A DNA stretch of 64,000 nucleotides from Anthoceros angustus. Taxonomy: Eukaryota; Plantae; Anthocerotophyta. The notes below the pieces were generated by a model. The model searched no databases. It had not been told where the DNA came from and saw nothing but the letters and a program-made list of their open reading frames with translations. The stretch is from assembly GCA_010909165.1 (NCBI GenBank), contig VJWM01000205.1, positions 124,001 through 188,000 on the forward strand, given 5' to 3'. Made by a program: the position numbers and the translations under genes. Shown one piece after another: positions 1-64,000 of this stretch. Numbering within the stretch: the stretch's first letter is position 1; each line of letters opens with the position of its first letter.

Positions 1-889
1 ACCGGTGGAGGGAGGCGGCAAGCGGCAACTTGAAGGCGAGCAGATGGCGTGCGGGCGAGCACAGACAAGCCGTCAGAGAGGAGAGGAGGCCAACAACCGG
101 GAGATGGAGGATCTCCGCAGACAAAGGACGGAGGCGGCGGCGAGATGGAAGACCGCAAGGAGACTTTGGGCTACGGTCGTGGAGGAGGCAGGGACCTCTA
201 AGGAAGAATTGAGGACCACGAAGGCAGGAGATAGAGCGGCTCCGGCTACATTGGAGGCGAAGAGGTGGGGCGGCGAAACAAGGAGTAGGGGCGTCGGAAG
301 GAGAAAGACTTGGATGAAGCAAGGGAGCGGAGTGCGGACCGCCTAGGAAGGAGAGGTGCGAGGTGAGGAGGCATCTTTGGCGGCCTCAAGAGATTCCGGC
401 TCCGTTGCCGAGCTGCGATAGATGGCGGAGCTTCAAGCAGGATGAATGGTAGGGCAAGAGCTCTAGAAGCGAGCAAAAGTTCTTTGGTCCAGTGCAGGCG
501 GCGGCGGAAGGAGGCAGCTGCGCCATGGCGTAAGTTGGCGGTGCGAAGCAGGCGGAGGCGGAGCACGCAGCGACCTACTACCAGCTCCTTAAGGCCTTGG
601 AGGTCCCGTCAAATCGACGGACCTCCGGATGGATCGAGAGGAGGGAGGAGATGAAGGTCCGGGGATAGTCGTGTGGGACCTTAGTAGCGCTATTCGGGGA
701 CAAGGGCGGGAGGAGCCTCAGGAGGAGTAGGACGAGGCAGACACAACGAGGCATGAGGTAAGCCGGCCGCAACCCTCCAGGGAAGGCAGGGACGAGGGCC
801 CCGAAGGGGTTGGAGAAGAAATCAGGAGACCCGAGGCCGGTGGGTCCGATGGCGAGACGGACCCCCAGGTGGAGAAGTTCAAGGGCATG

Positions 890-1205
890 TGAGTCCGGAC
901 CCTGAGGTCCGGACTTCGGAAATAAGACCGGACCCTGAGGTCCGGACTTCGGAAATAAGACCGGACCGAGGTCCGGACTTGAAATAAGACGGACCGAGGT
1001 CCGAACCCAGTCGAGGCTGGACCACGAGGTCCGGACTCGGAATAGGCGGACCAGGTCCGGACTCAGTCGAGGCGGACCCGAGGTCCGGACTCAGTCGAGG
1101 CTGGACCACGAGGTCCGGACTCAGTCAGTGGACCCGAGGTCCGACTCAGTCGAGGCTGGACCCGAGGTCCGGACTCAGTCGAGGCGGACCCGAGGTCCGG
1201 ACTCG
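890..1205 (+). repeat. Tandem array of ~28-33-nt units (CCGGACCCTGAGGTCCGGACTTCGGAAATAAGA-like)
   Basis: Visible directly. Related arrays at about 2175-2480 and 38870-39120. Confidence 0.9.
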
Positions 1206-2174
1206 GGAGGAGAGGAATCACCACCGACCGCCAAAGTGAGCGTCACCGCTGGTGGTCCCACAGGTGGACCCACTCGGAGGTCGAGAGGACGGAGAGGGGA
1301 TGTGGTGGTTACAGCGGTTGTCGGACCGCCAGAGCTCAACGAGTCTCGGGAAGGAAGGGCCCGCCTCGCGGATCATCGATTAGTGCGCCCTATCGAGAGC
1401 TAGGATTGGGCCACCAGTATGAACCAAGGCACTCCAGCCCCACCGCCAGGCGAGATAGGCGGAATAGAGAATACTAGGTGGCGAGCTAGGGCACATTGGG
1501 CTACCTCGATAGAGTGTAATAAAGACGCCGCCCTTGGGCGTAGTATAAGAGGGCCGGGGCTGCTCTAGTAAAGCATCTTTTTCTTGGGGTGGATACCGCG
1601 TTTCCTTGTAGACCCTTGTGCGTCTTTGCTAACGTGAGTCCTGAGTCATTGGGCAGGCACGACAGCCCCAAAGAGATTGATCAAGGTCCTGGTGACGGAC
1701 CCTAACGTGTGGTGGTGTGTGCAGGGGCGAATGATCAGAGACCCTTGCTCTTCCACAGCCGGGGACCGACGTTGGACGGACCGAAAGCAGCGTGAGCGGT
1801 GGAACTCGGGAGGCGTATGGAGCCGGACGGAGGCATGGTAGAGCGGCGGAGGCGGGCACGGGCAGCCTACTACCAGCTCCTTAAGGCCTTGGAGGTCCCG
1901 TCAAATCGAGCGGACCTCATGGATCGAGAGGAGGGAGGAGATGAAGGTCCGGGGATAGTCGTACTGGGACCTTAGTAGCGCTATTCGGGGACAAGGGCGT
2001 GACGGGGAGGAGCCTCGGGAGGAGTAGGGGCGAGGCACAACGAGGCATGAGGTAAGCGGCCGCAACCCTCCGGGGAAGGCGGGGAGGGCCCCGAAGGGGT
2101 TGGAAGAAATCAGGAGACCCGAGGCAGTGTCCGATGGCGAGGACGGACCCCGGTGGAAGTTCAAGGGCATGTGA

Positions 2175-2480
2175 GTCCGGACCACGAGGTCGGACTTGAC
2201 TCAGGCCGGACCACGAGGTCCGGACTTGAAATAAGACCGGACCACAGTCCGGACTTGAAATAAGACGGACCACGAGGTCGGACTCAGTCGAGGCTGGACC
2301 ACGAGGTCCGGACTCGAAATAGGCGGACCAGTCCGGACTCAATCGAGGCCGGACCCGAGGTCCGGACTCAGTCGAGGCTGGACCCCGGTCGGACTCAGTC
2401 GAGGACCCAGGTCCGGACTCAGTCGAGGCGGACCCGAGGTCCGGACTCAGTCGAGGCCCGGACCCGAGGTCCGGACTCGG
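2175..2480 (+). repeat. Second copy of the GGTCCGGAC tandem array
   Basis: Visible directly; part of the 1.3-kb duplication. Confidence 0.9.
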
Positions 2481-4397
2481 GAGGAGGGGAATCACCACCG
2501 ACACCCAGGCGGGCGATCGCTGGTGGTCCCACAGGACCCACTCGGAGGTCGAGAGGACGAGAGGGGATGTGGTGGTTACCGCAGTTGTCGGACCGCCGCT
2601 TGAGCTCAACCCGAGAGTCTCGGGAAGGGGAAGGGGCCCCGCCTCGCGGATCATCCGATTGGGTGCTCGCAATCGCTGTCAGGGCTAGGGATTGGGCCAC
2701 CAGGGCCGAGGCGGAACCAAGGCACTCCCAGCCCCACCGCCGACGACGTAGATAGGCGGAATAGGGGGGGAATACTAGGTGGGCACATAGAACATGCAGC
2801 TGTAATAGAGTGTAATAAAGGCGCCGCCCTTGGGCGTAGTATAAGAGGGCTGCTCTAGTAAAGCATCTTTTTCTTGGGGTGGATCTGCGTTTCCTTATAG
2901 ACCCTTGTGCGTCTTTGCTAACGTGAGTCTGAGTCAACAAGGTGCACGGCCCCAAAGAGATTGATCAAGGTCCTGGTGACGGACCCTAACGTGTGGTGGT
3001 GTGTGCAGGGGCGAATGATCAGAGACCCTTGCTCTTCCACAGCCGGGGACCGACGTTGGACGGACCGAAACGCGTGAGCCGGTGGAACTCCGGGAGAGCG
3101 TATGGAGACCGGACGGAGAGGCATGGTAGAACGACGACGGAGGTCCGGACCACGCAACTCACTCACTCTTCTCAAAAGAATGATGAGCGTAGTAAGAGTG
3201 GTGAGAAGGACGGACTAGACGAACGAGGGGCAGAGTGGTAGACTACGGACACGAACGAGTCCTTAAACGTTTGGCCACGCCGGGCCTGTTCGGTGAACAT
3301 TAAGAGTAGTTAGTAGTAAAAGCGAGACATGCGCGTTTGAGTCGAAAGCGGTCATGGCGGTGAGGTGAAAGCAGTTGAGGCGTGCCAAGCGGAACCTATC
3401 ATTCTCTTGGGAGCGGACCCTTGCTGTGACGGATTTGTATGTCGTCCGGTGGCCGTCGGTAATCGCGCCACACCTTGGACAAGATGCAGATTGCTGGCCT
3501 CAGAAATGGAATAGAGCATCATTGGAAAATGGTGGTCATCACTCCTTGTAGCTTCTGGCCATAAACAAGGAGGGAGTTGAGGGCTTGTGTGATATGGATC
3601 TTGCCCAAGTTGAGCAAGATCAGCTTAGAGCTCGAATGATTTGGAACTCTTGCCAAAAGAGATGACCGCCCGTATGGAGGCTATCTGAGCATAACTTCTC
3701 ACCATCCTCCACACACACTTCCTAGGAGAAAAGGTGAGGCCTTCCAACAAGCAATTGTTCTGACCAGCGAGACATTCATCTTGGTAGAGAGAGCAAAGGA
3801 GATGGAGATGTTTGAAAGGGAGGCATGTGCAGCAAGGAATGCACCAGAAAAGTTAGAAAGGCAAGCTGCAATCGAACGAAAGCAGATTGAAGTTGTAAAA
3901 TGGAAAGCAGAGTAAGCATTAGCAAAAGCCCAGAAAAAGGAGATGGAAATCGCAGACAAAAGGGCTAGGAGGGAGGAAGCTCTTGCACAAAAGTTGGCAT
4001 TGAGAGCTCAAGTTGCAGCTGGAAAAGAAGCTACTAGGGAGGCATACCGGGCAAGTCAAGCAGCCATAGCGGCTGCTATTTGCAAGATGGGCCCCAACTG
4101 AGAGGTTGCTTTTGTCGCCATAGCTAGAAGAAGTGTCGGGCAAACACTTTGTTTGTTGTGTAAGGTTTGTTGTCTGGCCACCACCCTTTTGTCTAGATGC
4201 ACTGTGAGCTTGTCCAGTCCTCCAGCCGTTTGTCCAGTAGTCGCCAATTGTTGTCCGCATGCCCAGCAATTGTGTCTTGTCATCATCGCTATATCCTGTC
4301 TAGAAGCAATTGTGTCCTGTCATCATCGCTATATCATGTCTAGATGCCCAACTATCCAGGAGAGCAGTTTGCAATTCTGCACTCTGGTCTCAGGATT

Positions 4398-4722
4398 TCA
4401 TACAAGCTCGTATACATAGTTCATACAAATTTTGGTTGTTGTCTATTTCATACAAGCTTGTATACATAGTTGATACAAATTTTGGTTGTTGTCTGGTACT
4501 TCAATAGGACGTATCCAAAAAGTATTTTTCTATATTTTTTGACTCAATAAACCGCACACTACGGTTTTTCGCAACTGCTTGGCCGGAATCGGGCCAAGTA
4601 CTCTACTTCAATAGGAAGTGAAGAGATGTATCCAAAAAGTATTTCTCTGTAGCTTTTGACTCAGTAAAACGCACACTATGATTTTCCGCGATTGCTTGGC
4701 CGGAATCGGGCCAAGTACTCTA
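4398..4722. repeat. Two short local direct duplications (~50 bp and ~120 bp)
   Basis: TCATACAAGCT..TTTGGTTGTTGTCT occurs twice. GTATCCAAAAAGTATT...GGGCCAAGTACTCTA occurs twice. Confidence 0.8.
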
Positions 4723-5047
4723 TCTCCTCATGAGCCATGGTTCATCAGAGAAGTTTGGATCCTCATCGAGGGTTGCATATTTACGTAGCCGAGTGTAAGA
4801 AAATGAATGTTGGTATGATACATTTAGGGCCTACCTGATCAATGTAATCCTCCGTTTGTCCGAAACTTCAATCCGTCACAGCTACGATTGTTCTCCTCCT
4901 CTTCTAAATCCTGTATGCCAATGAATTCTAGTTTACAATATGAGGCTATGTGTGCACATAGGCTTCACTTCCCCATTGCCTGCTACAATATGAGGCTGTG
5001 TCTGCAGGTGGCCTTCACTTCCCCATTGCCTCCCGCCTTCCCTGCAG

Positions 5048-6957
5048 CTAGGCAGCAGCCCTGACGCTGACAGAGACGTCCATTTTCGTATGACGTACAC
5101 CTGGCAGAGATGTCATTTGATCCAAGTATCGCACCACTGCTACGATCTCCGGGACGTGGTCCACAATCACACCGTCCACTCCTACCCGTTTTTGCTTTAC
5201 GACTGCCTCGGCAAGATTGCTGCATCAACCACCAGGGATACTTCAGCTCAGCAACAAGGGAAGAGCAGGGAAGGTGTCTCATTCCATATGAAGCGCGAAT
5301 CAGAGAACTTACTTCAGTTCGCCGTACGTGAACATGATGAGACCAGCTTGTTTCACTTCGGAAACTGCTGCAGGGTTTTGAAGAATTGGCTTCACTTCGG
5401 AGACTATTCCTTGTAGACCGTCTGGATATGACAAAAGTTGCAACTAACACTAGTTAGATCAAAGGCACTGCGAGGAACATCCTCCAGACGCTCCACTGCT
5501 GGATATAACGTACTTTTCAAGCAGACTTCGATGGCAGCTTCAATGGAATTCCTGCGTGAGTCCTTGAACGTATGCCCGCCTCCGTCAGTAAGAAAGAAGA
5601 CCTGGACCAGTTCCAACATGATGTCGATGAGAAAATGTTGGTGGCTTCACATCAAGGAACAGTATCCTGCGAATATGGGCTTTGTAGTCACAGTACTTAC
5701 TGGATAGCTGTCTTGCTCCTTGCGCAGGATGGCCACAGCATCAGGATGGAAGCTAGAAAAGTAGATTCTTCGTCCATTAGAATGACGTCGCACATCCTAG
5801 ATGTTTCCATCAAGTGTAGAAATGCGTTCAGAAGCTGATCGCATCTAAGATCAACTGTTCTCGCCCCTTTCTCAGAACTCACAAAAAATAAGTCAAATAG
5901 AGAACTATCTGCGTGCAGAAGGTACTCACAAGAAGGATAGCTGATATTGTCCGATAGAGTTCAGCTTCAGAAACGTCATCGTGATCGTTGAACTTTGCTT
6001 CAATGTTGAATCCAACCGCTGGATCAACCTGCTGGAAAACCTCTTCCAAGGTACAAAGGCTGTCCTCCACTGTCACATTCCAACTACTGATTGTTCCATC
6101 TCGAGCCCTTCTTAGAAGGGCTCTGCCACCCTGCAAGAGCCAATCACAAAGGTCCACGTAAGCACACAGGGAACAGGAACGAAGCAAAGCTCCCATAACA
6201 CCAGCTTTAGGTTTCCATGATTCCAACCTTGCCATTGCCCATTTGGGGCCCAATGCCGAGAAATTCATGGATGCTAAGGTCACCAATTGTGCTTGCCTGC
6301 TGCAAGAAAGACATAACTCATAAGCAGCCGCACAGGCTTCAACAGACTTCATTGCAAACGAAACCAGACAGATTTCCACACAGCTCCAAGTTGCATTGAC
6401 AGATGACAGGTTCAGGATGAGCACCTTGTCCTCAGTGAGGATCAAGTCGTCGTGGAATATCACAGGACGTCCATCCCTGGTCACCTGGTGGGACACCGAG
6501 TACACAGGTAAGCTTCAAGACACAAAAACTCTAAACGTGAGCCCCCACATTAGGCAAGGTAGGACGACCAAAGTACCTGAACATCAAACTCAATAAAATC
6601 TGCACCATTACTGGCAGCCAGATTGAAGGAAGTGATTGTATTCTCTCTGATAGAGGGTCTAGCATCAGGCATCTCTCCTAGGGCAGGGCTCGGGTTCTTC
6701 CCACACCCCCGGTGACCAACCACCACGAGTTTTGGTTTAAGACCATTTTGGATCGAGTCTGAGCAAATAAAAACAGAAGATTTCACCAACAACACTAACA
6801 CACCACACCAGACCACACCAGGCCACCTCCTAAACATCTAAAGCAGCAAGTAAGCAAGCTACAGACGGGGCAAGGCAAAGGCAAACTCACCATTAGAAAG
6901 AACCTCCATCAGACCCAGGCACCCCAACACCACTGCTACCTGAGCTGCAAACAACAT
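5048..6957 (-). CDS. GDPD: Glycerophosphodiester phosphodiesterase, GDPD1-3-like, multi-exon
   Basis: Spliced exons give VVGHRG, ENTITSF, GADFIEFDVQVTRDG.PVIFHD, GFNIEAKF, FSSFHPDA, TYGELNN and GVDGVIVD. GT-AG introns restore one open frame. The start exon is inferred. Confidence 0.92.
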
Positions 6958-7903
6958 CACCACCTCAGGTCACCACCAGCATCCTCTCTTTTCCTCCTGA
7001 CCAATCCACAAACCTAAATCAATTACAGCAGAATTGAATCGCCATCAAATCACGGCCTACCAGGAGGGGAAAAATACGGGTATCCGAGCAGGGGAGCTGC
7101 TTCCAACCCGGCTCTGCGCCTGCTCAGCGAGTGCTGGTCCCACAACCGAGCCTGGAAAGCGAGGAAAGCGGAGGGCGAGGCAGAGGCGGCACAGCGAGAA
7201 TGTGCAATCCCAAGACGAAGCGCAAGCGACGCGGCCTTATGTGCACACAGGCGGTTCATCCCGGGCGTGACGAATCAGGAAGGCAAGCAAGAAGAAGAAG
7301 GAGAGGCGGGAGATGCGCATCAGATGCAGCATTATCCACTCGTCATGCGGGATATTCCCGCGCGTAACTGCCATCTTGGCTGTCCGCCTGTCCTGAGCAG
7401 GGAGACAGCTCCTTTCAGTTGGCTTCCTTCCTTACGAGGGCGCGGGGGCTGCCACCACTGGATAACCTTGCTCCGTTCCTTCCGGCCCCGTTCCTTCCTA
7501 ATCCCAACATAACAACTCTGTCCGGGCTGTCCCTTTCCCGTCCCGTTTTGCCGCCCTCGCGCTCCGAAGTTGCACATTCTACCTAATGAGAATTATATTA
7601 CACCAACCCGGCCCGTGTTGCATGGAGAACGAGAGCGCGTAAGGAACAAGTGTGTGAGAAGACCGCAGTGGGAACACGGAGTTCAACGGACCCTCCGTCC
7701 GCTCCAATTATGGTTGCCGCCTGCGGTAGCCGGACGTGGATCGTGACGCGGACTGTTCTCCTGCGTGTGGACCTCACCTGCAGCTCTGCCTTGAGAGGGA
7801 GCGTCCAGCGGCAGTCTCCACCCGCCCGTGTCGATACAGCTCGCGCCAGCGGCTTCTCGTGATTCCTCCTCGGCAGCGCGTCAGCCGCAGGCGAGCAGGC
7901 GCC

Positions 7904-8243
7904 ATGGGGAAGGGCGGGGACACTGCAACCTGTGTCGACATCCTTCTCGCCATCATTCTCCCGCCCCTGGGAGTCTTCTTCAAGTTTGGATGCAGGGTGA
8001 GTCCGTGTTGTGTCAGCAGGCTCCTGTGCTGGAGACACTTGGCCTGTTAAGAACGACCAATCGTGCGTGGAGCTTGCGGTGGGTTTGTCTGTAATCCTAC
8101 ATGCTCCTCGTCAGGCTAAAACCGTTGTGCCTTGGCTTTGGCAGGTTCAGTTCTGGATCTCCGTCATATTGACGCTTTTCGGATGGCTGCCTGGTGTCAT
8201 CTACGCCATCTATGAGCTTACTAAAGACTCTAATGTTGAGTGA
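7904..8243 (+). CDS. RCI2: RCI2/PMP3 (LTI6-like) small hydrophobic protein, 2 exons (7904-7996, 8145-8243), 63 aa
   Basis: CVDILLAIILPPLGVFFKFGCR|VQFWISVILTLFGWLPGVIYAIYELTK, with the intron at the position typical for the family. Confidence 0.95.
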
Positions 8244-8792
8244 CAACGGACCAGGTGTGTACGGAGCTGCTGCAGTGGATGCAGCGTGCCGGCTATGGCT
8301 GGTTGCGCTTCGAGTATAAGCATTTGATCAACTGTCGTGACAACGTCAGATCTCTCAGATTCATGTCTTGCTTGGGAGGGCTTAGGAGATTTGATTAGGC
8401 AACAGGATATTTATGTTGCAGTTGTTCATTTCGCTCTTTGTTTAGCCAACGAATAGTGGACGGGTTCTTCGTTGTAAGATATCATTGCTGTATGATGGTT
8501 TTCTAGCAGATATTGTCCTTTTCGAGTCGACATTTTGCTTCGCTTCGTTTCAGCAAATTGCTCGATGATTACATTTGAGCGACGCACTAAAAAATAAGGT
8601 GCATCACCACACCAAACTTGTCTGCGATGTAACACTAGCACTCACGCCTCATTACAGCTTACATTATTTCAAACGATGTCCTGATGAGACCATGTCACTA
8701 CGATAGAATGCAATTCTCGCAGCTGAATTGATTTACGATGTAGCCTTCGAGGCAACTTGGCCATACAGGAAACGCTCTTTTTTCTACAACTC

Positions 8793-9246
8793 TCAACCCA
8801 CAATGACGTAGATGGCATAAATGATTCCAGGAATATATCCCAGAATGGTTAGCAGTAGGCAGATCCAGAACTCTACCTGCACGCCAAGTTTGTAACATCA
8901 TAATATCAGACACACAAATATTCCACAATCCAGTAACAACAAACAAAACCGACAACCGAGCAGCGGCAGGCATCAAGCGGGAATCTTTAACTCCGTCTCG
9001 CTCAACACATACCACAATCCAGATTCCAGACTGCAACAAACTGCTACTACAAGGCAGTGCAATCCGCAAACAGCCGCAGGGCTGCAAACACTTACTAACG
9101 CTAGACCGCGGGCTCATCTGCAGCGCCAGCAGCAGCCAGGAAATACACTTTGTACTTACCGCACAACCATACTTCAAGAACACTCCCAGAGGAGGGAGGA
9201 TGATGGCTAGCAGAACGTCAATGAAGGTGTGATCGCCCCTCGCCAT
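8793..9246 (-). CDS. RCI2: RCI2/PMP3 small hydrophobic protein, second paralog, 2 exons
   Basis: MARGDHTFIDVLLAIILPPLGVFLKYGCA|VEFWICLLLTILGYIPGIIYAIYVIVG*. Confidence 0.95.
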
Positions 9247-9743
9247 CTCGAAATCAGCCGGCAGGTGACTGGTCCAAACGAAATGCGAGGAAGACTACGT
9301 CTCGGAAGTGAAGCCTTGGAAGCTTAACTGTCGTACACAGATTGCAAGCAACAGATTGAGAGCAGACGACACAAGTATTTTCGTAGACAGGCCGCTTAAG
9401 AAGGCGGGGCTTCTGACATGCGGCATGCACATCCTCTCCGCCAGGTTAAAACACCGCGTGGCACCTCAGCAGGTGGTCGGGGATTTGAGCATCCAATGCT
9501 GGGCGGCCAGCCAACAGCCAGCAGGCCGGCGGTGACGTGTGCCAGCTTCTCTGCCTCTACGCCTCTCCAGGTGGCTCGGCAACCGACTTCATTTCTCCTC
9601 TTGGATGCGGTGCCCCTGATAGCTGGCACGTTGAGGCGGGAGCACTCGTCCCTGACACATTGACGGCTATTGGGCTATAATAGTCCAGGGCTGTACAATC
9701 ACTCCACCCAGGCCTACATAAAAGGGCACATGAAAAAGCTGTA

Positions 9744-11281
9744 CTATTCAATGCTGGGCGCCACTGTGCCACATTCTAGCTCTTCCAGTGCAAGATCGGG
9801 TGCCTTGATGACACGGTTGCCAGGACTGTCCTTCACAGCCCATCTCTTGTAGTCCTCGAGCAGGTAGTCCACAAAAGCGGGCATCATCCTGTCAAGAAAC
9901 GCCTGCAAAATCCTGTTTACGGTAGTAGACCCATGGTCAGCTTGTTCTCATACTAGATTTGATGTGTGAGAAGACATGCTGGTTGCTGAGCTGGACTGCA
10001 AGTAGCTTCAAGCAGGAGTTGAGGACGTGTGTCGTAAAGGAGTGGCACTCACGCGTTTGCTGGAACTTCAACAGCCGATGCTGGAAGGTGGGTGAACGGG
10101 AAAGTGTATATCTGACAAAAGGTGCTCACAGTCATAAAGGGCAGGAGGAGGTTGCCAGATCGGGAACGATACGAGAGAGTGGATGGCACGTACCTCTAAA
10201 GACAATTTGAGCTCCACTTTGACGTTGAGAGAAGGGCTAGAATCCCAGGTCAGATGATTCTTCATACTGGCTGCAAGGATAACACTAGTGCGGTATAACA
10301 GCTGGATGGACGCACTGAGACGGAAGTGCAGATCATCGCGGCTCATCAGACATACCAGAGAACCGTTTGTTTTGTCGTTCTACTTCGTCAGAGCCCTCGA
10401 ACTGTTACATAAAAACAAACAAACTTCTTTAGAGCCCTCGAACTGTAACATCAAGCAGACAGGACACACTTTTTCAACAACGGGATGACTCAAATACCAG
10501 CAGAATCCTAGAGTTACGCCTCACCTTGCAGGACAGCATCTCCACGATGCAGTCATTATCCGTTGTGGCAACATATAGATCGATTATAGGTCTGGTTGTG
10601 AAGTTCAAGAACTCCAGTTCAGGCAAAGTGCACCTAGAGCGGCAGAACTAGGTTAAGAGGGAGCCATACTACATGCAGTCTCACTCACCAGCTTGACAAG
10701 ACGATGCACACACCTGTAAGTATTGTCACCCAAGGGCTGCATCGTCTTCAATGACTTGATGTTAAGCACTGACTGCATCCCTTCGGGCACCTGCAGGAAA
10801 GCTCCCAGTGACCTGGAAGATGGGGCAGAGCTCACCCAGTCTGGTAGTTGCACCACTCTGTACGATTTCACAAACAAGTTCGCACGCTTCTGAGCAACTA
10901 TCTGTCTGCAAACAGGCTTCTTGTTTCCTGCATTCCTGTCATTATCCACAGCCAACTAAATCAACGGATAATGAACATGGCTGTCCAGTCTTAGAAGGCG
11001 TATGTGCTGGATTGGTGACTGCCAGGCACATACCTAGTCCAGTGACGATTTAGCTTGTTACAGTGGGCTTGCTGCGTGGTGGCCCACAGGCCGTCTTCAT
11101 GGGTTGATCTGAAGTGAGCTACAGGATCCTGCAAGGTCCTCTCTTCAGATGAACAGAAAATTCACTACACGAGGCACTTCACATTCTGAATTGTCCTCAC
11201 CCTGCTCCGGGATTGCATGCCAATGGAGCTAGTCCTTGAAGCTGCAAACGTCGCACTCATGCCCCCACACCACAGCGCCAT
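9744..11281 (-). CDS. DUF1997-like (probably plastid-targeted) protein, multi-exon
   Basis: Spliced exons: NTYR|CTLPELEFLNFTTRPIIDL..VEMLSCK|FEGSDEVERQNKRFS|ASMKNHLTWD..VELKLSLE|..ILQAFLDRMMPAFVDYLLEDYKRW. The N-terminus is S/R-rich and transit-peptide-like. Family recognised from memory. Confidence 0.75.
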
Positions 11282-12171
11282 CTCTTGTCAACACTTCCGT
11301 GATGTAGAGCTATGAAGGAATCTGTGCGTGTCAATCTGTCCGGTCAATCAAATCACGTTGCAGTTCACCCAGCTTTCAAACAAGGCAATCCCAAATTTCC
11401 GAGAAAACAACTGCAGGTTGCAGAAATCTTTGAAGGAAAGCTAGAGACACTCACCTCAAGTACCAAATTCAAACAACCTGCGAGCAGGTCTGCATTCTCC
11501 GTTCAGTTCGCCCGGGAAATAGGGGTTCCATGGTTCAACAGTCACAAACTCCAAAGCCGTTCGTCAAGGCAAATCCATATCAGCCATCCAGCGCCTCCAC
11601 GGCACGGATTGCTAAAACAATCGTCGTCGCCAGTCAAGCTTGGCACCAACCACACCGGGCAACATTGAAGGGTTTACACAGCATCTGGATAATAAGAATG
11701 GTCGAAGGATTCAAGCGGCCTCCTGCTTTCACTGAACAAACCTACGCAGATGTACAACAGGTAGAATGCGATCCAGATTCTATCAGGCCTTGCCTCATAT
11801 ATCGCATGTAGAATTAATGCACCAATGGAACGCTGCAGACCTGGCAACGAGACAGCTCTCGTCAACAAAGGACACAGTACAGACCCCGAAGATGCTTACA
11901 GACCCTCGTTGGTAACTTCACTTCCTAACGCTATTTTCACTTTGCGCCTGTCTCCAATTGATCACAGGGACGAGTTGGGCATGAATGAATGGAAGAAAGT
12001 AAGAGTGGCAAAAAATTCCGGCAATCCGACCAGAACCTAACAACGTAGGTCGGACAGATTAAGAAGTGGCAAGCATGCTGGCTTGATCCCCTTCCTTTTC
12101 AAAACCTTCTTCTGGAGCTCCCAGCTTGAGAGCAAAAGCAACCCAAGTAACAATAGGCGCCTACTGACACA

Positions 12172-15100
12172 CTAAACTACGAATACGATGGCAGGTTTAC
12201 CAGGGGCTGGGGGCGACTGTTGCAGCATCGGAAGCTGAGGACCAGCCAGTCGCGAAGCATCTGCAGCAGTGTAGGGTAGGATTTCGATCCGGTCTAGCCC
12301 CAGCTGCTTCTGGATCAGGTGAGCATTCTCCTGCAGTACTTGCAGCTCCCCAAACGGTTGCTTTAAGTTTAAGGCCTCTCGACCTACAGCAAATGTCTCG
12401 TCCTTCTTGAATTTAATGAAGGGCATGCACTGCTTTTGTAAACCCTTCGCATCCGCAGCCAGCTCCCCAGGACTGCTTCTCAGGAGAGCCAAGATCTCAG
12501 AGTCTGTAGCGAATGTTCGAGTGGTCTCATCATAATGCTCCTTCAAAAGATTCAGACACTGAGCCTGCCACCCTTTGTACTCTTCTTCAGCAAAGATAAT
12601 GGCTGCGTTTGCTTTAGGCGCAACAACGACTGGAGCCCCCTGCTTTTGCTTCTTCGGAGGTGCAGTCTGTTTCTGATAGACTTTCCTGAACTCCGTGATT
12701 CTCTCATGGAGATATTTGTTGGCCCGTTGCAGAGTGTAGTCTGCTGCTTCAGCTGTTGGCCAGCCGGCGGTCACCGCAAAACCTTCCTTTTTTAAAACCT
12801 CCGACCAGACATACTCCGCATAGTGTGGACAAATGGGTGTGACCAGTCTTGTCTGGACGTCAATAAACCTCAGCACTAGGGACTTGTGGAGCCCTGCATC
12901 ACCACACGATACCCTGTACTCATCACGGGCTGCTTGCAGATCCCAGAACCCAGTCTTGAGTGCCTCTCTGAACATCAGTGAGCTGTAATTTTGCTCTGTT
13001 AGAGCAATAGCAATATTGATCTCATTCTCGAAAACCCTGTCGGCAAAGTTGTATTCGGGTCCCGATCGCAGTTGTTCCGCAGCCTCAAGAACTTCTTCTA
13101 TCCATGTGATCTCCTTGGTTAACCTCAAAATGGCTGAATTTGCTGTTTCAAACACGAAGTTTGCATCATCCATCGTGTCTCCTGCATCTGCCAATGCAAA
13201 TCGGGTAGCATCAGAGGAGAACTCCTCTATGGCCTCACGCAAAGTCTTGAAGTTGCCTGTGGACTTGGACATTTTCTCTGAGTTCAGGAGCAGGTGCCCG
13301 TTAGCTCTGAATGCCACTGGCCATCTCTCCTTCGGGAACATAGCTGTATGATTGTAGATCGAAAAAGTCAGATGGTTCTGGACAAGGTCCTTTCCAGACA
13401 CGCGAAGATTGAAGGGATACCAGTATCGGAACTCTTGTCTCATCTTTTCAAGAAGCCCTAAAGGGATGGGTGTTTCAGGCACAGGCCCTTCTTGGAACAG
13501 ATAATCCCAAACTTCATGGGTCATGTGCGCAGGGTCGATCAAACCTACACCTTTTCCATATAGATCTCCGCCTTGGAGGTATTGTGCAACTGTGTAGTAT
13601 GCCATATAGATAGTAGAATCTGAGAGCGATTCAACTAGAAATTGTGGATCCCATGGTATCCTTGTTCCCAAACCGAACGACCGAGAGCAAGCCCACTGAT
13701 TCAACCAACCTAGGGTGTGTTCAAATCCACGTCGGGCCTCATCATGATAGAGCTCCATGCTAGCAACGCAAGCTTCTGCCTTTTCTTTCCATTCAGGTTC
13801 CCCATATGTCAAATACCACTGATCAGTGAGAGCAACAACACACTCATCACCAGACCTGGACATAACTTTCTTCTCAGGCTCACTGTACACGACAGCCTGT
13901 CCTGTTTCAATCAACATCTTCTTGATAAGAGGCTTCGCGTGCTGCACTTTTGTGCCCATATATTCACCTATAATAAGTGTCCCATCCGTGAATCCTTTCA
14001 AATAAGTAAGCTTCTTGGCCTCTGCAAGCTTTTCCTTCTCATTTTGACTCTTGATGTTCAGATCCAAGCAAGTCTTTTCTGCAGCCTTATCCCCAAACCC
14101 TGGAATGTTAATAATAGGTATTAGATCAAAAGGGAGAACCCACTCATCCTTCACCCCAAACTTCTGACGCAGTCCAGGCTTTGACTTCAGATCCGACAAT
14201 GCCATGTAGTCGTCAGGAGCATCACTAGGCACACTTGTCACCACACCGGTTCCCTTGTCTGTAAGAATGGTGAGCATGGGAAGAGCATAAATTACGGGAT
14301 GGGATGTGAGTGGTGATTTCAAAGGCAGGCCAATCAAATCCTGTCCTACTAAATCCAGAAGGCACGTGGGCTGGTCTGGAACCCTGGAGAGGTTCTGGTA
14401 AGCAAGATTAAGAGCAGATCTCGCAGTGACCAAAAACACGTCTGTATCATTGATCTCAAACGCTCCATATTTGCCATCAGGCAGCACCCAGGCATTGGTC
14501 TGTCCATACATAGTTTCTGGACGTAAAGTAGCTGCCGCCAGAAAAACCCTTCGCCCCTCCAAGGCTTTCAGTTTCCCTGTAAACGGTGGCAGGACTTCCA
14601 TCTTTATCAGGGTGTACTCCTGAGGTTGTACTCCCTCCCCCGAGGCCCTATCATGATCAGCGCATGGCTGTCCGTCCAGAGGAGAATAGATTGCATAACG
14701 GGTATCCTTCACAACTCTTCCCTGATTCTTCAGTGTCTGAAGGTGCCACCGAACAAAAGAGTCATAGAACGGGTTTACATCCGTAGTAATAAACGATCGC
14801 CGCCAGTCACAACCCAGTCCAAACGCTTCTAAGTCCTGCTTCGCCTGAGGAGGGAAATACTCGAGCCAGTACACGGGATCAGCAAACTTGGAAATCTCGT
14901 CATCTTTCAACCCAAGAGACTGCATAATATTCCACTGATACACTTCAACTCCTGCCTTGGCTGTTGTCTTAGCCGCAGCTTTGGACTTTTTGCTCTTAAA
15001 CTTGGCCGGTTCAGCTAACTCCACTTGCTCTTCTTCTTTCGCTGGCTTCACATCCTCGGTACTAACAGCAGGAAACTGGGGGGGACACCCAAACTGCTTG

Positions 15101-15635
15101 ATCTCCCGAGCCAGCCTATCAGCGCATGCCTTCAAGACAAAAAAAAAAAAAGGCGTTCAGCTAGAACCTCGCCATCAAAACCAGACTCAAGGGAACAGAA
15201 ACAGAGAGTCAGAAATCCACCTTGATCGGCATTCCCGTGCAATGGAATCCAAAAGGCAGCAACACCCTTTCTCCCCTCAGACGATGATAAGCTGCCGCGA
15301 ACTCCAGCTGAACCGATCAGGCAGAACCAGAGTGAGCGCCTGTCAACACATGCAACCGGCAACACAAATGCGAAGCCAAAAACCCGAGTAGCACCAACCT
15401 TGCTGGCGGTGAAGGCGTGGCCCAGATGCAGCAGGCCATTCATGTAGGGGTAAGGAAAATTGCCAAAAAATTTGACCACATGATCCGGCTTCTCCGGTGC
15501 ATCCACCTCAAACACCTTGCTCTCCGTCCATCGCTTCTGCACCTTCTCCTGAATCTCCAGCAGCTTGTCACGACGCGCATGGCTCTTGATGTTCTCCAGA
15601 TTTGATGAGACTGGCGGACCCGCGGACGGCGCCAT
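12172..15635 (-). CDS. LARS: Cytosolic leucyl-tRNA synthetase, 3 exons
   Basis: HIGH-type motif [24 protein letters not shown]1 editing motifs [13 protein letters not shown] and [15 protein letters not shown], and KMSKS. Confidence 0.97.
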
Positions 15636-16366
15636 GACTGCCAGCAGCCTGGCGCCCCTCACTGAAATCCGAGATACCAGACCCACAATTGCTCAGGATC
15701 GAGCCCCAGCGTCTGCTTTCAAGCTCGGATCATCAAGCTCCAAGTTTGTAGCGCACGCATTGCTCTCGCCGCAAGCAAGCTAGGCTTCACAAGCTAGGCT
15801 CCACACGCTAACTCTCTCCTGACCCCGGTCAATTGCGACTTGACCATGGGTCAGCTGCTGGAAACCCTACAGGCGGCATACGTACTTCCATCCGGTATCA
15901 AACCGGATACATTGCCGCGATTAGGGTTTTCGGCACCGCCTGGGACTGGGGTCAGTATAGAGAAATCTGTTCGAGACTGTGCATTGCTTGTTGGCCATTA
16001 CAATTTTCTGTTTGGAAAGCAAACTGAGGTCCGAGCTTGAAATCAGCTGGTGGGTTCAGTGGCCTCAATGTGTTTTTTTCGATTGCAAGGTGAGGAAATC
16101 GCCAAACATGCCCATCGCGTATAGATGCTGGCTCACCTGGCCAAGGTGAGCGTCCAGGTGATCGACTGTGTCCAGATTGCACAAAGAAGAATGCCAATGT
16201 GGTTAGAGACTGGAAAACCTAAATTAAGGCCGTTCAAGGTCCGTGATGTCTGTCGGGTATGTACAGTTGATGGAAAGATGTAGCTACGCCACACATGCTG
16301 AACTGAATAGAAGTACGTATGCAGAGGTGGGCATTCACAAAACTTGGCAGTAGCAGATTGAGTCCA

Positions 16367-17105
16367 TCAGGCCTTTGATTTGGGAGTCCATCCAGCCAGA
16401 TCTTGAATCGAGAATTGATAGGTGTCTTCCGAACCCTTCTTCACCTCGATGCCCTTCTCAGCCAGGAAGTCTTCTACTGTGCCAGGCTCACCGAACCAGC
16501 CCTTGTGGTCTGCAACCAGATGCAAGTTCCTACAGCTAGGGCATCGCACTATCACAACACCCGTTTCGTAAGTGGATCTGCTGATCATTTTTGCAGACCG
16601 CGTGTCACACACAGTGCAGGTGTAGATCATGGCCAGATCGTGCCTTGGTGATGGGACTTGATTGTCTCCGAGCTGCCTGATGTTCTGGACTTTTTGTGGA
16701 GACTCGTGGCAGGATTCTGTGCTGCTGCTGCTCCCCTCCACCACCCAATTTGCGTCTTGACTTAAAGGCTCTGAGCTGCTGGTGTGAGCGAATCTGTGGG
16801 AGGCCAAATGGTTGCTGGGTAAGGGCAATCGTGTGAAGTCAGAACGCCGGACAGGGTTGAAGCCTGAGGATCGTGGACTGCCTCCTCCATGTGCAAATGC
16901 CTGCTGCACCGCCGCTGCTCAGGTGGCACAGCATCGATACAACCACACAGGAAGCCCTACGGGGTTAAGCACGATTTCAACGTCTCAAATGTGTAAGGGA
17001 AAAATCAAGGACCAGAGTGTGACATTAGGAGATACCAGATTTGGGGAGTCCTGAACGCTCCAGACAGATTGCCCGCAAAGAACTCAACGCCCGCCCGCGC
17101 GACAT
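16367..17105 (-). CDS. DNL-type zinc-finger Hsp70 escort protein (Zim17/Hep1/Tim15-like), 2 exons
   Basis: YTCTVCDTRS...YETGVVIVRCPSCRNLHLVADHKGWF. Upstream exon MSRGRALSSLRAICLERSGLPKS is presequence-like. Confidence 0.88.
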
Positions 17106-17330
17106 GGCACCCTGGATGGTATAACTGGGCAGTTTAACGCAACTCAATCAGGAAATCAGAAATATCGTTTAGTTTCGGAACAGGAGTGACGAGGGCACGG
17201 TTTCTGAATCTGGACACATGTGAGTACGATGAGGGATCTGCTGGAGATGCTTGTCACCAACCAGGTGGGTTTGGTGTTGGAATCAAGAGTCTCTCGCCGT
17301 ATCGGCTTGTGGTAGTGGCTTCAATTGTAG

Positions 17331-18696
17331 ATGGAGAAGGAAACATGGAGGTGGACTGTTGGAGTGCTCTACATTATTGCTGTGGCCCTCATATGGATCA
17401 CAGCCAGTTTCGTGGTACAAACAATTGTGGAAGGCGGGATATCACCCTTCTTCATCACGTACATCTGCAACAGTCTCTTTGTGGTCTACATCCCGATAGT
17501 GGAGACTGGGACGTGGCTCAAGTCCTCTGCTCAAGCTCAACGTCTGGCACAATCTTTCCAGAGGTTTTGGAACAAGCACGGGAAAGGGGAGACAAAGGAG
17601 AGGGACACTAGCCATCTGTTGGGGCAGGGACAGGTTGCTGAAGGAGCCGCTGAGCAGAATAGCGAGGTTGCAGTTGTTCAGGACGGCGATGTGTCGTTGT
17701 TGGAAGTAGAAACAGAGGCTGCCAGCAAGAATGGAGGATTGTTGAGGAAGGCAACGGCCGTTGTCAGCTTGATAATATGCCCGTTCTGGTTTCTGGCTCA
17801 GCTCACCAATAACGAGTCCCTGAAATATACCAGTGTCACGGTATTTTTGGTGGAAAATGCTCAGAGCACGTCCTTTGTTCCTGTTGCTGCCGGTTTGCAA
17901 GCCGTTGCTGACTTGTGCTCACTTGTTTGCTGCAGTCGAACACTATCTTGAGCAGCACTGCATCTCTCTTCACCTTCTTGGTGTCCCTGAAGTACTTGAA
18001 TGAGAAATACACGTCGCTTAAGCTTTTCAGTGTTCTGGCATGCATGGGGGGAACTATTGTAGTCAGTCTTGCTGACTCGAAGAAGGATAGTGAAACCGAT
18101 GCACCTAATCCGGTGTTGGGGGATATTTTTTGTTTGGTCTCAGCTTTCCTCTATGCAGTTTACACCACTCTAATGCGGAAATTCCTCCTTCCTGAGCTTC
18201 CAACTACTTTGTTTTTGGGTTATCTTGGCCTCTTCAATGGCATATTCTTCCTGCCACTCCTGCTCATTTTCCACTTCACTGGCCTGGACCCTCTCCACAG
18301 ACTGAACTTGACTCAGTTTCTGCTTATCATTGGAAAAGGTTACCTTCCGAACAGTTTACTCCCCACTGTCCACACTGCAGCATCCTCTTGTGATTCCGCT
18401 GATATCCGACTCGTTTGGCAGGGCTGATGGATAACGTGCTGAGTGACTATCTATGGGCCAAGGCTGTCCTGCTTACAAGTCCTACAGCTGCAACTGCTGG
18501 GCTAACTATCCAGGTTCCAATAGCTGTGGTGATTGATACGCTGAGAGGTCGGATTCCGGGTGCTCTGGACCTTGCTGGCGGTGTAGCAGTGTTGCTTGGC
18601 TTTATGGGTATCAACCAGCCATGTTGGGCGGAGCCTGAGGAAAATGAGGAGATAGACAAACTACCTGAAGCTGGAGATGCTCATGACGGCACCTGA
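17331..18696 (+). CDS. EamA/SLC35F5-like drug-metabolite-transporter family membrane protein, 3 exons
   Basis: About 10 hydrophobic segments with PFWFLAQLT.N.SLKYTSVT|SNTILSS and GK|GLMDNVLSDYLWAKAVLLTSPT; GT-AG introns. Confidence 0.88.
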
Positions 18697-19268
18697 CTGT
18701 ATCATTCCATCATGAATCCAATTGCTGACCATCAGCAACGGTTTCAGATGGGCCAGGGCTTCCACCTGATTTGCTTGGCCAGCTGCTCTCTTGGGTAGGG
18801 CACCTTCCCGCAGAGAGGTGAGCAGGTCCAGTTCTTTTTCTTATCAGTGTATCAGAAGTTTGACATTCTAAGGAAGTGCAGCCACGTATTGTTGGCCTTG
18901 AACTGATGACATTCCAATTCGGTGTCAGATTTAAGAAGAATGTTGAGCAGTTCTGGAATCAGATATGATGGGAACTGAGAAGGAGAGACTCGTCTCGTTA
19001 TTATCACATGGCTAAGAGGCCAGTTTTTGACTAATGCATCTTTCTTTTGTCGGGGGCACAGCCACTTTGAGGCAAAAGCATAGAAACATGTTTTCAAAGA
19101 CAGAAGTTTTAAGATAGTAGTATCACATTATACATACTTGGTTACTCCTTCCCTTCGCTAGTACCACGTACATAGGAGGTTACAGTATTCCTTCACTAGC
19201 GAAGTGAAGGCAAAGGGAGCCAAACAATGTGGACACCATTTGATGTCATTGACCTCGACTCTCAGCTC

Positions 19269-22200
19269 TTACTGGTCGTTTGTGAACTGCGTAACGTTGT
19301 AAACAAGGAATGGCGTCCTCACCGAATGGACACCATCACCCCAAGTGAGGAAACCATTTCCAACGTAAGTTGATTCCAGGGTCTTTTGAGGAGCAAATGT
19401 CACTGTGTATTGCTGAGTGTCGCCAGCTTTGGTGAAGACCAAGGTGCTGGGCTCCACGCTTATGCTGAAGAACGGAAGTGCCTGCGCTCCTGTGATAGAG
19501 TAGGTAGAACCGCGGGAGGCAACATTGGTCAAAGTCCTGGTGACCGACACTGTGCCATTCAGGCTCGAGATAGAGATGGAAGGGTAGTTGAGATTCCTTT
19601 CCGAAGGTGAACTTGATGGACATGTGACATTCTCGCCAACTACCAATGCCACCTTGCTTGAATCCGCGCTATAAAAGCTGCAAAGGTAGAGCACGTTGTC
19701 TGAAATGGTGTTGTCATAGACCAACCCTGGAGACAATGCTGCGTTGGGGTTAATCTGGCCTGAACCATAGGCCCAACCCTGATCTGTGTTCAAGGCAAGA
19801 CTTGAGTCCAAAGGCGTTGCTGCACGACCACACCAGGGGTAAGAGAAATGCAGACATTGTCGAGATTGATCACATGAATTCTTTGAAAGTGCAGTGCATG
19901 CGCAGCTATGAATGAGAGCCTTGCCTGTGGTCATGAGAGCAGACTTGATGGCAGCAGGGCTCCAAGTTGGGTTAAAGGCCTTGACGAGAGCTGCACTGCC
20001 TGCAACATGGGGGCAAGACATAGATGTGCCCGAGATGATGTTGAAGTTTACTTTTCTGGTGTCCGAGGGGCCCTCGGTAACGGGTGCCACCGGGGACCAT
20101 GCTGCGAGGATGTCTAAACCTGGGGCTGTAAGGTCAGGCTGCCAACACACACGTTGCCAGCTAAAGTATATCAGCAACACAGTTTCAAGGTCACCTGATT
20201 GCAAAGAAGAAGTGGAAGTCTTCTCATCAACCTGCTCACCTTCAGAACGTCAGAATTCAAAACCGAGGGACCTCTGGAAGAGAAAACAGCAGCCAGCGGA
20301 GCAGGTTGGTCGTTGAACACCGTCTGGCTTTTCTTGATGGTTGCTGTGGGGTTGGTGGTAGAGTTGATGTAACTGAGGATCGTGTCATGCTGGCTACCAT
20401 TTACAGCGGATGCAGCAATGGTGAAGGCAAAGCCAACGTCTGCCAAGAGGTCGGAGTTGAGAACGACACCAACCCCTCCAGCATTGCCCACGTAGGAATC
20501 GTCGTCACTGGACGTGAAATCGCACACTGCTATGGCCTTCTTCAGTTTAGAAGTGGGTATGTCGGAGCAGACACTGGGCGACACAGAATGAAATTCCACA
20601 CGTCAGCAGCATTATAGGCAAGAGACTCAGCAGGTGTTCAGGGCAAAGCAGAGACAATGAAGGTCATGGACGTGAACTTCACCCGTCTTCAGCCGTGACA
20701 AGCGGGTAGGTGTCCTTGCTCAGTGTGAAAGAGTTGATTGCTGTTCCCTGCAGGGGTCCTCCAGTCAGAATTGAGAGCGCCGGTTGAGACACAGGAACAC
20801 ATGAATTCATTCACAAGCAAGAAGCTCGCATTGCCAGGCAAGATTGATCAGTACCGCTAAAACAGTCCCATCTCCCAGAACGATATCGGCGGGGAAGTCC
20901 CGATTGACGCTACTGGCAGCGACTGTCAGGATCCAGGGGGCGGAGTTGGAGATGGTAGCGAGTCCGTAGGTACCAGAATTTCCTGCGGACGCGGCCACCA
21001 GGATGCCTTTGGCCACGGCGTGGAAGGAGCCGATGGCGATGGAGTCTTGAGTAAAGTCCTGCTCGACCGGAGCTCCCAGTGAAACCGAGATCACATCCAC
21101 CCCGTCGGCCGCCGCATCGTCGAATGCAGCCAGGATATCGGCATCAGCGCAGCCCATCAGCCAGCACACTTTGTACATAGCAACATGTGCCTTGAAAGCA
21201 CCGCCAGTAGCAGTTCCTATGAAATCACGGATGCCCGTCAGCGTCAACATTGTCAATGGCAGACTGTAGACCCCAACTTGCGTCATCCAGATGAGGAAAA
21301 CTGTACCTTGGCCAATGCCGAAGAAACTGGCATTCGCAACCTGGGAGCCAGCGGCAGTGGAGGAAGTGTGTGTTCCATGGCCTTCAGCGTCTCGGGCTGA
21401 GTCGAAGTCCTGCGAGGTGAGTCCCGACCCTGATGCTATCAGACCCTTGCTGTAGAACTTTGCTCCAATGAGTTTCCTGAATTGCACGGCAACGCTCTGC
21501 TCATCAGCCTCCCTTCCAAGGCAACGTTTCCAAGATGGGAAGTCTTTCTTCAAAGCAAACTATGAACTTCAAATGGCCGGCACTGACTTGTTGCACAGAG
21601 AGGACGGGAAATCTCTTGTGTTGGTACATCCACCCTTCCATCTTGCTGGGATTCCCGAGACGAATTGGTCATTGAAGCTCTCCGATTCCGGCCAGATTCC
21701 TGGAAGACGTTCAAGTCATTTGTGATATCTTCTGAGAACAAATGCAGACTGCAGGTTAGCTGGTGGTGAAATGGATTCATCCGATGCCTGGCTACGCACC
21801 GCTGTCCAGCAGGCCCACAATGACGGAGGCTCCACCATCGGAGAGGGCCCAAGCGGGTCCACCAGCGAGTCCCAAATACCCCGCCCAGGTGTAAGTGGTG
21901 GTCAGATGTTTAATTCCACTTGCGAATGTTGACACCACATCCGGATGCCCTGCAGGCTCATCAGATAGCGCAGTCAGATGCTATCTTTCACGAGTCTGAG
22001 GCACTTGCAAGCAGATGGCAAAACCCAATGTCCACTGCAGCTGGTGATTTCAAGCTTGTGTTGTGTTGTTCAGACAAGGTCACTCACTTCTGAGGGAAGC
22101 AGCCTGTTCGTCTGTAAGCATGGCAGCAAAGCCACTGAAGGTGTTCACGTAGTTATAGACAAACTCAAAGTCCTTGTTGAACTCGCTGTGCCACATTCAA

Positions 22201-22605
22201 GCAAGTGTAAGAGGCAATCTTCAAATTGGCCGAACCCAAATGAAATTCTTGCAAGGACATGCCACCACCTGGGGAAAACAGTTTGCACGACAGCCTGGTG
22301 ATGCGCAAGCGTCGGGGCGCGAGCACCCCCATATTTGCCCTTCCCCAAGTACACGATGTGCAGCTGCAGCGACCATGTTCAACAGTAAAATTGAGATACA
22401 TGTCTGTCCAGGGTCTGCAAATCTGTTCACCAAAAGCTTGCAAACACGACGATGCGACAAACCGTACTTTGGCTCCCCCAGTAGGAAGAAGATCACTGTG
22501 CTCTGTGCCTTGGGAGAGAGGTCGGACGATACCCGACACAGTAGAAGCAAACAAGCACAAAGACAAGGCGGCCAGGAGCATTGCTGTCCGACTTGGAGAC
22601 GCCAT
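19269..22605 (-). CDS. SBT: Subtilisin-like serine protease (S8; signal peptide, I9, PA, Fn3-like domains), multi-exon
   Basis: Hydrophobic signal peptide, HIVYLG (I9), GIWPESESF, GHGTHTSSTAAG, SAGNSG, SGTSMSCPHVAG, LNYPSI. Confidence 0.95.
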
Positions 22606-25600
22606 CTTTGCAACAGGTGGTGGCCTTTTGTATCAGAATCAGGGTGACTGAAGGTGCAGACCTTGGAAGTGTTGGAAGACCCTGCTGGAATGCAGGGATG
22701 TAAGATGAGGAAGCAGCACTACCTGCCGCGACATTTATGCTGCTGGATCCTCCCTTCCGGACGACCCGCAGCTTTGGATCAGCCGGCGGGATACATGCCA
22801 CGCCCCTGGACTTAGCCAGCTGGTGATTGGGCGGCAAAAACCTGCGGACTGGACCTGGCAGTGATACGGCCAATGATCAATGCATCCAAAAGATTAACGC
22901 GAAACAGCCGGCCATCCTCTCTTCATCGGTGCAACCGAGGATAGCAGTAGTACTGGCGATACAGTTCTGCTCTCCAGCGTCCTCCAGGTGTTCTTCACGT
23001 CTCTGCAGGCACTATGCGCTGTCGCTCTTTTGTCTCCAGATCTAGGCTGCTGCTTCACGGGATGGCATGCTACTGTGCTCCGAAGACCTGAGATGTACAT
23101 TGAATCAGGACCTGGATGGGGTGCACTTGTGAGTGCCCTCGGAATCTCTCTGGACTACTCCACAGGATATAATTGACAATCTTGACTTCAAGTACGACTT
23201 CAACACTCTCTGGAACCAGAGCAAAATGTGGAAGGAGATGTCCGAGCTCGGAGGTCGCTGTTCAGAGGAGCCTGGAGCTGGTTACAAGTGGGCATGAGGT
23301 GATGACTACTTCAGGCTGGGGAAACGACACCCATTGAAATTTCATGCCTGCATCAAGCGCCCAATGCGTGCTATCCTCCGCATTTTGGACTGTGATGGGA
23401 GAAAAGGACCCGCCAGCAACTCCTCCTGACGCCATAGGCTACCTACCTAGTACCTCCATCCGTCAACATCTGAGTATCCTTACGGGACGAGTTTGTCCTT
23501 GTAAACCATGTTACCAAATGCTCAACAACACTCCGGTGGGGGCTGGACCGCAAATGCCTCAGGGGCCAAGTTACAGCGATGGATTCGACATTCATGACTG
23601 TACACATGCATGCACCGTTCACGCGGACATGTCACAAGCTGAGAGTTCAGAGTACTTTGGCGGCACCTCGTCAGCTACACGAAGGTGTTTAGGCTCAAAC
23701 CATGAGGAGCACAAAGACTGTAAAACTCAGAGCCTCACACAATGACAAACAGAGTTACAACAGAAAGCATGAGAGATAGAACATGCTTCCATCTGTACAT
23801 ATCACTCGAAAGATCGACCCCACCCACGGAAACTGATGCGGGTCAACACTGCCCTGATACAGCTGCTCAAACAGATCTTCAGGAGCAAAGTTGGTGACTA
23901 AAGAGAAGAGTCACATGTTGAGACACGCCTGAGGCAGCAACTGTCTGGACGTAAGCTACACTCGAGCCCTGGAGTGGCGAACACAGCAGACCTCTGTGTC
24001 TGTCCTGTGAGAATCGGCTTGAGCTCTCGGGGTACAGTGCTTCAGATCGCGGTACGTGATGTGACAATTCGTTCCATGGATTCCTCGGGGAGGAAAACAT
24101 GCTACCTACAGACACAGTACCGACTCCGTGTACGCACATCTATACCCTATATGCCGTGTACGTACATTATACCCTATAGATAACCTGTACGTAGGAAGGT
24201 GGTACCAATTTACATAGTTGTGTTCACACATAGCTTGCGGGCGGGATGGTGGCTCGCAATGGCCGGCGGCTGAATCCCTTTCATCAGGCCTCTCTAGTAT
24301 TGTGTGCTGCCTGCCGGCTATGAGGGGGCTGTCTGCGATGGCGGGCTGCCGGCTGATAGGGAACTGGCGTCTGCGCGCCTGCGGGCATATTTCCTGTATG
24401 TACATGGGTATTCTAAGTTTATGGCGGCCTGAGACAAATACGTAGGCGTGTGCCATTTCCATATATCCGCTGGCGCCTCCTGATTGATCCTTACTCTTCA
24501 ATTCTCCGTGCAGGCTGTCTGGTTCCTCCTGAACTACGTGATGGCAGTGAGAATGTGCGGTCTCGCAGTTGGTGTGAGCTAGCCTGGCTAGTTGGTTGGC
24601 TCTGCAGGGTGGCGGCGAGCAGGAGCGATCATGGCAGGGCAAACTCCTCCTCCGAATCCGAGGTAATTTGGCGACCACGTTCTGATTGATGTTGCTTCCT
24701 TGGGAGCGGTTTGGCAAGAAAGGATAGTTAAGCACTTCGACGATCCCGCACTATACCTTGCGGGATCAGGTATTTGGCTTACGATGTTTTTCTGGAGAAT
24801 TATTTTTCTTTTTGAAGAATACCAAAGCTTTATGCAGATAGGAAAAATACACATGAAGCCTGGAGCATGATCGGAGGAAGAGGAGCGGAAACAAAGAGGT
24901 AGCAAGGGTGAGGAGCCACCCTGCAGGATGTGGCATTAGCAAAGGCCTAAGAGGCCGACCTGCTCGAATCAGCTGCACACAACCACATTTTTGCAAGGAA
25001 GTGCCCATCATAATCCGGAATTGGGAACTGCCCACCATTTAATCGGAAATAGTGCTCGGGGCGAAATCTCCTCACCTGTGCGCGGAGCCGTGCATGGTGC
25101 ACGATATGCTTCCTCGAGATGTCGGCTCGGGCCTTGCGATTGTACGGCTTGTAATTAGCAGGGACAAGGGATAAGGGATTTCTGGGATGTCTCTGTTCCT
25201 CCGCGAGGCGTCCATGGTGATCGCGGAGGGCAGCATTGCATCGGCGGAGGACGGAGCCAGAGAAGACGGGCGTACCTGGTCCGAGAGGGGGAGGAGGGCG
25301 GCTTGGGAGGGGGAACCCGTCCGGCCCAACGGTAATGGGGCTCACACATGAAGTAGACTTCGGTCTCAACCGTCTCCAGCCCATGGTATCCGGGTTGGCA
25401 TATGGCAAGACGCCATCTAAAACGCGCAGCGCCGGCGTCTTATATGCGGAGAGACAAGCCAGCCGGACGTATCTACGTATCTGATTCCCGTATTTGTCTT
25501 AAATTTACGACGTGATTAAAACGCCCAGCCAGACATCTTTTGTACCACGCCTTAACCCCTAATGAACGGAGGGGTTTTCCCGATTTTTCTCCTCCGTTAA

Positions 25601-26321
25601 TTGTTGGATAATATGGGAGGCGCTTGTGAATTTTTTTGTTCGTTCGGACTCCATGATAATTACGAGCATCTTGGGTTCCATGGAGGAACCTACTCTACAT
25701 CCCTTCCCAAAGTCTGGTATTTTTGAATGGAAAGTGATAGCGGGTTGAAGGTTGTGAAACTTGGGGACGGTTTGGGGAATCTTTCGCTGGTTTGCATGCA
25801 TCCGATGAGATCGCACTGACAAAACTTGGGCAGACGACAAGTCAAGTGCCTTCTTCCTTGCCATGTGCTTACATTGTTCAGATATGAAACATAGAAATTC
25901 CAACATTTTGTAGAACGTGCCATCTCCCCCCCGCTCCGGATGTGTGATTCGACCTTGGTGGGTTATGTAACCCACCTCAAAAACCAGGCGGTGTTCCCGC
26001 GCGGTGCACCTCCCACCGCCTTTAGCCCATTGTTTTGACCAGCGTGTTCAGGTGGCAGGAGCAGTGCACCATCCTGCACTAGCCCGTTCCCACCGCCCAC
26101 CCATCCGGTGTTCCAGATTCCTCTCCCGCACCACTACGGGCTCTGTGCCAACGGCCTCTGTTACACGACCGTCTTGAAGTGATGTGCAGCTGTTCACTTC
26201 TCCGTCTTCCACTTCGGTGCTCAGTGCCAACAGCCTTGGTTACACGGGCTTCTGGAGTGGCACACGTTCAGCAACCTTAACATCCATGAGCTCCCCGTGC
26301 CTGACCTCCACTCTAGTCGGC

Positions 26322-27240
26322 TTAGCAGCTACACACATGGAACAAATAGCAGTGGGTTCGTGAAGCCGCCAGCCGGTAATTAATGCGCCCGTCCACTGTA
26401 TGATAAGCCTTGGCGATGTGATGTGCAGCTTCCAGAAGTTGAAATCGGCCTTCATCATTTGCTGAGAAATCAACGTGGATCACGAAATTGTCCAACATGT
26501 TGTACACGAAGCACAACCGCAACCGATGCAGAAAGGCATTCGAGCCATCCATGTCTTTCTTCACGATCATGAACTCACCTGCCTCAGCCGAGACAGTTGC
26601 ACACATATCTCTCAACCCTGCCTCAGGCCCTGTCCGTAGCATGTGCCGGCGGTGCTCACGCAATACACCAAATTGGCGCACCCAGATGTCGTTCCTCCAT
26701 TGATTCCATTTTTGGCACTCTGCCTCCCGCTGCAAAGCAAGACGCAAATTCCCGTGCACACTTCCTCCATCTGGAACAAGTGCAAGGCCAATGTTGGGCA
26801 CATTCTCCACCACCACGACATCAAAAATTGAGGTTGTCGGGTTCGGCAGCATGAACAACTTCTCCTTCAAGGTTGCGATGTGCACATAGTACCAGCCTAA
26901 GGGTAGTTTCCGCACCTCCTTCACGACGCAGGCAACGTGCACAGCCAACTCTTTGCCCTATTCCAAGACTCCGATGCCCAGGCGGCTTGAATAGGCTGCC
27001 CACGCTTTCGTCTCCAGAGGTGGTTCAAAAGGCCTGACCAAAGCGAGGGGCCCAAACACTACACAATTAACCTTGCCACAAATGAAGTGAGGATCGAACT
27101 GTAAGACTCCGCCTTCCTTCATTACTTGAAGTACCCGCCGTCCATCTCCTAGCTTCCACACATTCGGCAGGCTCTAGACATCCGTTGCCTTATGAACCCA
27201 CACAAGCACTTCGTCACCGTTGGACATGACACCTAGATCT
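26322..27240 (-). pseudogene. Unidentified decayed ORF (~300 codons, two in-frame TAG stops)
   Basis: ORFs 26958-27161 and 26322-26948 share a frame and are separated only by a TAG; another TAG lies just upstream. Composition looks protein-like, but I recognise no family. Confidence 0.35.
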
Positions 27241-27522
27241 GCTGACACACTGGTCACCCGTTTCTCAACTGGTGTGCCACATTCACTCCTCTCATATGCT
27301 TTTGATTATGCACGACAATCGAGACGTGTCAACCTTGATCCTCTTCTTATTAGCTTAGGACCACCGTTCGATGGTATAGTCAGCACGGACAGGGCTGATA
27401 CCTATGGATAACAAATTTACCAAATGGTTGTCCCACCAGCTAATAGCAGCTATCTTACGTGTGGCGTGCACTCTCCATTGTAGATCCTGCGCTTTGCATA
27501 TCGTTTGAGCCGGGCACCATTG
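27240..27522 (-). mobile_element. piggyBac-type transposase relic, C-terminal part of the catalytic domain
   Basis: LQWRVHATRKIAAISWWDNHLVNLLSIG..IERWS, then (after a frameshift) HNQKHMRGVNVAHQLR. This fits the piggyBac W.DN..V..LS and YN..MGGVD..DQ motifs. Partly duplicated at 30118-30316. Confidence 0.75.
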
Positions 27523-30500
27523 TGCCCTATTAAATAATAAGCATTATTACAGCTGCCCTAATTCATAATTAATCTGGGTTATTGAAGTGAAGTGTTATTA
27601 TGAAACGCTGTCCCATGAAACGGTTTTACTTTAGTTTAGTTTTGGGGCATGAAACAGTTGTCTTTTTGTCTCCTTCTTGTACCATTCTTGAGTTCTCTTG
27701 CTGATGCACTCTTTGCACACTCTGTGATCGTGTGTGATTCTGTGTGTCATGATCCAATACCTTTTTATGGTATCAGAGCATGGTATCTAATCTGTTGCTT
27801 GTTTATAGTTGGTGAGACATACAGCTGGGACCTAGTTGCCCATCCCGTCGCTGAGGATGCACAACTAGGCTCCCAACTATGCCCCCAACTATGCCCACCA
27901 CCTGCGCACAAGCATGAGACTAACAATTTCATGAAGTTTTCTAATAAAACGGCTATGCGCCAGAATCTATTCTATCAGGCACGTAGCTCATGGAGAATTA
28001 CTCCTAGTTTGCCAAGATGGCACTGTTTGCTTCCTGTAGACCAAGAAATACATAATCCCTTGGTCATAATCGTAGCCAGAATTATGTTTTCCATTTCACG
28101 CTAGATGCTGTACTTCTGATGTACTGACCTCACATCATTGGCCATGACAAGGAACACGAATTACAATTCCCCATTCAAAAAAGCTATTTTAATATCCATC
28201 TGATGGACAAGTAGATGATTTTGTATAGCATAGCATAATAGGATCAACATAAAAGTAGGTTTTACAACGGGACTGAATGTCTCGTTATAGTCCAAACCCT
28301 AGACTTCTGTATAGCCCCTTGACTGAATGTCTCGTTATAGTCCAAACCCTAGACTTGTGTATAGCCCCTTGCTACTAAGCGTGCTTTGTAGCGGCTATAG
28401 ATCCATTAGGGTTCAATTTGAGCTTAAATATAATGTGGGGCTCCTATAGTCAGGATGAGGAAGGTTGATCATCAAATGTGACCATGCACGTGGGTCTAAA
28501 AATAATCTGCAGCTATGTTCAAAGGTAAGCTTCTTGGTGAAAGAAGGTTTTTGATCATGGTGGGGACATGTAAAACACCCTTTAAGATGATATGATGCCC
28601 ATGATTAAGTTTCGACAACATCTCTTGTCAGTAAATGGCAAGAGCTCTGTCACCTAACAAGACAAACTGGCTTGTTGGTGATGTGGTGTAGGTGAGGAAC
28701 ATATCATGGGAGTGGCAAATATGATTAGTTGCCCCCAAATCAAGAAACCACATGTGTTTTTCTGCCTTGGTGAGTGAGAGGCAGACAGCTAAAATGGCTG
28801 TGCTTTATTGTTGTTATTATTAGGCCTAACAGTCACATTTGTTTCTGCTGCAGGACGCCTCAGCTCCCTTGCAAGCTTTTTCCAGCACTCATTCTCATAG
28901 TGGCCTGGAATGCAACACCAGTTGCAGGGGCCTTTAACCCTGCATGGTGTAGATGTGTTGCCTTGTCCATTGTATGGCCATCTAGGGCCTGTAGTGGGCC
29001 GTTATCCGCCATGGCCCGACTAGATTCTTCTTCAAGCAAGGCGCCAACAATTTCAGATAAGGTAATGGAAGGGTTACCCCGGGAAACAGCTGCATTTACT
29101 ACTTGTCTAATTATTGAAGCTTAGGGCGGCGAAGGTCCGATAGCTTGTAGGTAGAGAGGTCGCACGCTGCCATCGCCCAATGCATTATTGTGGCCCCTAC
29201 CGATGATAACTTTGCACGTAGTGTGCGAAATTGATGCATGTGATGCTCGATTGAGTCGGACTCCTTCATCCGAAGTGAATAGACGATACATGTGGCATTC
29301 ACAAGTGACATAGCGTCCTTGGCTGCAAACATATCCTTAAAGACTTTCCAAACTACAGCAGAGGTAAGCTGTCCTTGTGTTGAAGGGGTAACCCTACACT
29401 AGTCAACTAAAGGATAAACTAGGGTTATCTATAATGGGTTAGTTAATCAATGGTACTTAAACAATTTTGTTTATTACTCGATTCATTATTACATTTGGTA
29501 GTTTGTACGCACAAGGCTCTCTCCTCTCACGGCTCTCGCCCTCTTCTCCCAATTTTACATGGTATCAGAGCCCCAGTTCTGATGCTTCTGTCTCGATCTC
29601 AAGTATGCCTCGGCATGGTGATTTTGTCGGTCAGGGGCGCGGTTCGCTTCTCTATAGATGCGAAAATTCACAACGCTTCTAGGGCAGCACGAATAGAACA
29701 TACAGCATATTCACTTGTGGGGAGGGCATATCGCAATCAAAAAGCGGTCTCCGAGGAGCGCCAATTGCTTGAACTCCACCGGCGCAATTCTCGCTTGATA
29801 TTTCAAAGCTCGTAACAATTGCTTCAGGGATCAAAGGAAGGACAAGAGGAACAGGCAAGAAAAGACATCCAGTTCTACCAACTACTCCTGTAGGCTGCCC
29901 AGACCACGACGATCTGTGGACTCCATATAATTCCCTAATAAGTTAGTTATGATCTTCCCTTCTCCATACAAGGGTCCTCAGTTCCTGCAAAAACCAGAGA
30001 GCACAATCAGTCGATCAGTCACCACACACTCACAGAAACCCACAAGTTTGCTAACCTGCAGGTGGATGAAGCTTACCAACAATGATTTAATCACACTGCA
30101 GCAGCATCGTCAACACCACCTTGATCCTCTTCTTATTAGCTTAGGACCACCGTTCGATGGTATAGTCAGCACGGACAGGGCTGATACCTATGGATAACAA
30201 ATTTACCAAATGGTTGTCCCACCAGCTAATAGCAGCAGCTATCTTACGTGTGGCGTGCACTCTCCATTGTAGATCCTGCGCTTTGCATATCGTTTGAGCC
30301 GGGCACCATTGTGCCCTATTAAATAATAAGCATTATTACAGCTGCCCTAATTCATAATTAATCTGGGTTATTGAAGTGAAGTGTTATTATGAAACGCTGT
30401 CCCATGAAACGGTTTTACTTTAGTTTAGTTTTGGGGCATGAAACAGCTTGTCTTTGTCTCCTTCTTGTACCATTCTTGAGTTCTCTTGCTGATGCACTCT

Positions 30501-32876
30501 TTGCACACTCGTGATCGTGTGTGATTCTGTGTCATGATCCAATACCTTTTATGGTATCGAGCATGGTATCTAATCATTGCTTGTTTATAGTTGGTGAGAC
30601 ATACAGCTGGGACCTAGTTGCCCATCCCGTCGCTGAGGATGCACAACTAGGCTCCCAACTATGCCCCCAACTATGCCCACCACCTGCGCACAAGCATGAG
30701 ACTAACAATTTCATGAAGTTTTCTAATAAACCTATGTAATCTATTCTATCGTGCACGTAGCTCATGGAGAATTACTCTAGTTTGCCAAGATGGCACTTTA
30801 TTTCCTCAGAGACCAAGAAATACATAATCCCTTGGTCATAATCGTAGCAATTATGTTTTCCATTTCACGCTAGATGTCACCGATGTACCGACCTCACATC
30901 ATTGGCCATGACAAGGAACACGAATTACAATTCCCATTCAAAAAGCTATTTTAATATCCATCCGATGGACAAGTAGATGATTTTGTATAGCATAGCATAA
31001 TAGGATCAACATAAAAGTAGGTTTTACAACGGGACTGAATGTCTCGTTATAGTCCAAACCCTAGACTTCTGTATAGCCCCTTGACTGAATGTCTCGTTAT
31101 AGTCCAAACCCTAGACTTGTGTATAGCCCCTTGCTACTAAGCGTGCTTTGTAGCGGGCTATAGATCCATTAGGGTTCAATTTGAGCTTAAATATAATGTG
31201 GGGCTCCTATAGTCAGGATGAGGGAAGGTTGATCATCAAATGTGACCATGCACGACGTGGGTCTAAAAATAATCTGCAGGCTATGTTCAAAGGTAAGCTT
31301 CTTGACTGAAAGAAGGTTTTTGATCATGGTGGGGACATGTAAAACACCCTTTAAGATGATATGATGCCCATGATTAAGTTTCAGCTTAACATCTCTTGTG
31401 CCGTAAATGGCAAGAGCTCTGTCACCTAACAAGACAAACTGGCTTGTTGGTGATGTGGTGTAGGTGAGGAACATATCATGGGAGTGGCAAATATGATTAG
31501 TTGCCCCCAAATCAAGAAACCACATGTGTTTTTCTGCCTTGGTGAGTGAGAGGCAGACAGCTAAAATGGCTGTGCTTTATTGTTGTTATTATTAGGCCTA
31601 ATCACATTTGTTTACTGCGGGCGCCTCGGCTCCTTGCAAGCTTTTTCCAGCACTCATTCTCATAGTGGCACGGAATGCACACCGCCTCCTTTAACCCTGC
31701 ATGGTGTAGATGTGTTGCCTTGTCCATTGTATGGCCATCTAGGGCCTGTAGTGGGCCGTTATCCGCCATGGCCCGACTAGATTCTTCTTCAAGCAAGGCG
31801 CCAACAATTTCAGATAAGGTAATGGAAGGGTTACCCCGGGAAACAGCTGCATTTACTACTTGTCTAATTATTGAAGCTTAGGAACTGACGAAGGTCCGAT
31901 AGCTTGTAGGTAGAGAGGTCAGTAATGCTGTCACTGCCTCCAATTCTGTTATTGTGGCCCCTACTGATGATAACTTTGCACGTAGTGTGCGAAATTGATG
32001 CATGTGATGCTCGATTGAGTCGGACTCCTTCATCCGAAGTGAATAGACGATACATGTGGCATTCACAAGTGACATAGCGCCCCACGTGCAAACATATCCT
32101 TAAAGACTTTCCAAACTACAGCAGAGGTAAGTCGTCCTTGTGTTGAAGGGTAACCTACACTAGTCAACTAAAGGATAAACTAGGGTTATCTATAATGGGT
32201 TAGTTAATCAATGGTACTTAAACAATTTTGTTTATTACTCGATTCATTATTACATTTGGTAGTTTGTACGCTGGCTCTCCTCTCACGGCTCGCCCTCTTC
32301 TCCCAATTTTACATGGTATCGAGCCCCGATGCTCATCTCGATCTCAAGTATGCCTCGGCATGGTGATTTTGTCGGTCAGGGGCGCGGTTCGCTTCTCTAT
32401 AGATGCGAAAATTCACAACGCGCTTCTAGGACAGTACCAGCCGAATAGAACGCCCTGGCATATTCACTTGTGGGGAGGACAGCATATCGCAATCAAAACT
32501 GGTCTCCAGACAGGGAGCGCGCCGAATTGCTTCGGGAACTCCACCGGCGCAATTCTCAGCTTCGATATTTCAAAGCTCGTAACAATTGCTTCAGGGATCA
32601 AAGGAAGGACAAGAGGAACAGGCAAGAAAAGACATCCAGTTCTACCAACTACTCCTGTAGGCTGCCCAGACCACGACGATCTGTGGACTCCATATAATTC
32701 CCTAATAAGTTAGTTATGATCTTCCCTTCTCCATACAAGGGTCCTCTGCAAAACCAGAGAGCAACAACATCACCACCACACACTCACAGAAACCCACAAG
32801 TTTGCTAACCTGCAGGTGGATGAAGCTTACCAACAATGATTTAATCACACTGCAGCAGCATCGTCAACACCACCTT
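27332..32876. repeat. ~2.79-kb tandem duplication (27332-30117 / 30118-~32876)
   Basis: The copies are near-identical; the second has many 1-3-nt indels. Confidence 0.92.
27830..29377 (-). mobile_element. Inverted, internally deleted Ty1/Copia remnant (gag, protease, part of RT; no integrase seen). Gag continues at 34621-34890; duplicated at ~30600-32140
   Basis: Gag SLRMKESDSIEHHMHQF..LTSLPTSY, protease WFLDLGATNHIC, RT RYKARLVARGYTQ and HQMDIKIAFLNG. Gag N-terminus MEAILEEHDLMDKIDG lies at about 34760-34830. Confidence 0.88.
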
Positions 32877-34620
32877 CAGTCACCTCTCCTTTGGCGGGCA
32901 CGAAGTGGACTGGCAAGGGTACCCTAGCAGCCATCTTCAGCAGCTCAAGGGCATGCTCCACGCTGGTGTTTTCAGGCTGCTTGGGATGTCCTCGGTCGCC
33001 TGATTCTGGCCACAGCGACCTCTATCGACCACCTGCTCTCCCACCCAGCAAACCTAATCAGCTGCTCCACTTTGAACGGCGTCCACCCAGCTTCGTCCTT
33101 CTCAGTCTTCTTCTTCTTCAGCAATGATCCGCTTTTCACGTGCCTTCTTTTCCTTTGGCGGGCACGCACGTGAGTATCAACTCCATACTTGTGGCCGCAC
33201 GTGCATCGTCAAGTCCCAACGATGGATCGCAATGATAAGGGGCAGCGCGAGGATGAGTGCAAGGAGAGCAAGGATCTCACCGTGGACTTAGCCATTTTCG
33301 TGGAGCTCTAGCGTAATCGGTTAGGCGGCTTCAATGGAGCAGGACGTAGGGTTATCTATAATGGGTTAGTTAATTAATGGTACTTAAACAATTTTGTTTA
33401 TTACTCGATTCATTATTACATTTGGTAGTTTGTACGCTGGCTCTCCTCTCACGGCTCGCCCTCTTCTCCCAATTTTACATGGTATCGAGCCCCGTTCGAT
33501 GCTTCTCGATCTCAAGTATGCCTCGGCATGGTGATTTTGTCGGTCGGGCGGTTCGCTTCTCTATAGATGCGAAAATTCACAACGCTTCTAGGGCATTCAC
33601 CAATAGGCATACAGCATATTCACTTGTGGGGAGGATGATATCGCAATCAAAAGCGGTCTCCGACAGGGCCTTGCTTGAACTCCACCGGCGCAATTCTCGA
33701 TATTTCAAAGCTCGTAACAATTGCTTGAGGATCAAAGGAAGGACAAGAGGAGCAGGCAAGAAAAGACATCCGTTCTACCAACTACTCTGTGGCTGCCCGA
33801 CCACGATCCGTGGACTCCATATAATTCCCTAATAAGTTAGTTATGATCTTCCCTTCTCCATACAAGGGTCCTCGGTTCTGCAAAACCGAGCACAATCGAT
33901 CGGTCACCACACTCACGAAACCCACAAGTTTGCTAACTGCAGTGGATGAAGCTTACCAACAATGATTTAATCACTGCAGCAAAGATCAACACCACCTTGA
34001 TCCACCTCTCCTTTGGCGGGCACAGTGGGTGGCAAGGTACCCTAGCGACCATCTTGGCTCAAGGGCATGCTCCACGCTGGTGTTTTCAGGCTGCTTGGGA
34101 TGTCCTCGATCGCTGATTAAGCCACAATGACCTCTATCGACCACCTGCTCTCCCACCCAGCAAACCTAATCAGCTGCTCCACTTTGAACGGCGTCCACCC
34201 AGCTTCGTCCTTCTCAGTCTTCTTCTTCTTCAGCAACAGATCTGCTTTCTTTTCACGTGCCTTCTTTTCCTTTGGCGGGCACGCGCAGCTGTGAGTATCA
34301 ACTCCATACTTGTGGCCGCTGCATGTCGTCAAGTCCCAACGATGGATCGCAATGATAAGGGCAGCAGTCGCGAGGATGAGTGCAAGGAGAGCAAGGATCT
34401 CAGCTGTGGACTTAGCCATTTTCGTGGAGCTCTAGCGTGTAACTGTGCTAGGCGGGGCGGCGCTTCAATGGAACGGGACGTAGGGTTATCTATAATGGGT
34501 TAGTTAATTAATGGTACTTAAACAATTTTGTTTATTACTCGATTCATTATTACATTTGGTAGTTTGTACGCACAAGGCTCTCTCCTCTCACGGCTCTCGC
34601 CCTCTGCTCGCAATTTTACA
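29378..34620 (+). mobile_element. TRIM-like non-autonomous LTR element (182-bp LTR, PBS-Met) in tandem LTR-internal-LTR form, inserted in Copia gag
   Basis: LTR TGTTGAAG...TTTTACA at 29378-29559 and 32141-32313, each followed by TGGTATC(A)GAGC. 5'-truncated LTRs at about 33348 and 34481-34620. TSD CCTTG at 29373-29377 and 32136-32140 on the left, 34621-34625 on the right. The gag reading frame resumes across it. Confidence 0.85.
34117..34419 (-). other. Antisense cargo ORF in the TRIM-like element: N-terminal hydrophobic helix plus Lys-rich segment (frameshifted copy at ~32880-33296)
   Basis: MAKSTAEILALLALILATAALIIAIHRW...CACPPKEKK... Confidence 0.45.
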
Positions 34621-34895
34621 CCTTGTGTATGCTGCATCATGTTTTTATCAAGAGCTGATAGGAGGATGCTTCCAGCTCTCGTCTTTCTTATGCCAAGCTA
34701 TAATGACGTTTGCTATCACAATACCTGGTACTGGTGGAGGAATAGGAGCTGTTGGTTGTGCGAGGGAGCCATCTATTTTGTCCATGAGGTCGTGCTCCTC
34801 AAGGATGGCTTCCATCCGCATTTGCCGTACAACATTGTAGACTGTGGGCTCTCCCCTTGGGTAGGTAATCAGCTGGGTTTTTTTTTTTTCGTAAG

Positions 34896-37800
34896 TGTGG
34901 AGTGGAAAATAAGGCGAAAAGGGAGAAATAAGGCCGGAGTAACTCCGGACTGCACTCGAGTAGGCAGAGAGACTCCGGACCGCACTCCGGAGTAGCTACG
35001 GACGGCCCTCCGGAGCGGATACAGACCGCACTCTGGAGTACACCACGGTAAGTCCGGACTACACTCCGGAGTAAGTCATGATAAGTACGCCAAGGAAAGT
35101 AACTTGGGAGCGGGAAGCGTAGGAGGGGCCACGTGGACGGTGCTGAGTGGTGGACAGGCATGCAGTGGACCGGGGCCGTAGGGTTGCCAGTGGCCATTAT
35201 AGGCACGTATTCACGCTCCGAGTACAGGGCGCCAGCGTAAGGCTAGAGTACGCGGTTGGCGGTACCAGCGTAAGGCTAGAGTACGCGGTTGGCGATACTA
35301 GCGTAAGGCTAAATGCAGTTGGCGGTACAGCGTAAAACTAAATCTGCAGTTGGCGATACCAGTAAGGCTAGAGTATGCGGTAGCGTAAAACTAAATGCAG
35401 CAGTTGGCGATACCAACAGAAGGCTAAATCTGCAGTTGGCGGTACCACAGTAAGGCTAAATCTGTGATACCGGCGTAAAGAGCTAAATGCAGTTGGCAGT
35501 ACAGTAAGGCTAGAGTATGCGGTAGCGTAAAACTAAATCTGTGATTGGCGATACCAACAGAAGGCTAGAGTAAGCCATGCGAGCCTCGCGATTCTGACGG
35601 CGAAGGGCGCCCTCCCGCTTTGGTTACTCGCCGGCCGAGCGAAGGTCATTCTTCCAAGCGACCTCGCGACGGTTTTCGCAATCTCTCGCGCTCAGACACC
35701 CGGCTCTCTGGCGTTGTCTCTTCAAGCGCTCAAGCACCCTTACGAGCAGCTCATCCTCGTGGTTAGAGCGACCGACGCAGCGACAGAAGGACAGAGGATT
35801 GTTGAGCCTCAACCCCCAACAGCGGAACAAGAGGAGTGCAGCAATGGGGCCCAAGAAGGCGGCGGAAGTGTGGGAGCCCTGGCGCCTGGTGGAACGGAAC
35901 ATCGTCACCAAGCGCTACCTGATTTCGGACCTTGGTTGGCGGAGGCGGAGGAGCTGGTGGAAGACTGCACTGGATATTTTCAGGTATCGGACCAGCGTCG
36001 CCCTAGTCCGGGAATATGCCCGGAAGATGTTGGCAGCGGCCAACAAGGAGGTCCGCTCCAAGAACCTCAGGGAAGACCCCAGGAGGTGGACCGTGGAGGT
36101 CCTGAGGCGGTCTACAACCGTCCAGCGGAGGAAGTAGGAGGAGTGGTTCCGGAGCCCCTGAAGGTGAAAGGGAAGGTGGACGCGGCCAGGGCGGCCCTCT
36201 TGAGACCGGGAACGCAGCGATCCTCCAACGGATGGCTGATGTCGGACCTTCTAGACAGGAGGGTGCGAGCAATGGTGAAGATCATTGTCCACTGGAACAT
36301 GCTCACCAAGGTGGACCACCTTGGTGACAACTTGCTCGTGTTCCTCCACGCCCTGCAGAGAGGGAAACGGGCCGACTGGGGAAGAATTATCTTCGCCAAG
36401 ATCAACCAGGAGGCCAGGAAGTTGAGGAGTGAGAAGCCACCCCCGTCGGCGTTGTCGCCGTTTATTATCCATGTGTGGGGGCACATGAACCTCCTGAAGG
36501 AGGGAGAAGAAGAGCGGGCGCTGCGGAAGGGATCGCGGCCCCGCCTCAAGGCAGCGTGAAGGAAGAACGCGGGAGGCGAAGGCCGCCAGGCCAAGCGGCC
36601 AAGAGGAGGCGATTGGGAGGGGATTCCGGACTCCATACGTCTGGAACGGACCCCCTCGCCATCTAGGGAAGTGTGGAAAGACATTTCCGCTTCCCTTCTC
36701 TTAGTCCCTTCACCGGAGCACCCTGCGCAAGAGGAGGCGGCCACAGAAGGAGGCCGTGAGGAGAGCAGAGAGGATGCCACAGCCCCACAACGGCCCCAGC
36801 TGTTGAACCCCGCCGGACTAGGCGGGAAGCGAAGAGGCGAAAGACGACCCCCACCAACGCAGCGCCAGATCAAGACTGCCCCGCCAATGGAGTGGCAGGA
36901 AGCTGAGGAGGCCGTGAGGAGAGCAGAGAGGGATGCTGCTCAGGGAGCGGGAGGACACTGGCAGCAACCCCACCCCGAGCCCGTCCTGTCCCCAACCGGG
37001 AGAGGCAAGAGGGCCAGCTCTCGGACCCCCTCACCACCTCCGAGCCCCAAGCGAAGACGGGCGGAGAAAGAGCTAGCGGCCAAAAGGGCCAAGGAGGTGG
37101 AAGGTCCGGCCCGAAACATTGGGTCCGGAGACATTGGTCCGGCCTCCCTCCGGACTGCAGTATGGCGGTCCCTAACGGACCGAGAGATGCCGTACGACCG
37201 GACTTCTTGGGTGCCTCCCAGTGGCCGTAGAGCCTGCAACTGGCCATGGACGGTATGCCTGGGTCTCATGAACTGAGAAGACCCAAGAAGTGGAGGCCAC
37301 CGCACGAATGGTGGAGCTGTGACAAGTGAGGCGGCCCAAGCGGCCAAGAGGAAGGCGAACACCCTCGCAAGAGTCGAAGAGGAGAAGAGCAGGCGGAGTC
37401 GGTGAGGTCCGCCTAACAAGACCGGGCGTGATTCTCCAAATGTGAACAAGCAAGCCAGAGGCCGGGCAAGGAGGAGGACCTTTGCAACGGAGGAAGCCTG
37501 TGAGCTGGAGGAAGCCCAAGGCAAAGGGTTAGGACCCGCCGAGATGGCTGGCAGAGCAACACCAAGCCTCGGAGGCTCAGGTGAAGACGGCGCGAGGCCG
37601 AGGCCGCGGCGAAGACAGATAGGGACCACTACCGGCGAGACCGAAACCGTGGAGGAGGCGGGAGGCGAACACCTCAAGGCCCTAGAGGTCCCGAGGCGGA
37701 GGAGGCGAGGCATGGGCAAGCCGTGAAGAAGAAAGGAGGCCAGGACCCGGGAGATAGAGGATCTCCGGGCAAGCCGGTGGAGGAGACGGTAGCGGGCTAA

Positions 37801-40124
37801 CTCAAGGCCGAGCAGTGGCGGGAGGTGCATGGGCAAGCCGTGAAGAAGAAAGGGAGGCCAGCACCCGGGAGATAGAGGATCTCCGGGCAAAGTTGCAGGG
37901 AGCGGAGGAGCGGCGCCAGGAGCTGGAGGATCGCAAGGATACCCTGGAGTTGCAGCTCCAAGACATGGTGGAGCGACATGGAATTCTCAAAGGGAGAATC
38001 ATGGACCACGAGCAGGAGATCGAGTGCCTCCAGCTCTGTTGGAGGGGGGAGGAGAGTCGACGGCGAACTAAGGAGATGGACATCGCCGAGTTGGAGAAGG
38101 AGCTGGAGGAAGCCAGAAGCCGGACAGAGATGCCGGACCGCTTGGGAAGGGAGATGGTGGCCCTCTGGGCAAGGATGGATGGAGGGGAGAGGCTCGAGAG
38201 AGGAGCGTGTCGCCGGTCCGACGCAAGGGCGAGGGAACGAGCTCATGGTCGCTGTCGGTCGAGCCACACGACGAGAGGAGGAGCACGCAGAGCAGCAGCA
38301 GAGGCTGCAGGAAGTGTCGGAGGCAGCCTTGGCGGCCTCAAGAGAGTCCGCCCGACTCCAGTTGGCGGGCCTAGCGACGGAGAGCCAGCCCGGCCAGCAC
38401 GCCCAACTACCGGAGCACCTCTGGAGGAGGGAGTACCGGGTGCTCCGGGCTCATGTGGAGGAGGCAATTCAACAAGTCGATTCAGACTTTGCCTACTACC
38501 ACGCGGAGCTCCTCAAGGCCCTAGAGGTCCTGAGTCACCCCCGTCAAATTGACGGACCTCCGGACGGGTCAGAGGGAGGAGGAGAGATGAAGGCCCCGGA
38601 GATAGTGCGGCCACCGGGACCTTGGGAGCGCTGTTCGGCGACGACAGCAGCAGCGGGGAAGGGGATCACCTGGAGGAGCAGGACATGGCGGACCCCACTG
38701 GGCCTGAGGTAAGTCCTCCGCACCCCACTACGGAAGGAAGGGAGGAGGGCCCCGAGGGGGCCATAGAGGGGGAAGTCCCGGAGGACTTGAGACAGCGTGG
38801 GGGTCCGGTGCGGGAGGACGGACCCTCGGGAAGTCCACGGGGCGGAGAAGTCCAAGGACCCGCGAGTCCGGACTCCGGAAATGAGACCAGACCACGAGGT
38901 GGGACTCCAGATAAGGCTGCACCCAAGGTCCAACCCCGTAGTCGAGACCGGTCCCGAGGTCCTGACTCCAGAGCCGGACCGAGGTCCTGACTAATAAGGC
39001 TGCACCCTAAGGTCCGAACCCCAGAGTCGAGACCGGTCCCCGAGGTCCGGACTCCAGAAGTAAAGCCGGACCCTGAGGTCCGGACTCCAGAGTCGAGGCC
39101 GGACCCCGAGGTCCGGACTCAGGAGGAGAGGGGGAATCATCACCGACCTGCTCAGGCAGAGCAACCTCTTGGGACACCCGCAGAGCAGGGACCCACCAGC
39201 AAGGCAAGAGAGGAAGGCGAGGAGGACTTGGTGGTGACCGCCGTTGTCAAGCCTCCGCCGGTGGCTCAACTTGACAGAGTCTCGGGAAGGGGAAGGGGCC
39301 GCAACTTTCAGGGCTAGGGATTGGACCAGCAGCGCCGAGGCGGAATCACGAGCACTCCCAGCCCCACCGCCGACGACGTAGATAGGCGGAATGGAGGGAA
39401 ATAGTAGGCGGCAGGCTAGGGCACACTGAGCTGGCCACCAGCTCAGAATAGAGGTGCAATAAAGACGCCACCTTAGGCGTAGTATAAGAGGGCAGAGGCC
39501 GCTCTGGTGAAGCATCTTTTTCTTGGGGTGGATACCGCGTTTCCTTGTAGACCCTTGTGCGTCTTTGCTAATGTGAGTCCTGAGTTACTGAGCAGGCACG
39601 ACAGCCCCGGAGAGATTGATCAAGGTCCTGGTGACGGACCCTAACTTGTGGTGGTGTGTGCAGGGGCGAACGATCAGAGACCCTTGCTCTTCCGGAGCCG
39701 GGGGCCGACGTTGGACGGACCGGAACGCGTGAGCCGGTGGAACTCCGGGAGGGCGTGTAGAACCCGGACGGAGGGGCCTGGCGGAACGACGACGGAGGTC
39801 CGGACCACGCAACCCACCTACTCTTCCCAAAATAACGATGAGCATAGTGAGAGTGGTGAGGAGAACGGACTACGAGGCGGTAGACTACGGGCTGAGCAGA
39901 ACAGTCTCAAACGCTTAGCCACGGGCCCTGTCGGTGAACGTTAAGAATAGTTAGTCGTAAACTGAGACCGCGCGCATTTTGAGTCCGAAACGGTCATGAT
40001 GGTGAGGTGAGAAACGGTTGGGACGTGCCAAACGGAACCTATCATTCTCTTGGGAACGGACCCCTTGCTACAACGACACGGGACTGTGCGCGCCCGGCTG
40101 GCCGTTAGCGAAAGTCATGCCACA
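34896..40124 (+). mobile_element. 5.2-kb LTR-like unit (TGTGG...CCACA) with a long frameshifted non-pol ORF
   Basis: Terminal inverted pentamer. A second family member ends at 3470. ORF pieces from 35844 to about 39240 include LHALQRGKRADWGRIIF..SPFIIHVW, a coiled coil and 11-aa repeats. No PBS, PPT or TSD seen. Confidence 0.7.
35215..35572 (+). repeat. Degenerate ~30-33-nt tandem repeats (AGCGTAAGGCTAGAGTACGCGGTTGGCGGTACC)
   Basis: Visible directly, near the left end of the 5.2-kb unit. Confidence 0.85.
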
Positions 40125-40829
40125 AGCATAATCAGACCCATTAAAGCGGTCTCTATCCCTTATCTCCACCTTGGTTGTGTTCAACTGTGTTATAGTGGGG
40201 TTGGATCCCATTTTTGACTTTGTACTGTTAGGTAATGCTGGGTGTATATCTTTTTGACTGGTTGGCTAAGACGTCTAATTTAACTAACTCTCTAAGACAT
40301 GACTCTTTTTAAATGGATGCACGATCATAATTAAATAGGTTTACTAGACCTATGACCACCATTTCTAAGGGCTCTAGAAGTTGCTCTAAGGACTTACATC
40401 ACATCAATTTTTCTGGTTCAGGTTGTGGCTTGTAGGCCAAATCTATGGGCCGGGATAAGAGACACTACGGGGTCGCAGCCAAGCAGAATTGACTGGAATG
40501 TCATCAAAGGTTGGGCTCCTCATGAACAAGTTATGAACTAGTGTATGTTTGACCTTGTACTCTAGGTTACCTAACTGCTTCTTTAATGTGACAATTTCTA
40601 TCTTAGCTTTATATGCTGCTTTATATGTTGTTGTTCATATGCTTGCTTTCCTAAGACCTGGACTTGATATTGGACAGGTGCAAGGAGGTTTCTCAGCGTC
40701 TTAGTGTCTGCCTTACGTCTAGGTTGACCTACACTATTACAATTATGACAGGGAAAGTGGGTGCTTCGGTTGCTGCAGCAACTATGGACACAGTTTAATG
40801 TCCATAGATCAGTGGTAAGCAATACCACT

Positions 40830-41480
40830 GATCTTCATGGAGCAGCCCAGAAGGATACGTTGTAGACCCTTCTTTGGTTTACGAGCTGCTGAAATCCTTG
40901 TATGTGTTAAAACAATCAGCCCGCATCTTGAATGGCAGAGCCGATAAGAAGTTGCGAGATTTAGGTTTCATCGGGCCCCTCACAGCGTCTTAGTGTCTAC
41001 ATCCTGCGCACAGACAGTGAGCTATGTATTATTGCATTATACGTAGATGATAATTTTGTCTTTGCTAGTAGCGCGGAGCTACTTACCCATATAAAGAAGC
41101 TGCTGTCTGATGAGTGGGATATGACCGACGTTGGCCCACTGCATTTAGCCCTAGGAATTCAGTTCTTCTTCAACTCGATGGACAGTTATGGCACATTACA
41201 CCAGGATCATTTTATTAGGCAGTTCCTTACCAAGTTCAACCTGCGAGACATTAATCCAGTTGCTACACCCGTCGCAGCAGGCGAAAAGCTATCATTACAA
41301 GACTGCCCTACCTCAGAAGATGATAAACAAGAAATGTCCACTATTGCTTATCGAGAAGTAGTTGGCAGCTTGTTATACCTTGCTGGATGGACACGCCCTG
41401 ATATCTCATAAGCCACAAGTATTGTTTCTCGCTCCTTATCCAACCCGGGCAAGCACCATTGGATAGTCGTCGAATGAATC
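40830..41480 (+). mobile_element. Ty1/Copia reverse transcriptase fragment
   Basis: LLKSLYVLKQSAR, IALYVDD, MTDVGPLHLALGIQF, YREVVGSLLYLAGWTRPDIS. Confidence 0.9.
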
Positions 41481-41512
41481 GGGTGTTGGTACAATGGTGT
41501 TGTGGATCGGTC

Positions 41513-42900
41513 TGTAGCGATAAAATCTGTTTTGACAAAGGTGTCCGCTAATTTGGGTGCCCAAACGCTAGTCTAAAGTAGGGTGAAATAAGGACGTGTC
41601 GCACGAGGTAAGCACTTGAATTCATGTAAGCACTTCCCCGACCAACAACCAAGCGAACAAATCGAATACGCAGATATATAGGTGCAACCAATAACAACAG
41701 AGGGAGTAGCTCGCACATCGTGGCACAAACACACCTCCCACGAGAACAACACGCAAATTCTCACACATCGCCTCGAGTCATAGCTTGGCCTCCTCACAAC
41801 GCCTTGCATTGCGCCTATCTAAGGACAAGCTATGATCCGAGCTGTCTCAATGGAAGGGTCTATATACTAGACCCAGCATCGCATATTCCTAAGATATCCT
41901 ATTGGCATCAAAGATATGCCGTAAATATCCTAAGAATACACTATAATATGCAAGGAATATGCCAAAGCATATTACTTGAGCTTATCCACTTAGCTATTGT
42001 ATCCTAAGAATACACTATAATATGCAAGGAATATGCCAAAGCATATTGAGCTTATCCACTTAGCTATTGTATCCTAAGAATACACTATAATATGCAAGGA
42101 ATATGCCAAAGCATATTACTTGAGCTTATCCACTTAGCTAACCATGTTTAATTAACACTAATCAATGCTTAATTAACATAAGCACATTAGATTAATTAAC
42201 ACTAATCAACGCTAATTAACATAAGCACTTTAGATTAATTAACACTAATTACTTACTTAAAGATAAGTAATTAGATTAATTAATGCTAATCAAACACTAA
42301 ACCCAAGTGCAGATTAGTATCATCACACGGCGCTATAGTGTGAGACTACTACACTCCCAACAAATGAGTAGCATCCTCTTCCAGACCCAAAGACTGCCTA
42401 TGTTGCTCATGTAACGGACGTGAGAGTCCCTCTGTTAGCAGGTCTGCCACGTTTTTGGCTGTAGGAACATAGGTTAAATGGATTATCTTTTGCTCGATGG
42501 CTTGACGGATATAATGAAATTGGATCTCGATGTGTTTTGAGCGCGCATGCAGTATAGGGTTTGCAGAGAGTGCTATCGCCAACTAGTTATCACACTGCAC
42601 AATAGTTGGTGAGGTTTGGTACTCATGTATTTGGAAAAAGAAGTGATGAAGCCATGTCATCTCTTTAGCTGCTAGGGACAGGGCACTATATTCAGCCTCT
42701 ATGGAGGAGAGGCTGATGGTGGACAACTTCTTGCTCTGCTAGCTAATTGCAGAACCGCAAAGAAGGGTGCAGTAAGCTGCTAAAGATTTTCGGCCATGAA
42801 CATCTCCAGCCCAATCCGCATCAGAGTAACGTGCAAGAGTAAAATCTGTTCTTTTTTAATACTTCAAGTATAGGTGTTTGGTGCATTTAAGATAGCGCAC
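41513..42900 (-). mobile_element. Inverted Copia 3' end: RNase H plus an 841-bp LTR (41513-42353, TGTAG...CTACA)
   Basis: YSDADWAGD, AEYSALS, AIALSANPILHARSKHIEIQFHYIRQ, NVADLLTEGL. Purine-rich GGGAG directly precedes the LTR. About 70-74-bp repeat x3 at 41927-42140 inside the LTR. Confidence 0.88.
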
Positions 42901-43621
42901 GCTGCTCCTCCCGGATGAAGCTGAAATTTCAAGACCCCGTTGGCAATAGCAGCATACCTCTCTCACAGTCATTTGGAAGTGGCATTAAGCAAGTGCTTTT
43001 GAAGACGAAAAGCAGCTCCTCCTCCATCATGGATGCGCTATGAAGGCGTTGAGGTCTCTGTTTTCTCCCTTCTGCCGCAAGCTCAGATGTTCGTTTCGAG
43101 CTATATACGGGGTGTTTCCTCCAGCAAGCGACCTTCCTCTTGCAGACGTGTTGTGCGTCCACATTAGGAGGGTTCAGGAGCCAAGCAGCTACCCGGATAG
43201 CTATGGCCAGCTCCAGCACGTGGGCTGCCAACAATAGAAATGAGGCAGCCATATTCGTGAGTTTGAGAAGATGTGAGACACGGTGACAGACAGTGTCTGG
43301 TGGAGAATCGCCGCTCCCCACGCCACAACTTGCCATGCCTTATCCAGTACTTATTCATTCGTTCAATTCCGAGTTTGGCCTGAGAGGGGGTATTAAATAA
43401 TAAGCATTATTACAGCAGCCCTAATTCATAATTAATTTGGGTTATTGAAGTGAAGCATCCCATGAAACAGATTTACTTTAGTTTAGTTTTAGGGCATGAA
43501 ACAGTTATGTCTTTTGGTCTCTTTCCTGTACCACTTTTGAGTTCTCTTGCTGATGCACTCTTTGCACACTTTGTGATCATGTGTGATCGTGTGTATCATG
43601 ATTCAATACCTTTTTATGCCC

Positions 43622-44250
43622 GATGGAGTCTAGTCACCCTTTCCTATCCATGTGGCGAGTGCTAGTTGGATGAATGCCCATATCTAGCAACCTAATCATA
43701 AGCTATGGGCTGCTGAAAAAATTGTCCACCGTCACATCCCTCCAACCTCTGCCTCCCTGTTGCAACAATCCGACCACTACCTTTGCAACAATCTGAGCAC
43801 TACCTTCCCCCCCATCCCTATGTTAGATGTGTGCACCCGCACACCTTCGTGGTCATCCACTTCAGCACGCCCACATGTAGCTCCATCCTTGTCTTCCGAG
43901 TCATTGTTCATGGCATGTGTTGCAGCTGATGCATGTGTCACATATGTGGTATGTGCATGGTTGCAACATGGCCTCATCATGTGGGCACCTCCAGAATTGC
44001 CTTCCTCTGGATACACATCATGACCTGAAGTGAACATGTTAGTTCCACATGCCCCGTTGATTCCAGTCAACACATCAGCAACCCTATCTTCATTTGCGTA
44101 TACTCTGTCGTCTATCTCTGAACGCCTTCCTCTATGGCGAATTCCCCCACGCGGAATCGAATCTCGGCCATTCTCCTCCAGCTTTGCCTCTTTGGCCACG
44201 TAAACTTCAAAATCATGACAGTAGTGGGTGACAACAGCGCACATTGCAAA
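43622..44250 (-). mobile_element. piggyBac-type transposase relic, middle part
   Basis: CAVVTHYCHDFEVYVAK...GGKVVLRLL, then (after a frameshift) VTVDNFFSSP*LMIRLLDMGIHPTSTRHMDRKG. This fits the piggyBac FEVY.GK, DNFFTS..L and GT.R.NR.G motifs. Confidence 0.78.
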
Positions 44251-44289
44251 AGAGGCCTCGTTAGAAAAAGCCTATTGGCTGTTTCTAAT

Positions 44290-44695
44290 AGTATTGTTGT
44301 AAAACACGAACCTTTATTGTAAAAGATACATTGTTGTAAAGAGCATATTCCACGTCGTAAAAGTCATGTCGTTAAACACATGCTAATGTTGTAAAAAGAT
44401 ATAGTGTTGTAACTAGAGTAGACAACGGTGTAAACCTCGTGCTGTAAAACGCCGACCATCATTGTAAACCAATACCATGTTGTAATTGTATGAGATGCCG
44501 TTGTAAAAAGCCAATGTCGAAAACTAAAGTTTGTTGTAATCTTTCAAACCCCAATTGTAAAAGATCCTAAAGAGTGCCACATTGTCAAAATGCATTATAC
44601 AAAAATATCCTTTGTTGTAAAAAATCAAACCCATGTTGTAAAGTATTAAGTTCTATACTAAAATCATGGCTTGAAAATCCCTATTGTAAAACGGA
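44290..44695 (+). repeat. Array of ~18 TTGTAAA-like motifs with variable spacers
   Basis: The motif recurs mostly every ~17-21 nt, with some longer gaps. Confidence 0.75.
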
Positions 44696-44957
44696 CGGAT
44701 GGCCTACAACCCTCTCTCTCTAGTTTTGAAGAGGTAGTAAAGTGATGGTTTTCCTAGTAGTGGCACTCCATCCCGAACTTTTTGGAAGTTTGCCATAAGA
44801 TGCAGGTTTTACAAAGATGTTGGACCAAACCCGCCTCATTACAGTAAAAAAAGGACATAGAAGTCATTTTCCTCTTGTGGAATTGACCCTTAGAACCTCC
44901 AACAATACGTAGAAGAGAGCATAATGTAATCGAGCTAGCCACCTTCAAGCGTGCACA

Positions 44958-45347
44958 GTTAAATAGTTAGACTTGAAAGATGGAATACCGAACACCTTAA
45001 TCTTGCAACGGAAGTTAAATAGTTAGACTTGAAAGATGGAATACCGAACACCTTAATCTTGCAACGGAAGTTAAATAGTTAGACTTGAAAGATGGAATAC
45101 GAACACCTTAATCTTGCAACGGAAGTTAAATAGTTAGACTTGAAAGATGGAATACCGAACACCTTAATCTTGCAACGGAAGTTAAATAGTTAGACTTGAA
45201 AGATGGAATACGAACACCTTAATCTTGCAACGGAAGTTAAATAGTTAGACTTGAAAGATGGAATACCGAACACCTTAATCTTGCAACGGAAGTTAAATAG
45301 TTAGACTTGAAAGATGGAATACCGAACACCTTAATCTTGCAACGGAA
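44958..45347 (+). repeat. Minisatellite, 7 x 55-56 bp (GTTAAATAGTTAGACTTGAAAGATGGAATACCGAACACCTTAATCTTGCAACGGAA)
   Basis: Seven nearly perfect head-to-tail copies; copies 3 and 5 lack one C. Confidence 0.97.
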
Positions 45348-46360
45348 TGCAACCATCGTAGGCCAAATGCAAGGAGCAGTCGATAGCTATCACTAACTTC
45401 TACGGAAATCAATGTCCGTGACACATTCTTAGAACAATATCGGATATAAAAGATAAGAAATAATACGGCCACATAAAACAAGAATGAAACAAGAACGTCA
45501 GAAGGTCACACATACCAAAAAACAAAAGTATGTAACACGACCACATGGAATAAGACGAAATAAGAGTAACGCAATCACCAATTTGTACTAAAGAAAAACT
45601 TAGCAACCGCAATAGAAGCCAATACGTAATAAAAAAACCTTACCACAAAAAATATATCTCCATCAAATTCCTCAATAGATCTACCATAAATATAAACAAC
45701 AGGAATTTAAAGAATTTCTTATAAATTTTAAAAAATTTATAACAAAACCCTGCAGACGATCAATCCCCTCTGAACATGTTGAGCCAAGGATTCACATTGA
45801 GCCTCCTAGTTGAGAACACACCCGCTGAGTCAAAACACGCTAAGGATTCGCGATGAGCCTCCTAATTGAGAGCTCTAATTTTCCTTGTGTAAAAGACCTC
45901 GGTACGTACATAGTTTGTACCTAAGATTATCCATGAGTACAATAAGTACTAGCTTCTTCTAATATTAATTCAATTAAATTCAATAAAAGTGGTCTCACGA
46001 ACACAAGTCAGATTAAAGTGCCGACTTGTCTTTTATTAGGTACTCAGTCATAGGTAGAAGCTAAACCGATTGGGGGACATGGGAACTTTTGTTGCATGGC
46101 CTCTCCCGACTATTGGCAATATATATAAAAATGACATTGAGGTGAACAGCGCGCAACGATCAAACTTCAATGCAGAAACCGGATCGCGCAGCTCACATCG
46201 GTTACGGAACTTCGTCACTGTCCTCGCAGGTTTATGGAGGGAAATTGTACAACGTGATGGAATTACGCCCGGGAGCCGTCACCGAACGGAAACTGCAGCA
46301 TCGGAGCTTTTATTGCGCGGGAACGGCAGGTTGCATGCTGTGGCAATTGCCAGAGCAACC

Positions 46361-48283
46361 ATGGCGGATGGCGGCTGGGGCGACATGAGCGTCGGGGGAT
46401 GGGGCTCGGCCCCGGTTGCCGAGGCAGGAGACACGGAGAACGCCCGGGGCGTCCCGGGGGAGGAGGCCGAGGACGGCGGCGGAGGATGGGGCGTCCCGGT
46501 GGAGGAGGCGAAGGACGGCGGTGGAGGCTGGGGCGTGCCGGTGGAAGAGTCCAAGGACGGAGGCGGAGGCTGGGGCGTCCCGGTAGAGTCCAAGGACGAA
46601 GACGGAGGCTGGGGCGCAACAATTGGAGCAGAGGATGGAGGGGGAGGAGGCAGCTGGGGGAAGCGTAAGGGGAAGCACGGCTCCGACGGGCCTGATTGGG
46701 GCGGGAAGGATGCTAAGCGGCCTAGAGGCGAGAAAGAGAAGGGAGGGGAATCGGAGCTGCCAGACTTCCTGGAACTGGGATGCCCGGACGAGGTGGTGTA
46801 TAAGAAAATTGACATCCCGCCCGGCTCGACCGGGAAGATCATCGGCAAGCAGGGGGCAACCATCAAGGCCTTGCAGGACTGCATTCCCGGCTACGTGCAA
46901 ATCAAGCTGGACAAGGAGAGCAACCAGGTGACGCTTGCCTCCGACAACGTGGCCTGCGTGGAGAAGGCGGAGATGCTGATCGAGACCCTGCTGGCCCGGT
47001 CCGACGCCAGGAATTGGCGCCCGGATGTGTCCGTGTGCTGCCTCCAGGCTTCTCAGGGCGAGACCCGCCTGGTGCTGCACCGCCTCCCCAAGGACGCCAT
47101 CTCCCGCTGCCTGCGGGAGTTCGTGAGCCTGACCAGGGACGTGTATGTGTTTCAGTCTGCCGAGCCTGAGGAGGCGGCGGCGGCGGAGGAGGAGGAGGCG
47201 CAGCCCGGAGGAGGTGAGGATAACGGCGGGGCCAATGGCGGACCTGTGGCGCGTAGATCCCACAGCAGCCTGGTGTGCGTGGATTGGGTCGGGGGCAAGG
47301 CGGCGGCCCTGCTGCCGGGGTTCGCTGAGGTGATCCAGGCCGCCGCGTCCAGCTACAGGAAGGGCACGCATGTGAAGGTGCAGGCGCAGATCGTGAAGAG
47401 CTTCTTCCGGCCCAGGCTCGGGCCGGGTTCTGTGGGCCAGCTGGAGGCCTCCATCTCCGCCAGCGCGGAGGAGATGCAGGAGAAGCTGGCCACTGGGAAC
47501 TGGACGCTGCAGAGCTCGAATCCTTACGACGAGGAGAGCATTGCGCTATCCCGGGCCGCGTTGGAGGAATTAGGGTTTGGGAAGCTTCCGGTTTCCGATA
47601 CGGTGACGCTCCATTTGGAGCACAACGAGAGCCGGAACAAGTACGCGGTGTCTGTCAAGCTGCTGCGAGATGGGGAGGGAGATGAGGATGCTGCGGCTGC
47701 GGAGGAGAACGGGAAGCAGAAGCAGCAGATAAAGTTTAAGAAGTCATATAAACGGCACGCCTTCTTCTCGTTCCTGAGAGGGTGCCCGGACGGGGAGTTT
47801 AGGTTGCTGGTGAAGAAGAGGCCGGCGGGAGATATTATGTCTGAGCCCTTTGACTGTGTGGAAACGGCGGAGATAGAGGACATCGTGAGAGGAGCTATTG
47901 GTGAGCGTACGTCTGACGGCCTGCTCAAGACCGCAGAGGCAGGAGGGGAGTACTCCCACGCCGTGACGGTGGTGCGGCACAAGGGTGTTGAGGTTTTCTG
48001 TAACAAGGAGCATAAGGTGGTGATCAAGAGGGTGAGGATGCAGGCTGCTGGCAAGAGCGAGGTTATCAGCAGGTGGGAGGTGACTGTGGAGAGCCTGCCC
48101 CTGAAAGAGCATCTCCTTTCAGGCTCTGTGCAACCAGAGGAGGTGTCGTCCTTTTTGGGTGGCCTCGTTGCGTTCACCACTCGGCTTACGCAGACTATGG
48201 GCGCTGTTGGCTGTCTCAAGGATCTTGACAACATCGCAACCGAGTGCCCCTCGGTGGATCAGTCGGAGATGACTCCATCGTGA
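46361..48283 (+). CDS. Intronless 640-aa protein: WG/GW-repeat N-terminus, basic NLS-like patch, type-I KH domain and an uncharacterised C-terminal domain
   Basis: Long GC-rich ORF with a good start context (GCAACCATGG). Eight WG motifs. KH signature IDIPPGSTGKIIGKQGATIKALQ at about 46802-46993. Confidence 0.88.
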   Translation: MADGGWGDMSVGGWGSAPVAEAGDTENARGVPGEEAEDGGGGWGVPVEEAKDGGGGWGVPVEESKDGGGGWGVPVESKDEDGGWGATIGAEDGGGGGSWGKRKGKHGSDGPDWGGKDAKRPRGEKEKGGESELPDFLELGCPDEVVYKKIDIPPGSTGKIIGKQGATIKALQDCIPGYVQIKLDKESNQVTLASDNVACVEKAEMLIETLLARSDARNWRPDVSVCCLQASQGETRLVLHRLPKDAISRCLREFVSLTRDVYVFQSAEPEEAAAAEEEEAQPGGGEDNGGANGGPVARRSHSSLVCVDWVGGKAAALLPGFAEVIQAAASSYRKGTHVKVQAQIVKSFFRPRLGPGSVGQLEASISASAEEMQEKLATGNWTLQSSNPYDEESIALSRAALEELGFGKLPVSDTVTLHLEHNESRNKYAVSVKLLRDGEGDEDAAAAEENGKQKQQIKFKKSYKRHAFFSFLRGCPDGEFRLLVKKRPAGDIMSEPFDCVETAEIEDIVRGAIGERTSDGLLKTAEAGGEYSHAVTVVRHKGVEVFCNKEHKVVIKRVRMQAAGKSEVISRWEVTVESLPLKEHLLSGSVQPEEVSSFLGGLVAFTTRLTQTMGAVGCLKDLDNIATECPSVDQSEMTPS

Positions 48284-48599
48284 AAATCTGCGGGAGACAG
48301 TACCTTCCTCCAGGTTCTTGAGGGCATCCCAAACGGGAAGCCCCAACCTGCGGCCTTGTCCAAGCAATCCGTGACCTGAAAGCCGCCGGTGGTCGGAGCG
48401 GTACAGATGTGAACACCTCGCCCTTCACCTCAGGTTCATCATCTGCACTGACAGACCTGATACTGTTCGAGTTTGGCAGCACCCTGGTAAACCTGCCGGG
48501 ACAACGTTTTGGCACATTGGGTAACTCATAAACTCTACTGTTTGCATCAGGCTCTCAGCCTGTCGTTCATAGCACCCGGACTCGCTTGCCGCACCCCTG

Positions 48600-49000
48600 T
48601 AACCCTAGATAAGGGTTCAGTTCCGTTAGGCGTGCATGGAGGGTGTTAGCTGTTAGTTTGCAATCCGGTGAGAAAGACTTAGCAGTTACCTGAGGTCAGT
48701 TTGCCTCCATATTCAGAAACCCAACTTGATAAAGTCCTAGGCAGCTTTGGGCAGACACCAAGGCATACAAGGTCATCGTCGAGGTTACCTTACCCTCAAG
48801 TGTCGGCACCAGGCCCAAGTCCTTCATCATACCACTGTAAGTCCACAACCCTCGCGCCTGGGAACGGGTGAACTTGGAGGCCGAGTTCAAGAATACTCCG
48901 ATGCTGTGCTTCACGAAGGAGTAATGTACGTTGGTCCATGTGGTTCTGGAGACCTGCTTTCGTTTTCGATCCACGAATGACCCGAAGACAGTTCCAGGTT
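48600..49000 (+). pseudogene. Possible decayed F-box-associated (FBA/kelch-type) gene fragment
   Basis: VCNPVRKT*QLP, DTKAYKVIV and YSDAVLHEGVMY..DLLSF occur in shifting frames. Confidence 0.35.
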
Positions 49001-49101
49001 TGGCCATCGCAGCAGATTGCAGCTGGGTTTGCAAGCTTGCAGTTGGAGTGTTGAGGACCGAAATGACTTAGGAGAGGAAAGGAAGGATATGGTACTTACC
49101 C

Positions 49102-51870
49102 TTACGTGGGCCTCTGCGGATGCTTCTCATCGCCAACCAGAAAACTATGCACCAGTCCATCGTCGTCTGTCCACCAGCTCTGACCCGGCTGCTTCAATGC
49201 CAGGATTCTTTTTCTCTTATCCTGCATCAACCGGGCCTGCTCCCACATCTGGGCACCAGTGTATATCGCGGACATCAACACATATGCTACAGCATCTCTC
49301 TTGTCCAGCTTCAGTGCTTGGTCAAAAGCATGGCGTCCCACCTCCACATTGCACCACTTTCGACAAGCACTCAATAGAGTGTGCCAAATTGCAGCATTAG
49401 GAGATGCAAGCATCGCCCGTAATAGAGCTAGGGCCTCATCCAGTTGTCCTGCACGACCCAGGAGATCCACCATGCATGAGTAGTGGTCCTCGGTCGGAGT
49501 GATGCCGTGGTGCTTGCTCATTGCCTCGAAGTACTCCCAACCTTTGTTCACCAGACCCGCATGACTGCACACTGTTAGAACACTAACGAATGTGATGCCA
49601 ACAGGCTGTATTCCATCCTCTCTCATTCTCTCAACCAAGGAGAAGACCACTTCACTGTCTCCTTGGCAGCTGTACCCTGCGATCAGTGCATTCCAGGCAC
49701 CAATCTCTCTTTCGAACAGCGAATCAAACGCCCGCTGTGCATCCACCATGCTCCCACATTTCCCGTACATGTTAATCAAACTGCCGGCCACAAACTTGTC
49801 AGCTTCGAGGCCTCGCTCTTTAATCTGTGCGTGCAGCTGCCTTCCCAAATGCAAAGCTGCCACATTTGCACAAGCCTGCAGAAGGCACACAAATGTCACG
49901 GAATTGGGTACAGCGATCCCTTCCTTTTGCATGACACTGTAGAGACGCAGCGCTTCCTGCCCCATGCCCTGCTGAGAATACCCTGCTATCATGGCGCTCC
50001 ATGTCACCACATCTTTCTGACCAAGTCCGTCAAACACTCTCTGAGCATCTTCCAAGCTGCCACACTTTGCATACATGTTCATCAAACTGCTGCCTACGAG
50101 GACATCAAATTCGAGTCCTTGCTGTCTAATTTGCTCATGAAGCTGCTTCCCCATCCCCAAAGCTTGGGTGCCCACACTGGCACATGCCTGCAAGAGGCAC
50201 ACAAGTGTCACGGAATCAGGTACAGCGATGCCTTCTTCTTGCATAACACTGAAGAGATGAAGGGCTTCCTGGCCCATGCCCTGCTGGGAATAACCTGCGA
50301 TCAAGGCATTCCATGTCACCACATCTTTTTTAACAAGTCCGTCAAACGCACTCTGAGCATCTTCCAAGCTGCCACATTTCGCATACATGTTCACCAAACT
50401 GCTGCCTACAAACCTATCAGCTTGGTATCCTTGTTCCCTGATTTGCGCATGAAGCTGCTTCCCCATCTCCAAAGCTGCGGAGCCCACACGTGCACATGCC
50501 TGCAGAAGGCACACAAATGTCACGGAATCGGGTACAGTGATGCCTTCTTCTTGCATAGCACTGTAGAGACGAAGAGCTTTTTGCCCCATCCCCTGCTGAG
50601 CATACCCTGCTATCATGGCAGTCCATGTAACCAAACTCGTCTTACCAAGTCCGTCAAAAACTCTTTGAGCATCTTCCAAGCTGCCACACTTTGCATACAT
50701 GGTCACCAAGCTGCTGGCCACAGATACATCACCATGATGTCCTCGTTCTCTAATTTGTGCATGAAGCTGCTTCCCCGTCTCCAAGGCTTGGGTGCCCACG
50801 CTTGCACATGCCTGCAAGAGGCACAGAAATGTCACAGAATCAGGTACAGCCATGCCGTCTTTGAGCATAAAACTGTAGAGACGCAGGGCTTCATGGCCCA
50901 TGCCTGCCTGGGAATACCCTGCTATCAGGGCATTCCACGTGACCAGATCCTTTCGAACCAGTCCATCAAACACTCTCTGAGCATCTCCCAAGCTGCCACA
51001 CTTTGCATACATGTTCACCAAACTGCTGCCTACGAACAAATCAGCCTGATGTCCTTGTTCTCTGATTTGCGCATGAAGCTCCTTCCCTTCTGCCAAAGCT
51101 GGGGCGCCCACACTTGCACATGCCTGCAGCAGGCACACAAAGGTTACGGAATCAGGTACAGCAATGCCTTCTTCCTGCATAGCATTGTACAACCGAAGGG
51201 CTTCCTGCCCCATACCCTGCTTGGAGTATCCTGCAATAAGAGCATTCCACGTCACCGCATCCTTCTGACTCATTCCCTCAAACACTGTCTGAGCATCCTC
51301 CAAGCTGCCACACTTTGCGTACATGTTCACCAAACAATTACAGACAAACAAATCAGGCTGAATGCCACCGGCCAGCATTTCAGCATGCACCTGCTGCCCA
51401 GTTTTCAAGTCTGCCCCCCTCGCACAAGCCTGAATGGCAGCCACAAACACGTGGCTGTCCGGCTTCACACCTGACCTGCGCATCCGATGATACAGTTCTA
51501 TGGCCTGAATTTCCCGTCCTTGCTTCACATGCGCGCATATCATGGCAGACCAGGTGAAGGCATCTGGCTCCGCAACCGCTGAGAACACATCCATCGCGTC
51601 TTGCAACCTGCCATGAGAGGCGTACATCCGCAGGATGTGGAAGCCCAGGAACGTGTCTGACTGGTACCCCGTCTTCACCGAGAATGCATGCACCCGACTA
51701 CCCAAAACAAGATCCTTCCTCACAACACACTTCTTCAAGACAGCATAAATCAAAGACTTGGAAACACAACACTCTGTCTGCACCAGAACTCCCAAAGCCT
51801 CCACAGCCATGGCGAGATGGTCATCATAACACAGCCTGCTCACGGTTTCAGCCGTCACGCCCATCCCCAT
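49102..51870 (-). CDS. PLS-class PPR protein (~23 PPR motifs, E1, E2, WW-type PG box), ending before the DYW deaminase core
   Basis: P-L-S triplets (TWNALIAGY / TFVCLLQAC / LVNMYAKCGS), P2-L2-S2, E1-E2, then KQPGQSWWTD..VHSFLVGDEKHPQ and stop. First in-frame ATG is at 51870; the true start is uncertain. Confidence 0.93.
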   Translation of the reverse strand: MGMGVTAETVSRLCYDDHLAMAVEALGVLVQTECCVSKSLIYAVLKKCVVRKDLVLGSRVHAFSVKTGYQSDTFLGFHILRMYASHGRLQDAMDVFSAVAEPDAFTWSAMICAHVKQGREIQAIELYHRMRRSGVKPDSHVFVAAIQACARGADLKTGQQVHAEMLAGGIQPDLFVCNCLVNMYAKCGSLEDAQTVFEGMSQKDAVTWNALIAGYSKQGMGQEALRLYNAMQEEGIAVPDSVTFVCLLQACASVGAPALAEGKELHAQIREQGHQADLFVGSSLVNMYAKCGSLGDAQRVFDGLVRKDLVTWNALIAGYSQAGMGHEALRLYSFMLKDGMAVPDSVTFLCLLQACASVGTQALETGKQLHAQIRERGHHGDVSVASSLVTMYAKCGSLEDAQRVFDGLGKTSLVTWTAMIAGYAQQGMGQKALRLYSAMQEEGITVPDSVTFVCLLQACARVGSAALEMGKQLHAQIREQGYQADRFVGSSLVNMYAKCGSLEDAQSAFDGLVKKDVVTWNALIAGYSQQGMGQEALHLFSVMQEEGIAVPDSVTLVCLLQACASVGTQALGMGKQLHEQIRQQGLEFDVLVGSSLMNMYAKCGSLEDAQRVFDGLGQKDVVTWSAMIAGYSQQGMGQEALRLYSVMQKEGIAVPNSVTFVCLLQACANVAALHLGRQLHAQIKERGLEADKFVAGSLINMYGKCGSMVDAQRAFDSLFEREIGAWNALIAGYSCQGDSEVVFSLVERMREDGIQPVGITFVSVLTVCSHAGLVNKGWEYFEAMSKHHGITPTEDHYSCMVDLLGRAGQLDEALALLRAMLASPNAAIWHTLLSACRKWCNVEVGRHAFDQALKLDKRDAVAYVLMSAIYTGAQMWEQARLMQDKRKRILALKQPGQSWWTDDDGLVHSFLVGDEKHPQRPT

Positions 51871-52409
51871 ACCCTCAGCAGCAACGTCCAGATCCACCGT
51901 TCTTGCTTCCTTGAAGGCAGCCACCGGAAGGCAACATCAACGTGAGAAGCTGAAAACGGGGTGACAGGTGTTAAGATCGGCACAAAGTAGCTTAGCTTGA
52001 CGGAGGTTTGATTATCTGGTAATACCATCAGTTCCTCCCATTTCCAAAAATGCTTTTGACAAGTTTCCCGGGTGACCGTCTGTGTCATAGTCCGGGCGCT
52101 CTCGTTCACCGGCTGCAGCCATAAGGACACCGTCGTTAGCCAAACGTTAGTCGAAACTCTCCTTACGGTCACTCCAGCCCACCATGATGTCAATCAACAC
52201 AAGCTTTCCTCACGCTACAAAAGGATGAATCCATGGCACATCCCAAGAAAGCAGACACATCTGCAGCAGCCGCTTGCGACTTTCATTCACACCTCACACA
52301 CACAGCTGATAGAGCTGAGCATTGTGTGAACTCGGAGGGACTGTAGAGCTCTGCATTGAATTCTTGAAATTGAATTGCATCTTGAGATTGTTGAAAGAGC
52401 AGGGCAGCC

Positions 52410-52790
52410 ATGGTCGTGACATTGGCTGTGGAGATTGGAGTAGCGATTGCGGTGCCTTCCCAGTGGTGGGAGAAACGATATGGAGGTGCTGGGCCACTTC
52501 GAGACCGGGGATGTGGAGGCGTTCGGGATGAAGAGATCCTGCAAGTACGGCAATGTGTTCAAGTCGTACATGTTCGGGACACCGTATGTGTTTTTCCGGG
52601 CGCCGAGGCGGCCAAGCTGCTAAGCACGAGCGAGGACAAGCTAGTGGAGGCGCACCAGTTTCTTCCAGCGAGGAAGCTGCTGGGCGAGGAGTCCCTGCTC
52701 AATGTGCACGGCGCCAAGCACAAATCACCACAAAATGTTCAACGAAACCTTCATGGGCGAGAGCATCAGGAAGTCCCTGCCGGTGGTGGA
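52410..52790 (+). pseudogene. Truncated, frameshifted duplicate of exon 1 of the P450 at 59186
   Basis: High nucleotide identity to 59186-59665 with deletions (KYGNVFKSYMFGTPYVF, AAKLLSTSEDKLV, NVHGAKH). Confidence 0.9.
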
Positions 52791-54128
52791 CCGATTGGCC
52801 CTTTTTGGAGTTGGAAAGGGATGTTAGTCGTTTTAGAGTCACAGTCTAGGCAATTCATAGGCTTATCCAAATAGTCGAAATTATACTACCATGAATTCCG
52901 TAAGTAAGCAACCACTTCGAGGAAGAGTATTGGGATGTGGGGTTTCTTTGGAGCCTTGCTTGACTTCTTTATTTACACAGAGAGTTTGTGTCAGGTGTTT
53001 GTTCTATTTGAGACCAGAAAATTATGTCAGGTGTTTGTTCTATTTGAGACCAGAAAATTATTTGAACTATAGTCTTGCGCTTTTCCCCTACCTATTTAGA
53101 GCTAACTCCTTGAGGTTCTTTGAAATACAAACTTTATTCACTAGGTGATGAACCTCAGAACATCCAATACCTCACCTTAGCACATGTCACCAGAACTCCA
53201 ACAATAAGGCATACCCGATTCACATTGTAGACAACAAAGCGCATTATGTATGCGACCATGATGGCAATGATTTTGTCATTCTTAGTACCCGTTATAGCTT
53301 TGCTTGTTATATTTTTTTGTAAAATAATTCAAATTATACTTAAAAGAATACAACAGATAATGACCTAAGGTCAAAAGGCCTTTTCTTCTTATATTACTTG
53401 CCGAACTAAATCAGCTCCCAAGATCCATTGGGCTATACTACATTTGGTAATGCAAGAAGGGGATACCATAGATGCATAACTACATAGCAATTCTTACATA
53501 AGTAGAAAAATCTAAATTTTTGAATGGATATAATGGATGGTCCAAAAGCCCTATCTTATTTGTCCAAATGGCCTAGGCCAAATGGACACACATTTATAAG
53601 AAGGCCGTTATTAAGCATCCTGCGCTCGATACTTAGATGGGGTGCCTATAGGGAGTGAATGCCCTTGATGCAAGTAGCTTAGGCAACCATAGTACTTAGA
53701 TGGGGTGCCTAGAGGGATTGAATGCCTTCGATGGAAGTAGGTTAGGCAACCATAGTACAGGTTGTTAAGTCCAAGTCCCATGTTAGGAAAAATCCTTCTA
53801 AGTGAACTGTAATAAACTTCTCCTTCTTCTTCTTCTAAGCCAAGGAAGTCTTAATTTAGCAAATATTTATTTAGTTATTTTTTATTTTATTCCTTCTAAG
53901 TGAACTATAATAGACTTCTTCTTCTTCTAAGCCAAGGATATCTTAATTTAGCAAAGATTTATTTACTTATATATTTAATTTTTGGTAGATCAGTACCAAA
54001 GTCCAAGGAGATGGTAGTCTATATATGGATGTCAAAGTAGAGTTTATTATCACAATGAGTGGTTTCACTCCTTGTGGAATTTTAGCACTTGTACAACAGC
54101 AATCAACTAGTTTGACAAGCTGTATACA

Positions 54129-54581
54129 ATGGTAGGAGGATCTACATCTATGGACTTCTTCAAGAGGGTGAGGAGTCTTAAAAACAAGATATTTGATAAG
54201 CATAGCAACGGAGGTGATATTGGTTACATATCCTTGGCGAATGGTGGCATGAAACCAAAAAAAGGGCACATGTTTGTCGACATCGGGGATGATAGAATTC
54301 CGTTCCTTCTTTCAGTTGAGGAGTTCAACCATTCCTTGATGAGACCCTTATTAGATTATTCGGAGGCTAAGTTTGGTTTTCACCAAAAAGGGAACATCTG
54401 TATTCCTTGTGATGTGGAGGTGTTCAAGCAAGTGCTAGGATATATCAGGAGTAAATATGTGAAGAGAATACTACCTTCACACTATCAAATCATTCTTCAT
54501 TGGATCTGCTGCGACCATAAGATTGCTTTATGTCAAAGGTGTTTAGAGGTGAACCCTATAATGAAAACAATAATAGAGTGA
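54129..54581 (+). CDS. SAUR: SAUR (small auxin-up RNA)-like protein, divergent, possibly a pseudogene
   Basis: PKKGHMFVDIG...F...FNHSLMRPLLDYSEAKFGFHQKGNICIPCDVEVFKQVL fits the SAUR core. Intronless. Confidence 0.75.
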   Translation: MVGGSTSMDFFKRVRSLKNKIFDKHSNGGDIGYISLANGGMKPKKGHMFVDIGDDRIPFLLSVEEFNHSLMRPLLDYSEAKFGFHQKGNICIPCDVEVFKQVLGYIRSKYVKRILPSHYQIILHWICCDHKIALCQRCLEVNPIMKTIIE

Positions 54582-55289
54582 ATCCATTTAGATTGCTTTA
54601 TGTCAGAGGTGCTTAGAGGAGAAACCTAAAAGTGAAAATGATAGTCAAGTGAATCCATGTAGATTCGAATATTAATGTTATAGAACCTGAAATTTGGCAC
54701 TTTACTTTATCAAGAGTAATAGGCCTGCGCAACCAATAAATGAGGCAATATCCACACAAATTCATAATTCCCTAAAAGTGGAAATAAAAGTAGAAAGTGC
54801 ACTAATCTACGATGATGGTAGGATATTATTCAATTTTTGAACGATTTGGCTGAAAAGGAAGGTTAGGCCTCCAAGTTCCAACCCACCTTTTTTCGTCTCT
54901 CTTTGATATGAAGTCTTTGGCTGCCCAAGCTACATTTCCCTACATTGGGATATAGTTCTAGTTACTTTACAATTGGAATGTCCATGTGGTGCTTTGCTAC
55001 CTCATATGAAGAGATTTTTCATTAGTATTTTATGTTGCCCTAGTATCCAGGGCTTGTGGTTTTGCCTTGTTCCATTTCGGGGCCTGTAATTTGGAGGATA
55101 AGAAGTAACTTGTGTTGAGGAAAGTTTTACTTTCACATATAAGAGGAATACCAACCTTTTGATGCACTATGAGGAAATTCATACCAAAACAACCGCTTGG
55201 AGGTAATCCAATGATTCATGTGATACATGAAAGTTTGTAGGACATAATTACCAATGCTAGCTCTTGCTCACTATGTATAACCTCCAACA

Positions 55290-55680
55290 ATACAATAATG
55301 ATTCATGACTAACCAACAAGACTTGAAAGTTTGTAACACAAAATAACCAAACTCCGTTCACAATCCAATGATGATTTATGATAAACTGACAAGATTTGAA
55401 AGTTTTCGGTACAAATAACCAACCCCTTCCAGACAATCCAATAATAATTCATCTCCAACCAGGGAGACTTGAAAATTTGTAGTACAAAATAACCAACCAC
55501 ATCGAGGCAATCCAAGATTCATGACTCAAAACACTTAAAAGTTTGTAATACAAAATAACCATCCCGTCCAAGCAATCCAAGATTCATGACTAAAGACACT
55601 TGAAAGTTTGTAGTACAGAATAACCAACCCCGGTAATGTGATTCACGACTGAAGACACTTGAAAGTTTGTAGTGCAAAAG
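55290..55680 (+). repeat. Degenerate ~60-75-bp tandem repeats (ACTTGAAAGTTTGTA..CAAAATAACCA)
   Basis: About six copies visible. Other local duplications at 52989-53061, 53630-53757, 53793-53965 and 55888-56300. Confidence 0.8.
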
Positions 55681-57468
55681 TGGATGGTTTCATACGGGCA
55701 CATACCCACCTTTCTTCAATCTCATATGAGTATCAAGTGCGAGGATGCAAGATGTGGATGGTACAATAGTGCGTTACATCGCAAGCCTCACGCTCTAAGA
55801 CAATAGTTCAACTTCAACCTAAAGCTAACATGCTCCATATATTGTTTAATCCCTTACTACACACAAAAGCACGTAAGGTTACAGTCCATTCCCCTCGGCG
55901 GTCGAAAACAAGTTAAGGTTGACGCCATTTGAGACAAAGCACACACCTCGCTATTAACTTCTATGAAACCGAACTCCATAAATATATACACATATTGTAC
56001 CTAATATCACAAATTCCCCTGGGCGGTCGAAAACAAGTCAAGGTCAACGCCATTTGAGACAAAGCACACACCTCGCTATTAACTTCTATGAAACCGAACT
56101 CCATAAGTGTATACACATATTGTACCTAATATCACAAAATTTCAGCACACAACTGCATACTACGTATGACCCTTGGAAGCATGCAAGTACCAACCCCACT
56201 CCATAAGTATATATACACATATTGTACCTAATATCACAAAATTTGAGCACACAACTGCATACTACGTATGACCCTTGGAAGCATGCAAGTACCAACCTCG
56301 CACCTACATAATCAATCACTCAAAACTCATCTTGTAACCGTTATTTTTCTATTTTAAACTGTTATTTCTCAAAAAATATTTTGTACTTTATTTTAATTTT
56401 TTAATTTATATTTAATTTATTTTTCCTTTACCAAACTCTTGAGTTTTTTATTTCTATCTCTATTTTAATCATGCCATTGTTTAGTTATAATTCCAGAAAA
56501 AGCCAGGCACCGCGTACAATAGAAGGGAGGGTGGAAACAAGGCTTGGACCGGGAGACCCAAAGGGACGAGGACTAAGGTTCTTGTACCCGTCTTCTTCTA
56601 GGCCACCTGACGTTCTACCTTCCCTACTACCGTACCCCGAGGGGTGGTTCAACAGGATAATGCCGAAATAATTATTTTTTGAAAAAAATAAGGTTCAACA
56701 TAAATATTTACATTTTTTAAAATTTCAACATTTACAAAAAATAATTTTATCAAATTTCAACATTCATTAAAATACATAGGTATATATATAAAACTAATGG
56801 ATAATTATAGACCTCCCCTAAATAGGCCCTAATTTTCCACACAAACCCTAATTTCTTTATTTTCGGCATCATAAACTCATAAATTTTTACTTATTCAACA
56901 TTTCAAGTATAATAATATCTAGATTTTTAACTTTTACTAATTTTAATTAATTAACGTCGAATCACCCCTTGGGGTACGGTAATTAGGTTGAGTTACGATA
57001 ATTTTAACCCCTAAATTGTAGAACACCCTGGGTGCCCCGAGGGAGAGACCCGCCCCGTGTTACAAACTCTGAATCGATCAATCAATCAATCCATCAATCA
57101 ATCAATCTCCAACCCTAGGGCCGGTAAATTAAATATGTACGATGCTGGACCGCCTACCTTCGTCGTTGATAACCAGCTTTGGGCCACCGTCGGAACTTCT
57201 GCCCCTTATGAGGGGCCCGTCCTGTCCTCCTCAAGGCCCGTCCTGCCCTCTCGACTCAGTTAAATCAAACATGTACTATGGTAGACCGTCCGCCTTCGCC
57301 GTTGATAACCAGCTTTGGGGTAGAAGTTCCACCAACTTAAGGCCACCGTCGGAACCTGTGCCCATCTTGTCTTTTCAGGTCATTGCTACGTGAAGTACTC
57401 CTCCTGTTCTTATAAGAAAAATTAATGCATCCTTCTTAGGTTTGTTTTGGTTCCCCCGGGAAGGGGTG

Positions 57469-57665
57469 TGGGGTGCGCCAGGCAATGGAAGTAGTGCAAA
57501 TCCAAAGCGACGCGCGTGGGGCCGAGTCAGCAAGCTAACTCGCGTGGCTCCACCCCCTCAAGAAATAAGATTAATATCATGTGAGTCGATGACCCACGTA
57601 TCAGACATTAAACTGATAAGAACAGATACTACACTTGATCTTAGCCAAAAGGCCGAGAAAGGTAT
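57469..57665 (-). ncRNA. U2: U2 spliceosomal snRNA
   Basis: Reverse strand reads ATACCTTTCTCGGCCTTTTGGCTAAGATCAAGTGTAGTATCTGTTCTTATCAGTTTAAT. It contains the branch-site element GUAGUA, an Sm site AUUUCUUG and a TTGCACTA loop IV. About 197 nt. Confidence 0.97.
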
Positions 57666-57725
57666 GACATCAATCAGCCAGAACCGAGTACTTGTATCGT
57701 CTCAAGGCGTCTTTTTTTTCTTACT

Positions 57726-57735
57726 CAATATGGGC
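57726..57735 (-). promoter_or_regulatory. USE-like snRNA promoter element (GCCCATATTG) at about -61 to -70 of U2
   Basis: Resembles the plant USE consensus RTCCCACATCG at about the expected distance. TATA-like TACAAGTA near -30. Confidence 0.5.
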
Positions 57736-58389
57736 TATATGTTTCTGAACTTGGAAGCGGACAAGGAAATCAATGTGAAGTTGTGTCTCCTCCTCTTGGA
57801 CCAGTCCCACATGAAGCTGTTGATTTGATCCCATTCAAGGTCCAAGGTTTCAAGTTTTATTAACGTCTCGCGCGAAGAACTCATTCGAGGGAGCTGTTCA
57901 AGAAGCTGTGTATCAACGTGTTCTTCACCTCCTCGTCCTGTTGTTCGTCCTCTTAAGTCCAGAGAACGCGGCTACAAAGTTTGTCCCAAAGTCGCGGCTA
58001 CTTTCCTCGCTGGACAAGTCTGGCCAGCATAAGTTAGATATGTTTGCCAGATGCGTATTCAGACTAGGAGATACCACTGGTAATGACAGGCACGATGCTC
58101 TCAGTGTTCGGTTTGCTGGACCGGAAAGGTCTCGGAGAAAGGAATGGAGGCAGTGCATGAAATTGTCTACATACCTATACAATCTGAAGACGGATGAAAT
58201 GATGCACTTTCATGAGTGGAAGTACAGTTGTGGTGTGGCCTGCATTACCACTGCATCCATTGATGCAGCGTCCCATGGCTGTCTGGGGTGTGTTAATCTG
58301 TCTTCTACGAAGAGCTCCTGCTCACCTGAGTGTAAGGAGCCAACCGAGGTGGAGCACCTTGGCTAGAAAGCCAGCTCCCCCAAGAGAGC

Positions 58390-58610
58390 TCTCTGCAGGC
58401 ATGTGCAATTGTAGGTACCCAACCCATGGAGAAGGGCAAGAGATCAAGTCGGAGAACAAGGAGGTGAAACTGATCTGTTTACACCAAACAGAAATTGTTG
58501 AACATGAACGCAAAGGGTGGCAGCTTGCAAGAGGCTCGGGGTGTTTTTGAACCTTGGTGAGAAGGATATGGTGACATGGAATGCCATGGAAGCAGCATAT
58601 TCCCATCAGG
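58390..58610 (+). pseudogene. Decayed PLS-PPR fragment related to the 49-52 kb PPR
   Basis: QACAIVGTQPMEKG, GGSLQEARGVFE and DMVTWNAM, with frameshifts. Confidence 0.7.
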
Positions 58611-58658
58611 GAATGTGACTGGCATCACTGTTTAGGGAATTTTATACGTAATGCAAAT

Positions 58659-58739
58659 GTCTGGAGTGCCCGAGTGGTCTAGGGTGCCAGACTTTCATAC
58701 CCTTGAAGGGGGTCGTGGGTTCGCATCCCACTCTTGTGG
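58659..58739 (+). pseudogene. tRNA-Leu-derived pseudogene or SINE-head-like relic
   Basis: GTCTGGAGTGCCCGAGTGGTCTAGGGTGCCAGACT...GTGGGTTCGCATCCCACT keeps A and B boxes and a T arm. The anticodon arm and acceptor stem are broken. Confidence 0.65.
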
Positions 58740-59185
58740 TCTGTGTTGCCGCTGGTTAGCGAAAGGAGTGTTCATCGAAAATGTTTGGCTACAACAAGGC
58801 TGAATTAGATTGAGGCTCCAATTCATAATTTTGCAGTCATGGTTGGCTTCGGATGTTCCAGGAAACTGACCCAATACTCGGTTGTAGTTTCCCAGTTGAC
58901 AGGCCCGACCGACCTCAGGCTCATAACATGTGGTCCTGTAGTTCAGCGGCCGCAGCCGTCAGGAAACCGGCAGCTTTCTGAAATTGGTTAGCCTGGCCTC
59001 TCCATCCGTCCACCGGCTTACAGTAAGTCCCGGCTACAAAAGGATGTCGCGATCCGAGTCCCTCAGCAACGTTAACGCAGTCGTGAGGGAGATCCATCTG
59101 CGCTGTTCCAACAGTAAGCACGCAGTGCATCCTGTGGACGTCGAGACTGTAGCTACATCTGCATTGCATTGTCAAAGAAGCAACC

Positions 59186-61566
59186 ATGGCAACAATGGAC
59201 GTGACATTGGCTGTGGAGATCGGAGTGGCACTTGTGGTGCTGGCTGTGGCATGGCCCATGTGGAGGTCTTGGGAGCGAAGGGGGAAATGGGCGCCCAAGG
59301 GGTCGAAGCAGCTGCCGGGGACCATGGGCTTCCCGCTACTGGGCGAGACGATGGAGGTGCTGGGCCACTTCAAGACCGGGAATGTGGAGGAATTCGGGAT
59401 GAAGCGCTTCCGCAAGTATGGCAATGTGTTCAAGTCGCACGTGTTCGGGACTCCCTACGTGTTCTTCAGGGGCGCCGAGGCAGCCAAGCTGCTGAGCACA
59501 AGTGAGGACAAGCTGGTGCAGGCGCACCAGTTCCTCCCCCCCAGGAAACTGCTGGGAGAGGAAGCGCTGCTCAATGTGCACGGCGCCAAGCACAAGCGTT
59601 ACCGCAAAATGTTCAACGAAACCTTCATGGGCGAGAGCATGAGGAAGTATCTGCCGGTGGTGGAAGAACTCGCTCTGGAGACGCTCGGGACCTGGAAAGT
59701 GGGTGATATTCCCGTCGTCCGGGACGAGGCCACCAGGGTGCGTGCAAGACATGTCTGTTGGTCGGAATTGTCTTTCCGTTTGTCACAATTTGTTAGCGAG
59801 TTCAGCTGGCTGCGAATCGCAATGCTAGCCTGACAGCTTGTGATTCTAAGGGGCAGAATTTTGCTCATGGTGCGCAGTTCACGTATCATGTGATCGTGGG
59901 AGTGGTGCTGAGCTGGGGCCCTGGTCCGGTGCGCGAGAGGAGCTTGGAGCTCACTCGAATCCTGGGAACTAACTTGTTCAGGGTGCCCATCAACCTTCCT
60001 GGATTCGCCTATCACAAGGCCATGCAGGTGTGAATTCGAATGCCAGTTTGGAGCACTGAAGGCCTGTACATTTTCTCTTGCAATGGTTTGCAGTAAATGT
60101 AGCGGTGGATTGGCAATTGATGAATTGGGCCCGCGTGCAGGCAAGAAAGGAGCTGGCTAAGATGTTCGACACCGAGTTCGCGCTGAGAAGGAGTGGGAAA
60201 ATTGTTCGCAATGACCTGCTGACCGACATGATGAACGCAGTCGACCCGGATTCCTCCAGCAACACGCCTGCCTTGGGCGACGGGGAGCTGAGAGACAACT
60301 TGTTCACTATGATCATTGCTGGCCATGAGACATCCACCAACACACTCACCTGGCTTGCCAAGCTGCTCCATGAGAATCCCAGCGTCAAAGAGAAGCTGCT
60401 TGTGAGTGCATCCTAATCCGTGATGTACATCATTAATTTTGCTGTTATGCAACAGCCGTTGGAAGATGGCCTCTGAGAGCACATTGGCACGTTACTCCTG
60501 CTGGAGAATGGATCCAGTTTGAACAGGAATCCCTATCAACGTCTCCCTCTGAGCTGTCTGTCGTTTGTTTGGATGTACGTAGGCTGAGAATTTGGCAATC
60601 AGAAGGAGCAAGCAGGTTGGAGAGTCTCTGACATGGGCGGACCTCGGACAGCCAATGACCTACACCATGAAAGTGAGGCACATTTTTTTGACATTCCCCA
60701 ACCTATTAAGCATGCTGCTTACTGGAAGGCCCGTGCAAAGAACTAAAACCATTGGATGTCGCATTTGTGCAGGTTATCAATGAGGCCCTGAGGGTGTCTT
60801 CTCTCACATTTTGGTGGCATCGACAAGTCAAGGAGGACTTCACCTTCAACGGTATGGTGCCAACCAACCAAAATTTTCTTTGCTCCTAAAAGGGAGTCGT
60901 GGTACCTATCACTTTCCACTGTCAACATGCATAGATCGGTTGAAATTGCTTCAAATGCCAGATGTCATGAATCCCTCAGTGCTTCCACCATATCACGTGA
61001 CATGTGCGTCACTTGTTGCATCTACTGCAGGATACCACATTCCTAAAGGGTGGAATCTTGTGCACGACACTCACAACTTGCACCATAGTCCAGAAATCTT
61101 TGAGGACCCAGAGAAGTTCAATCCCTCTCGCTTCGATGTGAGCCACCTCAATGACATGCATTCCGACGTATATTTTGACATGTCAACATACACAACAACA
61201 GTTCATTTCGAGTGTTCGATTTGAACTGTTTGAGTTTCGTGGTGCTAACAGGTGCTCCCAAAGCCTTTCACGCTGCTGCCATTTGGAAGTGGACAAAGGA
61301 TGTGCCTTGGCAAGGACCTGGCTCTGATGGAGATCAAAGTGATGTTGCATCACATGATGCTCAAGTTCAGGTGCGCTCAATTGCAAGAAACTACCCTGTC
61401 AATCTGACTCCTATATGCATGAATGTCTGGCTGACCGAAAGGATGATGTCCTGTTTCTGAAAGCAGGTGGACAGTCGCGGAGCCAGACAGTGGGCGAGAC
61501 TTCTCAGGACTGCCCTGCCCCGAGAACGGAGTTCCCATCAGAATTGAGGCTATTCAGGAATACTAG
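59186..61566 (+). CDS. Cytochrome P450, CYP85-clan-like, 8 exons, intact
   Basis: Membrane anchor, LPGTMGFPLLGET, AGHETS (I helix), EALR, FNPSRF and PFGSGQRMCLG (heme ligand). All introns are GT-AG and restore the frame. Confidence 0.95.
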
Positions 61567-62000
61567 TCTTGGAATGAGTTCCTGCATCTGTGCAGTTTAT
61601 ACCAGCAGGGGACCAGCAAGAACTCAAGTAGCTCACAAGAATGCCTGCAATCTATGTGCTTTAGTTTCCGGACAGTATTGGTTTAAGCTGCACCGAAACA
61701 GTTGAAGTTTCTGTATACAACAGCAGTGACACTTAGGATCTCCATGATATCATGTGACTCTAGTGCTACAGAATTGCTCGTTGCAGCTTTCATAACATTC
61801 GAAATGCGTACCATTTTTCTGTGACTAATCCACACACTTTTGTCCTGCCAAGCTTCTGGACTAAACACATACAAATTTCGTGAACATCACAAAACAATTT
61901 ATTTTAAAATATGACTCCTTGACAGTACGGTAGTCAGTCGGAAACTTGGAGTAGGAGATATTTCAAGGAAAGCCCGAACAGTGTGTCCTGCCGAAGGCTC

Positions 62001-64000
62001 TCAATAGAAAGTGGTAGAGTTACGGGACACCACGATGGGCGAGGTGACGAAGTGGCCAGCATAGTCTGCCCAAGTGAGGGAGCCAAAGACAGACGAGATG
62101 GGAGACTGGGACACGGGAGCCGTCACGGTGACCACAAACGACAGCTCCTGGTTCTGCTTGGTGAAGGAGAGTGTGGTGGGCGACACCACGACGGTAGTGC
62201 CGTCAGGAACCACCAGCGAGCTCAGCCTGTAAACGGAACCGGGGGGCCCCACGTTGGTCACACGCCTGGTCACCGACACCTTGCCGGTGGCGGTGTCCTT
62301 GCCCACCGGGAACATGACGGTGACGGACGGGTAGTTGAGGTCCCCGGGTTGCGGCACCAGCTCTGCCGAGGGGCAGGCGAATCGCCCCCCCGTCACCAGC
62401 TCCACCTCGGTTGAATTGTAGCCGACGCTGCAGAGGAAGAGCGCGTAGTCCTCCTCCCCGCTGTCGTAAACCAGCCCCGGATCTGCCGCCGCGTTGGGGT
62501 TGATCTGGCCCGACCCGTAGGCGAAGGCGTCTTCGCTGCCGGTGTCCAAGCTCCTGTCCAGCGGCGTGGCTGCGCAGCGTTGGCAACAGCGTCAGAAACA
62601 TTGGCTCGCACACATCAAACTAAGTTTAGGGTTTAGGAGAGGAGTCGTGAATTGTGAATTGGGAATCGTGAATTTTGAGTAGTGATGCAAGGAAGGAAGC
62701 TTGCCCGTGGTGATGAGCGCGGACTTGATGGCCGCCACGCTCCAGGTCGGATGGAGGGCCAACACCAGCGCTGCAGCTCCCGCGGCGTGGGGGCACGCCA
62801 TGGAGGTTCCCGAGACGATATTGAAGTCGGAGAACACTGCATCGTAGGATCCGATGCCGTATTGGATGGGCACCTGTGGCGTCCAGGCTGCCAGGATGTC
62901 CACTCCTGGTGCCGTTATGTCCGGCTGCCAAATCCATCATTACATCAGCAGAAGGCAGGAGCTGCTGCTCATCAAGGCTGCTACTTGAGGATGCCATCCA
63001 TGGCCAGTTGCCTTGAACATGCAACATGCGCGATTGAGCGTACTCACCTTAAGGACTTGAGGTGTGCCGAAGGAAGGACCGCGGGAAGAGAACCCTGCAA
63101 CCTGAGGCGCAGGCCTGTAGCTATCTTCGGTCGTCTTCAGGATCACCGCCGTCGGGTTTCTGCATGTGCAAGGTGTGCATGGGGGGGCAATGAGGTGCAC
63201 GTCGAGAAACTACTCCAAGGAAGAACTGGACGAAAATACTCTACCCGGTGGAATTGATGTAGGAGGAGATGAGCCGAGCTTCGTCGCTGGTCACACAACT
63301 TGCGGGATACGGGAAAGAAATTGCGACTCCCTCAGCAACATCAAGGGAAGTGTCTCCAAGGATCACTCCTGCAGCACCACCAAGAGCCACAACATCGAGA
63401 CTGTACCAAGAGAAGTTGGGGCAGAAGACAATTTTGTCCTTCACTTTCTCAGGGTCAAGACTCCCATACGCGCAGGTTCTGCCATTCATGATCCACCACA
63501 CAACGTGTATATCGTGTGAGGGCTTTGTGATGGAACGTTTGAAATCTTGCAACCGAGAGCAACAGGTTCTCGATCAATATCGCATGTACCGTGAAACTTC
63601 GACGTTCACATCGTCGAAACCGGCGCTTCTTCCACTCACTAGCGGGTATGACATTTTGTTCGGATTGACGACGTTGATGCTGACGCCCTGCAGACACATT
63701 CACAAATCAAAGATCACGAGCCGCTGATACTCGCTCAGATTTGCCTGCAGCTAGAGCAGATGAGGTTTTAAGATTGACAGATAGACCACCTTCACCACGG
63801 AGCCATCTCCAAGATGGACTGCGGTAACAAAGTCTCGCTTGATGGTGCTGGCAGCAACAGTGAGGAGCCAAGGCGCGGTGTTCGACGCCGATACAGGGTA
63901 GGGGCCGGCATTTCCAGCAGAAGTGGACACCAAAATGTTTCTGGTTAGGGCATGGAAAGATCCGATCGCGATTGAGTCCGTCAAGAAGTTTTTGTATGGG
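62001..64000 (-). CDS. SBT: Subtilisin-like serine protease (S8), C-terminal half; the gene runs beyond the window
   Basis: [49 protein letters not shown]. Confidence 0.93.

Follow-up and report, generated by a model that had tools for sequence, protein, structure and literature searches.

The open reading frame at positions 46361..48283 (+ strand) raises the question of whether a KH-domain protein of Anthoceros angustus could recruit Argonaute (AGO) through a head of reiterated WG motifs. Within the window, by which we mean the whole stretch of 64,000 nucleotides analysed, the ORF list and translation give a complete coding sequence including the stop codon, which specifies 640 amino acids; its start is the first ATG within an open frame of 737 codons and has the context aaccATGGcg. 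The exact 640-aa protein is absent from public gene calls. When 1.84 billion representatives were searched exhaustively with HMMER, two relatives emerged whose similarity extends beyond the KH domain, P0001 from run SRR33208241 and P0033 from run SRR17272665. P0001 shares the architecture of the window protein and is about 40% identical to it (43% in alignment A2; BLASTP E 1e-56, phmmer E 8.5e-69), with conservation distributed in a pattern of blocks and linkers. P0033 is ~22% identical, shares the KH domain and both C-terminal halves, and is collinear throughout. When further members of this family were sought by word-indexed searches with the window protein, a two-sequence profile and P0033, only P0001 or the query was returned; two metagenome scans yielded no further relative, and local profiles of two non-KH blocks found none of the 47 other KH matches (0/47).

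These relatives bear directly on whether the gene is functional at all. The coding sequence is regarded as intronless because it is collinear with P0001 (aa 77-622, in one frame) and its own frame is unbroken, which upholds the initial annotation on this point over the whole of the coding sequence. Intronless structure, together with absence from public gene calls and the adjoining satellite and transposable element (TE)-rich stretch, would suit a silent retrocopy, a recently dead gene or a TE-associated sequence. A 56-nt satellite was located by repeat search upstream of the gene (44901-45403), and positions 31187-31525 carry a fragment of a retrotransposon Pol; both support a neighbouring stretch rich in TEs, as first described, with 20 kb as the putative extent of the pile. 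A non-functioning gene is nevertheless very improbable, as all 640 codons are open in good start context, all conserved blocks of the protein are intact by comparison with P0001 and P0033, and the coding sequence of P0001 is likewise uninterrupted. Furthermore, no terminal or inverted repeats flanking the gene were found in the repeat search of the window, and GC3 (0.78, with an overall GC of 63%) falls within the range of neighbouring genes, such as a P450 exon at 0.76. No synteny could be seen between the 64-kb window and the P0001 contig. Judged from these sequence comparisons, the WG-KH gene is real, intact and lineage-restricted.

The N-terminal part of the protein (aa 1-115; 46361..46705, + strand) is a G/E/D-rich WG platform, delimited by motif positions, shuffles, charge-hydropathy analysis and the Karlowski score. 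Its eight tryptophans, at aa 6, 14, 43, 57, 71, 84, 99 and 113, are all followed by glycine (8/8) and in six cases form GWG, exactly the counts with which the initial annotation had described the head of the protein; only four tryptophans occur in the other 527 aa. Six GWG motifs were reached in 0/20000 composition-preserving shuffles of aa 1-125, a segment from which Tyr and Phe are both absent, and a scan of the 64-kb window in six frames gives the tract as the sole stop-free cluster of at least four WG/GW motifs within 120 aa. A disorder check had been proposed for aa 1-115, and the segment is predicted to be disordered, with a charge-hydropathy value under the Uversky boundary; the net charge over aa 1-98 is -17. 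At the nucleotide level, the tract is 72% GC with a strong G skew and contains a 42-nt tandem array (46446..46616, + strand) of GVPVEE.KDGGGGW-type units carrying W43, W57, W71 and W84, which was identified by Tandem Repeats Finder (TRF; 4.1 copies, 87% matches), as repeat families D4 and D5 and by codon comparison. The presence of four WG motifs in this array agrees with the first description. Its units differ from one another in synonymous substitutions and in a small number of non-synonymous ones, with GGW-G invariant in the codon-level comparison, and the term "recently expanded" therefore holds only in a relative sense.

Immediately after this platform, and overlapping its end, lies the basic patch KRKGK...KRPR (aa 101-122, which include W113; 46661..46726, + strand), which had been noted previously and is borne out by the translation. 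Its layout is like that of a bipartite nuclear localisation signal, and P0001 has KRR, an 11-residue spacer and KRPR at the aligned position; we infer that the patch is such a signal. A conserved motif, LPDFLELGCPD (aa 133-143; 46757..46789, + strand), precedes the KH domain, with its L, P, D, E, L, C, P and D columns invariant with respect to P0001. The KH domain itself, predicted earlier on the basis of its intact loop, is of type I (aa 149-208; 46805..46984, + strand) and is recovered by Pfam KH_1 (E 6.9e-7), whose cutoff of 21.5 bits is exceeded by the score of 29.4. Its loop reads GKQG in the window protein, GRGG in P0001 and GKRG in P0033, and sequence matches of this region in the PDB were to the KH domains of Nova-1 and KSRP.

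Beyond the KH domain, a variable low-complexity linker rich in acidic residues, Ala and Gly (aa 268-294; 47162..47242, + strand), coincides with GAG-type repeats detected by TRF at 47167-47220 and has a much longer counterpart in P0001 (alignment A2). It is followed by two conserved blocks of a family-specific domain, both of which are kept in P0001 and P0033. The first (aa 310-436; 47288..47668, + strand) contains the motifs YR.GT.VKVQAQ and R..L...G..KLP....V..H....E and has no match in Pfam, NCBIfam or the PDB. The second (aa 455-615; 47723..48205, + strand) contains RHAFFSFLR, V.HK..E...N.E.KV.IK.V and W.V...S..LKE with a long helix after them, and provides the best stretch of the whole-library match to P0033 (E 1.6e-4). 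No Pfam match was obtained for aa 210-640 (430 residues) even at E<=10, PDB searches by sequence or profile returned KH and J-domain matches only, and AlphaFold2 gave no usable fold (mean pLDDT of 38.7 with a two-sequence alignment and 34.0 with three sequences). An ESM Atlas feature search with the non-KH part gave sub-threshold similarities of 0.76-0.82 to KH clusters and DUF7905, which are unconfirmed leads, and the same type of search with the mid block of P0033 gave no match.

Two possible identities for the C-terminal domain were considered and rejected. Internal duplication or cryptic KH repeats received hhalign probabilities of <1%, and no mutual similarity was detectable between the two halves. 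Because the KH domain precedes an alpha/beta domain in two parts, each with a single invariant His, the ASCC1-like combination of KH and 2H phosphoesterase was also compared; no 2H-family match was found in Pfam or NCBIfam at permissive E values, and the invariant His residues occur in the contexts H-L/F-x and H-K-x, lacking the T/S at +2 of the 2H motif H-x-T/S-x.

The two blocks are separated in the window protein by a short acidic linker of 18 residues (aa 437-454; 47669..47722, + strand), which lies at the J-domain site of P0033 and P0001 (alignments A3 and A2). At this site a canonical J domain with its HPD motif is inserted into the family-specific domain of P0033 (Pfam DnaJ E 3.7e-19), P0001 has a degenerate J domain in which HPD is replaced (Pfam DnaJ E 0.02), and the window protein gives no DnaJ match. 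The alignment between P0033 and P0001 covers the J region. The C-terminal part is without matches in Pfam and the PDB, consistent with the large unknown domain of the initial annotation, which had missed the wider KH family with its J-domain member.

The distribution of the WG tract across these three proteins is different. In P0001, aa 1-240 contain 15 tryptophans, 13 of them as GWG, and five more GW/WG motifs are found upstream in a frame that is open to the contig end, giving at least 20 tryptophans in total. Tryptophan frequency is 6.4% in the window protein and 6.3% in P0001, with spacings of 13-15 aa and 12-18 aa, respectively. Two motifs near the junction can be aligned: KDEDGGWG pairs with KDDDGGWG, and the tryptophan that stands right before KRPR is matched likewise. 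Other properties of the tract vary: the repeat units of P0001 are 36, 48, 81 and 129 nt long compared with 42 nt in the window protein, its net charge is about -2, so that negative charge is not conserved, and its upstream part has an RGG-like character, GRGG/RGGG being interspersed with GW. The expectation that WG motifs persist while spacers vary therefore holds in P0001, the only close homologue available. The WG tract is absent from P0033.

It could be argued that such a tract is no more than a neutral slippage product of G-rich coding DNA (GGN GGN TGG GGN) that a disordered head would tolerate, with function residing solely in the KH and C-terminal domains. Half of the tryptophans do lie inside one 42-nt array, P0001 has tandem arrays as well, the base composition and G skew are those given above, and the remote homologue P0033 manages without the tract. 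Four W motifs are, however, located outside the array, all with G at +1, different units were expanded in the two lineages with W-G kept in both, and the two proximal motifs hold their position at an overall identity of ~40%. Such a cluster arises in no frame of any further GC-rich stretch in the window, and neutral slippage appears quite unlikely. Since P0001 carries the WG tract and P0033 does not, the comparison indicates that the tract is an add-on under selection that belongs to a single branch of a KH family not described before.

Conservation of the W motifs implies that some function is selected, and Argonaute binding is the leading reading of the tract, which we regard as a candidate hook. 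The same conservation, which points nowhere specifically to AGO, would also be compatible with a functional GWG array that has another partner, acting either as an aromatic sticker tract, comparable to RGG/YG/FG tracts, for condensation or RNA binding by a KH ribonucleoprotein, or as a ligand of other Trp-pocket proteins; the CCR4-NOT subunit CNOT9/NOT1 and PAN3 bind W motifs of GW182. This reading is possible though doubtful. RGG-like sequence, as present in the upstream section of the P0001 tract, is typical of RNA-binding, condensate-forming tracts, and several high-scoring Arabidopsis WG/GW proteins are not silencing factors. Sticker tracts usually rely on Tyr, Phe and Arg, whereas two of these three are missing from aa 1-125, and the strict Gly flanks, the 12-18-aa spacing, the tryptophan frequency of 6.3-6.4% and the spacers of small or charged residues that lack bulky hydrophobics match verified AGO hooks.

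Published criteria bear on the same choice. Reference plant AGO-hook domains have a tryptophan frequency of 6.3% (PMC2910046 Table 1), and the window tract contains less Ser/Asn and more Val/Glu than these. With the Karlowski 2010 thresholds (dos >= 6.99 half-bits, ics <= 2.14; PMC2910046) and dos re-implemented here from Table 1 of that paper, values of 61 half-bits for the window protein (aa 2-129) and 238 for P0001 were obtained, and unrelated Gly/Ser-rich KH proteins reached up to 56, so that the composition score is weakly specific. The WG/GW scoring proposed at the outset hence gives a value far over the threshold, but one that KH controls approach; the Karlowski list of Arabidopsis WG/GW proteins itself includes glycine-rich structural proteins (PMC2910046). 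More recent criteria for AGO1 pocket partners, namely Trp within an intrinsically disordered region (IDR) together with negative charge, are matched by the disordered, acidic window tract (bioRxiv 10.1101/2025.10.18.683247). The same work reports that Trp in IDRs drives condensation too, that aromatic IDR residues can mimic GW-AGO association in this way, and that Trp-dependent co-immunoprecipitation alone is no proof of pocket binding (bioRxiv 10.1101/2025.10.18.683247).

Taken as a candidate Argonaute hook, the tract would, tentatively, make the protein an RNA-binding and probably nuclear adaptor. The basic patch would serve as a bipartite nuclear import signal, and the KH domain, perhaps with the C-terminal domain, would hold single-stranded RNA. 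The disordered GWG array would act as a set of multivalent short linear motifs whose indole rings enter the Trp pockets of the PIWI domain in one or several AGOs, and the protein would in this manner bridge AGO-small-RNA complexes to KH-bound transcripts, as NRPE1/SPT5L, SDE3, SGS3 and GW182 do by way of unrelated scaffolds. On this reading the family originally had, within its C-terminal domain, a J domain as a module that recruits Hsp70; the branch leading to the window protein and P0001 lost it, by decay in P0001 and by deletion in the window protein, and carries the WG platform in its place. A broader version, in which one branch of a hitherto unrecognised Viridiplantae family of KH adaptors exchanged its J domain for an AGO hook and provides an RNA-tethered, GW182-like scaffold in non-seed plants and algae, is unlikely but would follow the same outline; if true, it would supply the "plant GW182" that has long been missing and would bring chaperone-dependent and GW-dependent RISC biology together in a single protein family.

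No description of the combined WG, KH and C-terminal architecture was found in literature and database searches, in line with the earlier remark that it matches no described silencing factor. Plant GW/WG hooks sit on unrelated scaffolds (Pol V, SPT5L, SDE3, SGS3 and NERD), and we know of no plant counterpart to animal GW182, in the sense of an RNA-binding protein dedicated to the role of GW adaptor. The KH protein described here, whose GWG array is conserved and was re-expanded independently, offers a concrete candidate hook and is, in our assessment, a credible candidate of the AGO-hook type. Whatever the outcome for AGO, the family represents a clear module exchange, with the J domain lost and the WG tract present, and the C-terminal 430 residues constitute a new domain, for which only three members are detectable in a pool of about 15 billion predicted proteins.

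Among known systems, NRPE1 (the largest subunit of Pol V) and SPT5L/KTF1 resemble the candidate in having reiterated WG/GW motifs within a disordered, Gly-rich tract of small and charged residues, in tandem-repeat turnover through which only W-G and overall composition persist, in a W content of ~6.3% and in nuclear location, which is probable for the candidate. They differ in being an RNA polymerase subunit and a KOW elongation factor as opposed to a KH protein with a novel domain, and in possessing 17 to >40 tryptophans compared with eight in the window tract, which is short and N-terminal and has less Ser/Asn but more Glu/Val; an AGO4-clade hook is here putative. In the AGO1-associated proteins SDE3 and SGS3, too, a module that binds or handles RNA is accompanied by a small number of GW/WG motifs within an acidic IDR. 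The window protein shows no sequence relationship to them and lacks helicase, XS and zinc-finger domains, and P0001 does not retain the acidic character. RNA-binding J-domain (Hsp40) co-chaperones, represented by P0033, have the KH domain and both family-specific halves in common with the window protein, with the J domain missing from the latter and the WG tract from the former. No homology exists to GW182/TNRC6, the animal miRISC scaffold, as the window protein lacks UBA, PAM2, RRM and silencing domains in Pfam and no GW182-like proteins were among the matches of the exhaustive search; the likeness lies in a multivalent GW array, able in principle to engage several AGO pockets, joined to an RNA-binding-type domain and in the concept of an adaptor from AGO to effector.

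The window gene (46361-48283, + strand) was recovered by ORF listing and translation as one ORF of 640 codons, which begins at the first ATG, in a favourable context (aaccATGGcg), of a 737-codon stop-free stretch. GC3 of the gene is high (0.78), yet inside the local range (e.g. 0.76 in a P450 exon), and the exact protein is absent from public gene calls. Eight tryptophans lie within the first 113 residues (positions 6, 14, 43, 57, 71, 84, 99, and 113), each followed by a glycine and six of them as GWG, with just four tryptophans in the remaining 527 residues; six GWG were reached in 0 of 20,000 shuffles of residues 1-125. Within this WG tract, a 42-nt unit is repeated 4.1 times at 46446-46616 (87% matches in Tandem Repeats Finder, confirmed by repeat search), and its copies vary through several synonymous and a few amino acid changes around an invariant GGW-G core. 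Net charge is -17 over aa 1-98, and charge-hydropathy analysis classes aa 1-130 as disordered and aa 131-640 as folded. The tract is followed by a basic patch (KRKGK...KRPR, aa 101-122) and a KH_1 domain with a GKQG loop (aa 149-208; Pfam E 6.9e-7, 29.4 bits versus a cutoff of 21.5), whereas the 431 residues after the KH domain gave no Pfam match, even at E ≤ 10. The ORF, motif, repeat, Pfam, and charge-hydropathy results therefore bear out the initial annotation, which had described a WG tract with 42-nt units, a basic patch, an intact KH loop, and a long C-terminal part. A six-frame scan of the 64-kb window revealed no second stop-free cluster of at least four WG/GW within 120 residues, and other GC-rich, purine-skewed stretches of the window likewise lacked a WG/GW cluster.

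Facing the gene in convergent orientation is an intronless, 940-codon PPR gene of the PLS class with an E motif (49102-51924, - strand), the ORF of which ends soon after the E motif and gave no DYW-domain match. A PPR gene of this class marks the window as land-plant DNA. Five tandem 312-nt copies inside it (49860-51407, 73-84% identical) suggest that PPR triplets were recently duplicated within the gene. The AT-rich region upstream of the window gene carries a 56-nt satellite of about 8-9 copies (44901-45403), with more short tandem families at 41926-42290, and a degraded repeat-rich stretch further upstream contains a retrotransposon Pol fragment (Pol_BBD, E 5e-20; 31187-31525, - strand). 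No direct or inverted repeats flanking the window gene were found. At 12172-15135 (- strand), an uninterrupted 987-codon ORF, unusually long for a single exon, encodes the greater part of a cytosolic-type leucyl-tRNA synthetase with its RagD-binding domain. A subtilase (Peptidase_S8 and fn3_6, split over two or more ORFs; 19269-21553, - strand) and a cytochrome P450 (first exon, 59186-59833, + strand) are ordinary spliced plant genes on either side of the repeat-rich window centre. Positions 1-4000 and 35700-40000 are GC-rich (about 62%) and purine-skewed, with Glu/Arg-rich, coiled-coil-like ORFs that have no clear Pfam match; the two stretches are similar in composition and may be copies of a single repeated element.

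Among 5.8 billion proteins, a word-indexed search recovered a single relative of the window protein. Residues 140-640 were searched exhaustively with phmmer in 1.84 billion cluster representatives, and 48 of the 50 hits match the KH domain only. The close relative, P0001 (phmmer E 8.5e-69), has a called length of 1013 aa, is encoded on a 10.4-kb Logan contig, and is collinear with the window protein between the end of the WG tract and the C terminus; the two proteins are 36% identical by BLASTP and 43% identical in A2, their two-sequence alignment. The architecture is the same: 15 tryptophans within the first 240 residues (13 as GWG), KRR-11-KRPR at the position of the basic patch, a shared pre-KH motif, the KH domain, and then both blocks of the unknown domain. 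Because the frame (L001:1-3234) is open to the first contig base and holds five additional GW/WG there, in an RGG-like context, the true tract has at least 20 tryptophans, with the called protein N-terminally truncated and its GTG start a gene-caller artefact. GC content of the contig is high (71% in the CDS), the neighbouring ORFs are of low complexity, and synteny with the window was looked for but not found.

The tract of P0001 is built from repeats of 36, 48, 81, and 129 nt, not the 42-nt unit of the window gene. Tandem duplication renews the head in the two proteins, with glycine-flanked tryptophans kept at a frequency of about 6.3-6.4% and a spacing of 12-18 residues, and the two motifs closest to the folded part align position by position (KDEDGGWG/KDDDGGWG and the tryptophan just before KRPR). 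These features are kept while the folded part is only ~40% identical, a pattern which indicates that the tryptophans themselves are selected. The persistence of WG motifs amid changing sequence that the initial annotation had proposed to look for was thus seen, with changed repeat units, in one homologue. The evidence supports the window gene being a real gene under purifying selection.

A remote relative, P0033 (L002:38-1738; 566 aa), is encoded on a 1886-nt cDNA-like Logan contig that starts with an adapter remnant, and is a singleton among the 5.8 billion proteins. It is a weak phmmer match (E 1.6e-4), in which three collinear segments could be aligned pairwise, namely the KH domain, a G-Y/F-x-K-L-P...H...E-T/S-K block, and a V-x-H-K...N-x-E...W-x-V...S-x-x-L block; the window protein and P0001 each align to it over its full length. 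Its KH domain is N-terminal, it has no WG tract, and a canonical J domain (Pfam DnaJ E 3.7e-19, HPD present) lies between the two blocks of the otherwise unannotated domain. P0001 has a homologous but degenerate copy in the same place (Pfam DnaJ just E 0.02, HPD replaced), which is spanned by its alignment with P0033 (E 1e-8), and the window protein has only an 18-residue acidic linker at this site. Profile, word-indexed, and metagenome searches and a check of the other KH hits found no further member. These data support membership in a very sparsely sampled, undescribed family with a KH domain and then a two-block domain, and a branch, comprising the window protein and P0001, in which the J domain is dead or deleted and a WG-rich disordered head with an NLS-like basic patch is present.

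AlphaFold2 gave pLDDT values of 38.7 with two sequences and 34.0 with three. Profile searches against PDB sequences matched KH and J domains only, and ESM Atlas feature matches for the window protein were below the reliability range and not reproduced with P0033. Tests of the unknown domain for duplication within it, for hidden KH repeats, and for a 2H phosphoesterase identity were negative.

Reiterated glycine-flanked tryptophans in an intrinsically disordered region (IDR) without bulky hydrophobics are the signature of Argonaute (AGO)-binding platforms. Domain boundaries and dos scores were computed with a re-implementation of the Karlowski et al. 2010 method from its printed matrix (PMC2910046); the published method uses two scores, dos and ics, and the scores here are dos alone. 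The window tract (aa 2-129) scored 61 half-bits and that of P0001 (aa 8-254) 238 against a threshold of 6.99, in a score that rises with length; published values are 74.5 for SDE3 and 170 for NRPE1 (PMC2910046). Unrelated KH proteins of the phmmer list reach 56 half-bits on this score. The tryptophan frequency equals the 0.063 of reference hooks, and the Arabidopsis list of the same paper includes glycine-rich structural proteins (PMC2910046). Compared with reference hooks, the window tract is Ser/Asn-poor and Val/Glu-rich. It has the two features used in silico to pick out AGO1 pocket partners, a negative charge and a conserved tryptophan within an IDR (bioRxiv 10.1101/2025.10.18.683247), although its acidity is not common to P0001. 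A Trp-rich IDR can also serve as a condensation sticker, an activity stated explicitly for such regions in that preprint, or bind other W-pocket proteins. From the platform signature, dos scores, tryptophan frequency, and preprint criteria, the best reading, put forward tentatively, is that the window protein could be a nuclear KH-type adaptor, which would bind RNA and dock AGO proteins through its GWG array. In GW182-AGO structures, tryptophans bound in two AGO pockets must be separated by a spacer of ~10 residues.

Literature searches revealed no KH protein with an AGO hook, no KH, J, and GW architecture, and no description of the KH and J architecture of P0033; the C-terminal domain and P0033 are new in their own right. 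The window protein is a well-defined candidate that is cheap to test, with predicted functional steps and with comparative support that is unusually good given the rarity of the family. Plant AGO hooks, those of NRPE1/SPT5L and SDE3/SGS3, are closest by function and animal GW182 is closest by concept, but none is homologous to the window protein, which, as a candidate by sequence in a class defined by tryptophan-dependent AGO binding, would represent a new scaffold for a platform of the AGO-hook type.
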